Shown: piece after piece, positions 1 to 64,000 of the stretch | Layout of the letters: each line of letters starts with the position of its first letter | How positions within the stretch are numbered: position 1 is the first letter of the stretch | Notes under the pieces: model-generated | The model's database searches: none | Told to the model about the DNA's origin: nothing | The model's input: the letters and a program-made list of their open reading frames with translations, nothing else | Sequence record: DRR378314_814 | Length of the DNA: 64,000 bases | Reading direction: 5' to 3' (one strand) | Made by a program: the position numbers and the translations under genes

Positions 1-53
1 CTAAGAAGCGGTTCATGTTTACCCCAGTCTATTTCTTGTTTTTTTGAAGTCTG

Positions 54-695
54 CTAGTCGAACTGTCGATCCAGATACTGACCCAGCTCTGTCAGCGTCT
101 GGTCTTCGCCCACAACCTTAATGGTTTTCATTCCAAGGCGTGCGGCCGGTTTCAAATTGATGCCCAGATCATCCAGATACACAATTTCAGAAGGCTCAAC
201 ACCCATTTTTTCACAGGTGTAAGCGTAAATCTCCGGATCTGGTTTGCGCATTCCGATTTTGCTGGACTCAATCACCAGATCAAAGAGTTGCATGACGTCC
301 ATAACCGCTTTTTGGACCTCTTCAGACCGGCTCATCCCCGGCCCTTTACCCGCAGAAACGTTATTAGTCAGGCAGACGCAACGATAGTCTTTGCCAATTT
401 CCTTCAGGGCCGCAACCATACGCGGGCGTAGTGCGCCAGATAACAACTTGATCACTTCGCTTCCGGGTACGGGATGGCCAAGCGCTGTACTTTCCTCCAG
501 GAAAAGCGTGTCAAACTCTTCTGCGGTGACTTTACTCCGCTCAAACTTGGCCCAGGCGTTCGTATCCGGGTTGGTCGAATTAACCTTGCGAAGGAAATTC
601 TCAGGTAATTCATTTTGCGCTTCAAACCGTTTGAATTGCTCAAATGGGCTCGTCGTGAGAACGCCCCCGAAATCCCAGAGGACTGCCTTGATCAT
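54..695 (-). CDS. HAD-IA family hydrolase/phosphatase
   Basis: Motif I-like LWDFGGVL, KPDPEIY and YLDDLGINL motifs. Confidence 0.85.
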   Translation of the reverse strand: MIKAVLWDFGGVLTTSPFEQFKRFEAQNELPENFLRKVNSTNPDTNAWAKFERSKVTAEEFDTLFLEESTALGHPVPGSEVIKLLSGALRPRMVAALKEIGKDYRCVCLTNNVSAGKGPGMSRSEEVQKAVMDVMQLFDLVIESSKIGMRKPDPEIYAYTCEKMGVEPSEIVYLDDLGINLKPAARLGMKTIKVVGEDQTLTELGQYLDRQFD

Positions 696-868
696 TTGGT
701 TTCCTTTATTGAATGTTCAGCACAGGTGAGATCAAAAATCTTTGATTATTTCTGAATTGACGTGGATAGTGGCAGTATGAAATTTGCTTGTCAAATCTGG
801 ACATGTTCAGATGCAGTGCTTATCTATTAGAAAATTAGCAGCATAATAATCGGGATGGATCAGTGATA

Positions 869-1675
869 ATGAAAAAGAAAATCGTTTACACAGTCTTATT
901 CGGAGCTTTGCTGACGGGTCCGGTCTTGGCTGCAGAAAATACCGATCTTGAGAGATTCAAAACCACAAACATGTGTGAAAATTGTGATCTGCGCAATGTG
1001 ATGTTGCAAGGCGTTGTGATGAAAGACGCCAAACTTAAAAAAGTCAATTTACGCGATAGTCTCCTCAAAAATACAACATTTGATGGCGCGAACCTTTCCG
1101 GCTCTGACCTTCGCAGGGCGGATCTGGAGAAAGCTTCCCTGCAGAATGCGGACATCTCGCGCGCGATTTTACGGGATACGGATTTGGAGAAATCCCTGTT
1201 GAATGGCTCAAATCTAAAAGGGTCAGATCTTCAGGATGCGGATTTGGAAAATGCTGTCGCGGAAAATGCAGATTTCAGCAATTGCGATCTTCGGAAAACA
1301 AATATGAAGCGTGGCGTCTTTTCCAACAGTTCTTTTCAAAACTCCCAACTGTCCGAGGCGAACCTGAAACGATCGGTTGCCCGCAACACCAATTTCAAAA
1401 ACGCTAAACTGAAAAATACACGACTAACCCGCGCGGATCTGTCAGGTTCGCGGTTTGATGATGCGGATCTTTCTCAAGCCAATTTTTATCGGGCGACCTT
1501 GACCGGAACGAGTTTTAAAAACGCGGATCTGGAAGACGCTGTATTTTGGAAAGCCGATCTTTCCGGCGCCGATTTTTCCGAAGCTGATGATCTGGAACAG
1601 GATCAGCTAACGGGTGCGTGCGGCAATTCTGAAACACGCCTTCCAGGCTATCTAAACGTTCCTAACTGCGAATAA
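869..1675 (+). CDS. Secreted pentapeptide-repeat protein
   Basis: Signal peptide (MKKKIV...VLAAE) followed by many A(D/N)LXX repeats; ATG at 869 (GTG alternative at 863). Confidence 0.9.
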   Translation: MKKKIVYTVLFGALLTGPVLAAENTDLERFKTTNMCENCDLRNVMLQGVVMKDAKLKKVNLRDSLLKNTTFDGANLSGSDLRRADLEKASLQNADISRAILRDTDLEKSLLNGSNLKGSDLQDADLENAVAENADFSNCDLRKTNMKRGVFSNSSFQNSQLSEANLKRSVARNTNFKNAKLKNTRLTRADLSGSRFDDADLSQANFYRATLTGTSFKNADLEDAVFWKADLSGADFSEADDLEQDQLTGACGNSETRLPGYLNVPNCE

Positions 1676-1693
1676 AAGGCCAACCCCGGGGCT

Positions 1694-3076
1694 TTAAAGA
1701 ATTTTCCCCGGGTTCATGATATTGTCCGGATCCAGTGCTGTTTTTAAGGTGGCCATTACATCAAGCGCCCCCTCTCCCAGTTCGGCTTTCAAATACTTCT
1801 TTTTACCGAGCCCGACGCCATGCTCACCCGTGCAGGTTCCCTCCATAGATTGCGCCCTGGCGATCAGTCGGGCGTTCAGTTCTTCCGCTTCTGCAATCTC
1901 ATCCGGATTATCCATATCCAGAACGAAGGCGAGATGAAAATTACCATCCCCGACATGCCCGACAATTGGCGCGATGAGGGAGGATTTCTCAAGATCTGCT
2001 TTTGTCTCTAGAATACAATCCGCCAGGCGGGAGATGGGAACACATACATCTGTCGCCCACATGGCCGCTCCGGTTCGAAGTGCCCGCGCCGCGTAAGCTG
2101 CATTATGCCGCGCCTCCCATAACTTGCTGCGATCTTCGGGCTTTGTAGTCCACTGAAAATTCTCCGCGCCGAAATCCTTACAGATCTCACCCACCATTTC
2201 TGCCTGCTCTTTCACCCCTTGATCACTTCCATGGAATTCCAAAAACAGGGAGACCTGAACCGGTAAATCCAACCCGGAATACTTGTTGATCGCATCAATC
2301 TGGACCTCGTCCAAAAATTCGATTCGGGCAATGGGAATGCCACTTTGAATAGTCAGAATAACCGACTGGACGGCACTCTCCACATCTGGAAAAGAAACTG
2401 TGGCGGCTGAGATGGCTTCTGGAATACCGTAAAGCTTAAGCGTTATTTCCGTAATAACCCCAAGTGTACCCTCGGCGCCAATGTAAAGCCGGGTTAAATC
2501 ATATCCGGCAGAACTTTTCTTGGCCCGGCCACCCGTTTTGATAATTCGGCCATCCGGTAGAACAACAGTCAGATTGAGGATATTGTCCTTCATGGTACCG
2601 TAGCGAACCGCATTCGTGCCTGAAGCCCGGGTTGACGCCATACCGCCAATGGTCGCATCCGCCCCCGGATCAATGGGGAAGAAAAGTCCGGTATCGCGTA
2701 GATGTTCGTTCAACTGCTTTCGGCGAACACCTGGCTGCACAACGCAGTCCAAATCCTCCTCATGCACAGTCAGGATCTGATCCATCTGATTGAGATCCAG
2801 AGAAACGCCGCCTTCAACGGCGTTAATATGCCCCTCCAACGAAGTGCCTGCCCCAAAGGGGACAACGGGCACTTTATACTTGGCGCAGATTTTAACCACC
2901 TCAGAGACTTCTTCGGTGTTTTTCACAAAACACACCACATCCGGCGCGCACAGCTCATGCCAGCTTTCATCTTTTCCATGCTGATCGCGCACCGCCTGCG
3001 AGGTCGAGCATCGTTCCGCCAACAAAACCGTCAGCTCTTTTTTTACAACTTCAAGTTTTTCGGCTGAAATGGACAT
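1694..3076 (-). CDS. FAD-linked oxidase / D-lactate dehydrogenase (GlcD-like family)
   Basis: PFGAGTSLEG, DPGADATIGGM, GHVGDGNFH, TGEHGVG and C-terminal MNPGK motifs. Confidence 0.9.
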   Translation of the reverse strand: MSISAEKLEVVKKELTVLLAERCSTSQAVRDQHGKDESWHELCAPDVVCFVKNTEEVSEVVKICAKYKVPVVPFGAGTSLEGHINAVEGGVSLDLNQMDQILTVHEEDLDCVVQPGVRRKQLNEHLRDTGLFFPIDPGADATIGGMASTRASGTNAVRYGTMKDNILNLTVVLPDGRIIKTGGRAKKSSAGYDLTRLYIGAEGTLGVITEITLKLYGIPEAISAATVSFPDVESAVQSVILTIQSGIPIARIEFLDEVQIDAINKYSGLDLPVQVSLFLEFHGSDQGVKEQAEMVGEICKDFGAENFQWTTKPEDRSKLWEARHNAAYAARALRTGAAMWATDVCVPISRLADCILETKADLEKSSLIAPIVGHVGDGNFHLAFVLDMDNPDEIAEAEELNARLIARAQSMEGTCTGEHGVGLGKKKYLKAELGEGALDVMATLKTALDPDNIMNPGKIL

Positions 3077-3194
3077 GTCTTCCTCACTAACGACTGGGAT
3101 GGATGGGGCGCAGAAACAGTTTCATTTGATATCATTGTGCTCAAATAAGATCAAAAGCTTTTCCTTCCCGATGTTTTTGATTAATCTCAACATC

Positions 3195-3683
3195 ATGACT
3201 GAAAATAATAAAAAAATACTTCGAAAACTGACTGTCCTGCCGGAATGGATTGATCATAACCAGCATATGAATGTGGCCTATTATGTCCTCATTTTTGATC
3301 AATCGCTGGACGTTCTTCTGGATAACATTGAACTGAGCCGCGATTATCGTGCCGATTCCGGAAACACGGTTTATGTGCTGGAAACCCACGTTTGCTACCT
3401 TCAGGAAGTGAAGGAAGGTGACCCTCTGGATATCACTTGCCGGGTTATCGACTGTGATGAAAAGCGCATCCATCTCTATCTGGAAATGTATCATGGCAAG
3501 GAAGGGTATCTGGCAGCCACGTCAGAGCAGATGATCCTGCACCTTGATGCATCCGGTCCAAAAGCTACAGCCATGCCGGACTTCATCCAAGCCAACCTGG
3601 AACAGTTGAAAAGCGAACAGGCCCATTTGCCAATACCGGAAAAGCTTGGCGCCAAAATCGGCATCCGGCGCAAAGCGGGATAA
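3195..3683 (+). CDS. Hotdog-fold acyl-CoA thioesterase
   Basis: EWIDHNQHMNVAYY motif; ATG at 3195 preferred because the longer ORF overlaps the divergent gene. Confidence 0.8.
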   Translation: MTENNKKILRKLTVLPEWIDHNQHMNVAYYVLIFDQSLDVLLDNIELSRDYRADSGNTVYVLETHVCYLQEVKEGDPLDITCRVIDCDEKRIHLYLEMYHGKEGYLAATSEQMILHLDASGPKATAMPDFIQANLEQLKSEQAHLPIPEKLGAKIGIRRKAG

Positions 3684-3686
3684 TCG

Positions 3687-4361
3687 ATGATGCCGTCGCT
3701 TTCCCGACATCAGGTCAATCTCTTGCTGCTCGCCATAGGTTTGGCGCTCAGTTTTCTGCTAATCCCTTTTCCAGAGGGAAGCGTTGGGAACATCATTCAA
3801 AAGTCCAGTGCCTGCCTGGTTTTGGCTATCGTTGGGTTTAGAGCGACAAAAGAGAGAAAAATTGCCAAATTTCTGTGCCTCGCACTTTTATGCTCGGCTG
3901 CAGGAGATGCCTTTCTGGCGATCCGCACGGCAGATTATTTCACACAAGGTTTAGGCGCATTTCTCATCGCCCACCTTCTTTATATTTCGATTTTTGCCCG
4001 CTACCAGAACTGGCGCGAGACAGCCCAATGGCAAAAAGGTGCTGCCGCCCTCGTCATTCTGTTTGCGGCAGGCATGCTCAGCCTTCTCTGGCCGGAGCTT
4101 GGCGCCTTGAAAGCCCCTGTCTTTATTTATATTGCTGTTATCGCGACAATGGCACTTTTGGCATTGGGCTCCCGCCTGGATCCCCGGCTTGCGATCCTTG
4201 GGGCGATCAGTTTTCTGATTTCAGATGCGACGATAGCCATTAACAAATTTCTGTATCCTTTTGAGCTTTCAGGACCGTTGATTTGGGTGACTTACATTCT
4301 GGCTCAGCTTCTCTTGACCTTGAGCATTATCAAAGGCCCACAAAAAATGCCGACTTCCTGA
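3687..4361 (+). CDS. Lysoplasmalogenase (YhhN family) membrane protein
   Basis: Hydrophobic; SAAGDAFL, GLGAFLIAHLLY and FLISD motifs. Confidence 0.85.
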   Translation: MMPSLSRHQVNLLLLAIGLALSFLLIPFPEGSVGNIIQKSSACLVLAIVGFRATKERKIAKFLCLALLCSAAGDAFLAIRTADYFTQGLGAFLIAHLLYISIFARYQNWRETAQWQKGAAALVILFAAGMLSLLWPELGALKAPVFIYIAVIATMALLALGSRLDPRLAILGAISFLISDATIAINKFLYPFELSGPLIWVTYILAQLLLTLSIIKGPQKMPTS

Positions 4362-4392
4362 GCCAGCATTTTCATCCTGAATAAGATAGGTC

Positions 4393-5520
4393 TCAGGCCG
4401 CGGCTGTTTCGGTATCGCTGCTGCTGATTTTTGAGATCAGGTAATCGACATTTTCTGCATCAAACCGGTCTTCGAAATGGGTCAAAACACGCTGGATGAG
4501 GGCATCACGGAATCGTTGCCTATCGCCTGATCCGCCGTCATATTCCAGCTCATTCACCAAATCGACAGCAACCCGCATCATTTCAGCAAGGCCATTGGGA
4601 ATATCCAGTTTTTTACACAACTGTTTCAAACCATTGCCCCCAACATCATTGACCAGCATATGGACGTTTGAAACTGAAATATCCGCGCCTTTGGCAAGCG
4701 CTGTTTCAAAGAAATCAATATCGCCAACACACAGGGCGCGAAGAATGATGGTCGGTGTAAGGCGGCCATTATCATAAAGCTGATCAATCAAACGCTTCAG
4801 TTCACCCTGACTGGTTCCTTCTTTCAAAAGACCAATCATGGTTTTCTCTCGGCTGGCAAGGATCAGATCGGTCGCCGTTGCAGGAGAGAGTTCATGGTGA
4901 CTGACAAGATGTTCCCGCAACCGATCAGACACAAGACTAACCAGTCGTTCAGTGACCGTCAGCGGTAATTTGCTTCGGTAGGACATGGGTTTGTTGACTT
5001 TTTCACTGTCACCAAACTTATCCAGTACCTTTTCAAAAGTTTCTTCTGAAATCTGGGCGGTATCATTTTCCATCAACTTGGCAACAACGGTTTCATTCCC
5101 GGTATCCGCCAATTTTTCAGAAATTTTCTCTGATACATTATTTCTGGAAGCAATCGCTGCCTGATGCTCTTCAGATTTTGAGCTTATAATGTCTGCAAGG
5201 TCTTCATCACTCAGCGCTTCCGAAGCCGTCAACATGGGTGCCGCGACTTCCGAAATATCATTCGCCAATGAAAATGCGATATCATGAGGAAGATCAGGGA
5301 GGGTTTTCAGCGTTTCTGCAAGGGTTTGGCGAACCAGAACCTCGGCATCGGAAACCAGCAGCCGGAAAATTTGTTCAGCTTCCTGGCGTTCCTGATCACT
5401 AAACTGACGACTGCTCAGATCAGTTGCAATTTTTTCTACCGTTTGCGCCCGTGCGCTGGCAGAGCGATCAGAGAGAAGACGCTCTACATCTGCAGGGCTA
5501 AGAGAACCGTTTTCAGACAC
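4393..5520 (-). CDS. DUF2336 domain protein
   Basis: Helical-repeat protein with the DAEVLVRQTLAE...LANDISEVAAPML...LSDEDL pattern; GTG start. Confidence 0.8.
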   Translation of the reverse strand: MSENGSLSPADVERLLSDRSASARAQTVEKIATDLSSRQFSDQERQEAEQIFRLLVSDAEVLVRQTLAETLKTLPDLPHDIAFSLANDISEVAAPMLTASEALSDEDLADIISSKSEEHQAAIASRNNVSEKISEKLADTGNETVVAKLMENDTAQISEETFEKVLDKFGDSEKVNKPMSYRSKLPLTVTERLVSLVSDRLREHLVSHHELSPATATDLILASREKTMIGLLKEGTSQGELKRLIDQLYDNGRLTPTIILRALCVGDIDFFETALAKGADISVSNVHMLVNDVGGNGLKQLCKKLDIPNGLAEMMRVAVDLVNELEYDGGSGDRQRFRDALIQRVLTHFEDRFDAENVDYLISKISSSDTETAAA

Positions 5521-5570
5521 ACTGGCTCCATCAAATAGAGTTATACTGTCACCATCTAAATAGATTTATC

Positions 5571-5586
5571 TTAATATACTGTTAAC
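5571..5586. promoter_or_regulatory. CtrA-type binding box TTAA-N7-TTAAC
   Basis: ttaa-tatactg-ttaac, about 50 bp upstream of the DUF2336 start. Confidence 0.65.
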
Positions 5587-5726
5587 TGAACAGGCTTTCG
5601 GTCCAAATTCTCTCAAAAGGGCGCTAATAATTTTCGCGACATATTGACACATAATTGTCTCCGCACCTTATTTTTTAAAGATAAGCAGCCTATATTGTCT
5701 CAAAGTTCTGGAGCTAGATAAAGAGG

Positions 5727-6119
5727 ATGGTCATATCTATGAAAAAATCTCAATTGCTTACAATCGCCATGGGCGCTCTATTGAGCGTTTCTTCATCAAT
5801 GGCCCTGGCAGACGGCGATCCGGCAAAAGGCGAAAAAGTTTTCAAAAAATGTAAGGCCTGTCACACGGTGGACGCAGGCGGTAAACATAAAATCGGACCA
5901 AACCTGCATGGCATTGTGGGCAGTCCTGCTGCAGCTAAAGAAGGCTATAAATATTCGAAAGCGATGCAAGAATCGGGTTTGACATGGGATGAGGAAACTT
6001 TGGATAAATACCTGGAAAAGCCCAGGAAATTCGTCAAAAAGACTAAAATGAGCTTTGCCGGTCTGAGAAAAGACAGCCAACGCGCAGACGTCATCGCGTA
6101 TCTGAAGACCCTGAAATAG
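5727..6119 (+). CDS. cycA: Cytochrome c2 (class I cytochrome c)
   Basis: Signal peptide, CKACH heme motif, GPNLHG, TKMSFAG axial Met. Confidence 0.9.
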
Positions 6120-6139
6120 AAAATTTCAAAACATAAATC

Positions 6140-6172
6140 AAAAAAAAGCGGCCTAATTCAGCCGCTTTTTTT
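6140..6172. terminator. Bidirectional intrinsic terminator
   Basis: A-run, gcggc stem, loop, gccgc, T-run, between convergent cycA and USP genes. Confidence 0.85.
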
Positions 6173-6194
6173 GTGCTTAAATTAATCTTTGCAC

Positions 6195-6623
6195 CTATTC
6201 CCGAACCACCAGCACAGAACAGTTCGCATGGCGAACAACCCGTGCAGCGTTTGGTCCCAACAGATAATCCTGCATCTTGGGCCGATGGGCCCCGATAATA
6301 ATCAGATCACATTTCAGTTTTTTCTGGATCCGTAAAATCTCCTCATACGCATTACCATGTCCCACAATATGCTGAACCTTGATATCTGACGGGATTTTGT
6401 CTTTTACAAACTGGTGTAGCTTGTCGTTCACTTCCTGGATCATTTTTTCTTCATGATCTTTGGGAAAAAAAGAACCCACAATGCTCATCCCGAAATTCGG
6501 GGCAACCGTCATTACATGCAAGGTCGCATCGGCATTCTGGGCGTAACCCACTGCCTCCGGCACCATTTTTATCCAGCTTTCCGGATGCTCCAGATCGATT
6601 GCAAGAAGGATATGCTTAAACAT
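6195..6623 (-). CDS. Universal stress protein
   Basis: MFKHILLAIDL start; DLIIIGAH...LLGPNAARVVRHANCSVLVVR end; usual position after a TRAP permease. Confidence 0.9.
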   Translation of the reverse strand: MFKHILLAIDLEHPESWIKMVPEAVGYAQNADATLHVMTVAPNFGMSIVGSFFPKDHEEKMIQEVNDKLHQFVKDKIPSDIKVQHIVGHGNAYEEILRIQKKLKCDLIIIGAHRPKMQDYLLGPNAARVVRHANCSVLVVRE

Positions 6624-6639
6624 ATGTAATTCCTTTCCT

Positions 6640-9468
6640 TCAGGAAACAGTTGCAGTTGAAGCGGAACCGGATGGGTTACGCCGCCGCTGTATGACGATG
6701 ATAAAGCCCAACAACACCAACGCCGGAATATACATCAATTCACGCATCGGCTGATCAGAGGGGATAAGGACCTGTTTTATAACCTGGTCAAAATCAAGTC
6801 CGGCTGCTTCTGACGGGCTATCAAACGCTGCATTGTCAACGATTACGTCTTCACCGTCGATCAACAGATCCAACCCTAGCGCTTGCAGCCGTTCAGAACC
6901 GGTTCCTTCCGTCTCAATGGGTAAGTTGGCGGTAATGGTGAGGGGATCACCCACATCATCCAGTCCATCCACAATCAGACGGATTTCAGTTCCGGTCTTG
7001 ACCTCTCCCAGCAGAGCTTCCAACTCCATCGGCGATTTCTGCTCATAAGGCGGAACGATCATATCCATCCAAAATCCGGGTCGAAACAGGGTAAACGCGA
7101 TCAAAATCAATACAGCAGATTCCCACATGCGAGATCTTGCCATAAAATATCCTTGCGTACCTGCGGTAAAGAGCAGCATAGCTGCCGTTGCGACAATGAA
7201 GACCAGCACCCCTTCCACCGGTGTCACATCAATCAACAACAGCTCTGTGTTGAAGATGAAGAGAAACGGCAGAATGGCCGTTCGCAGGGAATAGAAGAAG
7301 GCGACAAAGCCGGTCCGGATCGGATCCCCACCGGAAACGGCCGCTGCCGCGAACGAGGCCAGCCCCACTGGCGGGGTGACATCTGCCATAATGCCGAAAT
7401 AGAACACGAACAAATGCACGGCAATTAACGGGACGATCAGGCCATTTTGCTGACCCAGGCTGACAATCACCGGTGCCAACAAAGACGATACAACAATATA
7501 GTTGGCCGTTGTCGGCAACCCCATCCCAAGGATGAGGCTGAGAACAGCGGTGAAAATCAACATCAACAGAATTTGCCCCTGACTGAGGAACTCAACCAGT
7601 TCAGCAAGAACCAGTCCAACCCCGGTTTGGGAAACGGTTCCAACGATGATCCCAGCCGCAGCCGTGGCGATACCGATACCGATCATGTTTCGGGCTCCGG
7701 AAATCAAACCATCAATCAGCTCCATAAAACCGCGACGCGCAGATCCCGTCAGGCTTTCTTTTCGAAAGAAGGAAAAGAGTTGTCGCTGGGTCAGCAGAAT
7801 GAAAATCATCAATGCCACCGCCCAGAATGCAGACAGTTCCGGTGACAGACGCTCAATCATCAGACACCAGATCAACACGCCAACCGGCAACAGAAAATGA
7901 AGACCTGCCAGAATTGTTGGACGGGGTTCAGGAAGAGACGTCACCGGTGCATTGGGATCATCCATCACCAGATCCGGAACCTTGGCACAAACAGCCACTA
8001 GCGCCACATAGGCGACAAGAATGAGCGCCCCGATAATCCAGGGCGCCAATTGCGATCCTGCTATTTCAACAATAAACCCGACAAGAAAGAACACCCCGAA
8101 CGCGCCTATCACCACATTACAAAGGACAATTCCCCCTGTTGAAAAAATGCTCAGGAGTTTTTGCTCATCCGAAATTTGTTTCTTCACGCCGTAAACCAGG
8201 ATGGCCTGCAACGCGAACACCAGCAATACTGCAATCAGCTGGTTGAGATTTGTATCCAGCGCCTGGAAAATCTTAAACAGGTAATAAGTCGCGCCGCCAA
8301 GGATCAGAATAGAGCTGATGGTGATGCCCATCGCGAGTAATGCTTGCTTGGCTGGTTTTGGCTCCACTGCCCGTGACAAGCCCTGCATATTGCTCTTTAG
8401 CGCTTCCAGATGAACGATATAGACCAACGCAATATAAGAAATGATGGCAGGAACAAAGGCATGTTTCACCACTTCGAAATAGCTGATATCTACATATTCA
8501 ACCATCAGAAAGGCCGCAGCCCCCATGACGGGAGGCATTATCTGTCCGTTCACAGAAGATGCCACTTCAACAGCGCCACTTTTTTCGGAGGAAAATCCAA
8601 CCCGCTTCATCATCGGAATTGTAAAGGTTCCGGTGGTCACCACATTGGCAATGGAGGAACCTGAAATCAATCCCGTCATGCCGGAGGCGACAACAGCCGC
8701 TTTCGCTGGACCGCCCCGCATATGCCCCATCAAGGAGAAGGCGACTTTAATGAAATAGTTGCCTGCCCCCGCTTTGTCGAGCAGCGCTCCAAACAAAACA
8801 AACAGGAAAACAAGACTTGTAGAAACACCAAGGGCGATGCCGAACACACCTTCGGAAGAGAGCCACTGATGATCGGCAACGGCCCCGAAACTTGCCCCTT
8901 TCCAGGCTAGGAAACCCGGTGCATATGGGCCTAAGAATGTATATCCCAGAAACACAATTGCCACCACCATCAAGGGGGGGCCAAGCGCCCGACGTGTCGC
9001 TTCCAACAACATAATAATACCGACAGACGCGACGACGATATCAATACTATTGGGGTTACCCGGGCGATCACTAAGCCGTGTGCCAAAGATGCTATTAATC
9101 AGTGAACTGTCAGCAATAAAGATATAAAGGGCGCAAAGGCAGCCAACGACAGCGAAAATCCAATCCGTAAACGGTATGCGATGGCGCGGGGATGAATTTA
9201 AGGCTGGATAGGCCAGAAAAGCCAAAAAGATGGCAAATCCCAAATGAATTGGCCGCGCCTCACGGCCAGAGAAAACACCCGTACCGATCAAATAGGGTAA
9301 GGGCGATGCAATCCAGATCTGCCAAACTGACCAGATCAAGGCAACAGCCGCCATAAAAATAGTGATCGATTTATTATCAGGGGTTCGTCCCCCGGTATCA
9401 GTCGAGGCTACCAGATCCTCAAGCTCAGTGGCGCTCAAAGCGCCTTGGTTTGATGAAGTATCTGTCAT
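6640..9468 (-). CDS. TRAP transporter fused 4TM/12TM permease (TAXI-associated)
   Basis: GGPAKAAV, SGSSIANVVTTG, GQIMPPVMGAAAF, GMGLPTTANY and DVTPPV motifs. Confidence 0.93.
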   Translation of the reverse strand: MTDTSSNQGALSATELEDLVASTDTGGRTPDNKSITIFMAAVALIWSVWQIWIASPLPYLIGTGVFSGREARPIHLGFAIFLAFLAYPALNSSPRHRIPFTDWIFAVVGCLCALYIFIADSSLINSIFGTRLSDRPGNPNSIDIVVASVGIIMLLEATRRALGPPLMVVAIVFLGYTFLGPYAPGFLAWKGASFGAVADHQWLSSEGVFGIALGVSTSLVFLFVLFGALLDKAGAGNYFIKVAFSLMGHMRGGPAKAAVVASGMTGLISGSSIANVVTTGTFTIPMMKRVGFSSEKSGAVEVASSVNGQIMPPVMGAAAFLMVEYVDISYFEVVKHAFVPAIISYIALVYIVHLEALKSNMQGLSRAVEPKPAKQALLAMGITISSILILGGATYYLFKIFQALDTNLNQLIAVLLVFALQAILVYGVKKQISDEQKLLSIFSTGGIVLCNVVIGAFGVFFLVGFIVEIAGSQLAPWIIGALILVAYVALVAVCAKVPDLVMDDPNAPVTSLPEPRPTILAGLHFLLPVGVLIWCLMIERLSPELSAFWAVALMIFILLTQRQLFSFFRKESLTGSARRGFMELIDGLISGARNMIGIGIATAAAGIIVGTVSQTGVGLVLAELVEFLSQGQILLMLIFTAVLSLILGMGLPTTANYIVVSSLLAPVIVSLGQQNGLIVPLIAVHLFVFYFGIMADVTPPVGLASFAAAAVSGGDPIRTGFVAFFYSLRTAILPFLFIFNTELLLIDVTPVEGVLVFIVATAAMLLFTAGTQGYFMARSRMWESAVLILIAFTLFRPGFWMDMIVPPYEQKSPMELEALLGEVKTGTEIRLIVDGLDDVGDPLTITANLPIETEGTGSERLQALGLDLLIDGEDVIVDNAAFDSPSEAAGLDFDQVIKQVLIPSDQPMRELMYIPALVLLGFIIVIQRRRNPSGSASTATVS

Positions 9469-9526
9469 ACTTCCCCCCTACACCAAAATCCCTGCAAACT
9501 CTCCATCAGACCCCCAACGGGACCTG

Positions 9527-9560
9527 AAAAAAATGCGGGGTGGAAAGCCTCCACCCCGCA
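9527..9560 (-). terminator. Hairpin with U-tract between TAXI SBP and permease
   Basis: Perfect 11-bp stem tgcggggtgga/tccaccccgca followed by T7 on the minus strand. Confidence 0.75.
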
Positions 9561-9567
9561 ATACCGA

Positions 9568-10542
9568 TTACATCATACCGGCTTCTTTATAGTATTTGAT
9601 CGCGCCTGGATGCAAAGGAGCAGACAGGTTGTTTTTGATCATTTCATCTTTTTTCAGGTTCGCAAATGCAGGGTGCATTCTTTTGAACCGATCGAAATTT
9701 TCAAAAACCGCTTTGACGATCTGATAAACAGTATCTTCATCTGTGTTGGACGAGGATACAAAAGTCGCGCCCACACCAAACACCGGTGTGTCACTGTCAG
9801 TACCCTTATATGTTCCGCCTTTGACGCTTGTTTTTGCGTAATAGGCATTGTCATCAACCAGCTTATCGATCGCTGCTCCCGTTACAGGGACCAGTTTCAC
9901 GTCACAAGTGGTCGCAGCTTCTTTAATGTTACCTGTTGGATGACCAACGGTGAACACAAAAGCATCGATCTTGTTATCGCAAAGAGCTGCTGAATGCTCG
10001 GAAGATTTCAACTCGGAAGCGAGCGCGAAATCATCCATGGTCCAACCCATTTTTTCCATGACAACTTCCATGGTTCCCCGCTGGCCGGAGCCTGGGTTAC
10101 CAACATTGACACGTTTGCCTTTCAGGTCTTCGAATTTTTCGATGCCAGAATCTGCACGGGCAACGACCGTGAATGGCTCTGGGTGAACTGAAAATACTGC
10201 GCGAAGCTCTTTAAAAGCACCTTCAGGGAACTGCTTGGGTGCTGTTCCGTTATAAGCATGATACTGCCAGTCAGACTGGGCAACACCCATGTCCAGATCA
10301 CCAGCCCGGATACCATTGATATTTTTCGTCGATCCGCCTGTTGTATGGGTACATTTGATGTCGTGATCTTTTGTACCCCGGTTTACCAGTTTACAAATGG
10401 CGCCACCAACCTGGTAGTAAACGCCAGTTTGGCCACCAGTACCAATAGTGATGAACTTTTCTGCTTGTGCAGAAGTCGATACGGCCATCACACTGGCATA
10501 TGCAATTGCAGCGGTTGCTGCCAAAGAAAAGAAACGTTTCAT
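9568..10542 (-). CDS. TAXI family TRAP solute-binding protein
   Basis: Signal peptide; IGTGGQTGVYY, DLKGKRVNVGNPGSG and PLHPGAIKYY motifs. Confidence 0.93.
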   Translation of the reverse strand: MKRFFSLAATAAIAYASVMAVSTSAQAEKFITIGTGGQTGVYYQVGGAICKLVNRGTKDHDIKCTHTTGGSTKNINGIRAGDLDMGVAQSDWQYHAYNGTAPKQFPEGAFKELRAVFSVHPEPFTVVARADSGIEKFEDLKGKRVNVGNPGSGQRGTMEVVMEKMGWTMDDFALASELKSSEHSAALCDNKIDAFVFTVGHPTGNIKEAATTCDVKLVPVTGAAIDKLVDDNAYYAKTSVKGGTYKGTDSDTPVFGVGATFVSSSNTDEDTVYQIVKAVFENFDRFKRMHPAFANLKKDEMIKNNLSAPLHPGAIKYYKEAGMM

Positions 10543-10677
10543 ATTTTACTCCTCAACCTGTCAATATTGAGCGGTTTTCCCGACAGCAAACGCCGCCGGT
10601 CAACCCGTTAGCAGGTTTCAACTGAAACCCGCGGTAGTTAACGACCATCATCTTCATCTGAAAACGAGGCCACTCAG

Positions 10678-11508
10678 CTACACACTACTTGATACGAAAA
10701 ATTTGAGGTCGGACACTGTCGCAACAGGACGCCCGATAGCCTCGGAAACTTGAAAGACCTGACGGACAAGATCAGCATTGCTATCAGCCACTGCTCCATC
10801 CTTTAGTAAAAGGTTATTTTCAAAGCCTACTCTGACGTGCCCCCCCAATGCAATAGTCGCGCTTGCAACGGCATGCTCTAGAGGTCCAAAGGCACATACG
10901 GACCATGGATCCTGAGGATCACGGACCGCTAAAAACGGCAGCAAATCTGCAGGTCTTGAGACCTGATCCTTTGCATACCTACCCAACACAAACAGCAATA
11001 ACGCCGGTCCACCCGGCACGACGCCCTGCTCTCTAAGTGTATTGAATCTTTTGACATCTTCAGAATCATATAAAATGAAATGCGGAAGAACCGACTGGTT
11101 TTTCAGCTCTTTAAAGAAATCGGTGGCAATCCCCTCGCCCCCCTCGGGAACGATTTCGCGGATCGCCAGTGATACTGACGGTGGGGATAATTCCAGCGCC
11201 ATCTTCATCTGAGCGGCAGCACTGTAAATCCCAACGGCTTCACTTGTCGCCTGAATGAGCAAATCCTCACCGCACGCCTCGCGGATCGCAGAAATTGCCT
11301 CCCGATATAAACCGACGTCCAGAGAATGCTTTCCTGCATCATCCCGCACATGAAGATGAATGGCGGATGCCCCCGCCTGCTGGCAGGCTTTTGCCTCCCT
11401 TGCCAGCTCTTCTGGGCTTATGGGCAGGTTGGGATGATCCGACTTGGTTTTACGGGCCCCATTGGGCGCCACCATAATCATTAACGGATCCAGCTTCAGA
11501 TTTGACAT
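10678..11508 (-). CDS. BKACE / 3-keto-5-aminohexanoate cleavage family (DUF849)
   Basis: VAPNGAR, HPNLPISPEE, AGASAIHLHVRD and GGHVRVGFENN motifs. Confidence 0.88.
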   Translation of the reverse strand: MSNLKLDPLMIMVAPNGARKTKSDHPNLPISPEELAREAKACQQAGASAIHLHVRDDAGKHSLDVGLYREAISAIREACGEDLLIQATSEAVGIYSAAAQMKMALELSPPSVSLAIREIVPEGGEGIATDFFKELKNQSVLPHFILYDSEDVKRFNTLREQGVVPGGPALLLFVLGRYAKDQVSRPADLLPFLAVRDPQDPWSVCAFGPLEHAVASATIALGGHVRVGFENNLLLKDGAVADSNADLVRQVFQVSEAIGRPVATVSDLKFFVSSSV

Positions 11509-11511
11509 TCC

Positions 11512-12837
11512 CTACCCCTTGAGACTGGCGCCAAGGGCCAGATCCAGTTTATCAACAATTTCACCAATCTGATTTTCGGTCAGAATAAAAGGTGGCGCCA
11601 AGAGGATATGATCCCCCCGCCGACCGTCTATGGTGCCGCCCATTGGATAACACATCAACCCTTCATTCATCGCCGCCTTCTTAACCTTGGCGTTTAGTTT
11701 TAGTGCCGGATCGAAAGGATCTTTCGTTTGCCGGTTGGCCACCAGCTCCAGTCCTAAAAAAAGCCCTCGCCCCCTGATATCACCAACATTTGGATGCTGA
11801 CCAAATTTGGTCTGTAATGCGTCTTTCAGTTTTCCGCCCATGGCGCGTACATTGCTGAGTAAATCATTTTCCTCAACATATTTTTGGACCGCTAGTGATG
11901 CCGCGCACGCCAAAGGGTGCCCCATATAGGTATGACCATGCTGAAAAAAGCCACTCCCCTGCTCCAGCGCCTGAACAATTTGCTGACTGACGAGCATGGC
12001 CCCGATGGGCTGATACCCGGCCCCCAAACCTTTCGCCGTCACAAGAATATCAGGTGCAATTCCCTCCTGCTCCACCGCAAATAGCGATCCGGTTCGGCCC
12101 ATACCGCACATTACTTCGTCCAGAATAAGCAAAACGCCATACTGATCGCAGATTTCCCGGATGCGCTTGAAATACCCGTCAACTGCCGGCACCGCACCAA
12201 GGGTCGCGCCAACCACCGGCTCGCAGATAAAGGCACAGATGGTCTCTGGTCCCGCCCTTAATAAGGCACCTTCCAGTTCATTGGCGACCCTCTGTCCAAA
12301 ATCAAACTCACTTTCGCCGTCTTGCTTCTCCCGATAGGCATAACAAGGGGAGATCAGATCGACCGGCATCAAAAGTGGGGCATAGGGCTCTTTCCGCCAT
12401 TCATTACCGCCAGCTGACAAAGCGCCGAGTGTGTTTCCATGATAACTTTGTCGGCGCGATATAAAGCGGGTCCGGGAACCCTCCCCCTTTTCCAGAAAAT
12501 ATTGCCGGGCAAGCTTCAAAGCCGCCTCCACTGCCTCCGACCCGCCGGAGACAAAATAGACCTTGTCCAAATCTCCCGGTGCCCGCTCAATCAGGAAATC
12601 AGCAAGTTCTTCCATTACTGGATTTGTAAAAAATCCCGAATGGGCAAAAGCAATATTTTTAAGCTGCGCTTCTATCGCTGCAGCGACGGCTGGATTGCTA
12701 TGTCCAAGACAAGACACCGCAGCGCCGCCGCAGGCATCCAAATATTGCTTACCCGTACTATCTGTTATGTAGGCACCCTCACCTTTCATGGCGATGGGAT
12801 AGTCAGTATTCAGGGCACGATGGAATACATGTGTCAT
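11512..12837 (-). CDS. Class III PLP aminotransferase
   Basis: SGGSEAVE, SYHGNT, LILDEVMCGMGRTG, AKGLGAGYQP (PLP Lys), HGHTY. Confidence 0.92.
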   Translation of the reverse strand: MTHVFHRALNTDYPIAMKGEGAYITDSTGKQYLDACGGAAVSCLGHSNPAVAAAIEAQLKNIAFAHSGFFTNPVMEELADFLIERAPGDLDKVYFVSGGSEAVEAALKLARQYFLEKGEGSRTRFISRRQSYHGNTLGALSAGGNEWRKEPYAPLLMPVDLISPCYAYREKQDGESEFDFGQRVANELEGALLRAGPETICAFICEPVVGATLGAVPAVDGYFKRIREICDQYGVLLILDEVMCGMGRTGSLFAVEQEGIAPDILVTAKGLGAGYQPIGAMLVSQQIVQALEQGSGFFQHGHTYMGHPLACAASLAVQKYVEENDLLSNVRAMGGKLKDALQTKFGQHPNVGDIRGRGLFLGLELVANRQTKDPFDPALKLNAKVKKAAMNEGLMCYPMGGTIDGRRGDHILLAPPFILTENQIGEIVDKLDLALGASLKG

Positions 12838-12843
12838 CAGGGG

Positions 12844-13707
12844 TTATCCTTGCCAATAAGTCTCAGCGTCCCGAAGCCGCTGATCTGATTTTTCCAAAGC
12901 ATCAATGGCTGCATCACCTAGCTGTGTGACAATTGCCGCCACCAGCGCCTGCAGGGTTATTAAAGCCCCGCTTAAAGAGCGATAAAAAGAAGGACTGCGA
13001 TTGCCAACGATAAAACTATGAGACGCCGTTGCAGCGAGTGGTGAAACCGGGCTATCTGTAATTGCTATAATTTTTGCCTGCGTCTTTTGCGCCGCCCGAA
13101 CCGCATCGACGGTTTCCCGGGTATACGGATCAAAGGCAATCGCAATCAACACATCGTTTGAACCGATCTCGGTCAATTCTTCAGTAAATTGACCAGCAGC
13201 GCCGGTGATCAGTCGGGCTGTCGGAAAAAAGACACGCGTTGCATATTTAAAAAAGGCGGCAAGACCACTGCATTTTCGAAGTCCGATTATGTGGATCCTG
13301 GCAGCCCCCACAATTGTCGCCGCAGCCGCTGTTAATAGCTTTTCATCCATATTTCCGAAAGTCGTCTCAAGGTTATCCTGTTCAGCGGCCAGCAAGGTGC
13401 CGATCAAGCCTTCAGCCGAAAAATCATCTTGCTCCAGCTGCAGTTTTCGAGCCCGTGCCGCGTACCCGCTAGCTGGCCGGCTGACACGGTGACGAAAATG
13501 ATCCCGCAAATCGTTATATTTTTCGAACCCAAGCCGTGAGGACAAGCGAACCATTGTCGCAGGCGTGACAAATGCCCGACCCGCAATTTCCCGCATGGAA
13601 TAGACAGCCACATCATCAGGTGAACTCAGCATATACCGTGCTGCCACTTGCAATTGCGGACTAAGTTCTTGATATTCTTTCTGAATTACACTCAGGATAT
13701 CTGACAT
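12844..13707 (-). CDS. MurR/RpiR family transcriptional regulator
   Basis: N-terminal HTH (SMREIA...PATMVRL..RLGF) plus SIS domain (IAITDSPVSPLA). Confidence 0.9.
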   Translation of the reverse strand: MSDILSVIQKEYQELSPQLQVAARYMLSSPDDVAVYSMREIAGRAFVTPATMVRLSSRLGFEKYNDLRDHFRHRVSRPASGYAARARKLQLEQDDFSAEGLIGTLLAAEQDNLETTFGNMDEKLLTAAAATIVGAARIHIIGLRKCSGLAAFFKYATRVFFPTARLITGAAGQFTEELTEIGSNDVLIAIAFDPYTRETVDAVRAAQKTQAKIIAITDSPVSPLAATASHSFIVGNRSPSFYRSLSGALITLQALVAAIVTQLGDAAIDALEKSDQRLRDAETYWQG

Positions 13708-13978
13708 CAGTGATTTCTTCGCCTGCTCCCATGAAGTCCTTTGGCACTCTCTTGATGAAAAACAGTAACTACGGACAATCGGATTTGCAACAAGTGTTTC
13801 AAAATATATTAAATAGATTCAAATGATCCATTTTTGAGCGTATCGGTGTTCGAAATTTCCCCGTTAATTTTCTAAAACTTTACTTGATCAATTAAGACCT
13901 TGTTTACCCGTCCGCGCTATTATCGCTTATCACGTATTTTTACAGTCTGTTTTTCAATTTTTACCACTGAGCATTGCT

Positions 13979-15760
13979 TTGGTTTCTCTGAACACTTCAT
14001 CGCTGGTTCCAACAAATGATTCCAACCCAGACATTGATCTTGCGGTGGACTCGGTTCTGAATATTCAACCAGATTTGCAAGTCATAACCCCGCTTGTCAT
14101 CGAAGCAACGGATCGCCTTAGTCGTAAACTTCTTGAATTTGGAGTATTTCCGTCCAAGACGACCAACTCTTTAGGAAGCTCCGTCGATCTTTTTGTCTCT
14201 GAGGGCAAAACCAATATTGCCTATATTGATTTCAATATCGGGCGGGATTTGACGCTGGAGTTTTTGAAAAAATATGGCCAGCATTACCCGCATCTTTCCA
14301 TTTTTGTGATCGATGGTGACGTCAGCCTCCTGAACCATGGGGCCGCCGATTGCATCGCTTTCGAAAATCTTAGCAAAGAACGACTTGAAACAGCTTTGGT
14401 ACATGCGCATCGGCTGCGAAAGTTAAATACCTTTCTACCCTCCACCGTTAATCTTACCAACGGCAATCAATCACTGGATTCGCTGACATCGCTGGTTAGC
14501 CGCGTGTCCTTCAAGCAGAAGCTTCATGCAAAAACACATGACGCCAAAATGCAAGGCACCGAAATTTCCCTGATCATTCTGGACATCGACAGCTTCAAAG
14601 GAGTCAATGAAAGTCGCGGTCATGAATATGGTGATTTGGTTTTGGCCACGGTTGCAGAACGCTTAATGCAGTTTGCGCCAGAAACATCGGTTGTTGGGCG
14701 CATGGGAGACGATGAATTTGCCTTGCTACTGGATCAGAAATCCCTGTTAAAAATCTCTGATACAACGATTGCTGCGCGTCTGTCCCATGAAATTCGGCAA
14801 CCCTATTTCCTGAACGGTCATACGACCAACCTCAGCGCAACTATGGGAATCGCCAAACTGGATCAGGATGACACACCTGACACGCTGCTCCACAAAGCTC
14901 TGTCCGCGCTCTATACCGCGAAACGGGATAAGAACCGGTTCATGGTCTACACCCGCCAGGAAGATACGGAGCGCCGGGAACAATTAAAGCTCGTCCAGGA
15001 ACTCCCCGAAGCGATCGAGAAAAATCTGCTCCGCCTGCATTATCAACCCATGATCCGCATGCAAGACAGTACCGTCGTCGGTGTGGAAGCATTGGTCCGC
15101 TGGCAGCATCCAAGCCGCGGTCTTTTGTTTCCGGACAGCTTTGTCCAACTTGCTGAAAGCTCGGGCAGTATTGAGCCGCTCACCCGTTGGGTTCTGGACG
15201 CCGCGATCCGCCAAGGTGCTGAGTGGTTGAAAACAGGCAAAAAACTGACAGTTTCTGTCAATATTTCTGCCCTTATCCTGCATAACCCGATTTTCCCGGA
15301 CATCGTCAACCGGCTCCTCGAACAATCCGGTTTTCCAGCCGAATTATTGAAATTGGAAATCACGGAAAGTGCGATCATCTCTGACGTTGTGCGGGCGACC
15401 GATGTGGTCAACCGCCTGCATGATCTTGGGGTCAAAGTCTCCATCGATGATTTTGGAACTGGCTACACGTCTCTTGCCTACATTCGAAAACTGCCTGTTG
15501 ATGAAATCAAAATCGATAAAAGCTTTGTCCTTAACATGAACACTGTTGCTGACGATGCTGTTATCGTTCGAACCCTTTTGGAACTTGCTCGCAACCTGGA
15601 CCTTTCGGTTGTCGCAGAAGGGGTTGAGGACCGTGAAACCTGGTACATGCTGGCAGGTCTTGGCTGTCATGTCGCTCAAGGTTACTATATGAGCCGGCCC
15701 ATTGAACGCGAAACGTTTGAAAACTGGCTTTACGACTCCCCGTGGTCTATCGCCACGTAA
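13979..15760 (+). CDS. GGDEF-EAL c-di-GMP signalling protein, probable phosphodiesterase
   Basis: DIDSFKGVN...GDDEF variant; EALVRW, DDFGTGY, EIKIDKSF, AEGVE, QGY. Start codon uncertain. Confidence 0.9.
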   Translation: MVSLNTSSLVPTNDSNPDIDLAVDSVLNIQPDLQVITPLVIEATDRLSRKLLEFGVFPSKTTNSLGSSVDLFVSEGKTNIAYIDFNIGRDLTLEFLKKYGQHYPHLSIFVIDGDVSLLNHGAADCIAFENLSKERLETALVHAHRLRKLNTFLPSTVNLTNGNQSLDSLTSLVSRVSFKQKLHAKTHDAKMQGTEISLIILDIDSFKGVNESRGHEYGDLVLATVAERLMQFAPETSVVGRMGDDEFALLLDQKSLLKISDTTIAARLSHEIRQPYFLNGHTTNLSATMGIAKLDQDDTPDTLLHKALSALYTAKRDKNRFMVYTRQEDTERREQLKLVQELPEAIEKNLLRLHYQPMIRMQDSTVVGVEALVRWQHPSRGLLFPDSFVQLAESSGSIEPLTRWVLDAAIRQGAEWLKTGKKLTVSVNISALILHNPIFPDIVNRLLEQSGFPAELLKLEITESAIISDVVRATDVVNRLHDLGVKVSIDDFGTGYTSLAYIRKLPVDEIKIDKSFVLNMNTVADDAVIVRTLLELARNLDLSVVAEGVEDRETWYMLAGLGCHVAQGYYMSRPIERETFENWLYDSPWSIAT

Positions 15761-15921
15761 AACGCTGCAATCACGGCAGTTTTGATCGATTAATGTTTTC
15801 TCCCCAACATCTGTTTGACGCCCGATAGCTTCCTGATAGACTGGTCAGGATTTCTCCTCCAATTGCCCGGTTGTGGCAGCTGATGCGAGAAAATTCACCG
15901 AACTGAACCAGAAGGAAAACC

Positions 15922-16506
15922 ATGACCGATTTCGGGCCGGACGTTACCCTTAACAATGCGGCATACATACATCCCAGCGCACTGATCTATGGTAAAGCCA
16001 CCCTTGAGCGGGGTGTTTCCATGTGGCCCTACTCTGTGATACGTGCAGAAAGTCGCGATGTGACGATTGGTGAATTTACGAACATTCAGGACTTCGTGAT
16101 GATCCATATCGGAGACACAACCGGCACTCATATCGGGTCTCATTGCTCCATCACCCACCATTGCACGATCCATGGGTGCACAATTGGTGACAACTGCCTG
16201 ATCGGAATTAATACCACCATCATGGATGGTTGTGTTATTGGGAATAACTGCATTGTTGCAGGCCACAGTTTCCTGAAAGAAGGAACCGTTATCCCCGATA
16301 ACTCCATCGTAATGGGAACCCCTGGAAAAGTGGTTCGCACTCAAAACAACTATGCCCGCTGCCGAATGAACGCGTTCATGTATTATCGAAATGCATTGGC
16401 ATACGCATCTAATGAGCATCGGGAATGGGCGAGCGAGAATTGCCTTGGCGCCATGAATGCCGAAATGGACAAACTTCGGCAAGAACAACAACAACTTGAA
16501 CAGTAG
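15922..16506 (+). CDS. Gamma carbonic anhydrase family protein
   Basis: Hexapeptide repeats; NIQD..MIH and HHCTIHGCTIGDNCLIG metal His pattern; good RBS. Confidence 0.88.
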   Translation: MTDFGPDVTLNNAAYIHPSALIYGKATLERGVSMWPYSVIRAESRDVTIGEFTNIQDFVMIHIGDTTGTHIGSHCSITHHCTIHGCTIGDNCLIGINTTIMDGCVIGNNCIVAGHSFLKEGTVIPDNSIVMGTPGKVVRTQNNYARCRMNAFMYYRNALAYASNEHREWASENCLGAMNAEMDKLRQEQQQLEQ

Positions 16507-16539
16507 AGGAAGCCGCCACTGGGCAGCTTGGAAGACCAA

Positions 16540-17529
16540 ATGCAACATCCATATTTAATGTATCTTGGCGACGTCGCCGATCAACTGGGCGCGAAAACAG
16601 CAAAAGGTATCGTCGACTGGCGTCCGGAATGGTGCTTGGGACAGGTTCGCCTGCCTGACTGTAAGGCGGATCTGGGCATTCAGGATATCACCATCGCAGA
16701 AGCAGCCGCCAAGGGAACCAAAACCATGGTAATCGGAATTGTGAATTCCGGCGGTTTTCTGCCAGAACACTGGATCCGGGATATCATCGAAGCCATGGAA
16801 GCGGGTATGGATATCGCCAGTGGCCTGCATATTCGGCTCGGCTCCATAAATGAAATTAAACAAGCTGCTGATCGGCTCGGCCGCAAGCTATATGATGTCC
16901 GCCACCCCACGCAGGACCTCCCAACAGGCAAGGGCGCCCCGCGGTCAGGCAAGCGGCTGCTCGCAGTTGGAACGGATTGTTCTGTTGGAAAAATGTATAC
17001 GACCCTCGCGGTTGAAAAAGAAATGAAAAAGCGGGGCATGAACGCTGATTTCCGGGCAACAGGTCAAACTGGTATCTTCATTGCGGGAAGCGGCATTTCC
17101 ATCGATGCGGTCGTCGCTGACTTCATCTCAGGGGCCGTGGAAGTTCTCTCTCCTGCCAATGATGAAAATCATTGGGATATTATCGAAGGACAAGGCTCTC
17201 TTTTCCATCCCTCTTTTGCCGGAGTTAGCCTTGGACTTTTGCATGGCTCGCAAGCCGATGCCCTGATCCTCTGTCATGAACCGACCAGAACCCATATGCG
17301 CGGCATTCCCCATCAACCACTACCAGGCCTTAAGGAATGTATGGACCTCAATCTGATAACGGCGCGGCTGACCAACAAGAATGCCAAATTTGTCGGCGTG
17401 AGTGTCAATACGTCCGGACTTTCAATCGCAGAGGGAGACGCTTTGCTTAAGAAGCTGGAAGATGAACTTGACTTGCCCTGTGTCGATGCATTCCGCACCG
17501 GCGTCGCCTCAATTGTTGATAATCTCTGA
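16540..17529 (+). CDS. dgcN: DUF1611 / D-glutamate N-acetyltransferase DgcN-like
   Basis: AKTAKG, GTDCSVGKM, ATGQTG, DAVVADFISGA and EGQGSLFHP; coupled to an enolase-family racemase. Confidence 0.85.
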   Translation: MQHPYLMYLGDVADQLGAKTAKGIVDWRPEWCLGQVRLPDCKADLGIQDITIAEAAAKGTKTMVIGIVNSGGFLPEHWIRDIIEAMEAGMDIASGLHIRLGSINEIKQAADRLGRKLYDVRHPTQDLPTGKGAPRSGKRLLAVGTDCSVGKMYTTLAVEKEMKKRGMNADFRATGQTGIFIAGSGISIDAVVADFISGAVEVLSPANDENHWDIIEGQGSLFHPSFAGVSLGLLHGSQADALILCHEPTRTHMRGIPHQPLPGLKECMDLNLITARLTNKNAKFVGVSVNTSGLSIAEGDALLKKLEDELDLPCVDAFRTGVASIVDNL

Positions 17530-18515
17530 TGACCATCCGCAACCTAATCACCTATCAGGAAAGCTGGCCAATTCGCGGAAGTTTTCGCATTAGCCGCGGT
17601 GCTAAAACCGCTGCTGATGTGGTCATTGTAGAAATCACCGATGGCCGGGTCACCGGCCGCGGAGAATGTGTCCCTTACCCCCGGTATGGTGAAAGTCCGG
17701 CAACGGTCATGGACGAGATTTCCACCATTCGCGAGGCCATTAATCATGGTGCCAGTCGATCGGATATCCTAAGCCTCATGCCCTCAGGCGCTGCGCGCAA
17801 CGCCGTTGACTGTGCCCTGTGGGATCTGGAAGCCAAACAAACTGGAAAATCCGTCTCGGAACTGGCAGGAATTTCCGCTCCCGGCCCATTGATTACTGCC
17901 TATACGTTATCCTTGGACACGCCGGAAAAAATGGCTGGTGCTGCTGCGGCAAACGCCCATCGTCCGTTGATCAAACTCAAACTCGGTGGAGATGGAGATA
18001 TTGAGCGGGTCGCGGCTGTTCGCGAGGCTGCCCCGAAAACGCGCCTGATCGTTGATGCCAACGAAGCCTGGGAGCTGGACATGCTGGAAAGTTATTTTCC
18101 GGCAATGGCAGATCTTGGGGTCGAACTGATTGAACAACCCCTTGCTGCCGGCAAAGATGAAAGCCTTGGGGAATTAGACCGACCCGTGCCGATTTGCGCC
18201 GATGAAAGTTGTCACGATACCTCTACACTCGACCAGGTGGCTGCCAATTACGACTACATCAATATAAAACTGGATAAAACGGGCGGACTAACAGAAGCCT
18301 TACAGATGGCTGAAGCCGCTCGGGAATTTGGCCTTGGAATTATGGTAGGCTGTATGCTTGGCACCAGTTTGGGCATGGCGCCTGCAATGTTACTGGGGGG
18401 AATGGCCAGGTTCGTCGATCTGGACGGCCCTCTTCTTTTGGAAAAAGACCGTCCAGATGGGATCCAATTCGACGAAAGCGTCATGCATCCCAGCACACAT
18501 GCCTTGTGGGGCTAA
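17529..18515 (+). CDS. dgcA: N-acetyl-D-Glu racemase DgcA / L-Ala-D/L-Glu epimerase
   Basis: FRISRG, KLK, VDANE, EQP, ADES, NIKLDKTGG and DLDG motifs; TGATG overlap with dgcN. Confidence 0.85.
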   Translation: MTIRNLITYQESWPIRGSFRISRGAKTAADVVIVEITDGRVTGRGECVPYPRYGESPATVMDEISTIREAINHGASRSDILSLMPSGAARNAVDCALWDLEAKQTGKSVSELAGISAPGPLITAYTLSLDTPEKMAGAAAANAHRPLIKLKLGGDGDIERVAAVREAAPKTRLIVDANEAWELDMLESYFPAMADLGVELIEQPLAAGKDESLGELDRPVPICADESCHDTSTLDQVAANYDYINIKLDKTGGLTEALQMAEAAREFGLGIMVGCMLGTSLGMAPAMLLGGMARFVDLDGPLLLEKDRPDGIQFDESVMHPSTHALWG

Positions 18516-18542
18516 GCCCTTAAATCTGTTATCTGTCTCGTG

Positions 18543-19148
18543 CTAGCGGAAACTATGCCCGTGGATCCAGCCAATCACATAGTGGCGGGTTCCCCGGGTA
18601 ACAGGCGTTATGCGCTGCAGCCAATAGGATGGAAAGACAACCAACGTCCCTTGTTGTCGGAAACCTTCTGAATCCTGCCCCATGTTATGAAGGTCGATAT
18701 CCCCGCCTTCATAACTGTTGGGATCGGAAAGCTGCAGAATAAAAGTCAGTTTTCTGGAAGATGTCGCGCCAGCACCAATATCAACCAGCCACTCATCTTC
18801 CGGCAGATCCCCTTTTTTCTGACGAACCATCCATGGCATATCATCAGCCGGAAAACCGGTCAGCTCAAAACGCCAGCCATCAGCGTTAACCTGACACGCA
18901 CCATAGTTGATCTGATCTAACGGGTAGCCATTTTTCCCAAGCGGCAGCCGCTGCCGTTCTATGGATTTGAACTCCCGCGCATCTGGAAATAAAGGAACAT
19001 TTCCCGGCCCTACAGGTAATTTTGATGTCCAGGCAGTTGCGTTGGCCTGTGCGATTATCTGCGCACATTCCTGCGCTGAGAAGACAGGCCAGTGCATGGA
19101 TAGGGAGACATTGGTATTTCGAAGCGGTAACATTGCAATCTGGTTCAT
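18543..19148 (-). CDS. 2OG-Fe(II) oxygenase-fold paralog lacking both Fe-binding histidines
   Basis: Collinear with the upstream oxygenase; WLVD and WLQR replace WHVD and WLHR; strong RBS GAGGAGG before ATG at 19148. Confidence 0.85.
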   Translation of the reverse strand: MNQIAMLPLRNTNVSLSMHWPVFSAQECAQIIAQANATAWTSKLPVGPGNVPLFPDAREFKSIERQRLPLGKNGYPLDQINYGACQVNADGWRFELTGFPADDMPWMVRQKKGDLPEDEWLVDIGAGATSSRKLTFILQLSDPNSYEGGDIDLHNMGQDSEGFRQQGTLVVFPSYWLQRITPVTRGTRHYVIGWIHGHSFR

Positions 19149-19158
19149 GGTAACCTCC

Positions 19159-19761
19159 TCAGCGAAAACTAGGACCGTGGATCCAACCGACGACCACTTT
19201 TCGCGCACCTTTTGTCATCGGTGCCACGCGATGCAGCCAGAAAGATGGAAAGACAATAAGTGTTCCCTTCTTTGTCAGTTGCTCCCGACTTTTTTCAACC
19301 CGGTGAAACCCTAGATCGCCGCCTTCATACTCGGACCCTTCGGTCAGTTGCAGGGAAAAGCCAAGTTTACGCGATGCCGTCGCCGCCTGCCCAAGATCTA
19401 CATGCCAATCGTTATGGTCCCCCTGACGGCAGTAATCCATTACCCACGGCATATCGTCATCGGCAAATCCACCCAGATCAAAACGCCAAGATATTGAATT
19501 GGCATAACTGATTTCCTGAGCAATTCGGTTCAGGGGAAAACCCCCTTTGTCCACGGGGATCTTTTGTTGATAGTTACTGCGAAAATCCTTCTCAACAGTA
19601 AACACACCTTTTTCCTGCACACCGCCGACCATGGCTTCTTCCCATTTGTCGTCATCCAGCGTCGCCAGAATTTGATCACACTCTTCTTCACTAAACACCG
19701 TGTTGACATACACTGATGCTGTACCGGTATTCCGCATTGGTGCGGACGGCATTACAATCAT
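19159..19761 (-). CDS. 2OG-Fe(II) oxygenase (prolyl-hydroxylase/PKHD-like)
   Basis: WHVD...RKL...YEGGDL...VFPSFWLHRV...GARKVVVGW: HxD...H triad and 2OG-binding Arg intact. Confidence 0.88.
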   Translation of the reverse strand: MIVMPSAPMRNTGTASVYVNTVFSEEECDQILATLDDDKWEEAMVGGVQEKGVFTVEKDFRSNYQQKIPVDKGGFPLNRIAQEISYANSISWRFDLGGFADDDMPWVMDYCRQGDHNDWHVDLGQAATASRKLGFSLQLTEGSEYEGGDLGFHRVEKSREQLTKKGTLIVFPSFWLHRVAPMTKGARKVVVGWIHGPSFR

Positions 19762-19813
19762 ACTAATCCTCCCTTGATCACAGACTTGCGCTTCCCCAAA
19801 AGCGTTTCAAATA

Positions 19814-19846
19814 TGTGATGCACATCACAGTGTGACGCTCATCACA
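19814..19846. promoter_or_regulatory. Two tandem CRP-type boxes TGTGA-N6-TCACA
   Basis: tgtga-tgcaca-tcaca (19814-19829) and tgtga-cgctca-tcaca (19831-19846). Confidence 0.75.
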
Positions 19847-20014
19847 TTGTTAGGCAGATCAAGATGGAAAAGCAAGACTGGATTTTCGAACACAGGTGAA
19901 AATCGACTGCCAACTACCCTTGAAATCAACATTAGCTTTCCAAGTGAAAGGGCGCTAATTTCGTGCTAAACAGTGAATAACAATTCCATATTCCAAAAAA
20001 AGAAGCTCCTCAGA

Positions 20015-21817
20015 ATGCCCTTAAACACCCTTAGCCAAAAAGATCTGGAATTTCATTTGAATGACATGCTGAACGTCAGCCGCCTCTCTGACAGAGAGCG
20101 GTTTTCGGAACATGACAGTGATATATTTCAGGCTGTACTGGAGACCGCGGGGAAAATAGCGGGCGATCTTTTTGAGCCACACAACCGAAAAGCGGACTTG
20201 AATGAGCCAACATTTGACGGCGAAAAGGTTCACATCATTCCAGAAGTCAAGGAAGCCTTGGATGCATATGTTGAAGCTGGCTTTATTGGCATTCAGCACG
20301 ATTACGACGTGGGCGGCATGCAGCTTCCCACATCGGTTGCGATGTGTTGCAGCGCTATTTTCAACAGTGCGAATGTCGGGACAGCCGGCTATCCGTTTTT
20401 GACAATCGGTGCCTCCAATGTTCTGCGCTCCTACGGGTCTGAGGATCAGAAAAAACGGTTCATGGAACCTATGGTGGCTGGTCGTTTTTTTGGCACCATG
20501 TGCCTTTCCGAACCTCAAGCCGGATCCTCTCTTTCCGATATCAAGACCCAGGCCGTCAAGCAAACAGATGGCAGTTATCGTCTAACCGGTAACAAGATGT
20601 GGATTTCTGCCGGCGAACATGAGCTTTCAGAAAATATTGTGCATCTGGTGCTTGCCAAAGTTCCTGGCGGCCCGTCCGGCGTCAAAGGCATCTCTTTGTT
20701 CATCGTCCCAAAATATCTGGTCAATGACGATGGCAGCCTAGGGTCCCGCAATGATGTGTCACTTGCTGGCCTCAACCATAAGATGGGGTACCGGGGCACA
20801 ACGAACACTCTCCTTAATTTTGGAGAGAATGAAGGCGCCATTGGCTATTTGATCGGAGAGGAACATAAGGGGCTTTTTTATATGTTCCATATGATGAATG
20901 AAGCCCGGATCGGTGTTGGCCTGGGGGCTGTAAGCCTTGGATATGCAGGCTATCTATATAGTCTGGATTACGCAAAAAACCGTCCTCAAGGTCGCCATCC
21001 GGATGGTAAAAATCCGAACGAGCCACAACGGATGCTGATTGAGCATGCCGATATTAAACGTCTGCTGTTGGCCCAAAAAGCGGCCGTCGAAGGAGCGCTG
21101 GCTCTATGCCTTTATGCGGCAGATCTTGTCGATGATGAAAAGACATCAGAAGATGAAGACGTTCGAAATGAGGCCAGTTTACTTTTGGATACCCTGACGC
21201 CGGTCGTGAAATCCTGGCCCAGTGAATTTTGTCTGGAGGCCAATAAACACGCCATCCAGATTTTGGGAGGGTACGGATATACCCGCGACTATCCAGTGGA
21301 ACAATATTACAGGGATAACCGTCTAAATCCCATTCATGAAGGAACCCACGGCATTCAGGGCATGGATCTTCTGGGGCGTAAAGTCATGCTGAACAAGGGT
21401 GCTGGCTTCAAACTGGTTGCCGCCAAGATCACAACCACCATTGAACAAGCCCTTAAAATCGAAGAGCTTGCGCCCTTTGCCAGCACGCTGACACGTTCGC
21501 TGCAACAGATTGCCGACACCACACAGAAAGTTGGATCAGAACTGGCCAATGGAAATGTTAATCTCGCTCTTGCAAATGCCACTCCGTATCTGGATATGTT
21601 TGGCCATCTGATCATCGGTTGGCAATGGTTACGCATGGCCATAACGGCACAGGAACAACTGAAAAGCGGCACCATAGAAGATCCCGCATTTTTAAAAGGA
21701 AAACTGTTGGCGTGTCAGTATTTCTTCCGCTATGAAATGCCCCGTATTCCCGTATGGGCTGATCTGGTGTCCTCTATCGATGAGACGACTTTCAATGCAA
21801 CGGATGATCTTTTCTGA
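20015..21817 (+). CDS. Acyl-CoA dehydrogenase (long type)
   Basis: GTMCLSEPQAGSSL, GNKMWIS, MNEARIGVG, QILGGYGY and IHEGTHGIQ; ATG at 20015 (GTG alternative at 19973). Confidence 0.92.
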   Translation: MPLNTLSQKDLEFHLNDMLNVSRLSDRERFSEHDSDIFQAVLETAGKIAGDLFEPHNRKADLNEPTFDGEKVHIIPEVKEALDAYVEAGFIGIQHDYDVGGMQLPTSVAMCCSAIFNSANVGTAGYPFLTIGASNVLRSYGSEDQKKRFMEPMVAGRFFGTMCLSEPQAGSSLSDIKTQAVKQTDGSYRLTGNKMWISAGEHELSENIVHLVLAKVPGGPSGVKGISLFIVPKYLVNDDGSLGSRNDVSLAGLNHKMGYRGTTNTLLNFGENEGAIGYLIGEEHKGLFYMFHMMNEARIGVGLGAVSLGYAGYLYSLDYAKNRPQGRHPDGKNPNEPQRMLIEHADIKRLLLAQKAAVEGALALCLYAADLVDDEKTSEDEDVRNEASLLLDTLTPVVKSWPSEFCLEANKHAIQILGGYGYTRDYPVEQYYRDNRLNPIHEGTHGIQGMDLLGRKVMLNKGAGFKLVAAKITTTIEQALKIEELAPFASTLTRSLQQIADTTQKVGSELANGNVNLALANATPYLDMFGHLIIGWQWLRMAITAQEQLKSGTIEDPAFLKGKLLACQYFFRYEMPRIPVWADLVSSIDETTFNATDDLF

Positions 21818-21861
21818 TAGGTGTCTTGCCAGAAAATCCGTAAAAAGCGCTCACATTTCAG

Positions 21862-23067
21862 GTGGACCAGATCTTGCCGAAAAATACCAAACCTTCTTTT
21901 CTGTTTTTGCAAACCATTGCCAGCCCGGTCTTTCGAAAACTGGGGGAAAAGCTGACCTCAGAAGGGTTCAAGGTTCAGAAAATCAACTTTAATGGCGGTG
22001 ATTGGTATTTCTGGCATGGACTGGGCGAAATCAATTATCGGCAAAAACCTGAAGAATTTGAAGGCTTTCTAGAGACCCTCATCCAAAAAGAGCGATTTAC
22101 CGATTTCGTTTTATTCGGGGATTGCCGTCCCTGGCACCTGAAAGCCATTGATCTTGCTCATAATTACGGTATTCGCATCTGGGTATTTGAAGAAGGTTAC
22201 CTGCGCCCCCACTGGGTCACGCTTGAGCAAGGGGGTGTCAACGCAAATTCCAGCTTTGAATTTGATCCCACGCAATCGGTACCATCTTCCGAAATTTTAA
22301 AGTTCAAGCCGCTTTCCGGTGGCTTTAAGCAACGGGTAACTTTTGATTTCATCTATAATTTTGCAAGCCTCGCTTTGAAATGGCGATACCCTCATCATAA
22401 AACACATCGCCCCTACTCAATTTTAACCGAATATGCCCATTGGGCGCTCCGGCTTTTGAAACTGAGCTGGCAAAGACGGCAAGCAACAGAGGCTATCCAG
22501 GCCCTCTCCCAGAAAAATGAACCCATTTACCTGTTCCCGCTGCAACTTGATTCAGATTTCCAGATCCGCTTGCACTCTCCTTTTAAGGGAATGCTCGCTG
22601 CGATTGATCATGTGCTGAAAGAATTTGCAGAAAAAGCACCCTCCAGTGCCTATTTACTCGTAAAAAATCACCCGCTGGACAATGGGATAATCAATTACCG
22701 GCAGCGGATCAAAGAAACGTCAAAAAGATTAAATATAGAGCAGCGCGTTGTCTTTATTGATGGAGGTGATTTGCCGCAAATTCTCTCTTTTGCAAAAGGC
22801 GTGATTACTGTGAATAGTACAGTCGGCTTAACGGCCCTTGAAATGCAATTACCAGTTGCTCTTCTTGGCAAATCAATTTATGACTGCACAGAATTGGTTT
22901 ATCATGGCAGTACGGCAGAATTCTGGACAAATCCTGTTGCTGCAGACCCGAAGATGCTTCAAAAATTTAAGGATCAACTCTTGCGAAACTGCCATATTAA
23001 CGGAAACTTCTACACCAGAACCGGCATGGAATTAGCCGTTGAGAATTCTTTTCGTAGAATGAAGTAA
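21862..23067 (+). CDS. kpsS: Capsule biosynthesis Kdo transferase KpsS (RkpJ-like)
   Basis: FGDCRPWH, FEEGYLRP.WVTLE.GGVN, PLQL..DFQIR.HS, KNHPLD and TVNSTVGL.AL motifs. Confidence 0.88.
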   Translation: MDQILPKNTKPSFLFLQTIASPVFRKLGEKLTSEGFKVQKINFNGGDWYFWHGLGEINYRQKPEEFEGFLETLIQKERFTDFVLFGDCRPWHLKAIDLAHNYGIRIWVFEEGYLRPHWVTLEQGGVNANSSFEFDPTQSVPSSEILKFKPLSGGFKQRVTFDFIYNFASLALKWRYPHHKTHRPYSILTEYAHWALRLLKLSWQRRQATEAIQALSQKNEPIYLFPLQLDSDFQIRLHSPFKGMLAAIDHVLKEFAEKAPSSAYLLVKNHPLDNGIINYRQRIKETSKRLNIEQRVVFIDGGDLPQILSFAKGVITVNSTVGLTALEMQLPVALLGKSIYDCTELVYHGSTAEFWTNPVAADPKMLQKFKDQLLRNCHINGNFYTRTGMELAVENSFRRMK

Positions 23068-23089
23068 AACAGTAGTTTAAAGTTACCCC

Positions 23090-26000
23090 ATGACTGATCA
23101 GAATTCCAAACCGAACCTACCCTCGACCGCAGGCAAAATTGCTATAGTCGGCTCCTCCATCCGTCTTCCAAAAGGCTGCGACAGCCCCGCTCGCTTTTGG
23201 GAGGTGTTGATCAACGGCGAAGATCTGATTACAGAGGTCGGTGCGGATCGCTGGAACCCAGAAACTTACTTCTATCCAGCGCGCGACATTCAAGGGAAGG
23301 CCTACACAAAAGCCGCTGGCCAGCTTGAAAATGTTTGGGATTTTGATGCGGATTTCTTCAACATCTCCCCGCGTGAAGCCAGCCAAATGGATCCACAGCA
23401 GCGCCTTCTCCTGGAGATGAGCTGGGAAGCCTTCGAAGATGCAGGCATTAGGCCCTCGACCATCAAAGGCAGTAATGCCAGTGTTTGCGTCGGCATTTCA
23501 TCTAACGATTTTGGAACAAGCCAATTTGGGGATAGCGCGACGGGCAACGCCTTTTTTATGCTCGGCACAACCATGAGCATCGCGTCAAACCGGCTCTCAT
23601 ACTTCTATGATCTTCACGGATCCAGCTTTTCTGTGGATACCGCCTGTTCCTCATCCCTTTACGCGCTGGAGCAGGCCTGTAACCGAATTGTTTCTGGCCA
23701 ATCCGATGTTGCCATTTGTGGCGGCGTCAGTGTTCTGCTAACCCCCTTTCCCTTCGTCGGCTTTTCACAAGCCAACATGTTATCACCGGACGGTCGATGC
23801 AAGGCGTTTGACAGTCAGGGAAATGGATATGTCCGTTCTGAAGGGGGCGGCGTTTTAATCCTGAAAGATCTGGATCAGGCACTTGCCGACGGGAACCCGA
23901 TCATCGCAACGATCGAGGGGGTTGGCACCAATGCGGACGGGCGGACAAATGGGATGTCCCTGCCCAGCTCCGATCATCAGGAAGCTCTCTTACGGTCCGT
24001 CTACGCAAGTGCCGGGATTGAGCCAAACGACGTTAATTACATTGAAGCCCATGGCACCGGAACCATCGTCGGAGATGCTGCAGAAGTGGGTGCCATTGGA
24101 CGCGTATTTGGACCTGAGCGTAATAGGGACAACCCCTTGTTGATTGGCTCAGCGAAATCAAATGCCGGACATCTGGAAGCAGGTTCTGGCATGATCGGCC
24201 TGATCAAGGCCGCACTTGTAGTTAAAAATGCTACCGTTCCGCCCTCTATCCATGTGAAAGAGCTGCGTGACGATATTCCCTTTGCTGACTACAAAATTAA
24301 AGTTGCCACAGAAAACCATAGCTTTGATAAGTCTGAAGATGTCACGGTTGGGGTCAATTCCTTCGGTTTTGGCGGCGCCAATGGACATGCAATCCTTCGT
24401 TCTGTTCAAACGCCGCCGCAACCCACTTCAAAGCCAGTTAAAACCAGAAACACTGAATTGGCAACGCCGCTCCTGCTGTCTGCCCGTTCAGAATTCTCGC
24501 TCAAAGCGCTGTGCCTTGATTATGTGGATATCTTATCCCAACCAGATTTTGATCCACTCGCCTATGAAGAACTCGCCGCCTCTACCATTTTTCATAGAGA
24601 GGATTTTGAATATCGCCTCGCTATGGCGGCGAACACATTGGAGGAAATACGCCACGCACTCCTGACTTATGCCAAGGAAGATGCTGCTGAATTTCCGTGT
24701 CAGACCGGCCATACCCACGGCGCCGATAAACCAATTGCTTTTGTCTTTAATGGGAACGGATCTCAGTATGTCGGCATGGCTGCTGATCTTCTGCAGCAAA
24801 ATCCGATTTTTGCCAAAAAGATACAACAAATCGATGCCATTGTTCAGGCGAAAGCCGGTTGGTCAATTCTCAAGACCTTAAAAAATTCAACTGAAGAACA
24901 TATCGCCGATACCACCGTCGCCCAGCCCCTGATCATGAGCATTCAGATTGGTCTGGTGGAAGTCCTTCGTGATCAAGGCATCAAAGCCGACGCGTATATT
25001 GGGCATAGCGTAGGTGAAGTTGCCGCGGCCTATGGCGCCGGGCACCTGACCCTTGAGCAAGCTGTAACAGTCATCCTGACCAGAAGTAACGCCCAGGGCA
25101 ACACGCGGGGCCACGGCGGAATGGCGGCCATTGAAATTGCGCCGGAAAAACTCGATGAGATCCTCACTGAACTCGCACTGGATGTGGAAATCGCAGGCTA
25201 TAACGGCCCCACCAGCCTGACCCTTTCAGGTCATGATGATCAACTGGATATTCTCAAACCTTATTGTAAAAAGAACCGTATCCTCTACAAAAAACTGGAT
25301 CTTGAATACCCATTTCATAGCTCATTGATGGATCCCGTTGAAAAGGAAATCCTGACCAATCTTGAAAATCTCTCACCCGTCGATGGCACAGGCGTTCTGA
25401 TTTCAACGGTCACCGGCAATGAACTTGCCGGTCCTGAACTAACCGCCAACTATTGGTGGCAGAACATCCGAAAACCGGTTCTTTTTGATGTTGCTATCAA
25501 CGCGGCTTGGGATCATGGCTGCCGGATGTTCCTGGAAATCGGTCCAAAAGCAATCTTGGGCGGTTACCTGAAAAACAGTTTCAAGCAGAAATCCGAAGGC
25601 TCCAGTATCCTGCCGGCTCTAACCGGTAAATCCGATGCTGATCGCATGGCTCATATTCTGGAAGCAGTCTTCGTTGAAGGCGGACAGATCGATTATTCTG
25701 GCCAGTTTTCCAAACCTGCCAAATCAGAATTTCTCCCCACCTATCAATGGGATCGCCAGACCCATCATTTAAAAACCACATCAGAATCCCGCTTTTCACT
25801 GACCGCAGACTGGGGAGGCCCCCTTTTAGGTGAGGCACTCAACCCCGAAAAAACCGAGTGGATGGTTCAGCTTGGCGCGTTAAAGCCCGAATTTCTGAAA
25901 GACCATCTGGTCAATGAAACAGTTATCTTCCCGGCGGCTGGATTTATCGAAGTGGTCCTGGCGGCTGGCCGTATGGCTTATGGGGAGGGGAACCTTGTTG

Positions 26001-29000
26001 TTGAGAATCTGGAAATCCATGCCCCTCTCGCCCTTGAAGAGAAGAGCTTGCGCACTTTGATTGTTCATCTGGATCCGAATGATGGCAAGGTCCAGATCCA
26101 AAGTCGTCCTTATTTAAGTGACTCAGCCGGCATTACCAATGTAACGGCCAATGTTGTTAAGGACAGCTCAACTGAGGCTGCAAATTGGTCGTGGACAAGC
26201 AAAGCGGCGGCGGCGACACGGGCACCGTTTGACAAATCCGGCTTTTATGATCTGACCCAGTCTCTGGGTCTGACCTATGGACCGAATTTTCAAACCGTTC
26301 AGCAAATCGAACTGGGCGACAATCTGGTTAATGCCAAGATACAACTGGCGCCAGAATGCCAAGCGACAGCAGATTTATATAACCTCCACCCGGCTCTGGC
26401 GGATGGCTGCCTTCAGAGCCTGTTCACCTTGCTTGGCGACCCTGAAACTTCAGTAAAAGCGGCAACTTATCTGCCGTCGGTCTTTGGCAAAGTGCGGTTA
26501 TATCAAACCGCCTGCTCGTCGGTTCGCTGCTTCGCGCGTATTTCCCGTGTCAGCAGCCGGTCCATTATCGCAGATTTCAGACTGATCGCTGACGATGGAA
26601 GCGTTGTTGCAGATCTTCAGGATTGTCGGTTCCGCTTATTTGAAAGTCAGGGCCAAAGTAAAACGCCGACCCTCTATCAGCAAGATTATGTGCCGACACC
26701 GCTCCTCGATGGTCATCCTTTACCAACCGGCATTGAAGACGTCGCCCTTCCCTTTAAGCCAGAAGGATCAGGCGGCACAGACGTGCGTTATGGCGAGGAG
26801 GTTGCCCCTCTTACCGATGCGCTGATTTCTGCGTTTGTTATTGAAACGCTGCAAAAATTGGGCGCCGATTTACAAACCGGTTTCCGGGTCCTTGATCTTA
26901 TTGCAACCGAACAAATTGATCCTGCTCAGTCCCGCTATGTCAATTATCTTCTAAACCTTGTGAAGGAAGATGGCCTATTGGAGCGCGATGGCGACACCTG
27001 GAAACTGGTGGCGGATGCCGAACTGTATTCAGCAACCGATATCTGGCGCTTACTGATTGCAGATCATCCAGAACTTTTGCCCGAATTGACCATGATCGGG
27101 AGAACTGGGCAAAAGCTACCCGAAATTCTGTGTGGCAATATCTCGGATACTAATCTACCGATCCAGTCAGAAACCTCTCTTGCCAAACAATTGGTGGAAG
27201 GCTCTGCCTATGCAACGCAGTCAGACACTGCCTTAAATTCGGCGTTTGTTGAATTTCTGTCCTCCCTACCAGCGAGTATCAGCGTTCGGGTTCTGGAGTT
27301 TGGCGGCCAGAATATTCTCAGCACGAAATCTCTGCTTAATCAGGTGCCCGAAGATCGCATAATCTATGATTTTGTGGCAACGGACCCCAATGCGCATCAC
27401 CGTGCTAAACTGGAATTCTCCAGCAAGCACGGTGTCTCCTGCCATTACCTGGAGGACACCTCCTCAGACGCGCTTTCATCTTATATGAAAACAGCGCCTC
27501 AGTATGATGTCATCCTGTTTCGCGGAACACCTGTTACGCCCCCTCGGTATGAAATCGTCGCCCCAATGATCCGCGCTCTTTTGAAACAGAATGGACGCTT
27601 CTTCCTCGGGCAAAACAGTACGGGTCGGATCTCCTCTTTCCTGGCGGGCGGAGCTCCAAGTTGGTGGGATCGAAGCACATCCACAAATCAGTTGCGCCCC
27701 CTGACACTGAACGAAGCCACTTGGATGCAGCAGCTTGCCGGAAATGACGAGTTTGCCACTGAACTACTGCTTTCCAGCGACGAAACGGCTTTTGGAAACA
27801 GCATGCTGCTGACGGGTAGCCGGGCTGATGCCGCGCCTTCCCTGGAGAGCGAGACAAAGACTGACCAACCCGGTTTCAATCTGATCATTATCTCTGACTC
27901 TGAAGATGAAAAGAAACTGGCAAAGCATATCATCACGCTGAACGAACTTTCAGACAACGTGATCCTCAAGCTTGACACCGAATTCACACCTGGGCTTAAA
28001 GATGAGATGGGTCTTGGCGCCGCCTCCCAAGAGGAGGTTCAATCCCTCAACTCTTTACTCACTGAAACAGGCAAAACAATCGAAAGCTGCCTGTATCTTG
28101 CTGGCCTCTCGCTCAGTGACGAGCAAGACGCCCTAAAAGCCCAGGGTATCCGCTGCTTGCCTCTCATTAATCTGCTGCAGGGCCTCTCTCCATCACTTCT
28201 GTCCAAAGCGCGGCTGATGCTGGTTACCCAGGGCAGCCAAAAAGCGGATAAAACAGATCATACCCTTCCCCTGCAAGCTCCGCTTTGGGGACTGGGAAGA
28301 GTGATCACAAACGAATTTCCAGACCTGCGCTGCAAGCTGGTAGATCTACCCTCCGGCTCCAAAGCATTATTCGAAACGGCAACCGCGGAAATCCTGAAAC
28401 GAGAGCTGGATACGTTTGATTGGGACCGGGAAATTGTCATCCGCGAAGGGGCCCGCTACGCCTCCCGCATTCGACTGGCAGATCTGCATCCGCGCAATGA
28501 AACGTCAGAAACCCAGTATAAACTGGATTTTGCAAAGCCGGGCGCGCTGGAAAACCTGACCTGGTTTGAAGCCAAACCTGCAGAACCACTCAGAGTCGAT
28601 CAAATTGAAATTGACATGAAATCGACGGGCCTTAATTTCCGCGATGTCATGTGGGCCATGGGTGTGCTGAAAGACGAAGCCGTTGAAAACGGCTATGCCG
28701 GCCCCACCCTCGGGATGGAAGGCGCTGGCATCATTAAATCCGTTGGCAGTAGCATCACGGATTTCAATCCCGGTGACCGGGTCATGTGTTTTGCCCCCAA
28801 TTGCTTTGCCGATGTTGTGCGCACCCGAACGACCGCTGTTGCCCGTATTCCAGATGAAATGTCATTCGATGAAGCGGCGACAATCCCCAGCGTCTTTTTT
28901 ACCGTCTATTATGCACTGCAATATCTTGCGCGGCTGGAACCGGGTGAAAGGGTTCTGATCCATGGTGCAGCTGGCGGCGTCGGCCTTGCCGCTATTCAGT

Positions 29001-30733
29001 ATTGCCAGCATATCGGGGCAGAGATTTTTGTCACTGCGGGCTCTGACGAGAAGCGGGATTTCCTGAAGTTGCTCGGCTGTGAGAATGTGCTCAACTCCCG
29101 CTCTCTTGAATTTGCTGATCAGATTATGGAACTGACAGGCGGAGATGGCGTGGATGTCGTCCTGAACTCCCTGTCCGGTCAGGCTATCCCAAAGAACCTC
29201 TCCATTCTCAAGCCTTTTGGGCGCTTCCTGGAACTGGGCAAACGTGACTTTTACGCGGATAGCAAAATCGGTCTTCGGCCATTTCGTAATAATATCACCT
29301 ATTACGGCATTGATGCAGACCAGCTGCTTGCCGAAAAGCCAGCTCTTTCCAATCGTCTTTTCAAAGAGATGATGGAACTTTTCGAAACGGAAGCTTTCCG
29401 GCCTCTCGTTCATCTAAAATTCAACCCCTCTCAAATTGAAGAGGCATTTCGAACGCTGCAGCAAAGCCGCCATATTGGGAAGATTGTCGTTTCCATGCAA
29501 GAAACTGCGGATCGAACAACCGTTGCAATCCCCCGCAATGAAAACGACCAGCCCCACCAGTTTAAAGGTGCCTGCCTGATCACTGGTGGGCAAGGCGGCT
29601 TCGGCTTGGCAACTGCACAGAATTTCGCAGCTCACCATTTTGATCACTTGATCCTGGTCGGACGAAGCGGCGTCAAAACCCCAGAAGATCAGGTAATCAT
29701 TGATCAAATACGGGAAAGCGGGGTTAAGGTTGATCTGTTCAATGCGGATGTCACCAAACGCCGCGATCTGGAAGATCTGCTAACAGAACTTCGCTCAAAA
29801 GAGGTTTCCCTTTCAGGTGTTATTCACTGTGCAATGGTGTTGGAAGATGGGCTCCTTGCCAATATGGCACCGGAAAGTCTTCAAAAAGTCGCCGCGCCCA
29901 AAATTCAGGGAGCTTGGAACCTGCATGAATTGACGCAATCCGAGCCGGTTGAGCTATTCCTCATGTACTCATCAGCAACAACCTATATTGGCAATCCAGG
30001 GCAGGCGAGCTATGTGGCCGCCAACAGCTATCTGGAAGCGCTGGCAGATTTTCGCCGACAAAACGGCCTGCCGGCAACAACGGTTGCCTGGGGTGCAATT
30101 GATGATGTTGGTGTCCTGGCTGCCAATGCAGATGTTAAGGATATCCTGGTCAAACGAACAGGCCTCAAAGCCATGAGTTCTGCTGCGGCTCTCTCCGGCT
30201 TGGAAGCGGTCGTAAGGGCTGATCTGGATAATGTTGCCATGCTGCAACTGGATTGGGGAAATGTGACCCGCAACTTCGCAGTCGGTTCCACCTCTCGCTA
30301 TCTGGATATTCAACATCTGGTGGGTGAGGCTGGTTCTGTTGAAGATGCAGATGATTTCCTCGCCTCTCTTGAGGGCAAATCTCATACCGAAGCGGTTGAG
30401 CTTGTGCAGGCTCTCGTCATCAGCCAAATCTCTGCGATCACCGGATCGCCTATCGAGAAAATATCTGCTGAAAAGTCGCTATTTGATCTTGGCATCGATA
30501 GCCTTATGGCCTTGGAATTGACCATGGAGCTGGAGCGAAAAACCGGTATCGAGTTATCCTCCATGAGTATTATTGGTGGCGGTAATATCTCTGACCTTGC
30601 CGCCAAGGTTGCCTCTCTGCTGACAGGCGAAGGTGACCCTGAAACCGAAAGTGAGGGCAATGACATGGATGCCCTCCTTGCCCAGCACGGTATCAGCGAA
30701 GATCTTGATGACACCTCGGCGAAAACCCCTTAG
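23090..30733 (+). CDS. rkpA: Type I PKS, RkpA/WcbR type (KS-AT-DH-pseudoMT-ER-KR-ACP)
   Basis: KS DTACSSS/HGTGT; AT GHSVG/YPFHS; DH HLVNETVIFP; ER HGAAGGVG; KR GGQGGFG and YVAAN; ACP GIDSL; no thioesterase; capsule context. Confidence 0.92.
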   Translation: MTDQNSKPNLPSTAGKIAIVGSSIRLPKGCDSPARFWEVLINGEDLITEVGADRWNPETYFYPARDIQGKAYTKAAGQLENVWDFDADFFNISPREASQMDPQQRLLLEMSWEAFEDAGIRPSTIKGSNASVCVGISSNDFGTSQFGDSATGNAFFMLGTTMSIASNRLSYFYDLHGSSFSVDTACSSSLYALEQACNRIVSGQSDVAICGGVSVLLTPFPFVGFSQANMLSPDGRCKAFDSQGNGYVRSEGGGVLILKDLDQALADGNPIIATIEGVGTNADGRTNGMSLPSSDHQEALLRSVYASAGIEPNDVNYIEAHGTGTIVGDAAEVGAIGRVFGPERNRDNPLLIGSAKSNAGHLEAGSGMIGLIKAALVVKNATVPPSIHVKELRDDIPFADYKIKVATENHSFDKSEDVTVGVNSFGFGGANGHAILRSVQTPPQPTSKPVKTRNTELATPLLLSARSEFSLKALCLDYVDILSQPDFDPLAYEELAASTIFHREDFEYRLAMAANTLEEIRHALLTYAKEDAAEFPCQTGHTHGADKPIAFVFNGNGSQYVGMAADLLQQNPIFAKKIQQIDAIVQAKAGWSILKTLKNSTEEHIADTTVAQPLIMSIQIGLVEVLRDQGIKADAYIGHSVGEVAAAYGAGHLTLEQAVTVILTRSNAQGNTRGHGGMAAIEIAPEKLDEILTELALDVEIAGYNGPTSLTLSGHDDQLDILKPYCKKNRILYKKLDLEYPFHSSLMDPVEKEILTNLENLSPVDGTGVLISTVTGNELAGPELTANYWWQNIRKPVLFDVAINAAWDHGCRMFLEIGPKAILGGYLKNSFKQKSEGSSILPALTGKSDADRMAHILEAVFVEGGQIDYSGQFSKPAKSEFLPTYQWDRQTHHLKTTSESRFSLTADWGGPLLGEALNPEKTEWMVQLGALKPEFLKDHLVNETVIFPAAGFIEVVLAAGRMAYGEGNLVVENLEIHAPLALEEKSLRTLIVHLDPNDGKVQIQSRPYLSDSAGITNVTANVVKDSSTEAANWSWTSKAAAATRAPFDKSGFYDLTQSLGLTYGPNFQTVQQIELGDNLVNAKIQLAPECQATADLYNLHPALADGCLQSLFTLLGDPETSVKAATYLPSVFGKVRLYQTACSSVRCFARISRVSSRSIIADFRLIADDGSVVADLQDCRFRLFESQGQSKTPTLYQQDYVPTPLLDGHPLPTGIEDVALPFKPEGSGGTDVRYGEEVAPLTDALISAFVIETLQKLGADLQTGFRVLDLIATEQIDPAQSRYVNYLLNLVKEDGLLERDGDTWKLVADAELYSATDIWRLLIADHPELLPELTMIGRTGQKLPEILCGNISDTNLPIQSETSLAKQLVEGSAYATQSDTALNSAFVEFLSSLPASISVRVLEFGGQNILSTKSLLNQVPEDRIIYDFVATDPNAHHRAKLEFSSKHGVSCHYLEDTSSDALSSYMKTAPQYDVILFRGTPVTPPRYEIVAPMIRALLKQNGRFFLGQNSTGRISSFLAGGAPSWWDRSTSTNQLRPLTLNEATWMQQLAGNDEFATELLLSSDETAFGNSMLLTGSRADAAPSLESETKTDQPGFNLIIISDSEDEKKLAKHIITLNELSDNVILKLDTEFTPGLKDEMGLGAASQEEVQSLNSLLTETGKTIESCLYLAGLSLSDEQDALKAQGIRCLPLINLLQGLSPSLLSKARLMLVTQGSQKADKTDHTLPLQAPLWGLGRVITNEFPDLRCKLVDLPSGSKALFETATAEILKRELDTFDWDREIVIREGARYASRIRLADLHPRNETSETQYKLDFAKPGALENLTWFEAKPAEPLRVDQIEIDMKSTGLNFRDVMWAMGVLKDEAVENGYAGPTLGMEGAGIIKSVGSSITDFNPGDRVMCFAPNCFADVVRTRTTAVARIPDEMSFDEAATIPSVFFTVYYALQYLARLEPGERVLIHGAAGGVGLAAIQYCQHIGAEIFVTAGSDEKRDFLKLLGCENVLNSRSLEFADQIMELTGGDGVDVVLNSLSGQAIPKNLSILKPFGRFLELGKRDFYADSKIGLRPFRNNITYYGIDADQLLAEKPALSNRLFKEMMELFETEAFRPLVHLKFNPSQIEEAFRTLQQSRHIGKIVVSMQETADRTTVAIPRNENDQPHQFKGACLITGGQGGFGLATAQNFAAHHFDHLILVGRSGVKTPEDQVIIDQIRESGVKVDLFNADVTKRRDLEDLLTELRSKEVSLSGVIHCAMVLEDGLLANMAPESLQKVAAPKIQGAWNLHELTQSEPVELFLMYSSATTYIGNPGQASYVAANSYLEALADFRRQNGLPATTVAWGAIDDVGVLAANADVKDILVKRTGLKAMSSAAALSGLEAVVRADLDNVAMLQLDWGNVTRNFAVGSTSRYLDIQHLVGEAGSVEDADDFLASLEGKSHTEAVELVQALVISQISAITGSPIEKISAEKSLFDLGIDSLMALELTMELERKTGIELSSMSIIGGGNISDLAAKVASLLTGEGDPETESEGNDMDALLAQHGISEDLDDTSAKTP

Positions 30734-30781
30734 ATTACCTTCCTTTATTCGTCACAGAATTTCAGGTCAGAAGAGCGATTA

Positions 30782-32122
30782 ATGACAGATCAGAAAAAGC
30801 CGCAGTTTGGTTTATCTAAAGATGACAAAAAGAATCTGCTGAACAACTTGCGGGCGCGCAAACGCCCCTCTTCTTCTGACACCAAAGCCGATGAATTTCA
30901 CGCCGTTATTCCGCCGAGCCACTATAAGATTGAAGAATTTCCAGAATATCAGAAACTTCACCTGCATCGTATCGTCGCGGAAAAAGCAAAGATTGAAAAT
31001 CCTTTTTTCCGGCTTCAAGACGGAATGGCTGCCAGCACGGTCACTGTAGGCAACCACCAACTGATCAATTTTGCGAACTACAATTATCTGGGAATGAACG
31101 GTCACCCCGAAGTCAGCAAGGCTGCGCATGATGCAATTGACACATACGGCACCTCTGTTTCGGCCAGCCGGATCGTCGCAGGGGAACGTCAAATTCATCA
31201 AGACCTGGAAAGAAAACTGGCGGAAGTCTACGATGTTGACGATGCAGTTGTGATGGTCAGTGGCTATGCGACCAATCTAACGGTCATCGGGAACCTTCTG
31301 GGCCCTAAAGACCTCATTCTCTATGATAATTTCTCTCATAATAGTATCTTGCAAGGAACTCAGTTATCGCAAGCCAAACGGCGCATGTTCCCCCATAACG
31401 ATATGAATATGCTGGATCAAACCCTAAAAGATATTCGCCACCAATATGAACGATGCCTGATTGTTGTCGAAGGGGTTTACAGCATGGATGGCGATGCGGC
31501 CCCACTGGATAAACTGGTCGAGATCAAAGATCGCTATAAATGCCTTTTGATGGTGGATGAAGCCCATAGCCTTGGAGTTTTAGGGGCGACCGGTCGCGGT
31601 GCAGGGGAGCATTTCGGAGTTGCTGGCCGGGACGTCGATATCTGGATGGGCACCCTTTCTAAGACAACAGCAGGCTGCGGCGGCTACATTGCGGGCTCAG
31701 CCGCTCTAATCGAATTTCTGAAATTCTCAGCACCCGGATTTGTCTATAGTGTCGGGATGCCACCGCCTGTAGCCGGTGCTGCACTTGCCAGTTTAAATCT
31801 GATGCTGCAAGAGCCGGACCGGATCAAGCGCTTCCGGGAAAATGCCAATCTCTTTATCAAACTTGCCAAGCAGGCCGGGCTTAATACGGGCCTCAGCCAG
31901 GGGCACGCAGTTGTCCCGATCATCATTGGCAACTCTGTTAAGGCTGGAAAACTGTCATCCCGCCTGTTTGAAGAAGGCGTTTACGCACCACCGATTATCT
32001 ATCCCGCCGTCCCCGAAGAAAGCGCCCGCCTCCGTTTCTTCCTATCCAGTGAACATACACCCGAGCAAATTACCGAAGCGGTCGCAAAAACAAAAGACTG
32101 CTGGGAGGCCATAAAGGCTTAA
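30782..32122 (+). CDS. rkpG: Alpha-oxoamine synthase (RkpG/WcbT-like)
   Basis: NYLG, SHNS, EGVYSMDGD, DEAHS and GTLSKT (PLP Lys); directly follows the PKS. Confidence 0.85.
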   Translation: MTDQKKPQFGLSKDDKKNLLNNLRARKRPSSSDTKADEFHAVIPPSHYKIEEFPEYQKLHLHRIVAEKAKIENPFFRLQDGMAASTVTVGNHQLINFANYNYLGMNGHPEVSKAAHDAIDTYGTSVSASRIVAGERQIHQDLERKLAEVYDVDDAVVMVSGYATNLTVIGNLLGPKDLILYDNFSHNSILQGTQLSQAKRRMFPHNDMNMLDQTLKDIRHQYERCLIVVEGVYSMDGDAAPLDKLVEIKDRYKCLLMVDEAHSLGVLGATGRGAGEHFGVAGRDVDIWMGTLSKTTAGCGGYIAGSAALIEFLKFSAPGFVYSVGMPPPVAGAALASLNLMLQEPDRIKRFRENANLFIKLAKQAGLNTGLSQGHAVVPIIIGNSVKAGKLSSRLFEEGVYAPPIIYPAVPEESARLRFFLSSEHTPEQITEAVAKTKDCWEAIKA

Positions 32123-32202
32123 TACAGGTGAACCGGCTCTGTAAGCGCCTTATCCCGTCCAAGGACGAACCGATAATGGGTATTAGTCGATCCGCTTATT
32201 TT

Positions 32203-33846
32203 TCATATCGTGTCAGGGCTTTTGATGGGACTGCATATTGGCCCCCCATCAGCGTCGACAACCCCTGGCATACTGTCTGCACGTTCATTAAATGCAACAT
32301 CCATCAAGAGGCGACTTAGTATATCTGCCGACGTATCCAGTTCCCGATTACGCTTGCCTTTGGTCCGCCAGATGAAATAGTCCGTCCGCGGATCTTCATA
32401 GCCGGTGCTATTAAACGCGTTTTGCAAATTTGGCATATGGTCGCCGTAAAGGCAGAAAACGCCGGGTAATGACTGCTTTTCAAGATGGCCGACCACATCG
32501 CCGATCATTTGATCCGTATTTCGCATGTGAGAGATATAATGGTTGAGCGAATAACAGCCCAAAGGCCAGCTTTCTGGATCCATGCTGTTTCGATCAAACT
32601 TCTTCAAGCGATCCTCGTCCCACGCGCCGTGATTTTCCATTGTGATTGCAAAGACAAATACCGGTTCTTCAGAATTCTCAATAACCTCGATAATTTTCTG
32701 GCCAAGGGCGACATCGCCCACATAAGGTCCGTAATGATCTTCCTCATCGAAGGACTGCATATCGATAAATTCATCAAAACCCAGATTTGGAAAAACTTTC
32801 TTTCGATTAAAGAAACTGGATGCAAAAGGATGAACGCAGATGGTCCGGTACCCCAGAGATTTCATGCTATGAGCCAAGGTCCAGAATGGCCGGTTTCCCA
32901 ATTGCAGATAGGGGTTATACCGATGATGTCCCAGCGCTTCCTCAGGCAAGCCACTTAAAAAGGCAAACTCCGTTCGCATTGTATAGGCGCCCCACGCCGG
33001 AACATTCAAGCGCCCGTAAAACGCAGCCTCATCTTTGATCCGGTCATAATTGGCCAGGACATCTTGATCCAACCCAGATTGCAAGTAGCGCACATCAAAG
33101 AAGCTTTCGGCCTGCACCGCGACAATATCCGGCAATCGTCCTTCTTTTTGCCAGGCCCCCGGCTTTCCAATTTTTGAGGCAGATCCCGTTGATGCCGAAG
33201 CCCCTGGATTGCGCTCTCGCTTACTGATCTTGTCCACACCAGACAAAAAGAAATAAAAGATCAAGCAAACAACCAGTCCTAACTGAGAGACATTTTCCTC
33301 CACATCAGTAGAAGGGCCAAAACTCAACAATATATTTCTGAACTGGTTCCGTAGCGGCCCCCGGGTAATCATGTAAAGGGTCCCGATCAGGATCCCGAAA
33401 AACAGCAGGGTCGGCATATAGTCAGCCACTTGAGATCGCTCGATGAATGGCTGCTCATAGACGACAGCCGCATACATTCCAAACAAACCCACTGCCACAA
33501 TGGCAATCAGTTTACGGACATCAATGTATTTGACGTAAAGATGGGGGTGACGAATTACCTCTCGAAAGAGGTGGAAGTCACTATAAACAAGCGGCTCTTT
33601 TACAGCTTTGACCTTAGCATTATTCAAAACCACGATCACCGCATATGTGGCAATACACAGCACCAAGGATGTTATCGGCCGATAAGTCAGCGACAGAATG
33701 CTGATATAGAAAACAACAGGCGGCGTTGCCGAGAAAAAAGTAAAAGTATGGCTCCGTTTCGTCCGCTCCCTTTTCGGCAAGACAAAACTATCCAGCACAC
33801 GAATGCAGATTAACAGACCAACGGCACCTATGAGTGAGAGCCACAT
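32203..33846 (-). CDS. rkpI: LTA synthase/sulfatase family membrane protein (RkpI/WcbQ-like)
   Basis: N-terminal TM helices; QAESFFD, GAYTMRTEF, TMENHG and YGDHMP motifs. Confidence 0.8.
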   Translation of the reverse strand: MWLSLIGAVGLLICIRVLDSFVLPKRERTKRSHTFTFFSATPPVVFYISILSLTYRPITSLVLCIATYAVIVVLNNAKVKAVKEPLVYSDFHLFREVIRHPHLYVKYIDVRKLIAIVAVGLFGMYAAVVYEQPFIERSQVADYMPTLLFFGILIGTLYMITRGPLRNQFRNILLSFGPSTDVEENVSQLGLVVCLIFYFFLSGVDKISKRERNPGASASTGSASKIGKPGAWQKEGRLPDIVAVQAESFFDVRYLQSGLDQDVLANYDRIKDEAAFYGRLNVPAWGAYTMRTEFAFLSGLPEEALGHHRYNPYLQLGNRPFWTLAHSMKSLGYRTICVHPFASSFFNRKKVFPNLGFDEFIDMQSFDEEDHYGPYVGDVALGQKIIEVIENSEEPVFVFAITMENHGAWDEDRLKKFDRNSMDPESWPLGCYSLNHYISHMRNTDQMIGDVVGHLEKQSLPGVFCLYGDHMPNLQNAFNSTGYEDPRTDYFIWRTKGKRNRELDTSADILSRLLMDVAFNERADSMPGVVDADGGPICSPIKSPDTI

Positions 33847-33966
33847 GCTCCCTCCTGATTGTCTTAAATTTCTCTAGATCTAGCACAAGTCGCAAAGCGC
33901 GACAAACAAACGCGCGTCTTACCGGAAATATTTATTGAGGCAATTTGTTGAATTCGCTGCAGATGT

Positions 33967-34752
33967 TTAATCTGCCTCTGAAACTCTATAGTCAAAATAC
34001 GGAACGAAGACATCTTGCAGCGGATATGGCAGCACGGAAAGCAGGCGAACACCCATCCACAAAATCCACGGGAAACCAAATTGACGTTTCTTGTTTTGAG
34101 CTGCTTTTTTTATCAAATCCGCAGCTTTTTCTGCTGGCAAGGTAAATGGTTTGGCGGTCACGACACGGTCACTCATGGGAGATTTCACATAACCGGGATA
34201 AATGACCGTCAATCCAACATTGGTTTCCTTCAAAAGCCGCTGCAAGCTCTCACAATAAGTCTTTAAGCCTGCTTTGCTCGCGCAGTATGCGGGGGAGCCG
34301 GAAAATCCCACATAGGCCGCCAACGAGGAGATCGCAACCAGCTGACCGTGCCCCTGATCTACCATCCGACGTGCAGCGATCGATAAACTCATTGCCGCTC
34401 CTGTCAGATTTGTCGATAACAACCCCACGATATCAGTCGCCTCTTCCGGTAAACCATCTGCGCCAACCCCATTTGTAATGCCTGCATTTGCATAGAGAAG
34501 ATCAACTGGCCCAATCGCAAAAATATCTGCAACCCACTTCTCGGTCGCCTGGGCCGATTGCACATCCAGCGCCCATATATGAACACGGGCCCCCTGTTTT
34601 TCGCATATTTGTTGAAGATGGCTGAGCTTTTCCTGGTTACGCCCTGCTAGATGCAGAATGTTTCCCGTTTCGGCATAAGCAAGCGCCAGGGCCCGACCAA
34701 TTCCACTCCCCGCACCAGTGATTGCAACGGTGACTGCCTGGCCATTAGACAT
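33967..34752 (-). CDS. rkpH: SDR oxidoreductase (RkpH/WcbP-like)
   Basis: TGAGSGIG, ANAG and YCASK motifs; rkp/wcb context. Confidence 0.8.
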   Translation of the reverse strand: MSNGQAVTVAITGAGSGIGRALALAYAETGNILHLAGRNQEKLSHLQQICEKQGARVHIWALDVQSAQATEKWVADIFAIGPVDLLYANAGITNGVGADGLPEEATDIVGLLSTNLTGAAMSLSIAARRMVDQGHGQLVAISSLAAYVGFSGSPAYCASKAGLKTYCESLQRLLKETNVGLTVIYPGYVKSPMSDRVVTAKPFTLPAEKAADLIKKAAQNKKRQFGFPWILWMGVRLLSVLPYPLQDVFVPYFDYRVSEAD

Positions 34753-35342
34753 CAGGTCAGATCATACCGCATCAAAACCATTCCCCCGTCATGGGGAAGA
34801 AGCTCTGCGCGGGCAATATCAATATCCATGACAGGCTTAAATTCATTTTTGGTATATAGCTCCATCGCCCGCTCATTATCACGCCACACATGCAGGGTCA
34901 CATTCGTGAAATCCCCGTCCCGGGCAATTTCATAAGCCATATCCAATAGCGCACGGCCGGCGCCCTGACCTGCCAGGCTGTCATCAACAGACAGCGCATG
35001 GACATAATAACTGTTGGGAACCTTGTGAGTATAAAGCTCCCGCACATGGTTCAATTTTTCCCGATCCACAAACATTTCCATCTGCTTGGAAATGTGAAAA
35101 TCTTCCAGCGCGTATCCTAATAATAATCCCTGAACACCCTCATCAGTGTCCACAACCAACGCGTTTTTATAAGAGATAGCCTCTTCCCCTTCCATCAGGG
35201 TCACCGCCAACAATTCGTCAACCCCAACGTCCGGAACAATTCCGTCGAGCAGAAATTCCATCAATCCACCGCCAGCACGGCACATGTGATCCGCTATGGC
35301 TCTGGCATCACTCGCCTCTGCTAATCGAATTTCAAAACTCAA
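34752..35342 (-). CDS. GNAT family N-acyltransferase
   Basis: ALSVD...GQGAGRALL motif A; N.RAMELY.K; stop overlaps the SDR start. Confidence 0.85.
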   Translation of the reverse strand: MSFEIRLAEASDARAIADHMCRAGGGLMEFLLDGIVPDVGVDELLAVTLMEGEEAISYKNALVVDTDEGVQGLLLGYALEDFHISKQMEMFVDREKLNHVRELYTHKVPNSYYVHALSVDDSLAGQGAGRALLDMAYEIARDGDFTNVTLHVWRDNERAMELYTKNEFKPVMDIDIARAELLPHDGGMVLMRYDLT

Positions 35343-35382
35343 AACGACCTCTTAAAAATATTTGGCAACAGGACTATTTATC

Positions 35383-37152
35383 TTAATCATTTGCATCCAA
35401 AACCACTGCGGCTGACAGTGCCACACGATAGGTAATCTCAATCAGATCTTTAAAGACCGCAAAGAGCTTGGTATCGATTTCTGGCAAAACCATCATGTGA
35501 TCGCCTTTTTTTATTGGTTCATCACCGTTATGAACAGACCCGTCCACACGGATGATAATCAGTCGATCACCATCACCGCGGTTGCTAACTCCACCTGCAG
35601 CACTGATGTAATCTTCACTAGAGTAACCCTCACGCCACAAAACCGTCTGAGGAACTTTGACCTCTCCACTGACTAAAACGACATCAGATTTCTCAGGAAT
35701 TACGATTTCATCTCCATCCTCAAGTTTCACGCCAGACCAATCCACTCCGGCCAAAACAACCCGACCTTCAGGCTCAACTGTCCTTACTTGTTGAACGAAA
35801 CGATCTATTAACTGTGCTTCCTGAATCCGAATTGCAGAGCCCGTAGCACTTGAAGAAGAACCGGTCAGCACAGACCTTTGGAGTTCATACAAGGACTGTT
35901 CAATAGCTTGCTTTTGTCGGTCTGCAACGGATTTTCGCCTCAAATGAATAGCACTCAAATCGTGAGTAGCAGGATTAACTGCAATCAAATTAGCAACTGT
36001 CCCCAAGTTTAACGATCGATTAATCGCCAGCGTCGAATTCCCTTTGGAATTCCCAAATACTTTAACAAGAATTTTTTGTTGGAAACGATCCTTTTCTACC
36101 GTGTACTTATCACCTGCAGCAACACGAACCGAGGCGAGATCCTTGAGTGACGTATACTGGCGAACCTCGTTAGTTCCCCCATGCCCTTCTATCAGAACAT
36201 GAGTTGCACTGCCTTTCGGATTAGCTAATCGCATCACATCCGCTACAGAGTATGAGTTGGGATCTATTTCAAATCTATATGCATTTTTTACGAGCCCAGT
36301 AACCGTGACGGTCGGGAATTGTTGACCAACCACAACGACGTCGTTGTTCTGAAACTCCAAATTTGGCATGTCACCACTAATTAGAAACTGGTACAGATCA
36401 ATTGTCTCAAGCACCTTACCAGCTCTTTTAATCTGGACATTACGATAAGAACCACTCTCGAAAGAAATCCCCCCTGCCCGCGCGAGGTAATACAAAAGGC
36501 TATCGATCTTAGTTCCCGGATAGCGACCGGGCTTTTCGACATAACCAGTCACAAAAACCCCAATAGGCTGTGTTCCTACTAAACTAGAATACACTTTCAC
36601 ATTGTTTGTATAAACCTTGGAAACTCTTCGCTCAACTAAGGCACTTAGTTGGCTACTTTTAATACCCAGTACGTTTACGGGTCCGATTTCCGGAACAAAA
36701 ATATTGCCTTCAAGATCGACAGCATAAACATTTTCGCTCACCTTCGCGCCCCACATTTTAATGGAAACTCTATCCCCTGGCACAATTTCGTAATCATCAT
36801 TAATGCTGAGGCTGGAATCAATAAAATTAGAACTTGCAAATAACTGAGCGCCGAAAGGAACTGGGGGTTTCTCTTCGCCATCTTCTTCCAGGGGTTCCGG
36901 GACCTGGGAGGGCATTTCTGAACGTTCTACATTAAGCGGGGAATTGTTCGAAACACTCCCGCTTTTAGGCTGAACAGACCCGAGTTGGCTTGAATTATTC
37001 TTCGAAACTGCATCTGGAAAGATCGCTGACTCATCACTCGTACCGGAGAACAGCTCTTGTCCGTATGCCTGCACCGGCATTAGCGGTAATGCGAGGAATA
37101 AAGCGACTCGGCTTAAGCGCTTAACTAACAAGAACATGGGTACCTCAAACAT
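35383..37152 (-). CDS. kpsD: Polysaccharide export protein KpsD (SLBB repeats)
   Basis: Signal peptide; PFGAQLF, YEIVPGD, GNIFVPEIGP, V.VTGYV..PG.Y and SGEVKVP motifs. Confidence 0.85.
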   Translation of the reverse strand: MFEVPMFLLVKRLSRVALFLALPLMPVQAYGQELFSGTSDESAIFPDAVSKNNSSQLGSVQPKSGSVSNNSPLNVERSEMPSQVPEPLEEDGEEKPPVPFGAQLFASSNFIDSSLSINDDYEIVPGDRVSIKMWGAKVSENVYAVDLEGNIFVPEIGPVNVLGIKSSQLSALVERRVSKVYTNNVKVYSSLVGTQPIGVFVTGYVEKPGRYPGTKIDSLLYYLARAGGISFESGSYRNVQIKRAGKVLETIDLYQFLISGDMPNLEFQNNDVVVVGQQFPTVTVTGLVKNAYRFEIDPNSYSVADVMRLANPKGSATHVLIEGHGGTNEVRQYTSLKDLASVRVAAGDKYTVEKDRFQQKILVKVFGNSKGNSTLAINRSLNLGTVANLIAVNPATHDLSAIHLRRKSVADRQKQAIEQSLYELQRSVLTGSSSSATGSAIRIQEAQLIDRFVQQVRTVEPEGRVVLAGVDWSGVKLEDGDEIVIPEKSDVVLVSGEVKVPQTVLWREGYSSEDYISAAGGVSNRGDGDRLIIIRVDGSVHNGDEPIKKGDHMMVLPEIDTKLFAVFKDLIEITYRVALSAAVVLDAND

Positions 37153-37161
37153 CTGAAGACA

Positions 37162-37509
37162 TTATAAAATAGATTGCCAAACACCATTTAACAGACAAAC
37201 CGAGTTATTCTCTAAAACCCTATTTTGTGAAATAATCTGGACAAATCGGCACTTCGCGTTTCTCGCGGAAATATAATCTTCTCCAACGATTACCTCAGCT
37301 AGCTCTCCATTTCCACGAACGACGGAAGCCCGGGTACCCGGGCTATTGTTCACAGCAAACTCTGCAATCTTATCTTTAACAGAACGACCGGACAGATCTC
37401 GCTTCACACCAAGCTGCTCACTCTTCAATAACTCTGGAGCTGCGTTTCGATTAGATGTGCATCCCGCGAACAGGGTGAGAGAGAGAAGAAAAACAAAAAA
37501 ATATTTCAT
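37162..37509 (-). CDS. Small lipoprotein (resembles DVU3141-type proteins found beside kpsD)
   Basis: Lipobox LFAGC; YISA...CR...C...W pattern. Confidence 0.6.
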   Translation of the reverse strand: MKYFFVFLLSLTLFAGCTSNRNAAPELLKSEQLGVKRDLSGRSVKDKIAEFAVNNSPGTRASVVRGNGELAEVIVGEDYISARNAKCRFVQIISQNRVLENNSVCLLNGVWQSIL

Positions 37510-37710
37510 GGCAGCTATTTATGCGATTTAAATTTGTATTTTATGTTGGTACAATATCCACCCCAGACGAGGCAACTTATAATTCAAAAAATGAAATTTG
37601 TTACTGTCAAATTTTGATATAAAGAAGACACAATTTCAACCACGCTAGATTTTTGCCCATACGTCGATAGCATAGACATTTCCTTTAATTAGTGGTCATC
37701 AGAGATATCA

Positions 37711-40629
37711 ATGAAAAAATTACTTGCATTTGTTGGCACTTTTTCTTCTGCACATCTGATGCATTTCATTGAAGCCAATCGAAGCAATTTTGAAATCTAC
37801 CTCTTTTTTAACAATACTACAGAGGAAAAACAATATCTGGATCTAATCTCGGAAGGCAAAGGAAAAGGCGCAAAGCTGATCAAGAATACGCTGGAGGAAA
37901 AGGTAGCGATAGATGATATCCCGGAAAAAATTCGCCACATGTTTAAGAACAGAGCCTTCTTGCGCTTCTTAGGATTAAACACTGCCACTGACCTTCGCAC
38001 TCAAGCAATCCTTCAATCTTGCTTACTCCACTATCGCGAATACAACCATCTGCTATATGTCAGCGAACTCTTAAAATCTGAAGACTTTTCCGATGTTTCA
38101 ATTGTCGGACAATCCTACACTTTCAAAATCCATTCAAAAGCACGTTATTTACGAAACAAATCGCACAGGCATACTAAGAAGCCTATTTCACGGGCACAAA
38201 AATACCTAAACTGTGTGATCAACTTTGCCGCCTCTGTGTTCTATTTTTTGTCGCCTTCGCCCTCAAGGTTTGTCAGCGAAACAGGAGATCAAGGAAAAAC
38301 CGGAAATGTTTATTTATTGTCTAATAACGAAGCCACAGCGTCCCCACATTTATCTGCGATTACAGAGCTGTTAGCCGAGCCGATCATACCATTGGGGTTC
38401 GTGAAAACACCTAAAAATAAAAAGTCTTTACACGCGTATATCAAACGAACGTTTATGGATTATTTGGTGCGACGAAATCTAACAATCCTTACCCCTAACA
38501 ACGAGAACGCGATCATCCGGTCTCTTGTGATCCACCTCCTGCAGGCTCAATCAATCCAAAAAGTTTTTCTGTCAAAAGATGCGAACCCGGGAAAATCAAC
38601 TCTTTTAGTCTTCGGTGAGGAACTACTGAATTCTCTTCATCCCATTATTGGCGAAATGAAGATATTTCACTTGGATCGCTTCTGCTACGCACAACGGAAT
38701 ACCGTTTGCAATAATGAGATGTTGTCTAAGCTGGATTCTATTTTTTCACTTCCTTGCGCGCCAGCCCGCAACAGTGACCTCGTACGTCATGAAAACCAAC
38801 CAAAGGTCAGCAATACATATGTTTTGTCTAAAGGCGATATATTCGCTGAAACCGAATTAAAAGATGCCATAGAACTTACCAAAATTCTGGTGAAGACAAC
38901 ACTTCAGATTGAAAACTCGCCCTATCAGAACATCCCCACCAAAGAGTTTCTGCGGGACTATATATATTCAGATATTGCACGCTCGGACATGCAATTGTTT
39001 CAAAAACTAGTAAAACAGCCGCTTTTACAAACAGTTCAAGACGTCGGAAATTTTTCGACCTATCAAGAAGAGCTTGAAGCATTTATCATAGAAAAATCTT
39101 CAATCGAGGTGTTTTTTATTCAGGAGCTGAGCCGAGAGAAACCAAAGAAAAACTCTGCGATTATTACAGATTTCAAGGCGCCACATTTAATAAAAACCAT
39201 CGCTCAGACGTCATTCAATGGAACCAGCCTAACTCAACAAAACCTCCATTCTCCTGACTTAACCGTTCAACAAATCACTGTTACTGAACATCAGCAACTG
39301 ACGCGATCTCTAGTTCTGAAATTCAAATCTCTTCCAACGTCCTTTGAAGGAAAGCTTTCGCAATTTCAAGCGGACCTTTCACCTCGCTCTCCCGCTGTTT
39401 TAATCGTCGGAAGCGTCTATAATTCAGCACACGAAAACGCCCTGATCAATATTTTCTCTGCGGCACTCCAAGCGGGCTATTCTCCATTTATTATAATCGC
39501 CGGAAAATTAAATGACGCAAAATACCAGCAACTTATGGAAACCGCTGAAAACAGTCGGAAAAACAAGTGCGGCAACTACGCACTTATTCAATTGCAGGAG
39601 CTAATTGACTTTGGGCGTCACCAGGATGGCTACTTGAAAAACGCGGTAAAACTACTGCACCAGAAAAACGAAACAGAGAAGATCCACGAAACGGAAGCAC
39701 TGGCAAACCCCTTACAATCTCTTGGCCTGCACTCACTCCAATCCTCTCACCTGCTCCAAGCGTTTGAGATATCCTTGGGAATAGAAAAAATCCTATCAGT
39801 TATAAAATTTGAATGGAGTATTTCGCTCTCTCCAGGTGTCAGTTATGGCAGAATAATTACCAAAGCTACTCAAAATCAGAACATAAAAACGTTTGGTGCG
39901 TCCACGGTTACGATTGCCGACTCTGCGATCCAAATCCCCTATGACAGTGATTTCATTGGGCTGGTCGATAGCGAGCAGATCAACTTCATTCATAACGCCT
40001 GGGGACGTCAACGGGAGGATTTTTTAAGTGTCGGATACGTCAAGGATAAGCCACGAGAGATAAACCAGCGACCGGTCACAGATAACGATCTATTATCCTC
40101 TTCACCGAATATTTTCATTGCCATGCAGCCATATCCAATTACTGCAAATCGGGAAATGCTGAGATCCGTTTTTGAAGGATGCCAAAATGAAAATACTAAT
40201 ATTTATGTCAAAATGCATCCGCGTGAAGACTTGAGCCATCAAGAAGAATACCTGAACGTTGCTGCAAACTACCCAAACGAGATGCGCTTTATTGAAAATA
40301 AAGACGACCTATTTGATCATGAAGATAAGATCGACCTGTTGGTGACCCGAACCAGCAATATCGGCCTAGAGGCAGCTCTGAGAAATATTCCGGTCATGCG
40401 TTACCTCGAATTCGACAGCTTCTTACCCAATGCGTTTTTGGAACTTCCATACGCAATAAACGTCAAGGATCGCGACGAATTAGTAGAAACAGTTTATACT
40501 TTTCTGAACGACAAAGATTTCCGATCAAGAACTGCACAATCAAGAATTGGCTATCTGAAGGAAAATCCCAGTTTAGCCAACAATGATGGTTGCAAGAGAA
40601 TTATTGAGTTCATGGAAATAAATAGCTAA
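37711..40629 (+). CDS. Large capsule protein with C-terminal GT-B-like domain, putative nonulosonate transferase/polymerase
   Basis: 972 aa ORF; C-terminal KMHPRE and VTRTSNIGLEAAL motifs. Function inferred. Confidence 0.55.
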   Translation: MKKLLAFVGTFSSAHLMHFIEANRSNFEIYLFFNNTTEEKQYLDLISEGKGKGAKLIKNTLEEKVAIDDIPEKIRHMFKNRAFLRFLGLNTATDLRTQAILQSCLLHYREYNHLLYVSELLKSEDFSDVSIVGQSYTFKIHSKARYLRNKSHRHTKKPISRAQKYLNCVINFAASVFYFLSPSPSRFVSETGDQGKTGNVYLLSNNEATASPHLSAITELLAEPIIPLGFVKTPKNKKSLHAYIKRTFMDYLVRRNLTILTPNNENAIIRSLVIHLLQAQSIQKVFLSKDANPGKSTLLVFGEELLNSLHPIIGEMKIFHLDRFCYAQRNTVCNNEMLSKLDSIFSLPCAPARNSDLVRHENQPKVSNTYVLSKGDIFAETELKDAIELTKILVKTTLQIENSPYQNIPTKEFLRDYIYSDIARSDMQLFQKLVKQPLLQTVQDVGNFSTYQEELEAFIIEKSSIEVFFIQELSREKPKKNSAIITDFKAPHLIKTIAQTSFNGTSLTQQNLHSPDLTVQQITVTEHQQLTRSLVLKFKSLPTSFEGKLSQFQADLSPRSPAVLIVGSVYNSAHENALINIFSAALQAGYSPFIIIAGKLNDAKYQQLMETAENSRKNKCGNYALIQLQELIDFGRHQDGYLKNAVKLLHQKNETEKIHETEALANPLQSLGLHSLQSSHLLQAFEISLGIEKILSVIKFEWSISLSPGVSYGRIITKATQNQNIKTFGASTVTIADSAIQIPYDSDFIGLVDSEQINFIHNAWGRQREDFLSVGYVKDKPREINQRPVTDNDLLSSSPNIFIAMQPYPITANREMLRSVFEGCQNENTNIYVKMHPREDLSHQEEYLNVAANYPNEMRFIENKDDLFDHEDKIDLLVTRTSNIGLEAALRNIPVMRYLEFDSFLPNAFLELPYAINVKDRDELVETVYTFLNDKDFRSRTAQSRIGYLKENPSLANNDGCKRIIEFMEINS

Positions 40630-40677
40630 CTTCCGACTCAAATAAATATAAACGGCAACCTAAGGCAGCTTATTCAG

Positions 40678-41820
40678 ATGGAAAAGAAAAAAGTATGCGT
40701 CATCACAGGATCGCGTGCTGAATATAGTATCCTGAAGCCGACTCTAATGGCCTTACGCGAAAGTGATGAAATAGAGCTACAGCTGATTGTCACAGGCATG
40801 CATTTGGCGTCGGCATATGGCAATACGTATCAAGCGATTGTGGAAGATGGATTTTCCATTACCTCAAAAATTGATATGCTGATCGACAGTGATCTTGCCA
40901 CATCTCTGCCAAAGTCGGTTGGCCTCGCAACGATTAGCTTCACAGATCATTATGAATGGCTGAAACCTGACCTTGTCTTAGTTCTTGGCGACCGTTACGA
41001 AATACTTGCTGCGGTTCAGGCGGCATTTCTCCTCAATTTAAAGGTACTGCATCTGCATGGCGGCGAGACGACCGAAGGAGCTCTGGATGATGGCATCCGC
41101 AATGCTGTCAGCCACATGTCTTTCCACCATATGCCAGTCGCAGCCGAATACAAAGCAAAGCTGGTGCAAATGGGCGTTGATGAAAAAGACATCACTGTCA
41201 TTTCTACCCCGGGCCTGGAAAATTTCAAAACCACAACGGCACTTACCATAGAAGAACTTGGGCAAATGGTTGGACTTGATCTTTCTGACGGCTTTTTGCT
41301 GCTGACATACCATCCGGAAACCAAAAACCCCGAAAAGACAATTCCCACGCTCAAAAACATCCTAAGTGCTGTCGAAAAAATAAACCACTTACGGGTGCTG
41401 ATGACCAAATCAAATAGCGACACCGGCGGTTCTGCTATCAATGCGCATTTAGAGGCATATTGCGCTGCCCACCCCGAACGATGTGTACTTGTCTCTAACC
41501 TTGGGACAGAAGGCTACATATCCGCTCTAACCCATGCAACGATAGTTTTGGGCAACTCTTCCAGCGCAGTGATTGAGGCACCCGCGATCGATACGCCTTC
41601 AATTAACATTGGCAACCGTCAAGGTGGCCGATTAATGGCGAAAAGTGTTATTAGTTGCGGAACTGAAGAGGACGAGATCTGGACTGCCATGCAACAAGCG
41701 GTTGATCCAGCATTCAAAAGAAAGCTGCAAAAAACAACTCCTCCTTATGGCAGACCAGCTATTGTTTCCAAGCAAATCCATGATACAATCAGAAAAATTT
41801 TGTCTATAAATCAGGATTAG
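40678..41820 (+). CDS. neuC: Hydrolysing NDP-sugar 2-epimerase (NeuC/LegG)
   Basis: TGSRAEY, VTGMHL, LGDRYE, HGGE, GNSSS and NIGNRQ.GR motifs. Confidence 0.92.
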   Translation: MEKKKVCVITGSRAEYSILKPTLMALRESDEIELQLIVTGMHLASAYGNTYQAIVEDGFSITSKIDMLIDSDLATSLPKSVGLATISFTDHYEWLKPDLVLVLGDRYEILAAVQAAFLLNLKVLHLHGGETTEGALDDGIRNAVSHMSFHHMPVAAEYKAKLVQMGVDEKDITVISTPGLENFKTTTALTIEELGQMVGLDLSDGFLLLTYHPETKNPEKTIPTLKNILSAVEKINHLRVLMTKSNSDTGGSAINAHLEAYCAAHPERCVLVSNLGTEGYISALTHATIVLGNSSSAVIEAPAIDTPSINIGNRQGGRLMAKSVISCGTEEDEIWTAMQQAVDPAFKRKLQKTTPPYGRPAIVSKQIHDTIRKILSINQD

Positions 41821-41822
41821 AA

Positions 41823-42959
41823 ATGAGCTCCCCTGAAGAAAATACCTACTTGGCATATGATCAGCTTAAAGATCATTGCCTGCGAGAGTCTGATCCAATT
41901 TCCAAAGCGCTGAAGATCATTGATAAATCCGACCAAAAAATCGCATTAGTTGTCAATGAATCTAATCGTTTGTTAGGAACGATAACAGATGGGGATATCA
42001 GAAGGCAGTCTTTAGTCAGAATGCCTTTAGACACACCCGTGCAACAGATAATGAATTCAAAACCGAAAACTTTGAAAACACCAGAACTCGGAGCTGACCA
42101 TTATGACAGGCTAGTTGCAAATCATCTGCTTTTTGAATTTCCGGTCCTAAACACACAACAGCAAGTAACCGGCATGCTATGCTTTAGCCGCAAGGTGTCT
42201 ACAAAAGCAACAACCGTGGTCATTATGGCTGGAGGAAAAGGAACCCGATTAGCACCTCTGACAAGAAACACTCCTAAACCCATGCTGGAAGTCGCAGGCG
42301 AGCCTATCATTGAGGGCACGATCAAAAGACTGAAAAAGCAAGGGTTCGTAAATTTCTTAATCTCCGTAAATTATCTTGCAGAAACTATTAAAGACTATTT
42401 GGGTGACGGTTCAAAATATGGTGTCTCCATCAACTACCTGGAAGAGACCAAGCCACTTGGTACAGCCGGCTGCTTATGGATGGCGAAAGACAGGATTGAA
42501 TCTACATTTCTTTTAATGAACGGTGATGTCATTACCAACATTGACTTTGCCAACCTTCTCATTTCACATGAAAATCAAGGTTCTCAAGTCACAATGGCCG
42601 TTCGAAATTATCAGATCAGCATCCCATATGGGGTTGTCGAGATGCCTGAAGCTAATCGGGAATCTCATCAAATCACTGGCATTTCTGAAAAGCCCAACTA
42701 TAGTTTCTTTGTCAATGCAGGTATCTATGCATTATCTCCAGAAATTTTTGAACATAGCGATGACGACTCCTACCTGGACATGACCACACTGTGTGAACGG
42801 ATATGGCAACAATCAGGCACCGTTTCTTCATTTCCAATTCGGGAATACTGGATCGATATTGGTGAAATTTCTGAACTAAAACGCGCAGAGGCCGAGTATG
42901 ATACAATCTTCTCTGATCCAAATTCTCACGCGCCAAATTTGACTGGAACTTTTTCTTAA
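41823..42959 (+). CDS. CBS-domain sugar-phosphate nucleotidyltransferase (PtmE-like)
   Basis: GTITDGDIRR CBS pair; MAGGKGTRL.PLT...PKP, PLGTAG, NGD and WIDIG motifs. Confidence 0.88.
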   Translation: MSSPEENTYLAYDQLKDHCLRESDPISKALKIIDKSDQKIALVVNESNRLLGTITDGDIRRQSLVRMPLDTPVQQIMNSKPKTLKTPELGADHYDRLVANHLLFEFPVLNTQQQVTGMLCFSRKVSTKATTVVIMAGGKGTRLAPLTRNTPKPMLEVAGEPIIEGTIKRLKKQGFVNFLISVNYLAETIKDYLGDGSKYGVSINYLEETKPLGTAGCLWMAKDRIESTFLLMNGDVITNIDFANLLISHENQGSQVTMAVRNYQISIPYGVVEMPEANRESHQITGISEKPNYSFFVNAGIYALSPEIFEHSDDDSYLDMTTLCERIWQQSGTVSSFPIREYWIDIGEISELKRAEAEYDTIFSDPNSHAPNLTGTFS

Positions 42960-42961
42960 AA

Positions 42962-43615
42962 ATGGAAAAAATAGTTGTAATTGGGTCCGGTGGACATGCA
43001 AAAGTCATCATCGACGCAATTTTGGCGGCTGGAAAATTTGAATTACTGGGGATTATTGCTGAACCGGCTAACCAACTAAAGCAAGTGTTAGACATACCCG
43101 TTATTGGAAATGATGCGGATTTAAAGTCACTCGCTAACCAACACAAAAATCTCAGAGCAATTATCGCAATTGGGAGCAACCGCAGCCGCTCAAACTGCTA
43201 CAGCAATGTCAATCGCTTGGTCCCTAATCTTAAGTTTACTGCCGTCATTCACCCCGCGGCGACGATTAGTCCTTTCTGCTCCATAGGAGATGGAACTTTT
43301 GTTGGGCCGGGCGCCACCATAAATGCCGGCGCACAAGTTGGCGATCATTGTATCCTCAACACAAACTGTTCAGTTGATCATGATTGCAAGCTGGAAGACT
43401 TCAGCCATATCGCACCGAATGCCGCTCTTGCAGGAAATGTCCATGTATCCAAATACTGTCTTGTGGGAATTGGGGCCACTGTAATCGAGAATATTACACT
43501 TGGGGAAGGGTGCTGCGTTGGCGCCGGAGCGGTTGTAATTAATCCAACCCTAAGTGACAGTACCGTACTTGGCGTACCGGCAACGTCGACCAAAGCCGAT
43601 CAAAAAAATTCATAA
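42962..43615 (+). CDS. NeuD/PglD-family sugar acetyltransferase
   Basis: GSGGHAKV, AIGSN..R, hexapeptide repeats, VDHDC, GVPA. Confidence 0.9.
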   Translation: MEKIVVIGSGGHAKVIIDAILAAGKFELLGIIAEPANQLKQVLDIPVIGNDADLKSLANQHKNLRAIIAIGSNRSRSNCYSNVNRLVPNLKFTAVIHPAATISPFCSIGDGTFVGPGATINAGAQVGDHCILNTNCSVDHDCKLEDFSHIAPNAALAGNVHVSKYCLVGIGATVIENITLGEGCCVGAGAVVINPTLSDSTVLGVPATSTKADQKNS

Positions 43616-43632
43616 TCGGTAAAAATTCGCAA

Positions 43633-44454
43633 ATGGTATCCAGAGAACAGTTACGCATTATCGGGGCCGGGAAAAGTGCCGTCATTTATCAACTTGATGA
43701 TAAAACCGCACTAAAGCTCTTCAATCCACGTACCAAAATCGAAATCGTTGAAAATGAAATCCATGCGCTGCAACTTGCCAGCGTACAAGGCCTGCCTGTC
43801 CCCAACATACTTGCCACCCAGCTGTCAGAAGAAAAAAGTGTGACGCTCACCTATCTGGCTGGACATAATTTATATCAAGAATTCGCGGCCCGCCCATGGC
43901 GCCTGATCACCTTATTGACACAAGCGGCAAAACTTCAACACCTCATCCATCAAAAGGATGGTACAGGGCTGCCCAGGGGTAAACCCGAGTTGGAAAGAAA
44001 CGTTTTAAACGCAAAATTTCCAACGATCCTAAGGGATGCAATTCAGAAGGCGATTAGAGAATTACCGGAAAACCGGCCATCTCTTTGTCACGGTGATTAT
44101 CATTTCAGCAATCTGCTGTTTGGCGGAGACACGCTATACGCTCTGGATTGGGCAAAAGCCAAACAGGAAGATCCAGCCTTTGATGTCGCACAAACTTTGA
44201 CGCAGATCCTGTATGGCGGACCTTCAAACTTCGCGTTCAAGTCTTTAGAAAAATTCGGCCGGTCCCTGATCGCGAAGAAATTTTTGCAAGCATATCTAAA
44301 GTGTTTAGCAAAAAATCAGCGACATGACTTCGCTTGGCGAGTGAACAAATGGCTTCCAATATGCACTGCTGCGAAATATAATTTCGCGACACATGAACTT
44401 CAAAAAAGCATCCAGGAAAAACTGAACACATATTTCCTGCCAGGCGGAACTTAA
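43633..44454 (+). CDS. APH/choline-kinase-fold phosphotransferase
   Basis: IGAGKSAVIY, ALKLF, CHGDYHFSNLL and LDW motifs. Confidence 0.8.
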   Translation: MVSREQLRIIGAGKSAVIYQLDDKTALKLFNPRTKIEIVENEIHALQLASVQGLPVPNILATQLSEEKSVTLTYLAGHNLYQEFAARPWRLITLLTQAAKLQHLIHQKDGTGLPRGKPELERNVLNAKFPTILRDAIQKAIRELPENRPSLCHGDYHFSNLLFGGDTLYALDWAKAKQEDPAFDVAQTLTQILYGGPSNFAFKSLEKFGRSLIAKKFLQAYLKCLAKNQRHDFAWRVNKWLPICTAAKYNFATHELQKSIQEKLNTYFLPGGT

Positions 44455-45548
44455 TTTGGCCGATCCTGATCGCCATCCCCTTTCGACCAATAAATTTTAT
44501 CGATAGAAAGCTGATCCGACTCAGGCTTCACTCTCAAATCCTTAAAAGCTGTTGATATGATATGGGGCTGCTCAACATAGGGCTGCAACAAAGATGGTAT
44601 CTTAGACATAATCTCATTATGGGACTTGTCAGAAAGCCACCCCTGTTCTTCAAATAGAGGCTGAAATGAAGAAGCAGAATTATAAAAGTCCAAGACTGAC
44701 GCGTTTCGTTGCTCCGACCAGTCACTTAGCATGGTCAATAAATCCTGCCCGGTAGAATTGTCCGCGTAAAAGCACTCAATGAGGCGCACGAACCTTACAT
44801 CAGCACCTCTCGCATCCTCTTCTCGAAAAATAACCGCGCCCGTGATCCTTCCCGCCTCATTGACACTTGTAAAACAATGATAATCAAAAACAGGGTGATC
44901 CACATAGCGCCAGTTTAGGAAGGTACTATCCTTTTTCACACCACAATACCCTTGCGAGATCAGTCTTGAAAAAAATTCGTCCCATTGACCATCGAAGCGT
45001 TCAACTTTTTGGATTTTGCACGGCTCGAACTGAAGCTTATCGGGGCCCTCAGGCGACGCGATCTCAACGATCTTATCCAATGATGTAAATTTTGATCGAT
45101 CCAGTATCTTCACGTATCTTGGCAGATTGTCCTGCACGAGATATTTCATCTTTTTATAGTAGGGATACAGCTTTGGGTTAATTCCACTGGTCGCGATTAA
45201 ATTCGTCCCAATGTCCTTAACACTCATGAGCAACTGAAACCCGACACCGCCATATCGATAATCCTGGTGTGCCATTAAGTTACAGAGCCACCCACAGGAT
45301 AGTTCCTCGCCATTCAGGACGAAATCAGTTCGGATCACCCCTTGCATACCGACGACCATATTGCCATCCCATACCGTTATGGCGGAAAGGCCACCTGGCT
45401 TTGCTTGCGGGTTATTCTGTCCAGCAAACTGCCAGTTCAAAAAATCAGGATTTCGACTTAAGAAATGCTGTTTTCCCCATTGCTCTGAAAAAAACTGGTG
45501 CACGGCTTCTGTTTCACCTGAAGTGGGATATCTTTGCTCATACCCCAT
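44451..45548 (-). CDS. Long GNAT-fold acyltransferase
   Basis: FLNWQF, NLMAHQDYRYGGVG, FLNWRYVDHP (tandem GNAT-like halves), C-terminal KGDGDQDRPN. Confidence 0.7.
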   Translation of the reverse strand: MGYEQRYPTSGETEAVHQFFSEQWGKQHFLSRNPDFLNWQFAGQNNPQAKPGGLSAITVWDGNMVVGMQGVIRTDFVLNGEELSCGWLCNLMAHQDYRYGGVGFQLLMSVKDIGTNLIATSGINPKLYPYYKKMKYLVQDNLPRYVKILDRSKFTSLDKIVEIASPEGPDKLQFEPCKIQKVERFDGQWDEFFSRLISQGYCGVKKDSTFLNWRYVDHPVFDYHCFTSVNEAGRITGAVIFREEDARGADVRFVRLIECFYADNSTGQDLLTMLSDWSEQRNASVLDFYNSASSFQPLFEEQGWLSDKSHNEIMSKIPSLLQPYVEQPHIISTAFKDLRVKPESDQLSIDKIYWSKGDGDQDRPN

Positions 45549-45550
45549 CC

Positions 45551-46468
45551 CTATTTCGCCTCGGCAACGATTACATATGAATAGCCGCCAGACAGACCCC
45601 TTTGTTTGCTTTGAAGAAACTTGCGCTCCTCCAAAATAGAAAATGCTGAACCCAGCACCGCTTTGATTTCATTTGCATCCTGCCAGTGGCGAATATGGTC
45701 GGGCGCGCGCATATTAACGGGACAATTCAGAAACAGTAACCCACCATCACCCAGCCCTGCCCGCAAATTACCTACAGCGGCCAAAGGATCTGAAACGATC
45801 TCCAGCACCTGGCTGACCACCACGGCATCTACTTTTGGCATCTGTTCATCCTGCTGGCAGATGTCCCTAAGTAGAAATTCACTCTCTATGTCCAGACCAA
45901 GACGTTTTAAGCAGGTCTTCGTCTTCTCCAAAGCAACTTTACTAATATCAATCCCAACAAAGCGACAATCGCGTCGCTTATTGGCCAATATCGCGGCATA
46001 CAGCCCATGACCAGGACCGACCTCACAAAGGGTAGCGTTTTCAGGTAACAGGTTGAGAAAATGGCGATTAAAATAATTTGTTGGCCCAATATGCTGAAGC
46101 CACAAGGCTTGCGACAAAAGTAACCCATTCATGTAGTCCGCCATTTTCTCAGCGGAATCATAGAAATCCCTTAAAACTTCGTCGGAGGTATCATAAGTGA
46201 AGTTTTTCTTGGTTCGAAACCGATACTCGGTTGCCATCATCATTTGGCAGGTGAATTGATATCCGCGCAGAAATTCTGACAGGTCCCCTGAGCACAGTTT
46301 GTTAATCTTCGCGGCAACCGCATCCGCCGTCTCTAATTCCTCTTCGGAAAAAGCGGCAACAGTCTTTCGAGTTCCAAGCTCACTTTCAGGCCAAAATTGG
46401 GATAATGCATTAAGTAGATTATCAACGTTTGGATAGGTTGAGCTGTTCACAGCAATCGCTTCTGGCAT
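45551..46468 (-). CDS. Class I SAM-dependent methyltransferase
   Basis: EVGPGHG motif I, GIDIS, SQVLE, GGLLF; ATG at 46468 (GTG alternative at 46483). Confidence 0.85.
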   Translation of the reverse strand: MPEAIAVNSSTYPNVDNLLNALSQFWPESELGTRKTVAAFSEEELETADAVAAKINKLCSGDLSEFLRGYQFTCQMMMATEYRFRTKKNFTYDTSDEVLRDFYDSAEKMADYMNGLLLSQALWLQHIGPTNYFNRHFLNLLPENATLCEVGPGHGLYAAILANKRRDCRFVGIDISKVALEKTKTCLKRLGLDIESEFLLRDICQQDEQMPKVDAVVVSQVLEIVSDPLAAVGNLRAGLGDGGLLFLNCPVNMRAPDHIRHWQDANEIKAVLGSAFSILEERKFLQSKQRGLSGGYSYVIVAEAK

Positions 46469-47382
46469 CGCAACAGTTCCCACTTGCTAGCTTGATTTAT
46501 GTCCATCATATCTGCGCTGCAACAATCAACCGAAACAACTTCCAAAACCTGCGCATCTCCGCATACGACGCCAACACATTCATCTGGCAGCGCCAGAATT
46601 TCTCCCGGTAAGCCAGAAGACTTCTGTTTCAAGTTGGACACTTTTTGAATATGCCATTTCGTGTTGTCATTGCCAATCGCCCAAGGCATGTAACTGGGCG
46701 TTGCAATCGGAAAATAATCTGCTGCGCGGATGAAATTATATATACTTTCCGCGGGTTGGGTCCAATCAATATGACCATCCCCAACATCGTTTGAATAATA
46801 TGCACGCCTATTCGAGCTATTTTGCTTGAAGGTTTCGAACACAGTTTCATTTTCGATTTCATCGATAAAATCGGCAGTCATTTGGTTGGCCAACTTGGTG
46901 CATTTTTTTAAAACTGAAAGTCCCGTATCGGTCTCAGATATTGCTAGCTTGTTCTGAAAATATATCGGACCACTATCGAACGCCTCCTCCATCACATGCA
47001 AAGTCACTCCTGTAAATTTTTCACCGTTCCTAATCGCCCATTGATATGCCAGGCGTCCAGCATATTCAGGCAGCAATCCAACATGCACGTTAACGGCTTG
47101 CCTTCCATATATATCGAGGACTTCCTTGCCGATCAGATGATGATAATTATTCACACTTAAAAGCCAGTCAGAATCCTGGCTTAATTTCGGGTCTCGAATA
47201 TTTTTTCCTGGGTAGACCTGCCGAGCTTCTTGCTGCTTTTTTTGACTAGCTCTACTATAGACTTCGTCGGAAAAAATAGGGCCTAACTGGATGCGAGGAG
47301 ATTTTTCGATTTTGGCAATCGCCAACTGTATGGGAGCTCCTTCACCGATCAGCGAGACACGAATAGGAGAATTGCTCATCAC
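46447..47382 (-). CDS. N10-formyl-THF-dependent formyltransferase (Fmt-like)
   Basis: NVHVGLLPEYAG, GVTLHVM..AFDSGPI, IDWTQ.A..IYNFIRA. Confidence 0.88.
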   Translation of the reverse strand: MMSNSPIRVSLIGEGAPIQLAIAKIEKSPRIQLGPIFSDEVYSRASQKKQQEARQVYPGKNIRDPKLSQDSDWLLSVNNYHHLIGKEVLDIYGRQAVNVHVGLLPEYAGRLAYQWAIRNGEKFTGVTLHVMEEAFDSGPIYFQNKLAISETDTGLSVLKKCTKLANQMTADFIDEIENETVFETFKQNSSNRRAYYSNDVGDGHIDWTQPAESIYNFIRAADYFPIATPSYMPWAIGNDNTKWHIQKVSNLKQKSSGLPGEILALPDECVGVVCGDAQVLEVVSVDCCSADMMDINQASKWELLRCQKRLL

Positions 47383-47654
47383 GCTTCATCTGTTACCGGC
47401 ACCACGCCTTCTTGCGTCAGAAGATACAGCGCATGAATGTTTGTCAATTTATCCATGGGGAGAACCCCCATATCGAATTCATATCCAGAGAATTCTTCTA
47501 TCGCCAAACACAAATCAATAAACCCGAAACTGTCAATGATATTAGTTGCCAGTAAGTTGTCTTCATTCGCTATGCCATCAACAGCTTCAGGTTCCAACCC
47601 ATTTTGCTCCAGCAAAATCCTATTAACTTCCTGGCGAAATTCGTTGATGTTCAT
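47379..47654 (-). CDS. Stand-alone acyl/aminoacyl carrier protein (DltC-like)
   Basis: 91 aa, acidic; IIDSFGFIDL..AIEE phosphopantetheine Ser motif; ATGA overlaps on both sides. Confidence 0.8.
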   Translation of the reverse strand: MNINEFRQEVNRILLEQNGLEPEAVDGIANEDNLLATNIIDSFGFIDLCLAIEEFSGYEFDMGVLPMDKLTNIHALYLLTQEGVVPVTDEA

Positions 47655-48610
47655 GCACTTATCTCTTTTGAGTTGACGTGAAAATTTATAAACTCGTTAA
47701 TATCAACACGAGGAAGTTCCAACTTGCTCGGTTTCTCATTTTCTAAATTAGCTCGAAACCCGTACTTCACGCCAAGGCCTCTTAAGATCTGCAACGTATT
47801 GTCGTCATAGGAATTACTGGGATGCGACATGACTTGTGGGGTATACCCCAGTATGCTGGTTAAATGGCTTGAATTTTTAGAATATTGGCGCACCTGTTCT
47901 TCAATGCCTAGCCGCCGAAAATTAACGGGGTGAGAATACGAATGCAGCCCCAACTCCTGCTCCTGCGAGACAAGGTCTTTGAGGGATGCATCTGTTAGCC
48001 AGATACGTTCCTTCCATGCCTCAACATCAAAATCTCTATGCCGCATCATGTTGAGGTTGAGGTCTTCGAACTCTTGAGGGGAGAGAAGCACATCGCGCGC
48101 AAATCTAAATTTCTTGTCTGTTGGTGTATAGATTGTAAATTCAGATAAATGGTTGATTGCCTCTGAGGACGCAAACTTTTCTTCCCAGTTCACATCCGTC
48201 CACGTGTCCTTCATACTGGCAAAAAAATGCGCATAGTAATCTTCGACTGTTTCATATCCGATATTTCTAAAGAAACGGAACATTTCAAAGAGTTCCATTT
48301 CCTGTTCAAAAACACCCGAATAAACAAACCAGAACGCCTTGATATCATATTCACGCATAATCGGCAGTGCGATGTCATACTGGCTTCTCAACGCATCATC
48401 AAAGGTCAGAACCACATCATTTTTTCTCAAAGACCCGTTCTCGTAGCCACTTAGCCAGGCTTTAGCGTCCAGAATATTGAGGTCCAAGGATCCATCTAAT
48501 ATTTTCCTGAAGTCATCACTAGATAAGGCACCTTGAATGTAGGGATGCTGGTCTTCGTCATAAAAATGATGGAACATCAACCCAAAAGGATGTGATGGAT
48601 ATTTTTTCAT
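47651..48610 (-). CDS. Polysaccharide deacetylase family (CE4-like)
   Basis: MFHH, LTFDD, GLHSYSH and SHPSNSY motifs. Confidence 0.8.
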   Translation of the reverse strand: MKKYPSHPFGLMFHHFYDEDQHPYIQGALSSDDFRKILDGSLDLNILDAKAWLSGYENGSLRKNDVVLTFDDALRSQYDIALPIMREYDIKAFWFVYSGVFEQEMELFEMFRFFRNIGYETVEDYYAHFFASMKDTWTDVNWEEKFASSEAINHLSEFTIYTPTDKKFRFARDVLLSPQEFEDLNLNMMRHRDFDVEAWKERIWLTDASLKDLVSQEQELGLHSYSHPVNFRRLGIEEQVRQYSKNSSHLTSILGYTPQVMSHPSNSYDDNTLQILRGLGVKYGFRANLENEKPSKLELPRVDINEFINFHVNSKEISA

Positions 48611-48765
48611 GTATTATCTACTCAAAAACATATGTGACTTACCCAAGAACACTACCTTAATTACTAACAGGTTTAGCATTACATTCCAAACATTGGCGAT
48701 TGAGTTACCGATGAAAAGCTGTAGTTTTGTCCTACCTTTAATCTAGTTACCCTTGCAACAGAAAT

Positions 48766-50337
48766 ATGATAAAAACCACCTCTCGAAAACTCCTGGCGGC
48801 TCTTGACCATTTCCCACAGAATAACTTCCTTATCTCTGATGGAGTTACGGTTACATATGAAGCTGCTTGGAAACAGATTATTCAGCTTACAAATGTCATC
48901 ACAGATCACGCCCCTGACCAACAATGTGTTGGCATTTTGTCCAATAGAGACCTCTCGGCCTACGTTGGGACGCTCGCGTGTTTGGCAGGTAATAAGGCTT
49001 TTATTCCGCTCACTCAAAAGACTCCAAGAAAACGAGTTCAGGAAATTGCGACCTCTATTGATTTAAAAACAATAATAGTTGGAAAAGGACTAGAAGAGCA
49101 TTTTCTGGAAATCTTTGAAAACTTCTCCGAGGAAATCGTTGGCCTGTGCCTCGACAAGACAGATGAAACCCAGCGTGGGAGTGCAAAAATACGTCAAGCC
49201 GTGCATCATAACTCCACCACTATTGAAAGCACACGGTCCAGCTCCTCAAACGACTATGCCTATATTTTATTTACATCAGGATCGACTGGTGCCCCTAAAG
49301 GTGTGCCAATTACATATGAAAACCTGAACACCTATATTGAAAACGCATCAGCTCTATTTCAATATCAGCCGACCGACGTTGTCACTCAGACTTTTGAATT
49401 AAGTTTTGATCTGAGTATACACGATCTTATGTGTACCTGGTGTAGTGGTGCCGCGTTGCTCCCCCTTTCTCGACAACAGCTCCTCTCTCCCCAAAAGCTG
49501 CTAACCAAATATCATGCAACCGCATGGTTTTCCGTTCCGTCTCAAGCCGCTTTAATGTCCCGTGCCAGACAATTAAAACCCGACTCCATGGAAAGCCTCA
49601 GATTGAGTTTATTCTGCGGGGAGGGATTACCAGCCTCTTTGGCGCAGCAATGGCAAGCCGCAGCTCCAAACTCAACCCTCCATAACCTGTATGGCCCGAC
49701 AGAGGCTACTATTGCCATCTCCTCATATAAAATTGCAAACAATTCCAAGCAGGAATCCCCCACCGAAAAACAGACTGGTGAATTTGCTCCTATTGGGAGG
49801 CTATTCCCAAAGCATCAGTTCAAAATTGATATACCGCGATCAACCAATTCCAGCGATCGGCAAAGAGGTGAATTACTGGTATCTGGAGATCAGGTCTTCA
49901 CCGGCTACTGGAAAAACGAAAAAGCGACTCTCGAAAAACTGGTGAAATCGGAAGATGGCACCTTATGGTACAAAACCGGTGATATTGTATCCCTAAATTC
50001 AGAAGATGACCTGGTTTTTCATGGACGTGCAGACCATCAAATCAAGTTTAGAGGCCACCGAATAGAGCTGGGGGAAATAGAAACCAAAGCAAGAGAGGCC
50101 GCAAATACCGGACTGGTAGCAGCCCTAGCACAAACAGACCAAAACGATATTGTGAATGCTATATGTCTTGTGATCGCCAGCACGGAGCAAGACAAGTCGT
50201 CAATTCAAGATTATCTTGAACGCCATCTTCCCGCATACATGCTTCCGACAAAATATCTACTGATAGACAATCTGCCGACTAACGCCAGTGGAAAAATCGA
50301 TAGAAAAGCGTTATCTAAACTGATTAGCAGTCCTTGA
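48766..50337 (+). CDS. Stand-alone amino-acid adenylation enzyme (DltA-like)
   Basis: YILFTSGSTGAPKGV, SFDLS, FCGE, NLYGPTEAT, YKTGD, QIKFRGHRIELGEIE, LP.YMLP, SGKIDR. Confidence 0.88.
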   Translation: MIKTTSRKLLAALDHFPQNNFLISDGVTVTYEAAWKQIIQLTNVITDHAPDQQCVGILSNRDLSAYVGTLACLAGNKAFIPLTQKTPRKRVQEIATSIDLKTIIVGKGLEEHFLEIFENFSEEIVGLCLDKTDETQRGSAKIRQAVHHNSTTIESTRSSSSNDYAYILFTSGSTGAPKGVPITYENLNTYIENASALFQYQPTDVVTQTFELSFDLSIHDLMCTWCSGAALLPLSRQQLLSPQKLLTKYHATAWFSVPSQAALMSRARQLKPDSMESLRLSLFCGEGLPASLAQQWQAAAPNSTLHNLYGPTEATIAISSYKIANNSKQESPTEKQTGEFAPIGRLFPKHQFKIDIPRSTNSSDRQRGELLVSGDQVFTGYWKNEKATLEKLVKSEDGTLWYKTGDIVSLNSEDDLVFHGRADHQIKFRGHRIELGEIETKAREAANTGLVAALAQTDQNDIVNAICLVIASTEQDKSSIQDYLERHLPAYMLPTKYLLIDNLPTNASGKIDRKALSKLISSP

Positions 50338-50340
50338 CAA

Positions 50341-51501
50341 TCAATCCAGCAGCCACGGGGCTGATGGAATATTGACAACTGTATCACTAATTTCCATTGC
50401 GCCAGCAAGAGGCCCGATGATGTCACAGTCTGAATAGAAAGGCAGTTGATGCATCGGCGTCCAAACAGGCCTGACTTCCAACTTCTGACCTGATGCCGCT
50501 TCTAAAAACTCATCTCGCAATTTCTTGCTTTCAAATTTTATCGCCTGCAACCAGTAATTGGAATAATTGTCTGGATTTTCAGATCGAAATGCAACGCCGG
50601 GAATCCCTGAGAAAAGATCGCTATAAGCTCTCGCCAGTTTACGTTTTTTCTCTATCTTGTCTGCTAGATCTTCAAGTTGGCCTAACCCAAGAGCGGCGTT
50701 CAAATTTGGAAGTCTGTAATTGAACCCCAACTCATCATGGCTGAAGTTAATCCCATCCGCCACGCGCGCCGTGGTTGTGACATGCTTCAAGCGGGCAGCA
50801 AGCTTTTCATCATTCGTAGTGATCATTCCACCCCCACCAGTGGTAATGATTTTATTGCCGTTAAAGCTGAAAACACCTACGTCACCAAAGGAGCCGCATT
50901 TTCGGCCATTTTGATGCGAGCCGAGGGATTCTGTTGAATCCTCAACCAAAGCAACACCGAATTCCTGACAAAGAGCTTCGATTTCCTCCAACCCAGCAGG
51001 ATGGCCAAAAATATCAACAACGACACAGGCCGCAACTCTCTGCTCTTTGTAATAAAGGCTTCCGTTCTTTGCGGAGCAGCTTTCAGTAAAGAACTTCTTC
51101 AACTCTACAGGAGACATCCCGTATGTTTCCAGCTCGCTATCCAGGAAAACCGGCCGGGCGCCTGTGTATTTCACCGCATTTGCCGTCGCAACAAACGTAA
51201 TCGAAGGACAGAGCACAACGTCACCTGCGCCTGCACCGAGCACATGTAAGGCGGCGTGCAAAGCTGCCGTTCCATTAACGGTGGCTACTCCATATTTACA
51301 TCCCGCTAATGCAGCAACCTTTTCTTCAAATTCAATGACATATGCCCCTACCGTCGATACAAAGGTAGACTCCAAACAGGCCAGCAAATAATCTTTTTCA
51401 GAACCATCAAAGGTTGGGGTGTGCAGAGGGATATAATCAGCAAACCCAAGATCATTTCTCAAGAAATTTTCAAGGCGGTCGAATTGTTGCATTCGGGTCA
51501 C
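50341..51501 (-). CDS. legC: LegC-family PLP aminotransferase
   Basis: IPLH.P.F, STFVSTVG, NGTAALH, EDSTESLGS and SFNGNKIITTGGGG motifs. Confidence 0.88.
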   Translation of the reverse strand: MTRMQQFDRLENFLRNDLGFADYIPLHTPTFDGSEKDYLLACLESTFVSTVGAYVIEFEEKVAALAGCKYGVATVNGTAALHAALHVLGAGAGDVVLCPSITFVATANAVKYTGARPVFLDSELETYGMSPVELKKFFTESCSAKNGSLYYKEQRVAACVVVDIFGHPAGLEEIEALCQEFGVALVEDSTESLGSHQNGRKCGSFGDVGVFSFNGNKIITTGGGGMITTNDEKLAARLKHVTTTARVADGINFSHDELGFNYRLPNLNAALGLGQLEDLADKIEKKRKLARAYSDLFSGIPGVAFRSENPDNYSNYWLQAIKFESKKLRDEFLEAASGQKLEVRPVWTPMHQLPFYSDCDIIGPLAGAMEISDTVVNIPSAPWLLD

Positions 51502-51505
51502 ATTC

Positions 51506-52519
51506 TTATTTTGGGTAGGTTAGGGAATAGTTTCCGAAAAAGTTATTTCCGCTGGAAAAATCACTGAAATACCCCTGATCAAGCAAGGCAACAATTTCAG
51601 CAACCCCGGCTTCAACTGAGTATTTTGGCTCAAACCCCAAATGGCTTTTGACTTTATCAAAGTTCACACGATAGTTCCGCGGATCACCACCATGCTCCTG
51701 ATAGGTAATGTTGCAATTTGGAAGTTGATCTTCGATGATGGAAACAACCGATCTCTTTGTGTGGTTATTTGCTTCGCCGCCCGCATTGAACACTTCGAAG
51801 TTGACCGCCTCTTTAGGAGACTGGATCACCTTTAAAATAAGACGCGCAAAATCTCTGACATGGCAATAGGGGCGCCACGTATCTGCATCGAACACAACCA
51901 GCTCATTTCCCGCCCATAATTCACGCGTAAATTCATTCACAGTCAGGTCAAAACGCATTCTGGGTGCGGCACCGAATGCCGTTGCGAACCTTAAAACTAC
52001 GCCGCTGTAATCAACTTCGTCTTTCTTGGACAAGAAAAGCTGTTCAGCGTCAACTTTGGATTTCGCATACAGTGAGAGTGGCTTAAGCTCACTTTCCTCT
52101 GTGGCAAGTTTCCCGCCTTCCATCAAGCCATAATTAGAGCATGTGGAGACGAATATCGCTTTACCCAATCCTTTGCCAGACAATGCATTCAGGCAATCCT
52201 GTATTCCCTTGTCGTTGACTAATCCGGCTTCTGTCGGAAATTTTTTGGTAATTGGATCGCCAACCAAGCCCGCCAGAATAACAACGTGCTGTACGTCTTT
52301 CAATGCTTGCTCTAATTGATCAGATTTCGTTAAATCTCCAACGACCTGCTCGTAATTATCGTGCAGCAACAATCCAGCAGTAGCCAACTGTGTCGGATAA
52401 AGAAAATTATCAAAATTCCTGACAGCATACCCATGGTTCAACAGAAAAGATGCAACTGGCGGCCCAATGTAACCGCCGCCTCCGATTATTAGTACACGTT
52501 CCATAATGTATTGTGACAC
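51506..52519 (-). CDS. NAD-dependent epimerase/dehydratase
   Basis: GGGGYIG, STCSNYG, YAKSK and RMRFDL motifs; co-oriented with legC. Confidence 0.85.
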   Translation of the reverse strand: MSQYIMERVLIIGGGGYIGPPVASFLLNHGYAVRNFDNFLYPTQLATAGLLLHDNYEQVVGDLTKSDQLEQALKDVQHVVILAGLVGDPITKKFPTEAGLVNDKGIQDCLNALSGKGLGKAIFVSTCSNYGLMEGGKLATEESELKPLSLYAKSKVDAEQLFLSKKDEVDYSGVVLRFATAFGAAPRMRFDLTVNEFTRELWAGNELVVFDADTWRPYCHVRDFARLILKVIQSPKEAVNFEVFNAGGEANNHTKRSVVSIIEDQLPNCNITYQEHGGDPRNYRVNFDKVKSHLGFEPKYSVEAGVAEIVALLDQGYFSDFSSGNNFFGNYSLTYPK

Positions 52520-52750
52520 CGTTGTAGATTTATTTAAATTTTAGCTTCTTCGTGAGCTTGAGTTCGCCCTCACGCATAAACTGGAACCTCTATCACTAGT
52601 TCACCATGTTAATGTTTTCAAGCAATTAATGTTTGCCCAAAACACACTATCTAAAGTCGTGTTTTTTGTATTTGTATTACGCCGAGCTTTATGTTTTATC
52701 GGAACCTTGAAACAGAACATTTCTTCGCAAGCGAAAAATGGAGAAACCGA

Positions 52751-53764
52751 ATGAATGTTGGTATCGTTGGCTTCGGCAGAATGGGAACTCGACTGCTTGA
52801 AGCAAGTCTGCAAGCCAACCTGCCCGTTACATCAATATTGGATACCTCGCCTAATCCTTGGGGCTTATCGCACCACCCAGAATACACATCTGCACTAAAA
52901 ATCACGGAAGATGCTTTTTTTAAGGAGCAGTTCGATATTCTGGCGGTGGCGACAACAGCTCCGTCTCACACCTATTTCCTAAAGCAAGGCCTCGATCACG
53001 GCATTAAGCGATTTGTGATTGAAAAACCATTTTCAACGAGCTTGCACGACGCGCAAGAAGCGCATGACTTGTCGGCATCTTGCGGCGCAAAAGTGATTGT
53101 TAATCATGCACGACGGTATTGCCCCAATTTTGCACAATTACTCTTACTCAAAAAACAAAAGAAGCTCGGCAACATCAAATCAATCAACACCGTTCTAGGC
53201 GGCGGCTCGATGGGCTGCCTCGGTGTTCATTTTTTTGATCTTTATAACTGGTTGTATGAGGCTCTTCCTACCAAGGTCGTCTCAACGCTCACGGAGCCTG
53301 TAACAGAAAATGTAAGGGGCGCTCATTTCTTTGACCCGGGTGGATCCGTATTTCTGTCTTATCCTTGCGGAGGACGTGCATTTTTAGATATCGGCGATGA
53401 TATCGGCATCATGGGTGGAACTCGAATAATCTTCGAAAAGGGTATCGTTGAAATTGATGCTGAATTCGAAACCTGGTCTATTCGTGGACGAAAACCCGAA
53501 GATATGGAAAAACCGAACACCCAATATGGTCTTCCTCTCGTCCCTCGGAATGATTTGCTGGACTGGAAAGATTTCTCGATGATGGATAGGTGGTCTGCCA
53601 TGATGGCCGATGCGGCTTCTGATGAACCTGGAGTATCAGGATCCACTCATGGAATTGACACCCTGAAAATCTATCATGCTGCCCGCATTTCGGCAGCAGA
53701 AAACAAATGGGTTGATCTTAATTCACTGGCAAATTATCCAAGTCAGGAATATTTAATTCCATAG
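52751..53764 (+). CDS. Gfo/Idh/MocA family oxidoreductase
   Basis: GIVGFGRMG, EKPF, NHARRY and GVHFFDL; RBS-supported ATG at 52751. Confidence 0.85.
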   Translation: MNVGIVGFGRMGTRLLEASLQANLPVTSILDTSPNPWGLSHHPEYTSALKITEDAFFKEQFDILAVATTAPSHTYFLKQGLDHGIKRFVIEKPFSTSLHDAQEAHDLSASCGAKVIVNHARRYCPNFAQLLLLKKQKKLGNIKSINTVLGGGSMGCLGVHFFDLYNWLYEALPTKVVSTLTEPVTENVRGAHFFDPGGSVFLSYPCGGRAFLDIGDDIGIMGGTRIIFEKGIVEIDAEFETWSIRGRKPEDMEKPNTQYGLPLVPRNDLLDWKDFSMMDRWSAMMADAASDEPGVSGSTHGIDTLKIYHAARISAAENKWVDLNSLANYPSQEYLIP

Positions 53765-53803
53765 TCGTTTTTCGATTTATTTAATCAATTAGTGGTCTCG
53801 AAC

Positions 53804-54766
53804 ATGTCTAAAGGCAAAATCCTTCTTATCGGTATTGGCAATATGGGGCGCGCATATGCGCAGATTCTCTCTGATCAAAAAAGAGAGTTTATCGCTGTCG
53901 CCAATACCGACACGAATGCCGCGAACTTTAAAGCCCAGTTTGACGTTGATTTACTTGTTGGTGGAGTGAACAAAGTTGACACAGCCGCATTGGGCATTAG
54001 CCATGCGATCATTGCCAGCCCACTTCACACACTTGCGGACTGCACGCGAGACTTAATACGAAAAAAAGTGCCCAATATTCTTGTCGAAAAGCCTGGCGCT
54101 CTGTCCGTTCAAGAGCTGCAAGATCTGAAACCGCAAGTCTCAGGTGATAGCAATATATACATAGCTTATAATCGTCGCTTCTACGACTCCGTACAGGCCG
54201 CAAAAACCATTATCAGTGAGGATGGCGGCGCAATTTCAGCGAATATCGAGTTTAGTGAATTCTCCCACGCGATTAGCAAAATTGGGCACAGAGAAGACGT
54301 CTTAAGAAACTGGATATTTGTGAATTCAACTCATGTAATCGACACACTGTTTTTCCTAATAGGGAAGCCTAAGACGCTTTCAAGTACCGTTCACGGAACA
54401 AGTAACTGGGGAACACCCCAACAATTGTCCGGCCACGGAATGAGTGTAAACAACACTTTTTTTAATTATTTTGCAGAATTGTCCTCCGCCCCAAGGTGGC
54501 AGATCGTTATCAATACCCGTAAGAGAGCACTCCTTCTCAATCCTCTGGAAATCCTGAAGGCTAGAAAAATAGACAGCCTGAAAGATGAAGAGATCTCGCT
54601 GACACCTAATCCGAATGATACGTATAAACCCGGCCTTTTAGGACAACTGGAAGCATTTCTCTCGACGACGAAACAGAATGATTTACCCTCATTGTCTGAA
54701 AAAATTGAAGATGGGGCTTACTTGCGAGCTCTTTTAGAGGGGCTAGACTACAATGTCGACGCATGA
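53804..54766 (+). CDS. Gfo/Idh/MocA family oxidoreductase
   Basis: IGIGNMG, LVEKPG, AYNRRFY and NSTHVID motifs. Confidence 0.85.
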   Translation: MSKGKILLIGIGNMGRAYAQILSDQKREFIAVANTDTNAANFKAQFDVDLLVGGVNKVDTAALGISHAIIASPLHTLADCTRDLIRKKVPNILVEKPGALSVQELQDLKPQVSGDSNIYIAYNRRFYDSVQAAKTIISEDGGAISANIEFSEFSHAISKIGHREDVLRNWIFVNSTHVIDTLFFLIGKPKTLSSTVHGTSNWGTPQQLSGHGMSVNNTFFNYFAELSSAPRWQIVINTRKRALLLNPLEILKARKIDSLKDEEISLTPNPNDTYKPGLLGQLEAFLSTTKQNDLPSLSEKIEDGAYLRALLEGLDYNVDA

Positions 54767-54776
54767 TGGTGTGTGA

Positions 54777-56597
54777 GTGATAAAGCACCTGTGGCATATA
54801 CCATCGTACCTACGATGGAAAAATAAAATTGAGAAATATATTTCCACCTCTAGCCAACTGGGGGAAAGTAATGCAGCTTTCATTGCGACCAATCCCCGGA
54901 GCAACTTTTTAGACACACTGCGGCCTGACCAGAAGATATTATGCCAAACACACGTTGAATATACCGCCTGCAAAGATGCATGCCATGATGAAAAACAAGT
55001 CCATATGGCGAGATCTTTTTTTCCAGGCTATGAAGACGAGGTTGAAACAAGTTTAGTCAGCTTCTCAAAAAAATGCGCCGATCACATATTCGACGAATTC
55101 ACCTTCTCTGATTGTCCAGACGCGGTCAAAGAGATGGGTAAGTTGTGGTTTTCTGATCTGATTTGCGGTAACTTGCGAAACATTGCTGCCCTTGACAAAT
55201 ACATCGCTGACCATGGTGAATTCGATCAACTAATCCTCTCAAAAAGCATCCCATCCATCTACCTGTTTTTCAGAACACTCAATCAGAACCTGCCTTTAAA
55301 AAACTTAAATTCTATTCATAAGGCTTTTAAAAACGAACTCGCGCTTATTGCAACGGCAGTTTCTGCCACACCAGCAACATCAGATTTATATAAAAACAAT
55401 ATTTCAAAACTGCTCCTCAACCCCGACGGCCTGACCGCCTTAGAAAACTCGCCCAAAATACTGGCTGTCATTGATAGTCGCGAAACCAGTCGATATGCCC
55501 CTCCATTACGGAATCTTCTTCAGCAAACTAACTATCTTGACGACACGCGTTTTATCTCTGCCCAGGGCATGAGCAACATCAAAGCCACTCCAGCGTCTAA
55601 ATTTGCCGCTTATACTGCAGCATCTCACCTATTCCATTCTCTGAAAAAAAGTGAACTGGGATCTTCCGTTTGGTTTCAATCAGATAAACGCTTCATCTGG
55701 TTCGCGTCTCTTTTCGATTTTGTTAGACGCTTCGTTCCGAGAATGATCCGCATTTATCAACAAGCTGCTCATGACCTGGATGCACGGCCTGCCGCACTGA
55801 TCGTTGCGCCGGGCCGACATCCAATCTCATGGTGTTACATTCATGAAGCAACGAAACGGGGAATTAGCACCATTGATTTTCAGCCAATTATGTTTTCAAG
55901 CATCCCCAGATACAGAGCCCCAATTTGCGATACGTGTTTTGTTGTGGACCAATCGCAACTCGAACTAGCAAGGGACTTCTTCAACGTCCCTGAAGAAAAG
56001 CTCATAGCGATGGGATCGACTCGGATTTCAACCGAATTCGAACCGACAGCCAACCAATCCGCAACCACTCAGATCCTAATTGTAGGTCAGCCCTTCCGAC
56101 CAGATGATTTTTGCTTAATCCTGCAAAAATTATCATCCTTAAAGACACTGATCCCAAACCTAGAGGTTTTACTAGCGCCTCACCCAGACGATACAGAAAA
56201 AACAATCGATCTATATAACAAAACTGTAGCCGAATTAGGTTCACCTGAATACTGCAGGATCCTACCAAAAGGTCAGACCAACGACTATGTCAGATCCTCT
56301 TCACTGGTGGTAACCTTTTATAGTAACGTGGGATTTGACGCTGCACTGCAAGGCAAGACGGTTATCGTCCTCAGTAAAGACGACAACGAAAAAAGACCCG
56401 AACTTGATGTATTGGCAAATATTATTTTAAAAACCGACATGGACAATCTGATCGCAACCGTCCATACAGGTCTGCTACCGGAAACAGCAACAGATCTTAA
56501 ACAAAAACGCCGGGATTTGTGGAAAGTACATCCTTATCTCAAACCTGGCAGCAGTGTTGAAATTTTCTCCACAACACTCGCAAAATTGTTAAACTGA
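54777..56597 (+). CDS. Capsule protein with C-terminal GT-B-like domain, putative nonulosonate transferase
   Basis: 606 aa ORF; APHPDD and VTFYSNVGFDAAL motifs; directly upstream of neuB. Function inferred. Confidence 0.55.
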   Translation: MIKHLWHIPSYLRWKNKIEKYISTSSQLGESNAAFIATNPRSNFLDTLRPDQKILCQTHVEYTACKDACHDEKQVHMARSFFPGYEDEVETSLVSFSKKCADHIFDEFTFSDCPDAVKEMGKLWFSDLICGNLRNIAALDKYIADHGEFDQLILSKSIPSIYLFFRTLNQNLPLKNLNSIHKAFKNELALIATAVSATPATSDLYKNNISKLLLNPDGLTALENSPKILAVIDSRETSRYAPPLRNLLQQTNYLDDTRFISAQGMSNIKATPASKFAAYTAASHLFHSLKKSELGSSVWFQSDKRFIWFASLFDFVRRFVPRMIRIYQQAAHDLDARPAALIVAPGRHPISWCYIHEATKRGISTIDFQPIMFSSIPRYRAPICDTCFVVDQSQLELARDFFNVPEEKLIAMGSTRISTEFEPTANQSATTQILIVGQPFRPDDFCLILQKLSSLKTLIPNLEVLLAPHPDDTEKTIDLYNKTVAELGSPEYCRILPKGQTNDYVRSSSLVVTFYSNVGFDAALQGKTVIVLSKDDNEKRPELDVLANIILKTDMDNLIATVHTGLLPETATDLKQKRRDLWKVHPYLKPGSSVEIFSTTLAKLLN

Positions 56598-56605
56598 CTA
56601 AAAAC

Positions 56606-57652
56606 GTGAGGATCGACTTGGCTAATATCGTAGAAAACCCTTCGGTGTTTATCATTGCCGAAATCGGCGTTAATCATAACGGACAACTAGATATCGCTGT
56701 TGAGCTTATTCGCAAGGCCAAGTCTGCAGGCGCTGATGCTGTTAAATTTCAAACATTTAAAGCAGATAACCTCGTTCTAGAAAATGCGCCTAAAGCGCTA
56801 TATCAATTGCAGAACGAGCCAAACTCTACCGCCAGCCAATATGAGATGCTGAAGAAGCTAGAGTTAAGTGTTGAGGATCATCTCGTCTTAAAAAAAGAAT
56901 GTGAAACTCAGGGTCTCGAATTCATATCAACGCCATTTGACATTGATTCCCTTGAAATCCTGACTGAAATTGGTGTTCCGCTGATCAAGATCTCATCTGG
57001 CGATGTAACCAATATCCCCTTACTGCATAGTATTAGCCTTAAAAATTTACCCGTTATCCTGTCTACAGGTATGGCCTCTCTTGGTGAAATTGAACTTGCG
57101 TTAAAAACGCTACGCAGCAGTTCAAGCGCCAAAATCGCATTATTGCATTGCATCAGCAACTATCCGGCAACGCCCTCTGCAACCAACCTGATGGCGATCA
57201 AAACCCTCGGCGATACCTTTAATCTGCCTGTAGGATGGTCCGATCATACAATTGGTAATCTAACGGCAATTGCCGCGGTTACCCTTGGCGCAACTATCAT
57301 TGAAAAACACATCACTCTTGATAAGAATATGGAAGGTCCGGATCACAAAGCATCCATCGAAATTGAAGAGTTTGCTGCATACGTGGAAGACATACGAACC
57401 ACGGAGCAAGCTCTTGGTAACGGCGTAAAGAAACCGCAACCCGAGGAATTTGAAGTTGCAAAAATTGCGCGAAGATCGATCGTTGCGAGCAAAGATATTT
57501 CGGCGGGTGAAACCCTAAGCTTCGACAATCTCACCATGAAGCGGCCCGAGGATGGTTTACCAGGAAGTGCCTTTGAATTTTTGCTCGGCAAAAAACTCAG
57601 AAGCCCAATTCGAAAGAATGAAAAACTCGAACTGTCGATGATTGATCAGTGA
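56606..57652 (+). CDS. neuB: Nonulosonic acid synthase (NeuB/LegI)
   Basis: IIAEIGVNHNG, DAVKFQ, STPFD, LSTGM, SDHT, IEKH.TLD, GPDH and C-terminal SAF domain. Confidence 0.95.
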   Translation: MRIDLANIVENPSVFIIAEIGVNHNGQLDIAVELIRKAKSAGADAVKFQTFKADNLVLENAPKALYQLQNEPNSTASQYEMLKKLELSVEDHLVLKKECETQGLEFISTPFDIDSLEILTEIGVPLIKISSGDVTNIPLLHSISLKNLPVILSTGMASLGEIELALKTLRSSSSAKIALLHCISNYPATPSATNLMAIKTLGDTFNLPVGWSDHTIGNLTAIAAVTLGATIIEKHITLDKNMEGPDHKASIEIEEFAAYVEDIRTTEQALGNGVKKPQPEEFEVAKIARRSIVASKDISAGETLSFDNLTMKRPEDGLPGSAFEFLLGKKLRSPIRKNEKLELSMIDQ

Positions 57653-57664
57653 TTGGGCCAAGAC

Positions 57665-58378
57665 ATGTATAACGGAAAAACCATTCTAGGTATTATCTTG
57701 GCAAGGGGCGGCTCCAAGGGGTTACCAGGGAAAAATGTCAAACAATTAGGGACCAAGCCATTGTTGGCCTGGACCATTGATACCGCTCTTGAGAGCAACA
57801 TATTTGATCGCTTACTTCTTTCAACTGATTGCGAGGAGATCAGAAAAGTTGGGATTGAACATGGGGCTGACGCGCCCTTTCTCCGACCTGCTGAACTGGC
57901 TGAGGATAACACAAATTCGCTCGATGCTATCCGGCACGCCCTTACATACCTGGAAAACGAGAATGAAACCTATGATCTCGTTGTGCTTTTACAACCCACC
58001 AGCCCCTTCCGATCAGCCGACGATATCATCGGTACAGTTAGTCTGTATCTCAATGAGAAAAACACCGACACAGCCGTAAGCGTTAGCGAAAATGCCAAAT
58101 CTCCTTATTGGAGTTATTTACGAAATGACGACGGAGACCTGGAAAATCTGCTCCCTCCCCAGGAAACTGGCTGGAGACGACAAAACCTTCCAGTGACTTA
58201 CTCACTAAATGGTGCAGTGTATTGCACGACCTGGTCGCATCTCACAGACGGAAAAAACTTCACCGACGGCAAAACTGCTGGATATATCATGCCATCTATT
58301 CGTTCGGTTGACATCGATACACCGCTTGATTTCTTGATTTGCGAAGCAATCTTAAGCTCAAAGCTATCTTTAGAGTAA
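57665..58378 (+). CDS. neuA: Acylneuraminate cytidylyltransferase (NeuA/LegF)
   Basis: ARGGSKGLPGKN, LQPTSPFR, RRQ, NGAVY and SVDIDT motifs. Confidence 0.93.
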   Translation: MYNGKTILGIILARGGSKGLPGKNVKQLGTKPLLAWTIDTALESNIFDRLLLSTDCEEIRKVGIEHGADAPFLRPAELAEDNTNSLDAIRHALTYLENENETYDLVVLLQPTSPFRSADDIIGTVSLYLNEKNTDTAVSVSENAKSPYWSYLRNDDGDLENLLPPQETGWRRQNLPVTYSLNGAVYCTTWSHLTDGKNFTDGKTAGYIMPSIRSVDIDTPLDFLICEAILSSKLSLE

Positions 58379-58379
58379 G

Positions 58380-60440
58380 CTAAAACCATCTCACGAGTAT
58401 TTTTGCAAACGGCGAATTATTATATACCCGCCTCAAAGCCTCCACCATTCCAGCACTAGGCTGGTAGGTTAAATTTTGCTGCAATCGATTAATGACAATT
58501 TCAGGTTCGCACAGAAGGTTGGAGACTGGATCGACATACGAGGGGTATTCAATAAGTGCTCCGAAAACGAGCTCCTCAAGCGACAACTGGTTAGTTCGCT
58601 TGTCAAAATCGACTTCATCTGTAGTCAGGCCCCAGCCGGCATAAAACGGGCTGCCATATGTAAACACCGCCTTTCCCCTAAGCAGAGCCTCGAACCCTAC
58701 CAAGGATGTATTTATATGTACCTCATCGGCAATTTTTAACAAGGCTGTCGTTGAAGCAGTTTCCACGACTAGATCTGCATAACGGTTGGTTTGCGAGGGA
58801 TTTATTTTCCCGGGTTTCAATCCAGTCAAGACATCCGGGTGAGGTTTATAGATAATGAAGCTATCTGGATTCCGGTTACGCACAGTCGTCAACAGATCCA
58901 GATTTGTTTTAATTTTCCCCAGACTTTTCAGAAGGGAGAAATCACTTTCGACTTGTCCTGCAACGAGTATAACTGGCTTATCTGCCGGAATGGACAATTC
59001 AACGACATTAGCCCCTGTGTTATATTTTGTGATCTCATTCTCAACAACCAACCGGATAAGATCTTTGGCTCGCAATCGCTGGGGTTCGTCCAATGCAATT
59101 GAGTTCAATAAATTCTGCAATTTCGACGGACGTGTAGCGTCATAATAAATGCCAGTGTCATCGAAAACCAAAGAGCAGGCGGGGTGGAGTTTTGTCCCTA
59201 GACCTACAGATCGAATAAAGCCGTCCTCTACCCGGACGCATTTCTGACCTGATCGCTCCATATTTGTCAGAATTTCATCATTTATATTTTTAGCCCAGAT
59301 AAACAATGAGCGGCCTTTCTCAATCGCCAACTTAGACGCTAAGGTTGGTTTTTTTTCCTCAACACTTACATTTCCTTTTCCAACGTAAGAGAGGAAGTTT
59401 TCCCGTTTCCAAGTTGCAATCCCTGTGTAGATTTTAGGGACATTCAGTCTTGAAGTCCTGCTTTTGAGATCGGCGAGGATTGACAATCCTTCGACAGCAC
59501 TAACCCGCTGCCTCGAAAAAGGGTCAATATAGACTGGGTAATTCACGATGGTTTCGGATACAAGCTGCGCTAAACTGGTATCTTTGCGGCGACGCGCTAT
59601 CTGCTTATTGTCGTCAGTAAGCCCCCAACCCGCATAAAAAGGAAGAGCAAAACACTTCACGTGTTTCCCCGCCAACAACCCTTCAAAACCCAGCTGACTT
59701 GATATGACTAAAATTGATTCCAGCTTATCAAACAACTGCCAATTACAAACCTGTTCTGTCAGCACCCGAACACCTTTTGGCAATCGGCTGAGTGATATGC
59801 ACCCTTTTTTCTTTCCTGACAGCACGTCAGGATGGGTTTTGACAATCAGGCGATTTGCTGGCTTTCGCTGCAAGGCATAATCGACCATTCTATCAAAATC
59901 ACTATGAGTAGCGGTGCTTTCCTCTATGGACATATCGCCCCGGGTTTGATCCACAAGCATCCAATAATCATCGGGACCATAAACAAGCCAATCAGGCATC
60001 TCTTCTGTGGCAATATTATATTTGGTTAGCTTATGCTGGCGAATTAAACTCAAAACCTCCTGTGCAGCTTGTTCTTCATTTTCAGCCAAAACAGGTCCGG
60101 AGTTTAAGCGTCGCTCTAAAAGGCTCTCGCTTTTCGCAGAATAATACACCCCGACTTCGTCCGCGATCAAACTGAGTGGTCTGTGCCCATCCACCCCTAA
60201 TCCGACAGAGCGGAAAAACCCATCTTCAAGGGCAATATACGGGATATTCTGCTGTTCAGCGAACTGACACAACTTGTTGGTATTTGATTTATATCCCCAC
60301 CCGGCAACGGCCTCTACATTCGACGCCTTGTAGGCAGCAGTAACAGTCTCCGCAAAACTACTGAAAAATAATCGACTATCAGCAATGTCACGGATCTTTT
60401 TATTTGGAATACCAACACAACCGAAAAAACTATCTGTCAT
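58380..60440 (-). CDS. kpsC: Capsule biosynthesis Kdo transferase KpsC
   Basis: Two repeated domains, each with EDGF.RS, KYN, K.HPD, GFE.LL and PFYAGWGLT.D. Confidence 0.93.
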   Translation of the reverse strand: MTDSFFGCVGIPNKKIRDIADSRLFFSSFAETVTAAYKASNVEAVAGWGYKSNTNKLCQFAEQQNIPYIALEDGFFRSVGLGVDGHRPLSLIADEVGVYYSAKSESLLERRLNSGPVLAENEEQAAQEVLSLIRQHKLTKYNIATEEMPDWLVYGPDDYWMLVDQTRGDMSIEESTATHSDFDRMVDYALQRKPANRLIVKTHPDVLSGKKKGCISLSRLPKGVRVLTEQVCNWQLFDKLESILVISSQLGFEGLLAGKHVKCFALPFYAGWGLTDDNKQIARRRKDTSLAQLVSETIVNYPVYIDPFSRQRVSAVEGLSILADLKSRTSRLNVPKIYTGIATWKRENFLSYVGKGNVSVEEKKPTLASKLAIEKGRSLFIWAKNINDEILTNMERSGQKCVRVEDGFIRSVGLGTKLHPACSLVFDDTGIYYDATRPSKLQNLLNSIALDEPQRLRAKDLIRLVVENEITKYNTGANVVELSIPADKPVILVAGQVESDFSLLKSLGKIKTNLDLLTTVRNRNPDSFIIYKPHPDVLTGLKPGKINPSQTNRYADLVVETASTTALLKIADEVHINTSLVGFEALLRGKAVFTYGSPFYAGWGLTTDEVDFDKRTNQLSLEELVFGALIEYPSYVDPVSNLLCEPEIVINRLQQNLTYQPSAGMVEALRRVYNNSPFAKILVRWF

Positions 60441-60476
60441 GTAAAATTTTCCAGGCTAGCTATCTTTATGATTTTT

Positions 60477-61724
60477 CTAGCCATCTAAGTGATCTTGAAT
60501 AGTGCCAACGAAAAAGGATAACAGGCAATAGAACAGAACCGAGCCGAGAAAAAAGGAAAAGATCATTAACATCCGCTTCGGCTCTGTAGACTCATCGGGT
60601 TTCGTAGGAGGAACAAAAGCAACAACATATGAGAATTTCCGAATGGCTTCACTTTTTGCCATCTCGTATGACGCTAGACTTGTCTCATATGCTTTTTTCG
60701 AAAATTCAAGCTCGACCAATAGGCGCCCATAGTCCGACAGTTTTCCTGAAAATTTTCGACTATTGACATCGTCAACCTTACCGACCAAGGATTGTTGTTC
60801 TTTACTGATTTGGCTTCGTAACGCTTCAATCTTACGTTCCTGCGCCCGTACTTGGACAGAGTTTGGCTGATAGTAGGTTTTCAATTGAGTGAGTTGCAGC
60901 AACTCTGATTGTAGCTGCGAATTTAACCGTGCTACCAGTTCAAAAATGGCCTCAGAGGTCTCTACCGGATTCAAATCTTCCTCTGTATCCTGAAACCCTT
61001 CCAATCCGGTTTGAGCTTTTGCTAACCTCTGCTCCGCCACCTTCACATCATCCAAAGCAAAAGAAACCGAGTCCGCCAACGATTTTTTGTTCACATCGTT
61101 GACCAGTTGCTCGCTTAGTGTGATCATTACTTCTGCGATTGCTTTCGCATATTCTCTGTGAAACGCTTGAATTTCGATTGTGAACACACCTGGCGTAGTC
61201 GTTGTATCAATTGTAATCCGGCTCCTGTAATAATCCAGGAACTCTTCCTCAGACGCATCCGGATCCAGCCGAGATATAAAGTCAATTTCTGGTGCGGAAT
61301 AGTGTCCTCTCAAATCCAATAGCTGATCAATTTCCTTAAGCGCAGCTGGTGATTTTATGAATTCATAGAGAAGCCCAGTGTCCTTGTTCCCGACATTCGT
61401 GTTTTGCCCTAATATTCCATCCAAAAGAGAAGGCGTGGTTTGCTTTGCAGACTCAATCGTAAACTGAAACATTGAAACATAGCGATCTGAGGCGACCTTA
61501 CCGTAGTAAATTCCAGCAAGTGTTGTCACCAAAGCGACAAACAGGAAAAAACGGACCACCTTATTTCTCAGTCGCGAACCTCTTCTGGCCTTCACATACG
61601 AAACATAATATTCAGCAGGAAGGAGAAAAGGTGAATAGTTTGAGGGCGCCTCTTCAGGCCGAGTTTCTCCCTTCTCATCTTCTGAGATTTCTTTCTTCGA
61701 ATTAACAGAAACTAGCTCACTCAA
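60477..61724 (-). CDS. kpsE: Capsule export inner-membrane protein KpsE
   Basis: Two TM ends, ASDRYVS, coiled-coil periplasmic region, P.KPDE..EPKR. Confidence 0.88.
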   Translation of the reverse strand: MSELVSVNSKKEISEDEKGETRPEEAPSNYSPFLLPAEYYVSYVKARRGSRLRNKVVRFFLFVALVTTLAGIYYGKVASDRYVSMFQFTIESAKQTTPSLLDGILGQNTNVGNKDTGLLYEFIKSPAALKEIDQLLDLRGHYSAPEIDFISRLDPDASEEEFLDYYRSRITIDTTTTPGVFTIEIQAFHREYAKAIAEVMITLSEQLVNDVNKKSLADSVSFALDDVKVAEQRLAKAQTGLEGFQDTEEDLNPVETSEAIFELVARLNSQLQSELLQLTQLKTYYQPNSVQVRAQERKIEALRSQISKEQQSLVGKVDDVNSRKFSGKLSDYGRLLVELEFSKKAYETSLASYEMAKSEAIRKFSYVVAFVPPTKPDESTEPKRMLMIFSFFLGSVLFYCLLSFFVGTIQDHLDG

Positions 61725-61755
61725 GGTTTTTCTCTTTAGGTTTTAGATACACTCT

Positions 61756-62415
61756 TCATGCGTATTTATTAAAAAATTCAAGCGCGTCTTCAACATCTGC
61801 AAACGGGTACAATTTACCCTGATGATATACAACACCCATATCACAAAATTCTTTTGCCATTTTAGGCTGCTTGGTAAGCAAAATATACCCACAATCGGCG
61901 TAATGATGGTTTAAATAAACACTACATCGTTCAATATATTCTTCTTCCCTGGTCGGAATGACTTGATGGCAGAATACATAGCAATCAAACTTTATTGCCA
62001 GCCATACCGCATGATTAAACTTAAGCTTTTGGGGGCTGGACATTTTAGAAATTTTTAGGTCAAAAAAATCATCTTCAGGCAGCAAGCTTTTTACAGAGGC
62101 ATGTAGTTTAGTCTCATTTATATCATAGAGACGTGCTGAAAATCGAATAGCGTCATTACCCGTGATAAGCGGTGGAAAATTTGAAAGACTCCCTATTGGC
62201 GGAGAAAAAAGACCATTTTTCCAAATATATCCACTATCCATGCGAATATTTCCGGCAATGGCTTTCGCCAACCCATCAATAATCGTATTTTCCTTCGCAA
62301 GAATTGCAATTCGCTCTGCCGTATTTAACGTCAACGTCACATTGTCCAAAAACTTGTGAGGACTTTTAAAATTATGCACCTTCTTTTTTGAGACACTCAC
62401 GAGACTCAACATCAA
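61756..62415 (-). CDS. kpsT: KpsT-like ABC nucleotide-binding-fold protein with degenerate ATPase motifs
   Basis: Collinear with KpsT (DSG.I, S.PIG, TG...RF.ARLY, FFD, KFD.Y, KEFCD); located between kpsM and kpsE. Confidence 0.75.
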   Translation of the reverse strand: MMLSLVSVSKKKVHNFKSPHKFLDNVTLTLNTAERIAILAKENTIIDGLAKAIAGNIRMDSGYIWKNGLFSPPIGSLSNFPPLITGNDAIRFSARLYDINETKLHASVKSLLPEDDFFDLKISKMSSPQKLKFNHAVWLAIKFDCYVFCHQVIPTREEEYIERCSVYLNHHYADCGYILLTKQPKMAKEFCDMGVVYHQGKLYPFADVEDALEFFNKYA

Positions 62416-63277
62416 ATCTCTCTCAAATCTCGAAACTTGACTTCCAAAAGCACTGAAAAGAAAAGCACACCTAGAATGCTTAAAAACGCGTATTCCAGTG
62501 ACATTTCAGCAGCGGGATAGGTTGATGACAGAGAATATCTGATCCCTTCAATCACATGGGCAAGTGGAACATATTGAACAATTGCTTTAAGTTGCTCAGG
62601 CAATTCGTCGATGGAATAGAAAACGCCAGAGAAAAAGAACAATCCTCTTTTGATCAACATTTGCGCTGTCAGAACAGCTTCAGCAATAAGAGATAGCACG
62701 CCAATAATCACACCGACCGAATAACCAAACATTGCGGCTAAAAAAAGACTGAACGCTAGGATTAGAAAATTATTAATCGTGATATCAAAATGAAACAGAT
62801 AAAGACCAGCCCCTAGAAAAATACCGAGCATGACGACGGGAAATACATCGAGTAATAAATTCGCAATCTTGATATCAAAGAAAGACACAACCTGATGAAT
62901 ACTTAGTTTGTCACCCTTTCGTATGGACCGGATAGAAGCTGTCATCGAATTGAGAAACACAAGCCATCCCGTAATACCGGTTAGAATGAATAGTTCCAGC
63001 GACATGTTTCCGGGTTGCTTGTGCCGTATGAACGCAAAAAGTATGTAAATTAGGGCGAGCATAAAGATAGGGATAATCAACGATGCAGTATATCCCATAC
63101 TCCTTCGCCCATATGTTTGCTTCATGAATAGAAAAAAAGCGCGCCTACAGAAGCACATCTCTCCATGAAAATCGCAAATATCTTGTTGAGCGTAAACCGA
63201 GTAGTATCTAGCCGCCGCCCGCGCGGAGCTGGAAGCTGATTGATATTTTGGCCGTCTATGTCGTCAAAATCACTCAT
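62412..63277 (-). CDS. kpsM: Capsule ABC permease KpsM, apparently frameshifted at T7 (63132-63138)
   Basis: ABC-2 permease body in ORF 62412-63158 (FFFSGVFY, PLAHVIE.IR); an upstream 51-aa ORF from 63277 joins it in frame if one T is added. Confidence 0.75.
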
Positions 63278-63446
63278 AATAGCTTCTAGCCCAAGGACTT
63301 ATCGTAATTTCCATCCATCGGCAACCGCAGTCTACCAATACGCACCTCATCATAAATCTAAGCAGGGTTATACAGTTAGTGTCCAGAGTATTCCATGATT
63401 TTTTAGCCCTCTTATTTCCCCCATTCTCACCCCCCCACCAAACACC

Positions 63447-63474
63447 TTGCTATCTGGCGCGTCATCGCTATACT
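63447..63474 (+). promoter_or_regulatory. Sigma70-type promoter for typA
   Basis: TTGCTA-16 bp-TATACT followed by a GC-rich discriminator gcgcgcgcc. Confidence 0.6.
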
Positions 63475-63509
63475 GCGCGCGCCTTTTAATTAGTTGATTG
63501 CGTACTATA

Positions 63510-64000
63510 ATGGAAATTCGGAACGTTGCGATTATCGCCCATGTTGATCATGGGAAAACCACCCTTGTGGATGGACTGCTGAAACAGAGTGGAACTTTCC
63601 GGGAAAACCAGAAAGTGGCCGAGCGGGCCATGGACTCCAATGACCTGGAGCGCGAACGCGGGATTACCATCCTCGCCAAATGTACCTCTGTTGAGTGGAG
63701 CGACTACCGCCTCAACATTGTTGACACCCCAGGCCATGCCGACTTTGGCGGCGAAGTGGAACGCATCCTCAGCATGGTGGACGGCGTTGTGGTGCTTGTC
63801 GATGCGGCCGAAGGGCCCATGCCACAGACTAAATTTGTCACCCAAAAAGCCCTTGGTCTTGGCCTTCGCCCGATCATCCTGATCAACAAGGCAGACCGCC
63901 CGGATGGGCGTCCTGAAGAAGTGCTCGACGAATGTTTTGATCTGCTGGTGGCTCTGGATGCCGATGAAGATCAGCTTGACTTCCCTGTGCTGTATGCCTC
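63510..64000 (+). CDS. typA: Translational GTPase TypA/BipA, runs off the window end
   Basis: Manual translation from ATG 63510: [21 protein letters not shown]...[11 protein letters not shown]...[14 protein letters not shown]; absent from the ORF track because no stop falls in the window. Confidence 0.97.

Follow-up and report, generated by a model that had tools for sequence, protein, structure and literature searches.

Results

Gene content and organization of the locus

Within a 64,000-nucleotide stretch of DNA (sequence record DRR378314_814, hereafter the window), we found six intact open reading frames between positions 44451 and 50337, five on the minus strand and one, an adenylation gene, diverging from them on the plus strand. 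The adenylation gene (48766–50337) encodes a stand-alone enzyme of 523 amino acids that matches PF00501 (AMP-binding), and a 155-bp intergenic region (48611–48765), in which no sigma-70 consensus site was found, separates it from the minus-strand genes. These encode, in turn, a CE4 metallo-de-N-acetylase (47651–48610, 319 amino acids, PF01522 Polysacc_deac_1), a discrete carrier protein of 91 amino acids with a predicted phosphopantetheine site at Ser42 (47379–47654), an N10-formyl-THF formyltransferase (46447–47382, 311 amino acids, with the N- and C-terminal Formyl_trans domains PF00551 and PF02911), a class I SAM methyltransferase (45551–46483, 310 amino acids, with a Methyltransf Pfam match) and a tandem GNAT of the Eis/N-myristoyltransferase fold (44451–45548, 365 amino acids, Acetyltransf_1). 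The CE4 and carrier genes overlap by 4 bp, as do the carrier and formyltransferase genes; the formyltransferase and methyltransferase genes overlap by 37 bp, with an alternative methyltransferase ATG at 46468, and a gap of 2 bp precedes the GNAT gene. An earlier note, made from the sequence alone, had described a tightly packed operon divergent from the adenylation gene, and the coordinates, overlaps and intergenic distance confirmed this arrangement. By hydropathy, all six cassette proteins lack a hydrophobic leader and membrane segments. A Pfam scan of 52 window ORFs found no MBOAT/DltB, DltD or condensation domain, in agreement with the same note, and the window contains no phosphopantetheinyl transferase.

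With neuD on one side and legC on the other, the cassette splits the nonulosonate genes, as previously noted. To its left, on the plus strand at 40678–43615, lie neuC/legG, a ptmE-like nucleotidyltransferase gene and a neuD/legH-like acetyltransferase gene (TIGR03568 and TIGR03570 above cut-off). To its right lie the legC aminotransferase gene (above the TIGR04181 cut-off) and an SDR gene directly upstream of legC, together at 50341–52519 on the minus strand, followed by the neuB synthase and neuA CMP-synthetase genes at 56606–58378 on the plus strand (TIGR03569 above cut-off; PF02348). The CMP-legionaminic acid genes for LegC, LegG/NeuC, LegH/NeuD, LegI/NeuB, LegF/NeuA and PtmE are thus present, and the nucleotide-sugar supply genes seen in the window were of the nonulosonate type only. 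A LegB 4,6-dehydratase was not found among the 28 window ORFs scanned with NCBIfam profiles (best score 57.6, below 475), though a dehydratase may be encoded elsewhere in the genome. For this reason the name of legionaminic-acid capsule locus, which the earlier note had used, is not established: the other genes of the pathway are in place, but the backbone need not be legionaminic acid. The SDR upstream of legC reads STCSNYG in place of STSEVYG, the Glu of the STSE motif being replaced; it is not LegB and is possibly a C4-dehydrogenase. A dehydrogenase-like SDR in the place of LegB might leave the 9-hydroxyl on the sugar. Farther left, a 972-amino-acid glycosyltransferase-like protein (37711–40629, plus strand) showed weak matches, far below cut-off, to the BFO_1060 family and Capsule_synth. 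Its relatives adjoin cassette genes in three genomes (G001, G002 and G391), and it is a candidate transferase for the modified sugar.

Predicted functions of the cassette proteins

The adenylation enzyme had been noted for DltA-like motifs, SFDLS, FCGE and YGPTEAT. These are present (starting at residues 213, 283 and 309), but the enzyme scored below both curated DltA cut-offs (271.7 against 476 and 261.4 against 559.85). Its pocket signature, DLHFLCLIAK, is identical in six orthologues and agrees with AlmE at 7 of 9 positions, compared with 5 of 9 for DltA and likewise for IdnL7. D215, L216 and C284 provide the pocket Asp and the equivalents of AlmE Leu248 and Cys316, and the best matches to the pocket region (8k4r, 6akd and 4oxi) were found at about 1e-25. 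Since the pocket resembles that of AlmE more closely than that of DltA, glycine is likelier than D-alanine; we predict from these residues a glycine:carrier ligase with an AlmE-type pocket and D-Ala as second choice, and hold glycine to be the loaded residue with fair confidence. The D-Ala tentatively proposed in the earlier note accordingly moves to second place.

The carrier shows the previously reported DS motif, at residues 41–42. The window protein has no Pfam match even at an E value of 0.1; in the PDB it comes closest to an aminoacyl carrier protein (E 0.011), in an alignment that pairs the Ser residues. Ser42 is invariant across 12 aligned carriers, a profile of which matches solved carriers at 5e-13, and the orthologue in genome G004, 50% identical, passes the PF00550 PP-binding cut-off.

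Relatives of the methyltransferase have a carrier or FkbH gene nearby at 57 of 80 loci and a CE4 gene at none of the 80, and one of them (P0115) is fused to a carrier of the window's clade (97 bits). The methyltransferase belongs, then, to a carrier-associated family. Its structure model (pLDDT 94.5) has no close solved relative. The fold was also considered as a guide to N- as opposed to O- or C-methylation, but the matches were generic class I structures at 22% identity or less, which do not discriminate among these. In the formyltransferase, N98, H100 and D136 are present and invariant. Among solved structures the enzyme is closest to ArnA, which acts on sugar nucleotides (2e-22), and it matches the LgrA F domain at 1e-9; the wider match list includes a carrier–formyltransferase fusion and NRPS F domains, the fusion falling outside the window's clade (10 rows, SH-aLRT 100).

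In the CE4 protein we found the TFDD motif, the H(S/T)xxH metal motif and the second catalytic His. An alignment of 14 GNAT-family neighbours shows H14, F70-D71-D72, H223, H227 and R301 to be invariant, H14 being presumably the permuted catalytic His of the IcaB/PgaB type. The protein is predicted to free a nonulosonate amine.

The GNAT holds two GNAT domains in one chain and aligned with 4my0 (Z 20.6, rmsd 3.1, 289 residues aligned) and with yeast N-myristoyltransferase, 2p6e (Z 20.2, rmsd 5.2, 313 aligned). Eis and N-myristoyltransferase use the C-terminal carboxylate as general base. We considered the same role for the C-terminus throughout the present family: the GNAT C-terminus, with its conserved motif DGDQDRPN, aligns with theirs, but 30 of 107 homologues run 2–13 residues past the motif. 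All six longer matches were FkbH–carrier–GNAT fusions, the carrier domain being seen in five, and two carrier–GNAT fusions were also found (P0087 and P0079). In a quick tree, the window GNAT fell in a seven-row clade (SH-aLRT 96), every member of which is accompanied by the methyltransferase. We predict that the tandem GNAT is a carrier-dependent N-acyltransferase, and transfer of an acyl group from carrier to amino sugar is very probable.

The cassette within a wider module

Two other genomes (G004 and G391) carry all six genes, and in all three sets the formyltransferase gene sits between those for the carrier and the methyltransferase. Four further genomes carry adenylation enzyme, carrier, methyltransferase, GNAT and deacetylase with no formyltransferase, which is therefore optional. 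Brevundimonas lutea NS26 has such a five-gene form.

We examined 80 GNAT neighbourhoods, 44 of them well flanked, with 8 kb or more to either side. At the 44 loci we counted CE4 at 39, a carrier at 31, a loader at 33 (mostly FkbH) and neu genes at 27, with CE4 at every one of these 27; the counting profiles were built from the same loci, which are phylogenetically non-independent. neuB lay near 26 of the 44, compared with 3 of 46 methyltransferase loci taken as control. In 400 genomes drawn evenly from the class of G002, a NeuB-like gene was present in 8 of the 9 with the GNAT and in 146 overall (p 0.002), and all six sampled genomes with a full-length GNAT match had one. legC was not seen at 26 of the 39 loci with neu genes and CE4, so that no aminotransferase supplies an amine there. 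A prophage and a plasmid each carry GNAT and CE4 by themselves; a search of E. coli genomes for a serotype of known sugar structure returned the prophage copy only, and a viral scan gave one locus, of FkbH type. A loader–carrier–GNAT–deacetylase module, most often with FkbH as the loader, is thus widespread; the tandem GNAT and the deacetylase form its core, and the cassette is one variant of it rather than a one-off.

Discussion

A proposed N-acyl exchange

From the genes, motifs, folds, co-occurrence and fusions observed here we infer every reaction of the following scheme. Glycine would be activated by the adenylation enzyme and loaded on Ser42 of the carrier, where the methyltransferase would N-methylate and the formyltransferase N-formylate the tethered residue, giving sarcosyl, formylglycyl or formylsarcosyl. 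The substrate of the CE4 enzyme would be a soluble intermediate, most probably the CMP-sugar or one of its precursors, from which it would remove the GlcNAc-derived N-acetyl group at what becomes N5; the tandem GNAT would then pass the carrier-bound acyl group to the amine so freed. LegC would install the N7 amine and the NeuD/LegH-like enzyme would acetylate it, and a GT972- or GT606-type transferase would add the sugar to an ABC-exported capsule. The outline of loading, tailoring and transfer by the GNAT had been put forward in the earlier note; it is supported by the co-occurrence and by the fusions to carriers seen among relatives of the GNAT, the methyltransferase and the formyltransferase. 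Taken whole, a cytoplasmic exchange on a capsule nonulosonate in which a carrier-tailored glycyl group replaces acetyl is the reading we favor by a little. Among its parts, we are confident that the acceptor is a nonulosonate; the modified position is probably N5 and the methyl group is probably added on the carrier, and on balance the formyl group is added there too. An N-formyl-N-methylglycyl product is itself less likely than not. Its combination at N5 with a backbone that keeps the 9-hydroxyl, a C4-dehydrogenase like Cj1427 standing in for LegB and working together with LegC, is quite improbable. Neither a natural nonulosonate with this acyl group nor one with this backbone was found in the literature searched.

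If the exchange is real, the formyl and/or methyl groups might still be put directly on the sugar, with the GNAT adding plain glycyl. Formyl would then go to N7 or N5 and methyl to the freed amine, on the model of NodS, which methylates a freed amine. The kinship of the formyltransferase with ArnA fits such a route, as does its absence from four related cassettes. A Halorubrum formyltransferase has been linked to 5-N-formyl-Leg (PMC6137143), and a deacetylase and formyltransferase in a Leg-type cluster of Kuenenia to formylated CMP-nonulosonates (bioRxiv 10.64898/2026.04.20.719630). We nonetheless consider direct decoration rather unlikely: the methyltransferase family keeps company with carriers or FkbH and, at the 80 loci, never with CE4, one relative is fused to a carrier of this very clade, every six-gene set places the formyltransferase gene between those for carrier and methyltransferase, the wider match list of the formyltransferase has carrier and NRPS fusions, and N7 can be served by the NeuD/LegH-like enzyme. 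The same pathway could also run with D-alanine and yield N-methyl/N-formyl-D-alanyl. Pocket residues Leu236 and Cys301 are common to the adenylation enzyme and DltA, AlmE itself is reported to activate D-Ala in vitro, and alanyl-Leg occurs in E. coli O161 (PMC7685785). The alanylation in O161 is, however, attributed to one alanyltransferase, Lea3 (PMC7685785), and position 322 is Leu as in AlmE and not Thr as in DltA; according to a review, the D-Ala methyl group is accommodated through a Leu-to-Thr change, and we infer that this is the position concerned. With the pocket region matching AlmE at 1e-25 and DltA at 6e-14, D-alanine is an unlikely substrate.

The formyl group might instead be a temporary cap, as in ArnA/ArnD. 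The GNAT would in that case acylate the N7 amine that LegC makes, and the formyl would later be taken off by the CE4 enzyme. The formyltransferase is ArnA-like, LegC supplies a free amine and CE4 enzymes can be deformylases. Yet CE4 accompanies the GNAT at 64 of 80 loci and a formyltransferase was seen at 3 of 80, which implies that CE4 has a job independent of formyl, and many GNAT–CE4 loci are without legC; we judge capping highly improbable. Finally, the cassette could acylate another amino sugar or glycan, its neighbourhood reflecting only the shuffling of capsule loci. In G391 some 490 kb separate the full set, which adjoins genes for large secreted proteins, from neuB, no neu gene was seen at 17 of the 44 well-flanked loci, and the prophage and plasmid pairs have no further partners. 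But G391 still encodes NeuB, as does G002 on contigs other than the cassette's, and the uniform presence of NeuB-like genes with full-length GNAT matches, the position between neuD and legC and the exclusively nonulosonate-type sugar supply of the window all speak for a nonulosonate, so that we find a different acceptor quite improbable.

Relation to known systems

The logic of an acyl swap is already known from NodABF and AlmEFG and has been proposed for Campylobacter. In the Nod system (NodB, NodA, NodF and NodS), a CE4 enzyme exposes an amine on the sugar, to which an acyltransferase then adds an acyl group supplied by a dedicated carrier, and a methyltransferase also acts. The cassette shares this combination and differs in its 365-amino-acid tandem GNAT, its amino-acid adenylation loader and an acceptor that is not a chito-oligosaccharide; the window gave no Pfam match to a NodA-family transferase or NodC chito-oligomer synthase. 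With DltA/DltC it shares a discrete adenylation enzyme and carrier and a small-residue Leu/Cys pocket, whereas it falls below the DltA cut-offs, DltB/DltD were not found in the window and its six proteins have no membrane segment. AlmEFG of Vibrio cholerae, described for lipid A glycylation (PMC11253843, PMC12930378), likewise joins a stand-alone glycine adenylation enzyme and a discrete carrier to a separate transferase acting on a surface glycoconjugate. AlmG, however, esterifies a lipid A acyl chain, and the cassette instead has a tandem GNAT, deacetylase, methyltransferase and formyltransferase among nonulosonate genes; no lipid A acyltransferase family member, the AlmG-type partner, was found by Pfam among the 52 window ORFs. 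In the Campylobacter jejuni flagellin locus cj1295–cj1302, which includes an FkbH gene (PMC7099621) and is associated with di-O-methylglyceroyl-pseudaminic acid, removal of the N5 acetyl group and its replacement by a small acyl group that is methylated have been proposed (PMC3068675); the hydrolase there is aminopeptidase-like rather than CE4 and the acyl group is derived from glycerate. SbzI/SbzG of altemicidin, as described, pairs a GNAT with a carrier protein from which it takes the acyl group (PMC11685415), in an antibiotic pathway with a dinucleotide acceptor. Leg5Ac7Ala of E. coli O161 (Lea1–7) is also an aminoacylated nonulosonate, although the review's account of it mentions no carrier or deacetylase (PMC7685785). 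Our literature searches found no published description of the present gene set.

Bacterial nonulosonates bear many N-acyl groups and the genes for such decorations are mostly unknown; finding which genes underlie these substitutions was described in 2017 as a major challenge (PMC5378307). The locus encodes a full set of six soluble proteins and yields a testable mass prediction, namely shifts relative to acetyl of +15.011 Da for glycyl, +29.027 Da for sarcosyl, +43.006 Da for formylglycyl and +57.022 Da for formylsarcosyl. A carrier-dependent transferase of this type could aid the chemoenzymatic synthesis of sialic-acid analogues. Since the GNAT–deacetylase core accepts different loaders, the loader and tailoring genes that accompany it could serve to predict which acyl group is attached.

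Cassette layout and capsule setting

The six open reading frames that an earlier note had outlined at 44451..50337 lay at the positions it gave, and the motifs it had named were present in the proteins. The five minus-strand genes, encoding a CE4 deacetylase, a carrier protein, a formyltransferase (FT), a SAM methyltransferase (MT) and a GNAT, overlapped or almost abutted, and the gene for the adenylation enzyme was divergent from this operon over 155 bp and convergent with legC. The setting is an ABC-transporter capsule region with wza, kpsC/E/T/M, neuC, a ptmE-like gene, neuD, legC, neuB and neuA, together with an rkp/wcb-type block at 21862-35342 that holds a KpsS-like protein, a 2547-aa type I PKS, a class I/II aminotransferase, a sulfatase and an SDR. 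Cassette G+C content (42-47%) was like that of the capsule genes and below that of the left flank (49-51%). None of the six cassette proteins showed a hydrophobic leader or membrane segment, whereas the sulfatase and wza controls did. Also within the window were a short GNAT (34752-35342, in the rkp/wcb-type block), an APH/choline-kinase-like gene (43633-44454, plus strand) that lies directly 3' of neuD, overlaps the GNAT stop, fell below every cut-off and could phosphorylate a sugar intermediate, and a DUF1611 and mandelate racemase/dipeptide epimerase pair (16528-18515, plus strand) with no relation to the cassette.

Conservation of the cassette

The cassette is real and conserved, and it is probably uncharacterised. 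In a quick GNAT tree of 64 rows, which omitted 17 of 80 loci as low-scoring or short, the window GNAT belonged to a 7-row clade (SH-aLRT 96), and all five genomes checked from this clade carried an adenylation orthologue (38-44% identity). In G391, a genome from an evenly drawn sample, CE4-carrier-FT-MT-GNAT-A formed a single run at 33-42% identity, where A is the adenylation gene. In G004 the genes were divided between two contig ends, as A-CE4-carrier-FT and FT-MT-GNAT. Genomes G001, G002, G003 and G005 held every cassette gene other than FT, which was not found in them with the window FT as query, and in three of the four the carrier immediately preceded MT. The window FT belonged to a separate ten-member clade (SH-aLRT 100, tree of 65 rows). 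For six of these members the longest contig had the same length as for MT or GNAT homologues, an indirect sign of linkage.

The GNAT-deacetylase module and its probable tie to nonulosonates

Among 848 candidates, 107 were GNAT homologues at E <=0.001, with a near-invariant DGDQDRPN at their end, and the model of the window protein (pLDDT 90.6) was a tandem GNAT resembling Eis and N-myristoyltransferase (Z ~20). The CE4 catalytic motifs were intact. Neighbours were counted at 80 loci, the best of 383 that were confirmed, using profiles that came from the 80 themselves: CE4 was present at 64, a carrier at 55, a loader at 55 (FkbH 35, with the family assignment above cut-off; AMP-binding 19; FabH 5) and a neu gene at 41. 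CE4 accompanied 39 of these 41 neu-bearing loci, and legC was not seen at 26 of the 39.

The MT family, our control, also occurs in polysaccharide regions, yet neuB was near only 3/46 of its loci of at least 6 kb, versus 26/44 for GNAT (best 80 of 383). In an even sample of 400 genomes from the class of G002, GNAT occurred in nine, eight of which had a NeuB-like gene versus 146/400 overall (p 0.002); when the count was restricted to the six hits of full length and three genomes that may be related were treated as one, the figure was 4/4 (p 0.017). A strict tie is opposed by the ~490 kb between cassette and neuB in G391, by their separate contigs in G002, and by the 17 of 44 well-flanked loci (best 80 of 383) at which no neu gene was seen. 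Relatives of a 972-aa transferase of the window, which matched the BFO_1060 family only weakly, adjoin cassette genes in G001, G002 and G391; this would fit modification of a soluble sugar whose synthesis takes place elsewhere.

GNAT and CE4 also occurred without carrier or loader 3' of a phage tail gene in an E. coli prophage (L228:14953-17756, NZ_CP070103.1; IS1 between the two) and on an E. albertii plasmid (L081:11627-13655, CP043243.1; CE4 in two ORFs). Serotype-conversion genes often lie behind phage tail genes and on plasmids. On plasmid NZ_CP013110.1 of the cultured rhizobium Sinorhizobium americanum, an unannotated cluster (L229:3736-19208) holds kpsC-M-T-E, neuA-B-C, GNAT and a CE4 38% identical to ours.

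Predicted substrate of the adenylation enzyme

A pocket signature of ten residues, DLHFLCLIAK, was the same in the window enzyme and 6/6 orthologues. The pocket region matched PDB entries 8k4r (presumably VinM), 6akd and 4oxi at ~1e-25 and DltA at 6e-14. According to a review table, 4OXI is the glycine-activating AlmE and 6AKD is IdnL7 (PMC11253843). At the nine positions visible in the alignments, identity was 7/9 to AlmE and 5/9 to both DltA and IdnL7. The Cys/Ala/Thr trio of IdnL7 L-preference was absent, equivalents of AlmE Leu248 and Cys316 were found, and the loop read NLYGPTE (AlmE form) rather than NTYGPTE (DltA form). The earlier note had suggested D-Ala; the AlmE-like pocket makes glycine the probable substrate, with D-Ala an unlikely second choice. 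In the same review, AlmE is described as activating D-Ala too but not loading it (PMC11253843).

Enzymes that may act on the carrier

Fusions link the GNAT to carriers: all six longer GNAT hits were FkbH-GNAT fusions, five with a detectable intervening carrier, and two further homologues were carrier-GNAT fusions. For MT, a carrier or FkbH was near 57/80 loci and CE4 near 0/80, and P0115 fuses this family to a carrier of the window clade. MT relatives at L082-L161 mostly sit with FkbH and carrier, often with a glyoxalase-type epimerase, in polysaccharide regions from which this GNAT is missing, and must therefore be served by other transferases. Evidence that FT works on the carrier is mixed: among its hits were one fusion of carrier and FT (35% identity), one of AAC(3), carrier and FT, and formylation domains of NRPSs, but all of these lay outside its clade and its best solved match was ArnA.

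Proposed acyl exchange and sugar backbone

From these sequences we infer every reaction of an acyl-swap route in which glycine would be loaded on the carrier and there N-methylated and N-formylated, CE4 would release the GlcNAc-derived amine as N5, and GNAT would move the acyl group from carrier to freed amine. N7 would be made by LegC and acetylated by the NeuD-like enzyme. We favour N5 because the deacetylase is kept in many family loci without an aminotransferase.

The label "legionaminic-acid" given to this locus is provisional, since the SDR upstream of legC (51506-52519, minus strand), at the LegB position, is not LegB, and none of five tested genomes with an SDR homologue had LegB above cut-off. 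All seven close SDR homologues have STCSNYG where a LegB-like protein has STSEVYG, and thus lack the LegB glutamate. Close homologues occurred in 7/401 sampled genomes, directly upstream of legC in 7/7 (L209-L215). Two Gfo/Idh/MocA oxidoreductases lie at 52691-54766 (plus strand), one with relatives at loci L001 and L013 and in G001; genes of this kind are a mark of legionaminic acid variants that differ in stereochemistry. The best PDB match of the SDR was 6vo6 (3e-40; next 1e-18), which we take to be C. jejuni Cj1427. Cj1427 is described as a C4-dehydrogenase driven by alpha-ketoglutarate, in a paper that names no PDB entry (PMC10680097). The SDR is possibly a C4-dehydrogenase, and oxidation without dehydration would keep a 9-hydroxyl on the backbone. 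PglF-sized enzymes, large hits for which were present in SDR-bearing genomes, could instead supply a 6-deoxy substrate, and we regard the 9-hydroxy backbone as a lead that is about evenly balanced.

Relation to known systems

The proposed logic of the window cassette is that of NodB/NodA/NodF and of AlmEFG. Published studies report carrier-dependent GNATs (PMC11685415), propose N5 deacetylation then re-acylation in C. jejuni (PMC3068675), and interpret carrier and AMP-ligase genes of Aeromonas and enterobacterial flagellin islands as fatty-acid synthesis (PMC7874193, PMC4875605). A full-text search of mainly open-access literature returned no description of the GNAT-CE4-carrier set and no glycyl, sarcosyl or formylsarcosyl nonulosonate. 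A paper on C. jejuni flagellin describes unexplained +15 Da nonulosonates and does not mention glycyl (PMC7099621); the match to a glycyl-for-acetyl shift of 15.011 is a lead only. We view the cassette as a new variant of an already known logic, carrier-dependent N-acyl exchange. Different loader types are interspersed in the GNAT tree, so the GNAT-CE4 core takes more than one kind of acyl donor. At loci L036, L043, L024, L053 and L075, GNATs of this family have neighbours with other adenylation signatures (DLFNCNMVQK, DLFNFNMVQK, DIFFWALLDK), which imply further amino acids on such sugars.
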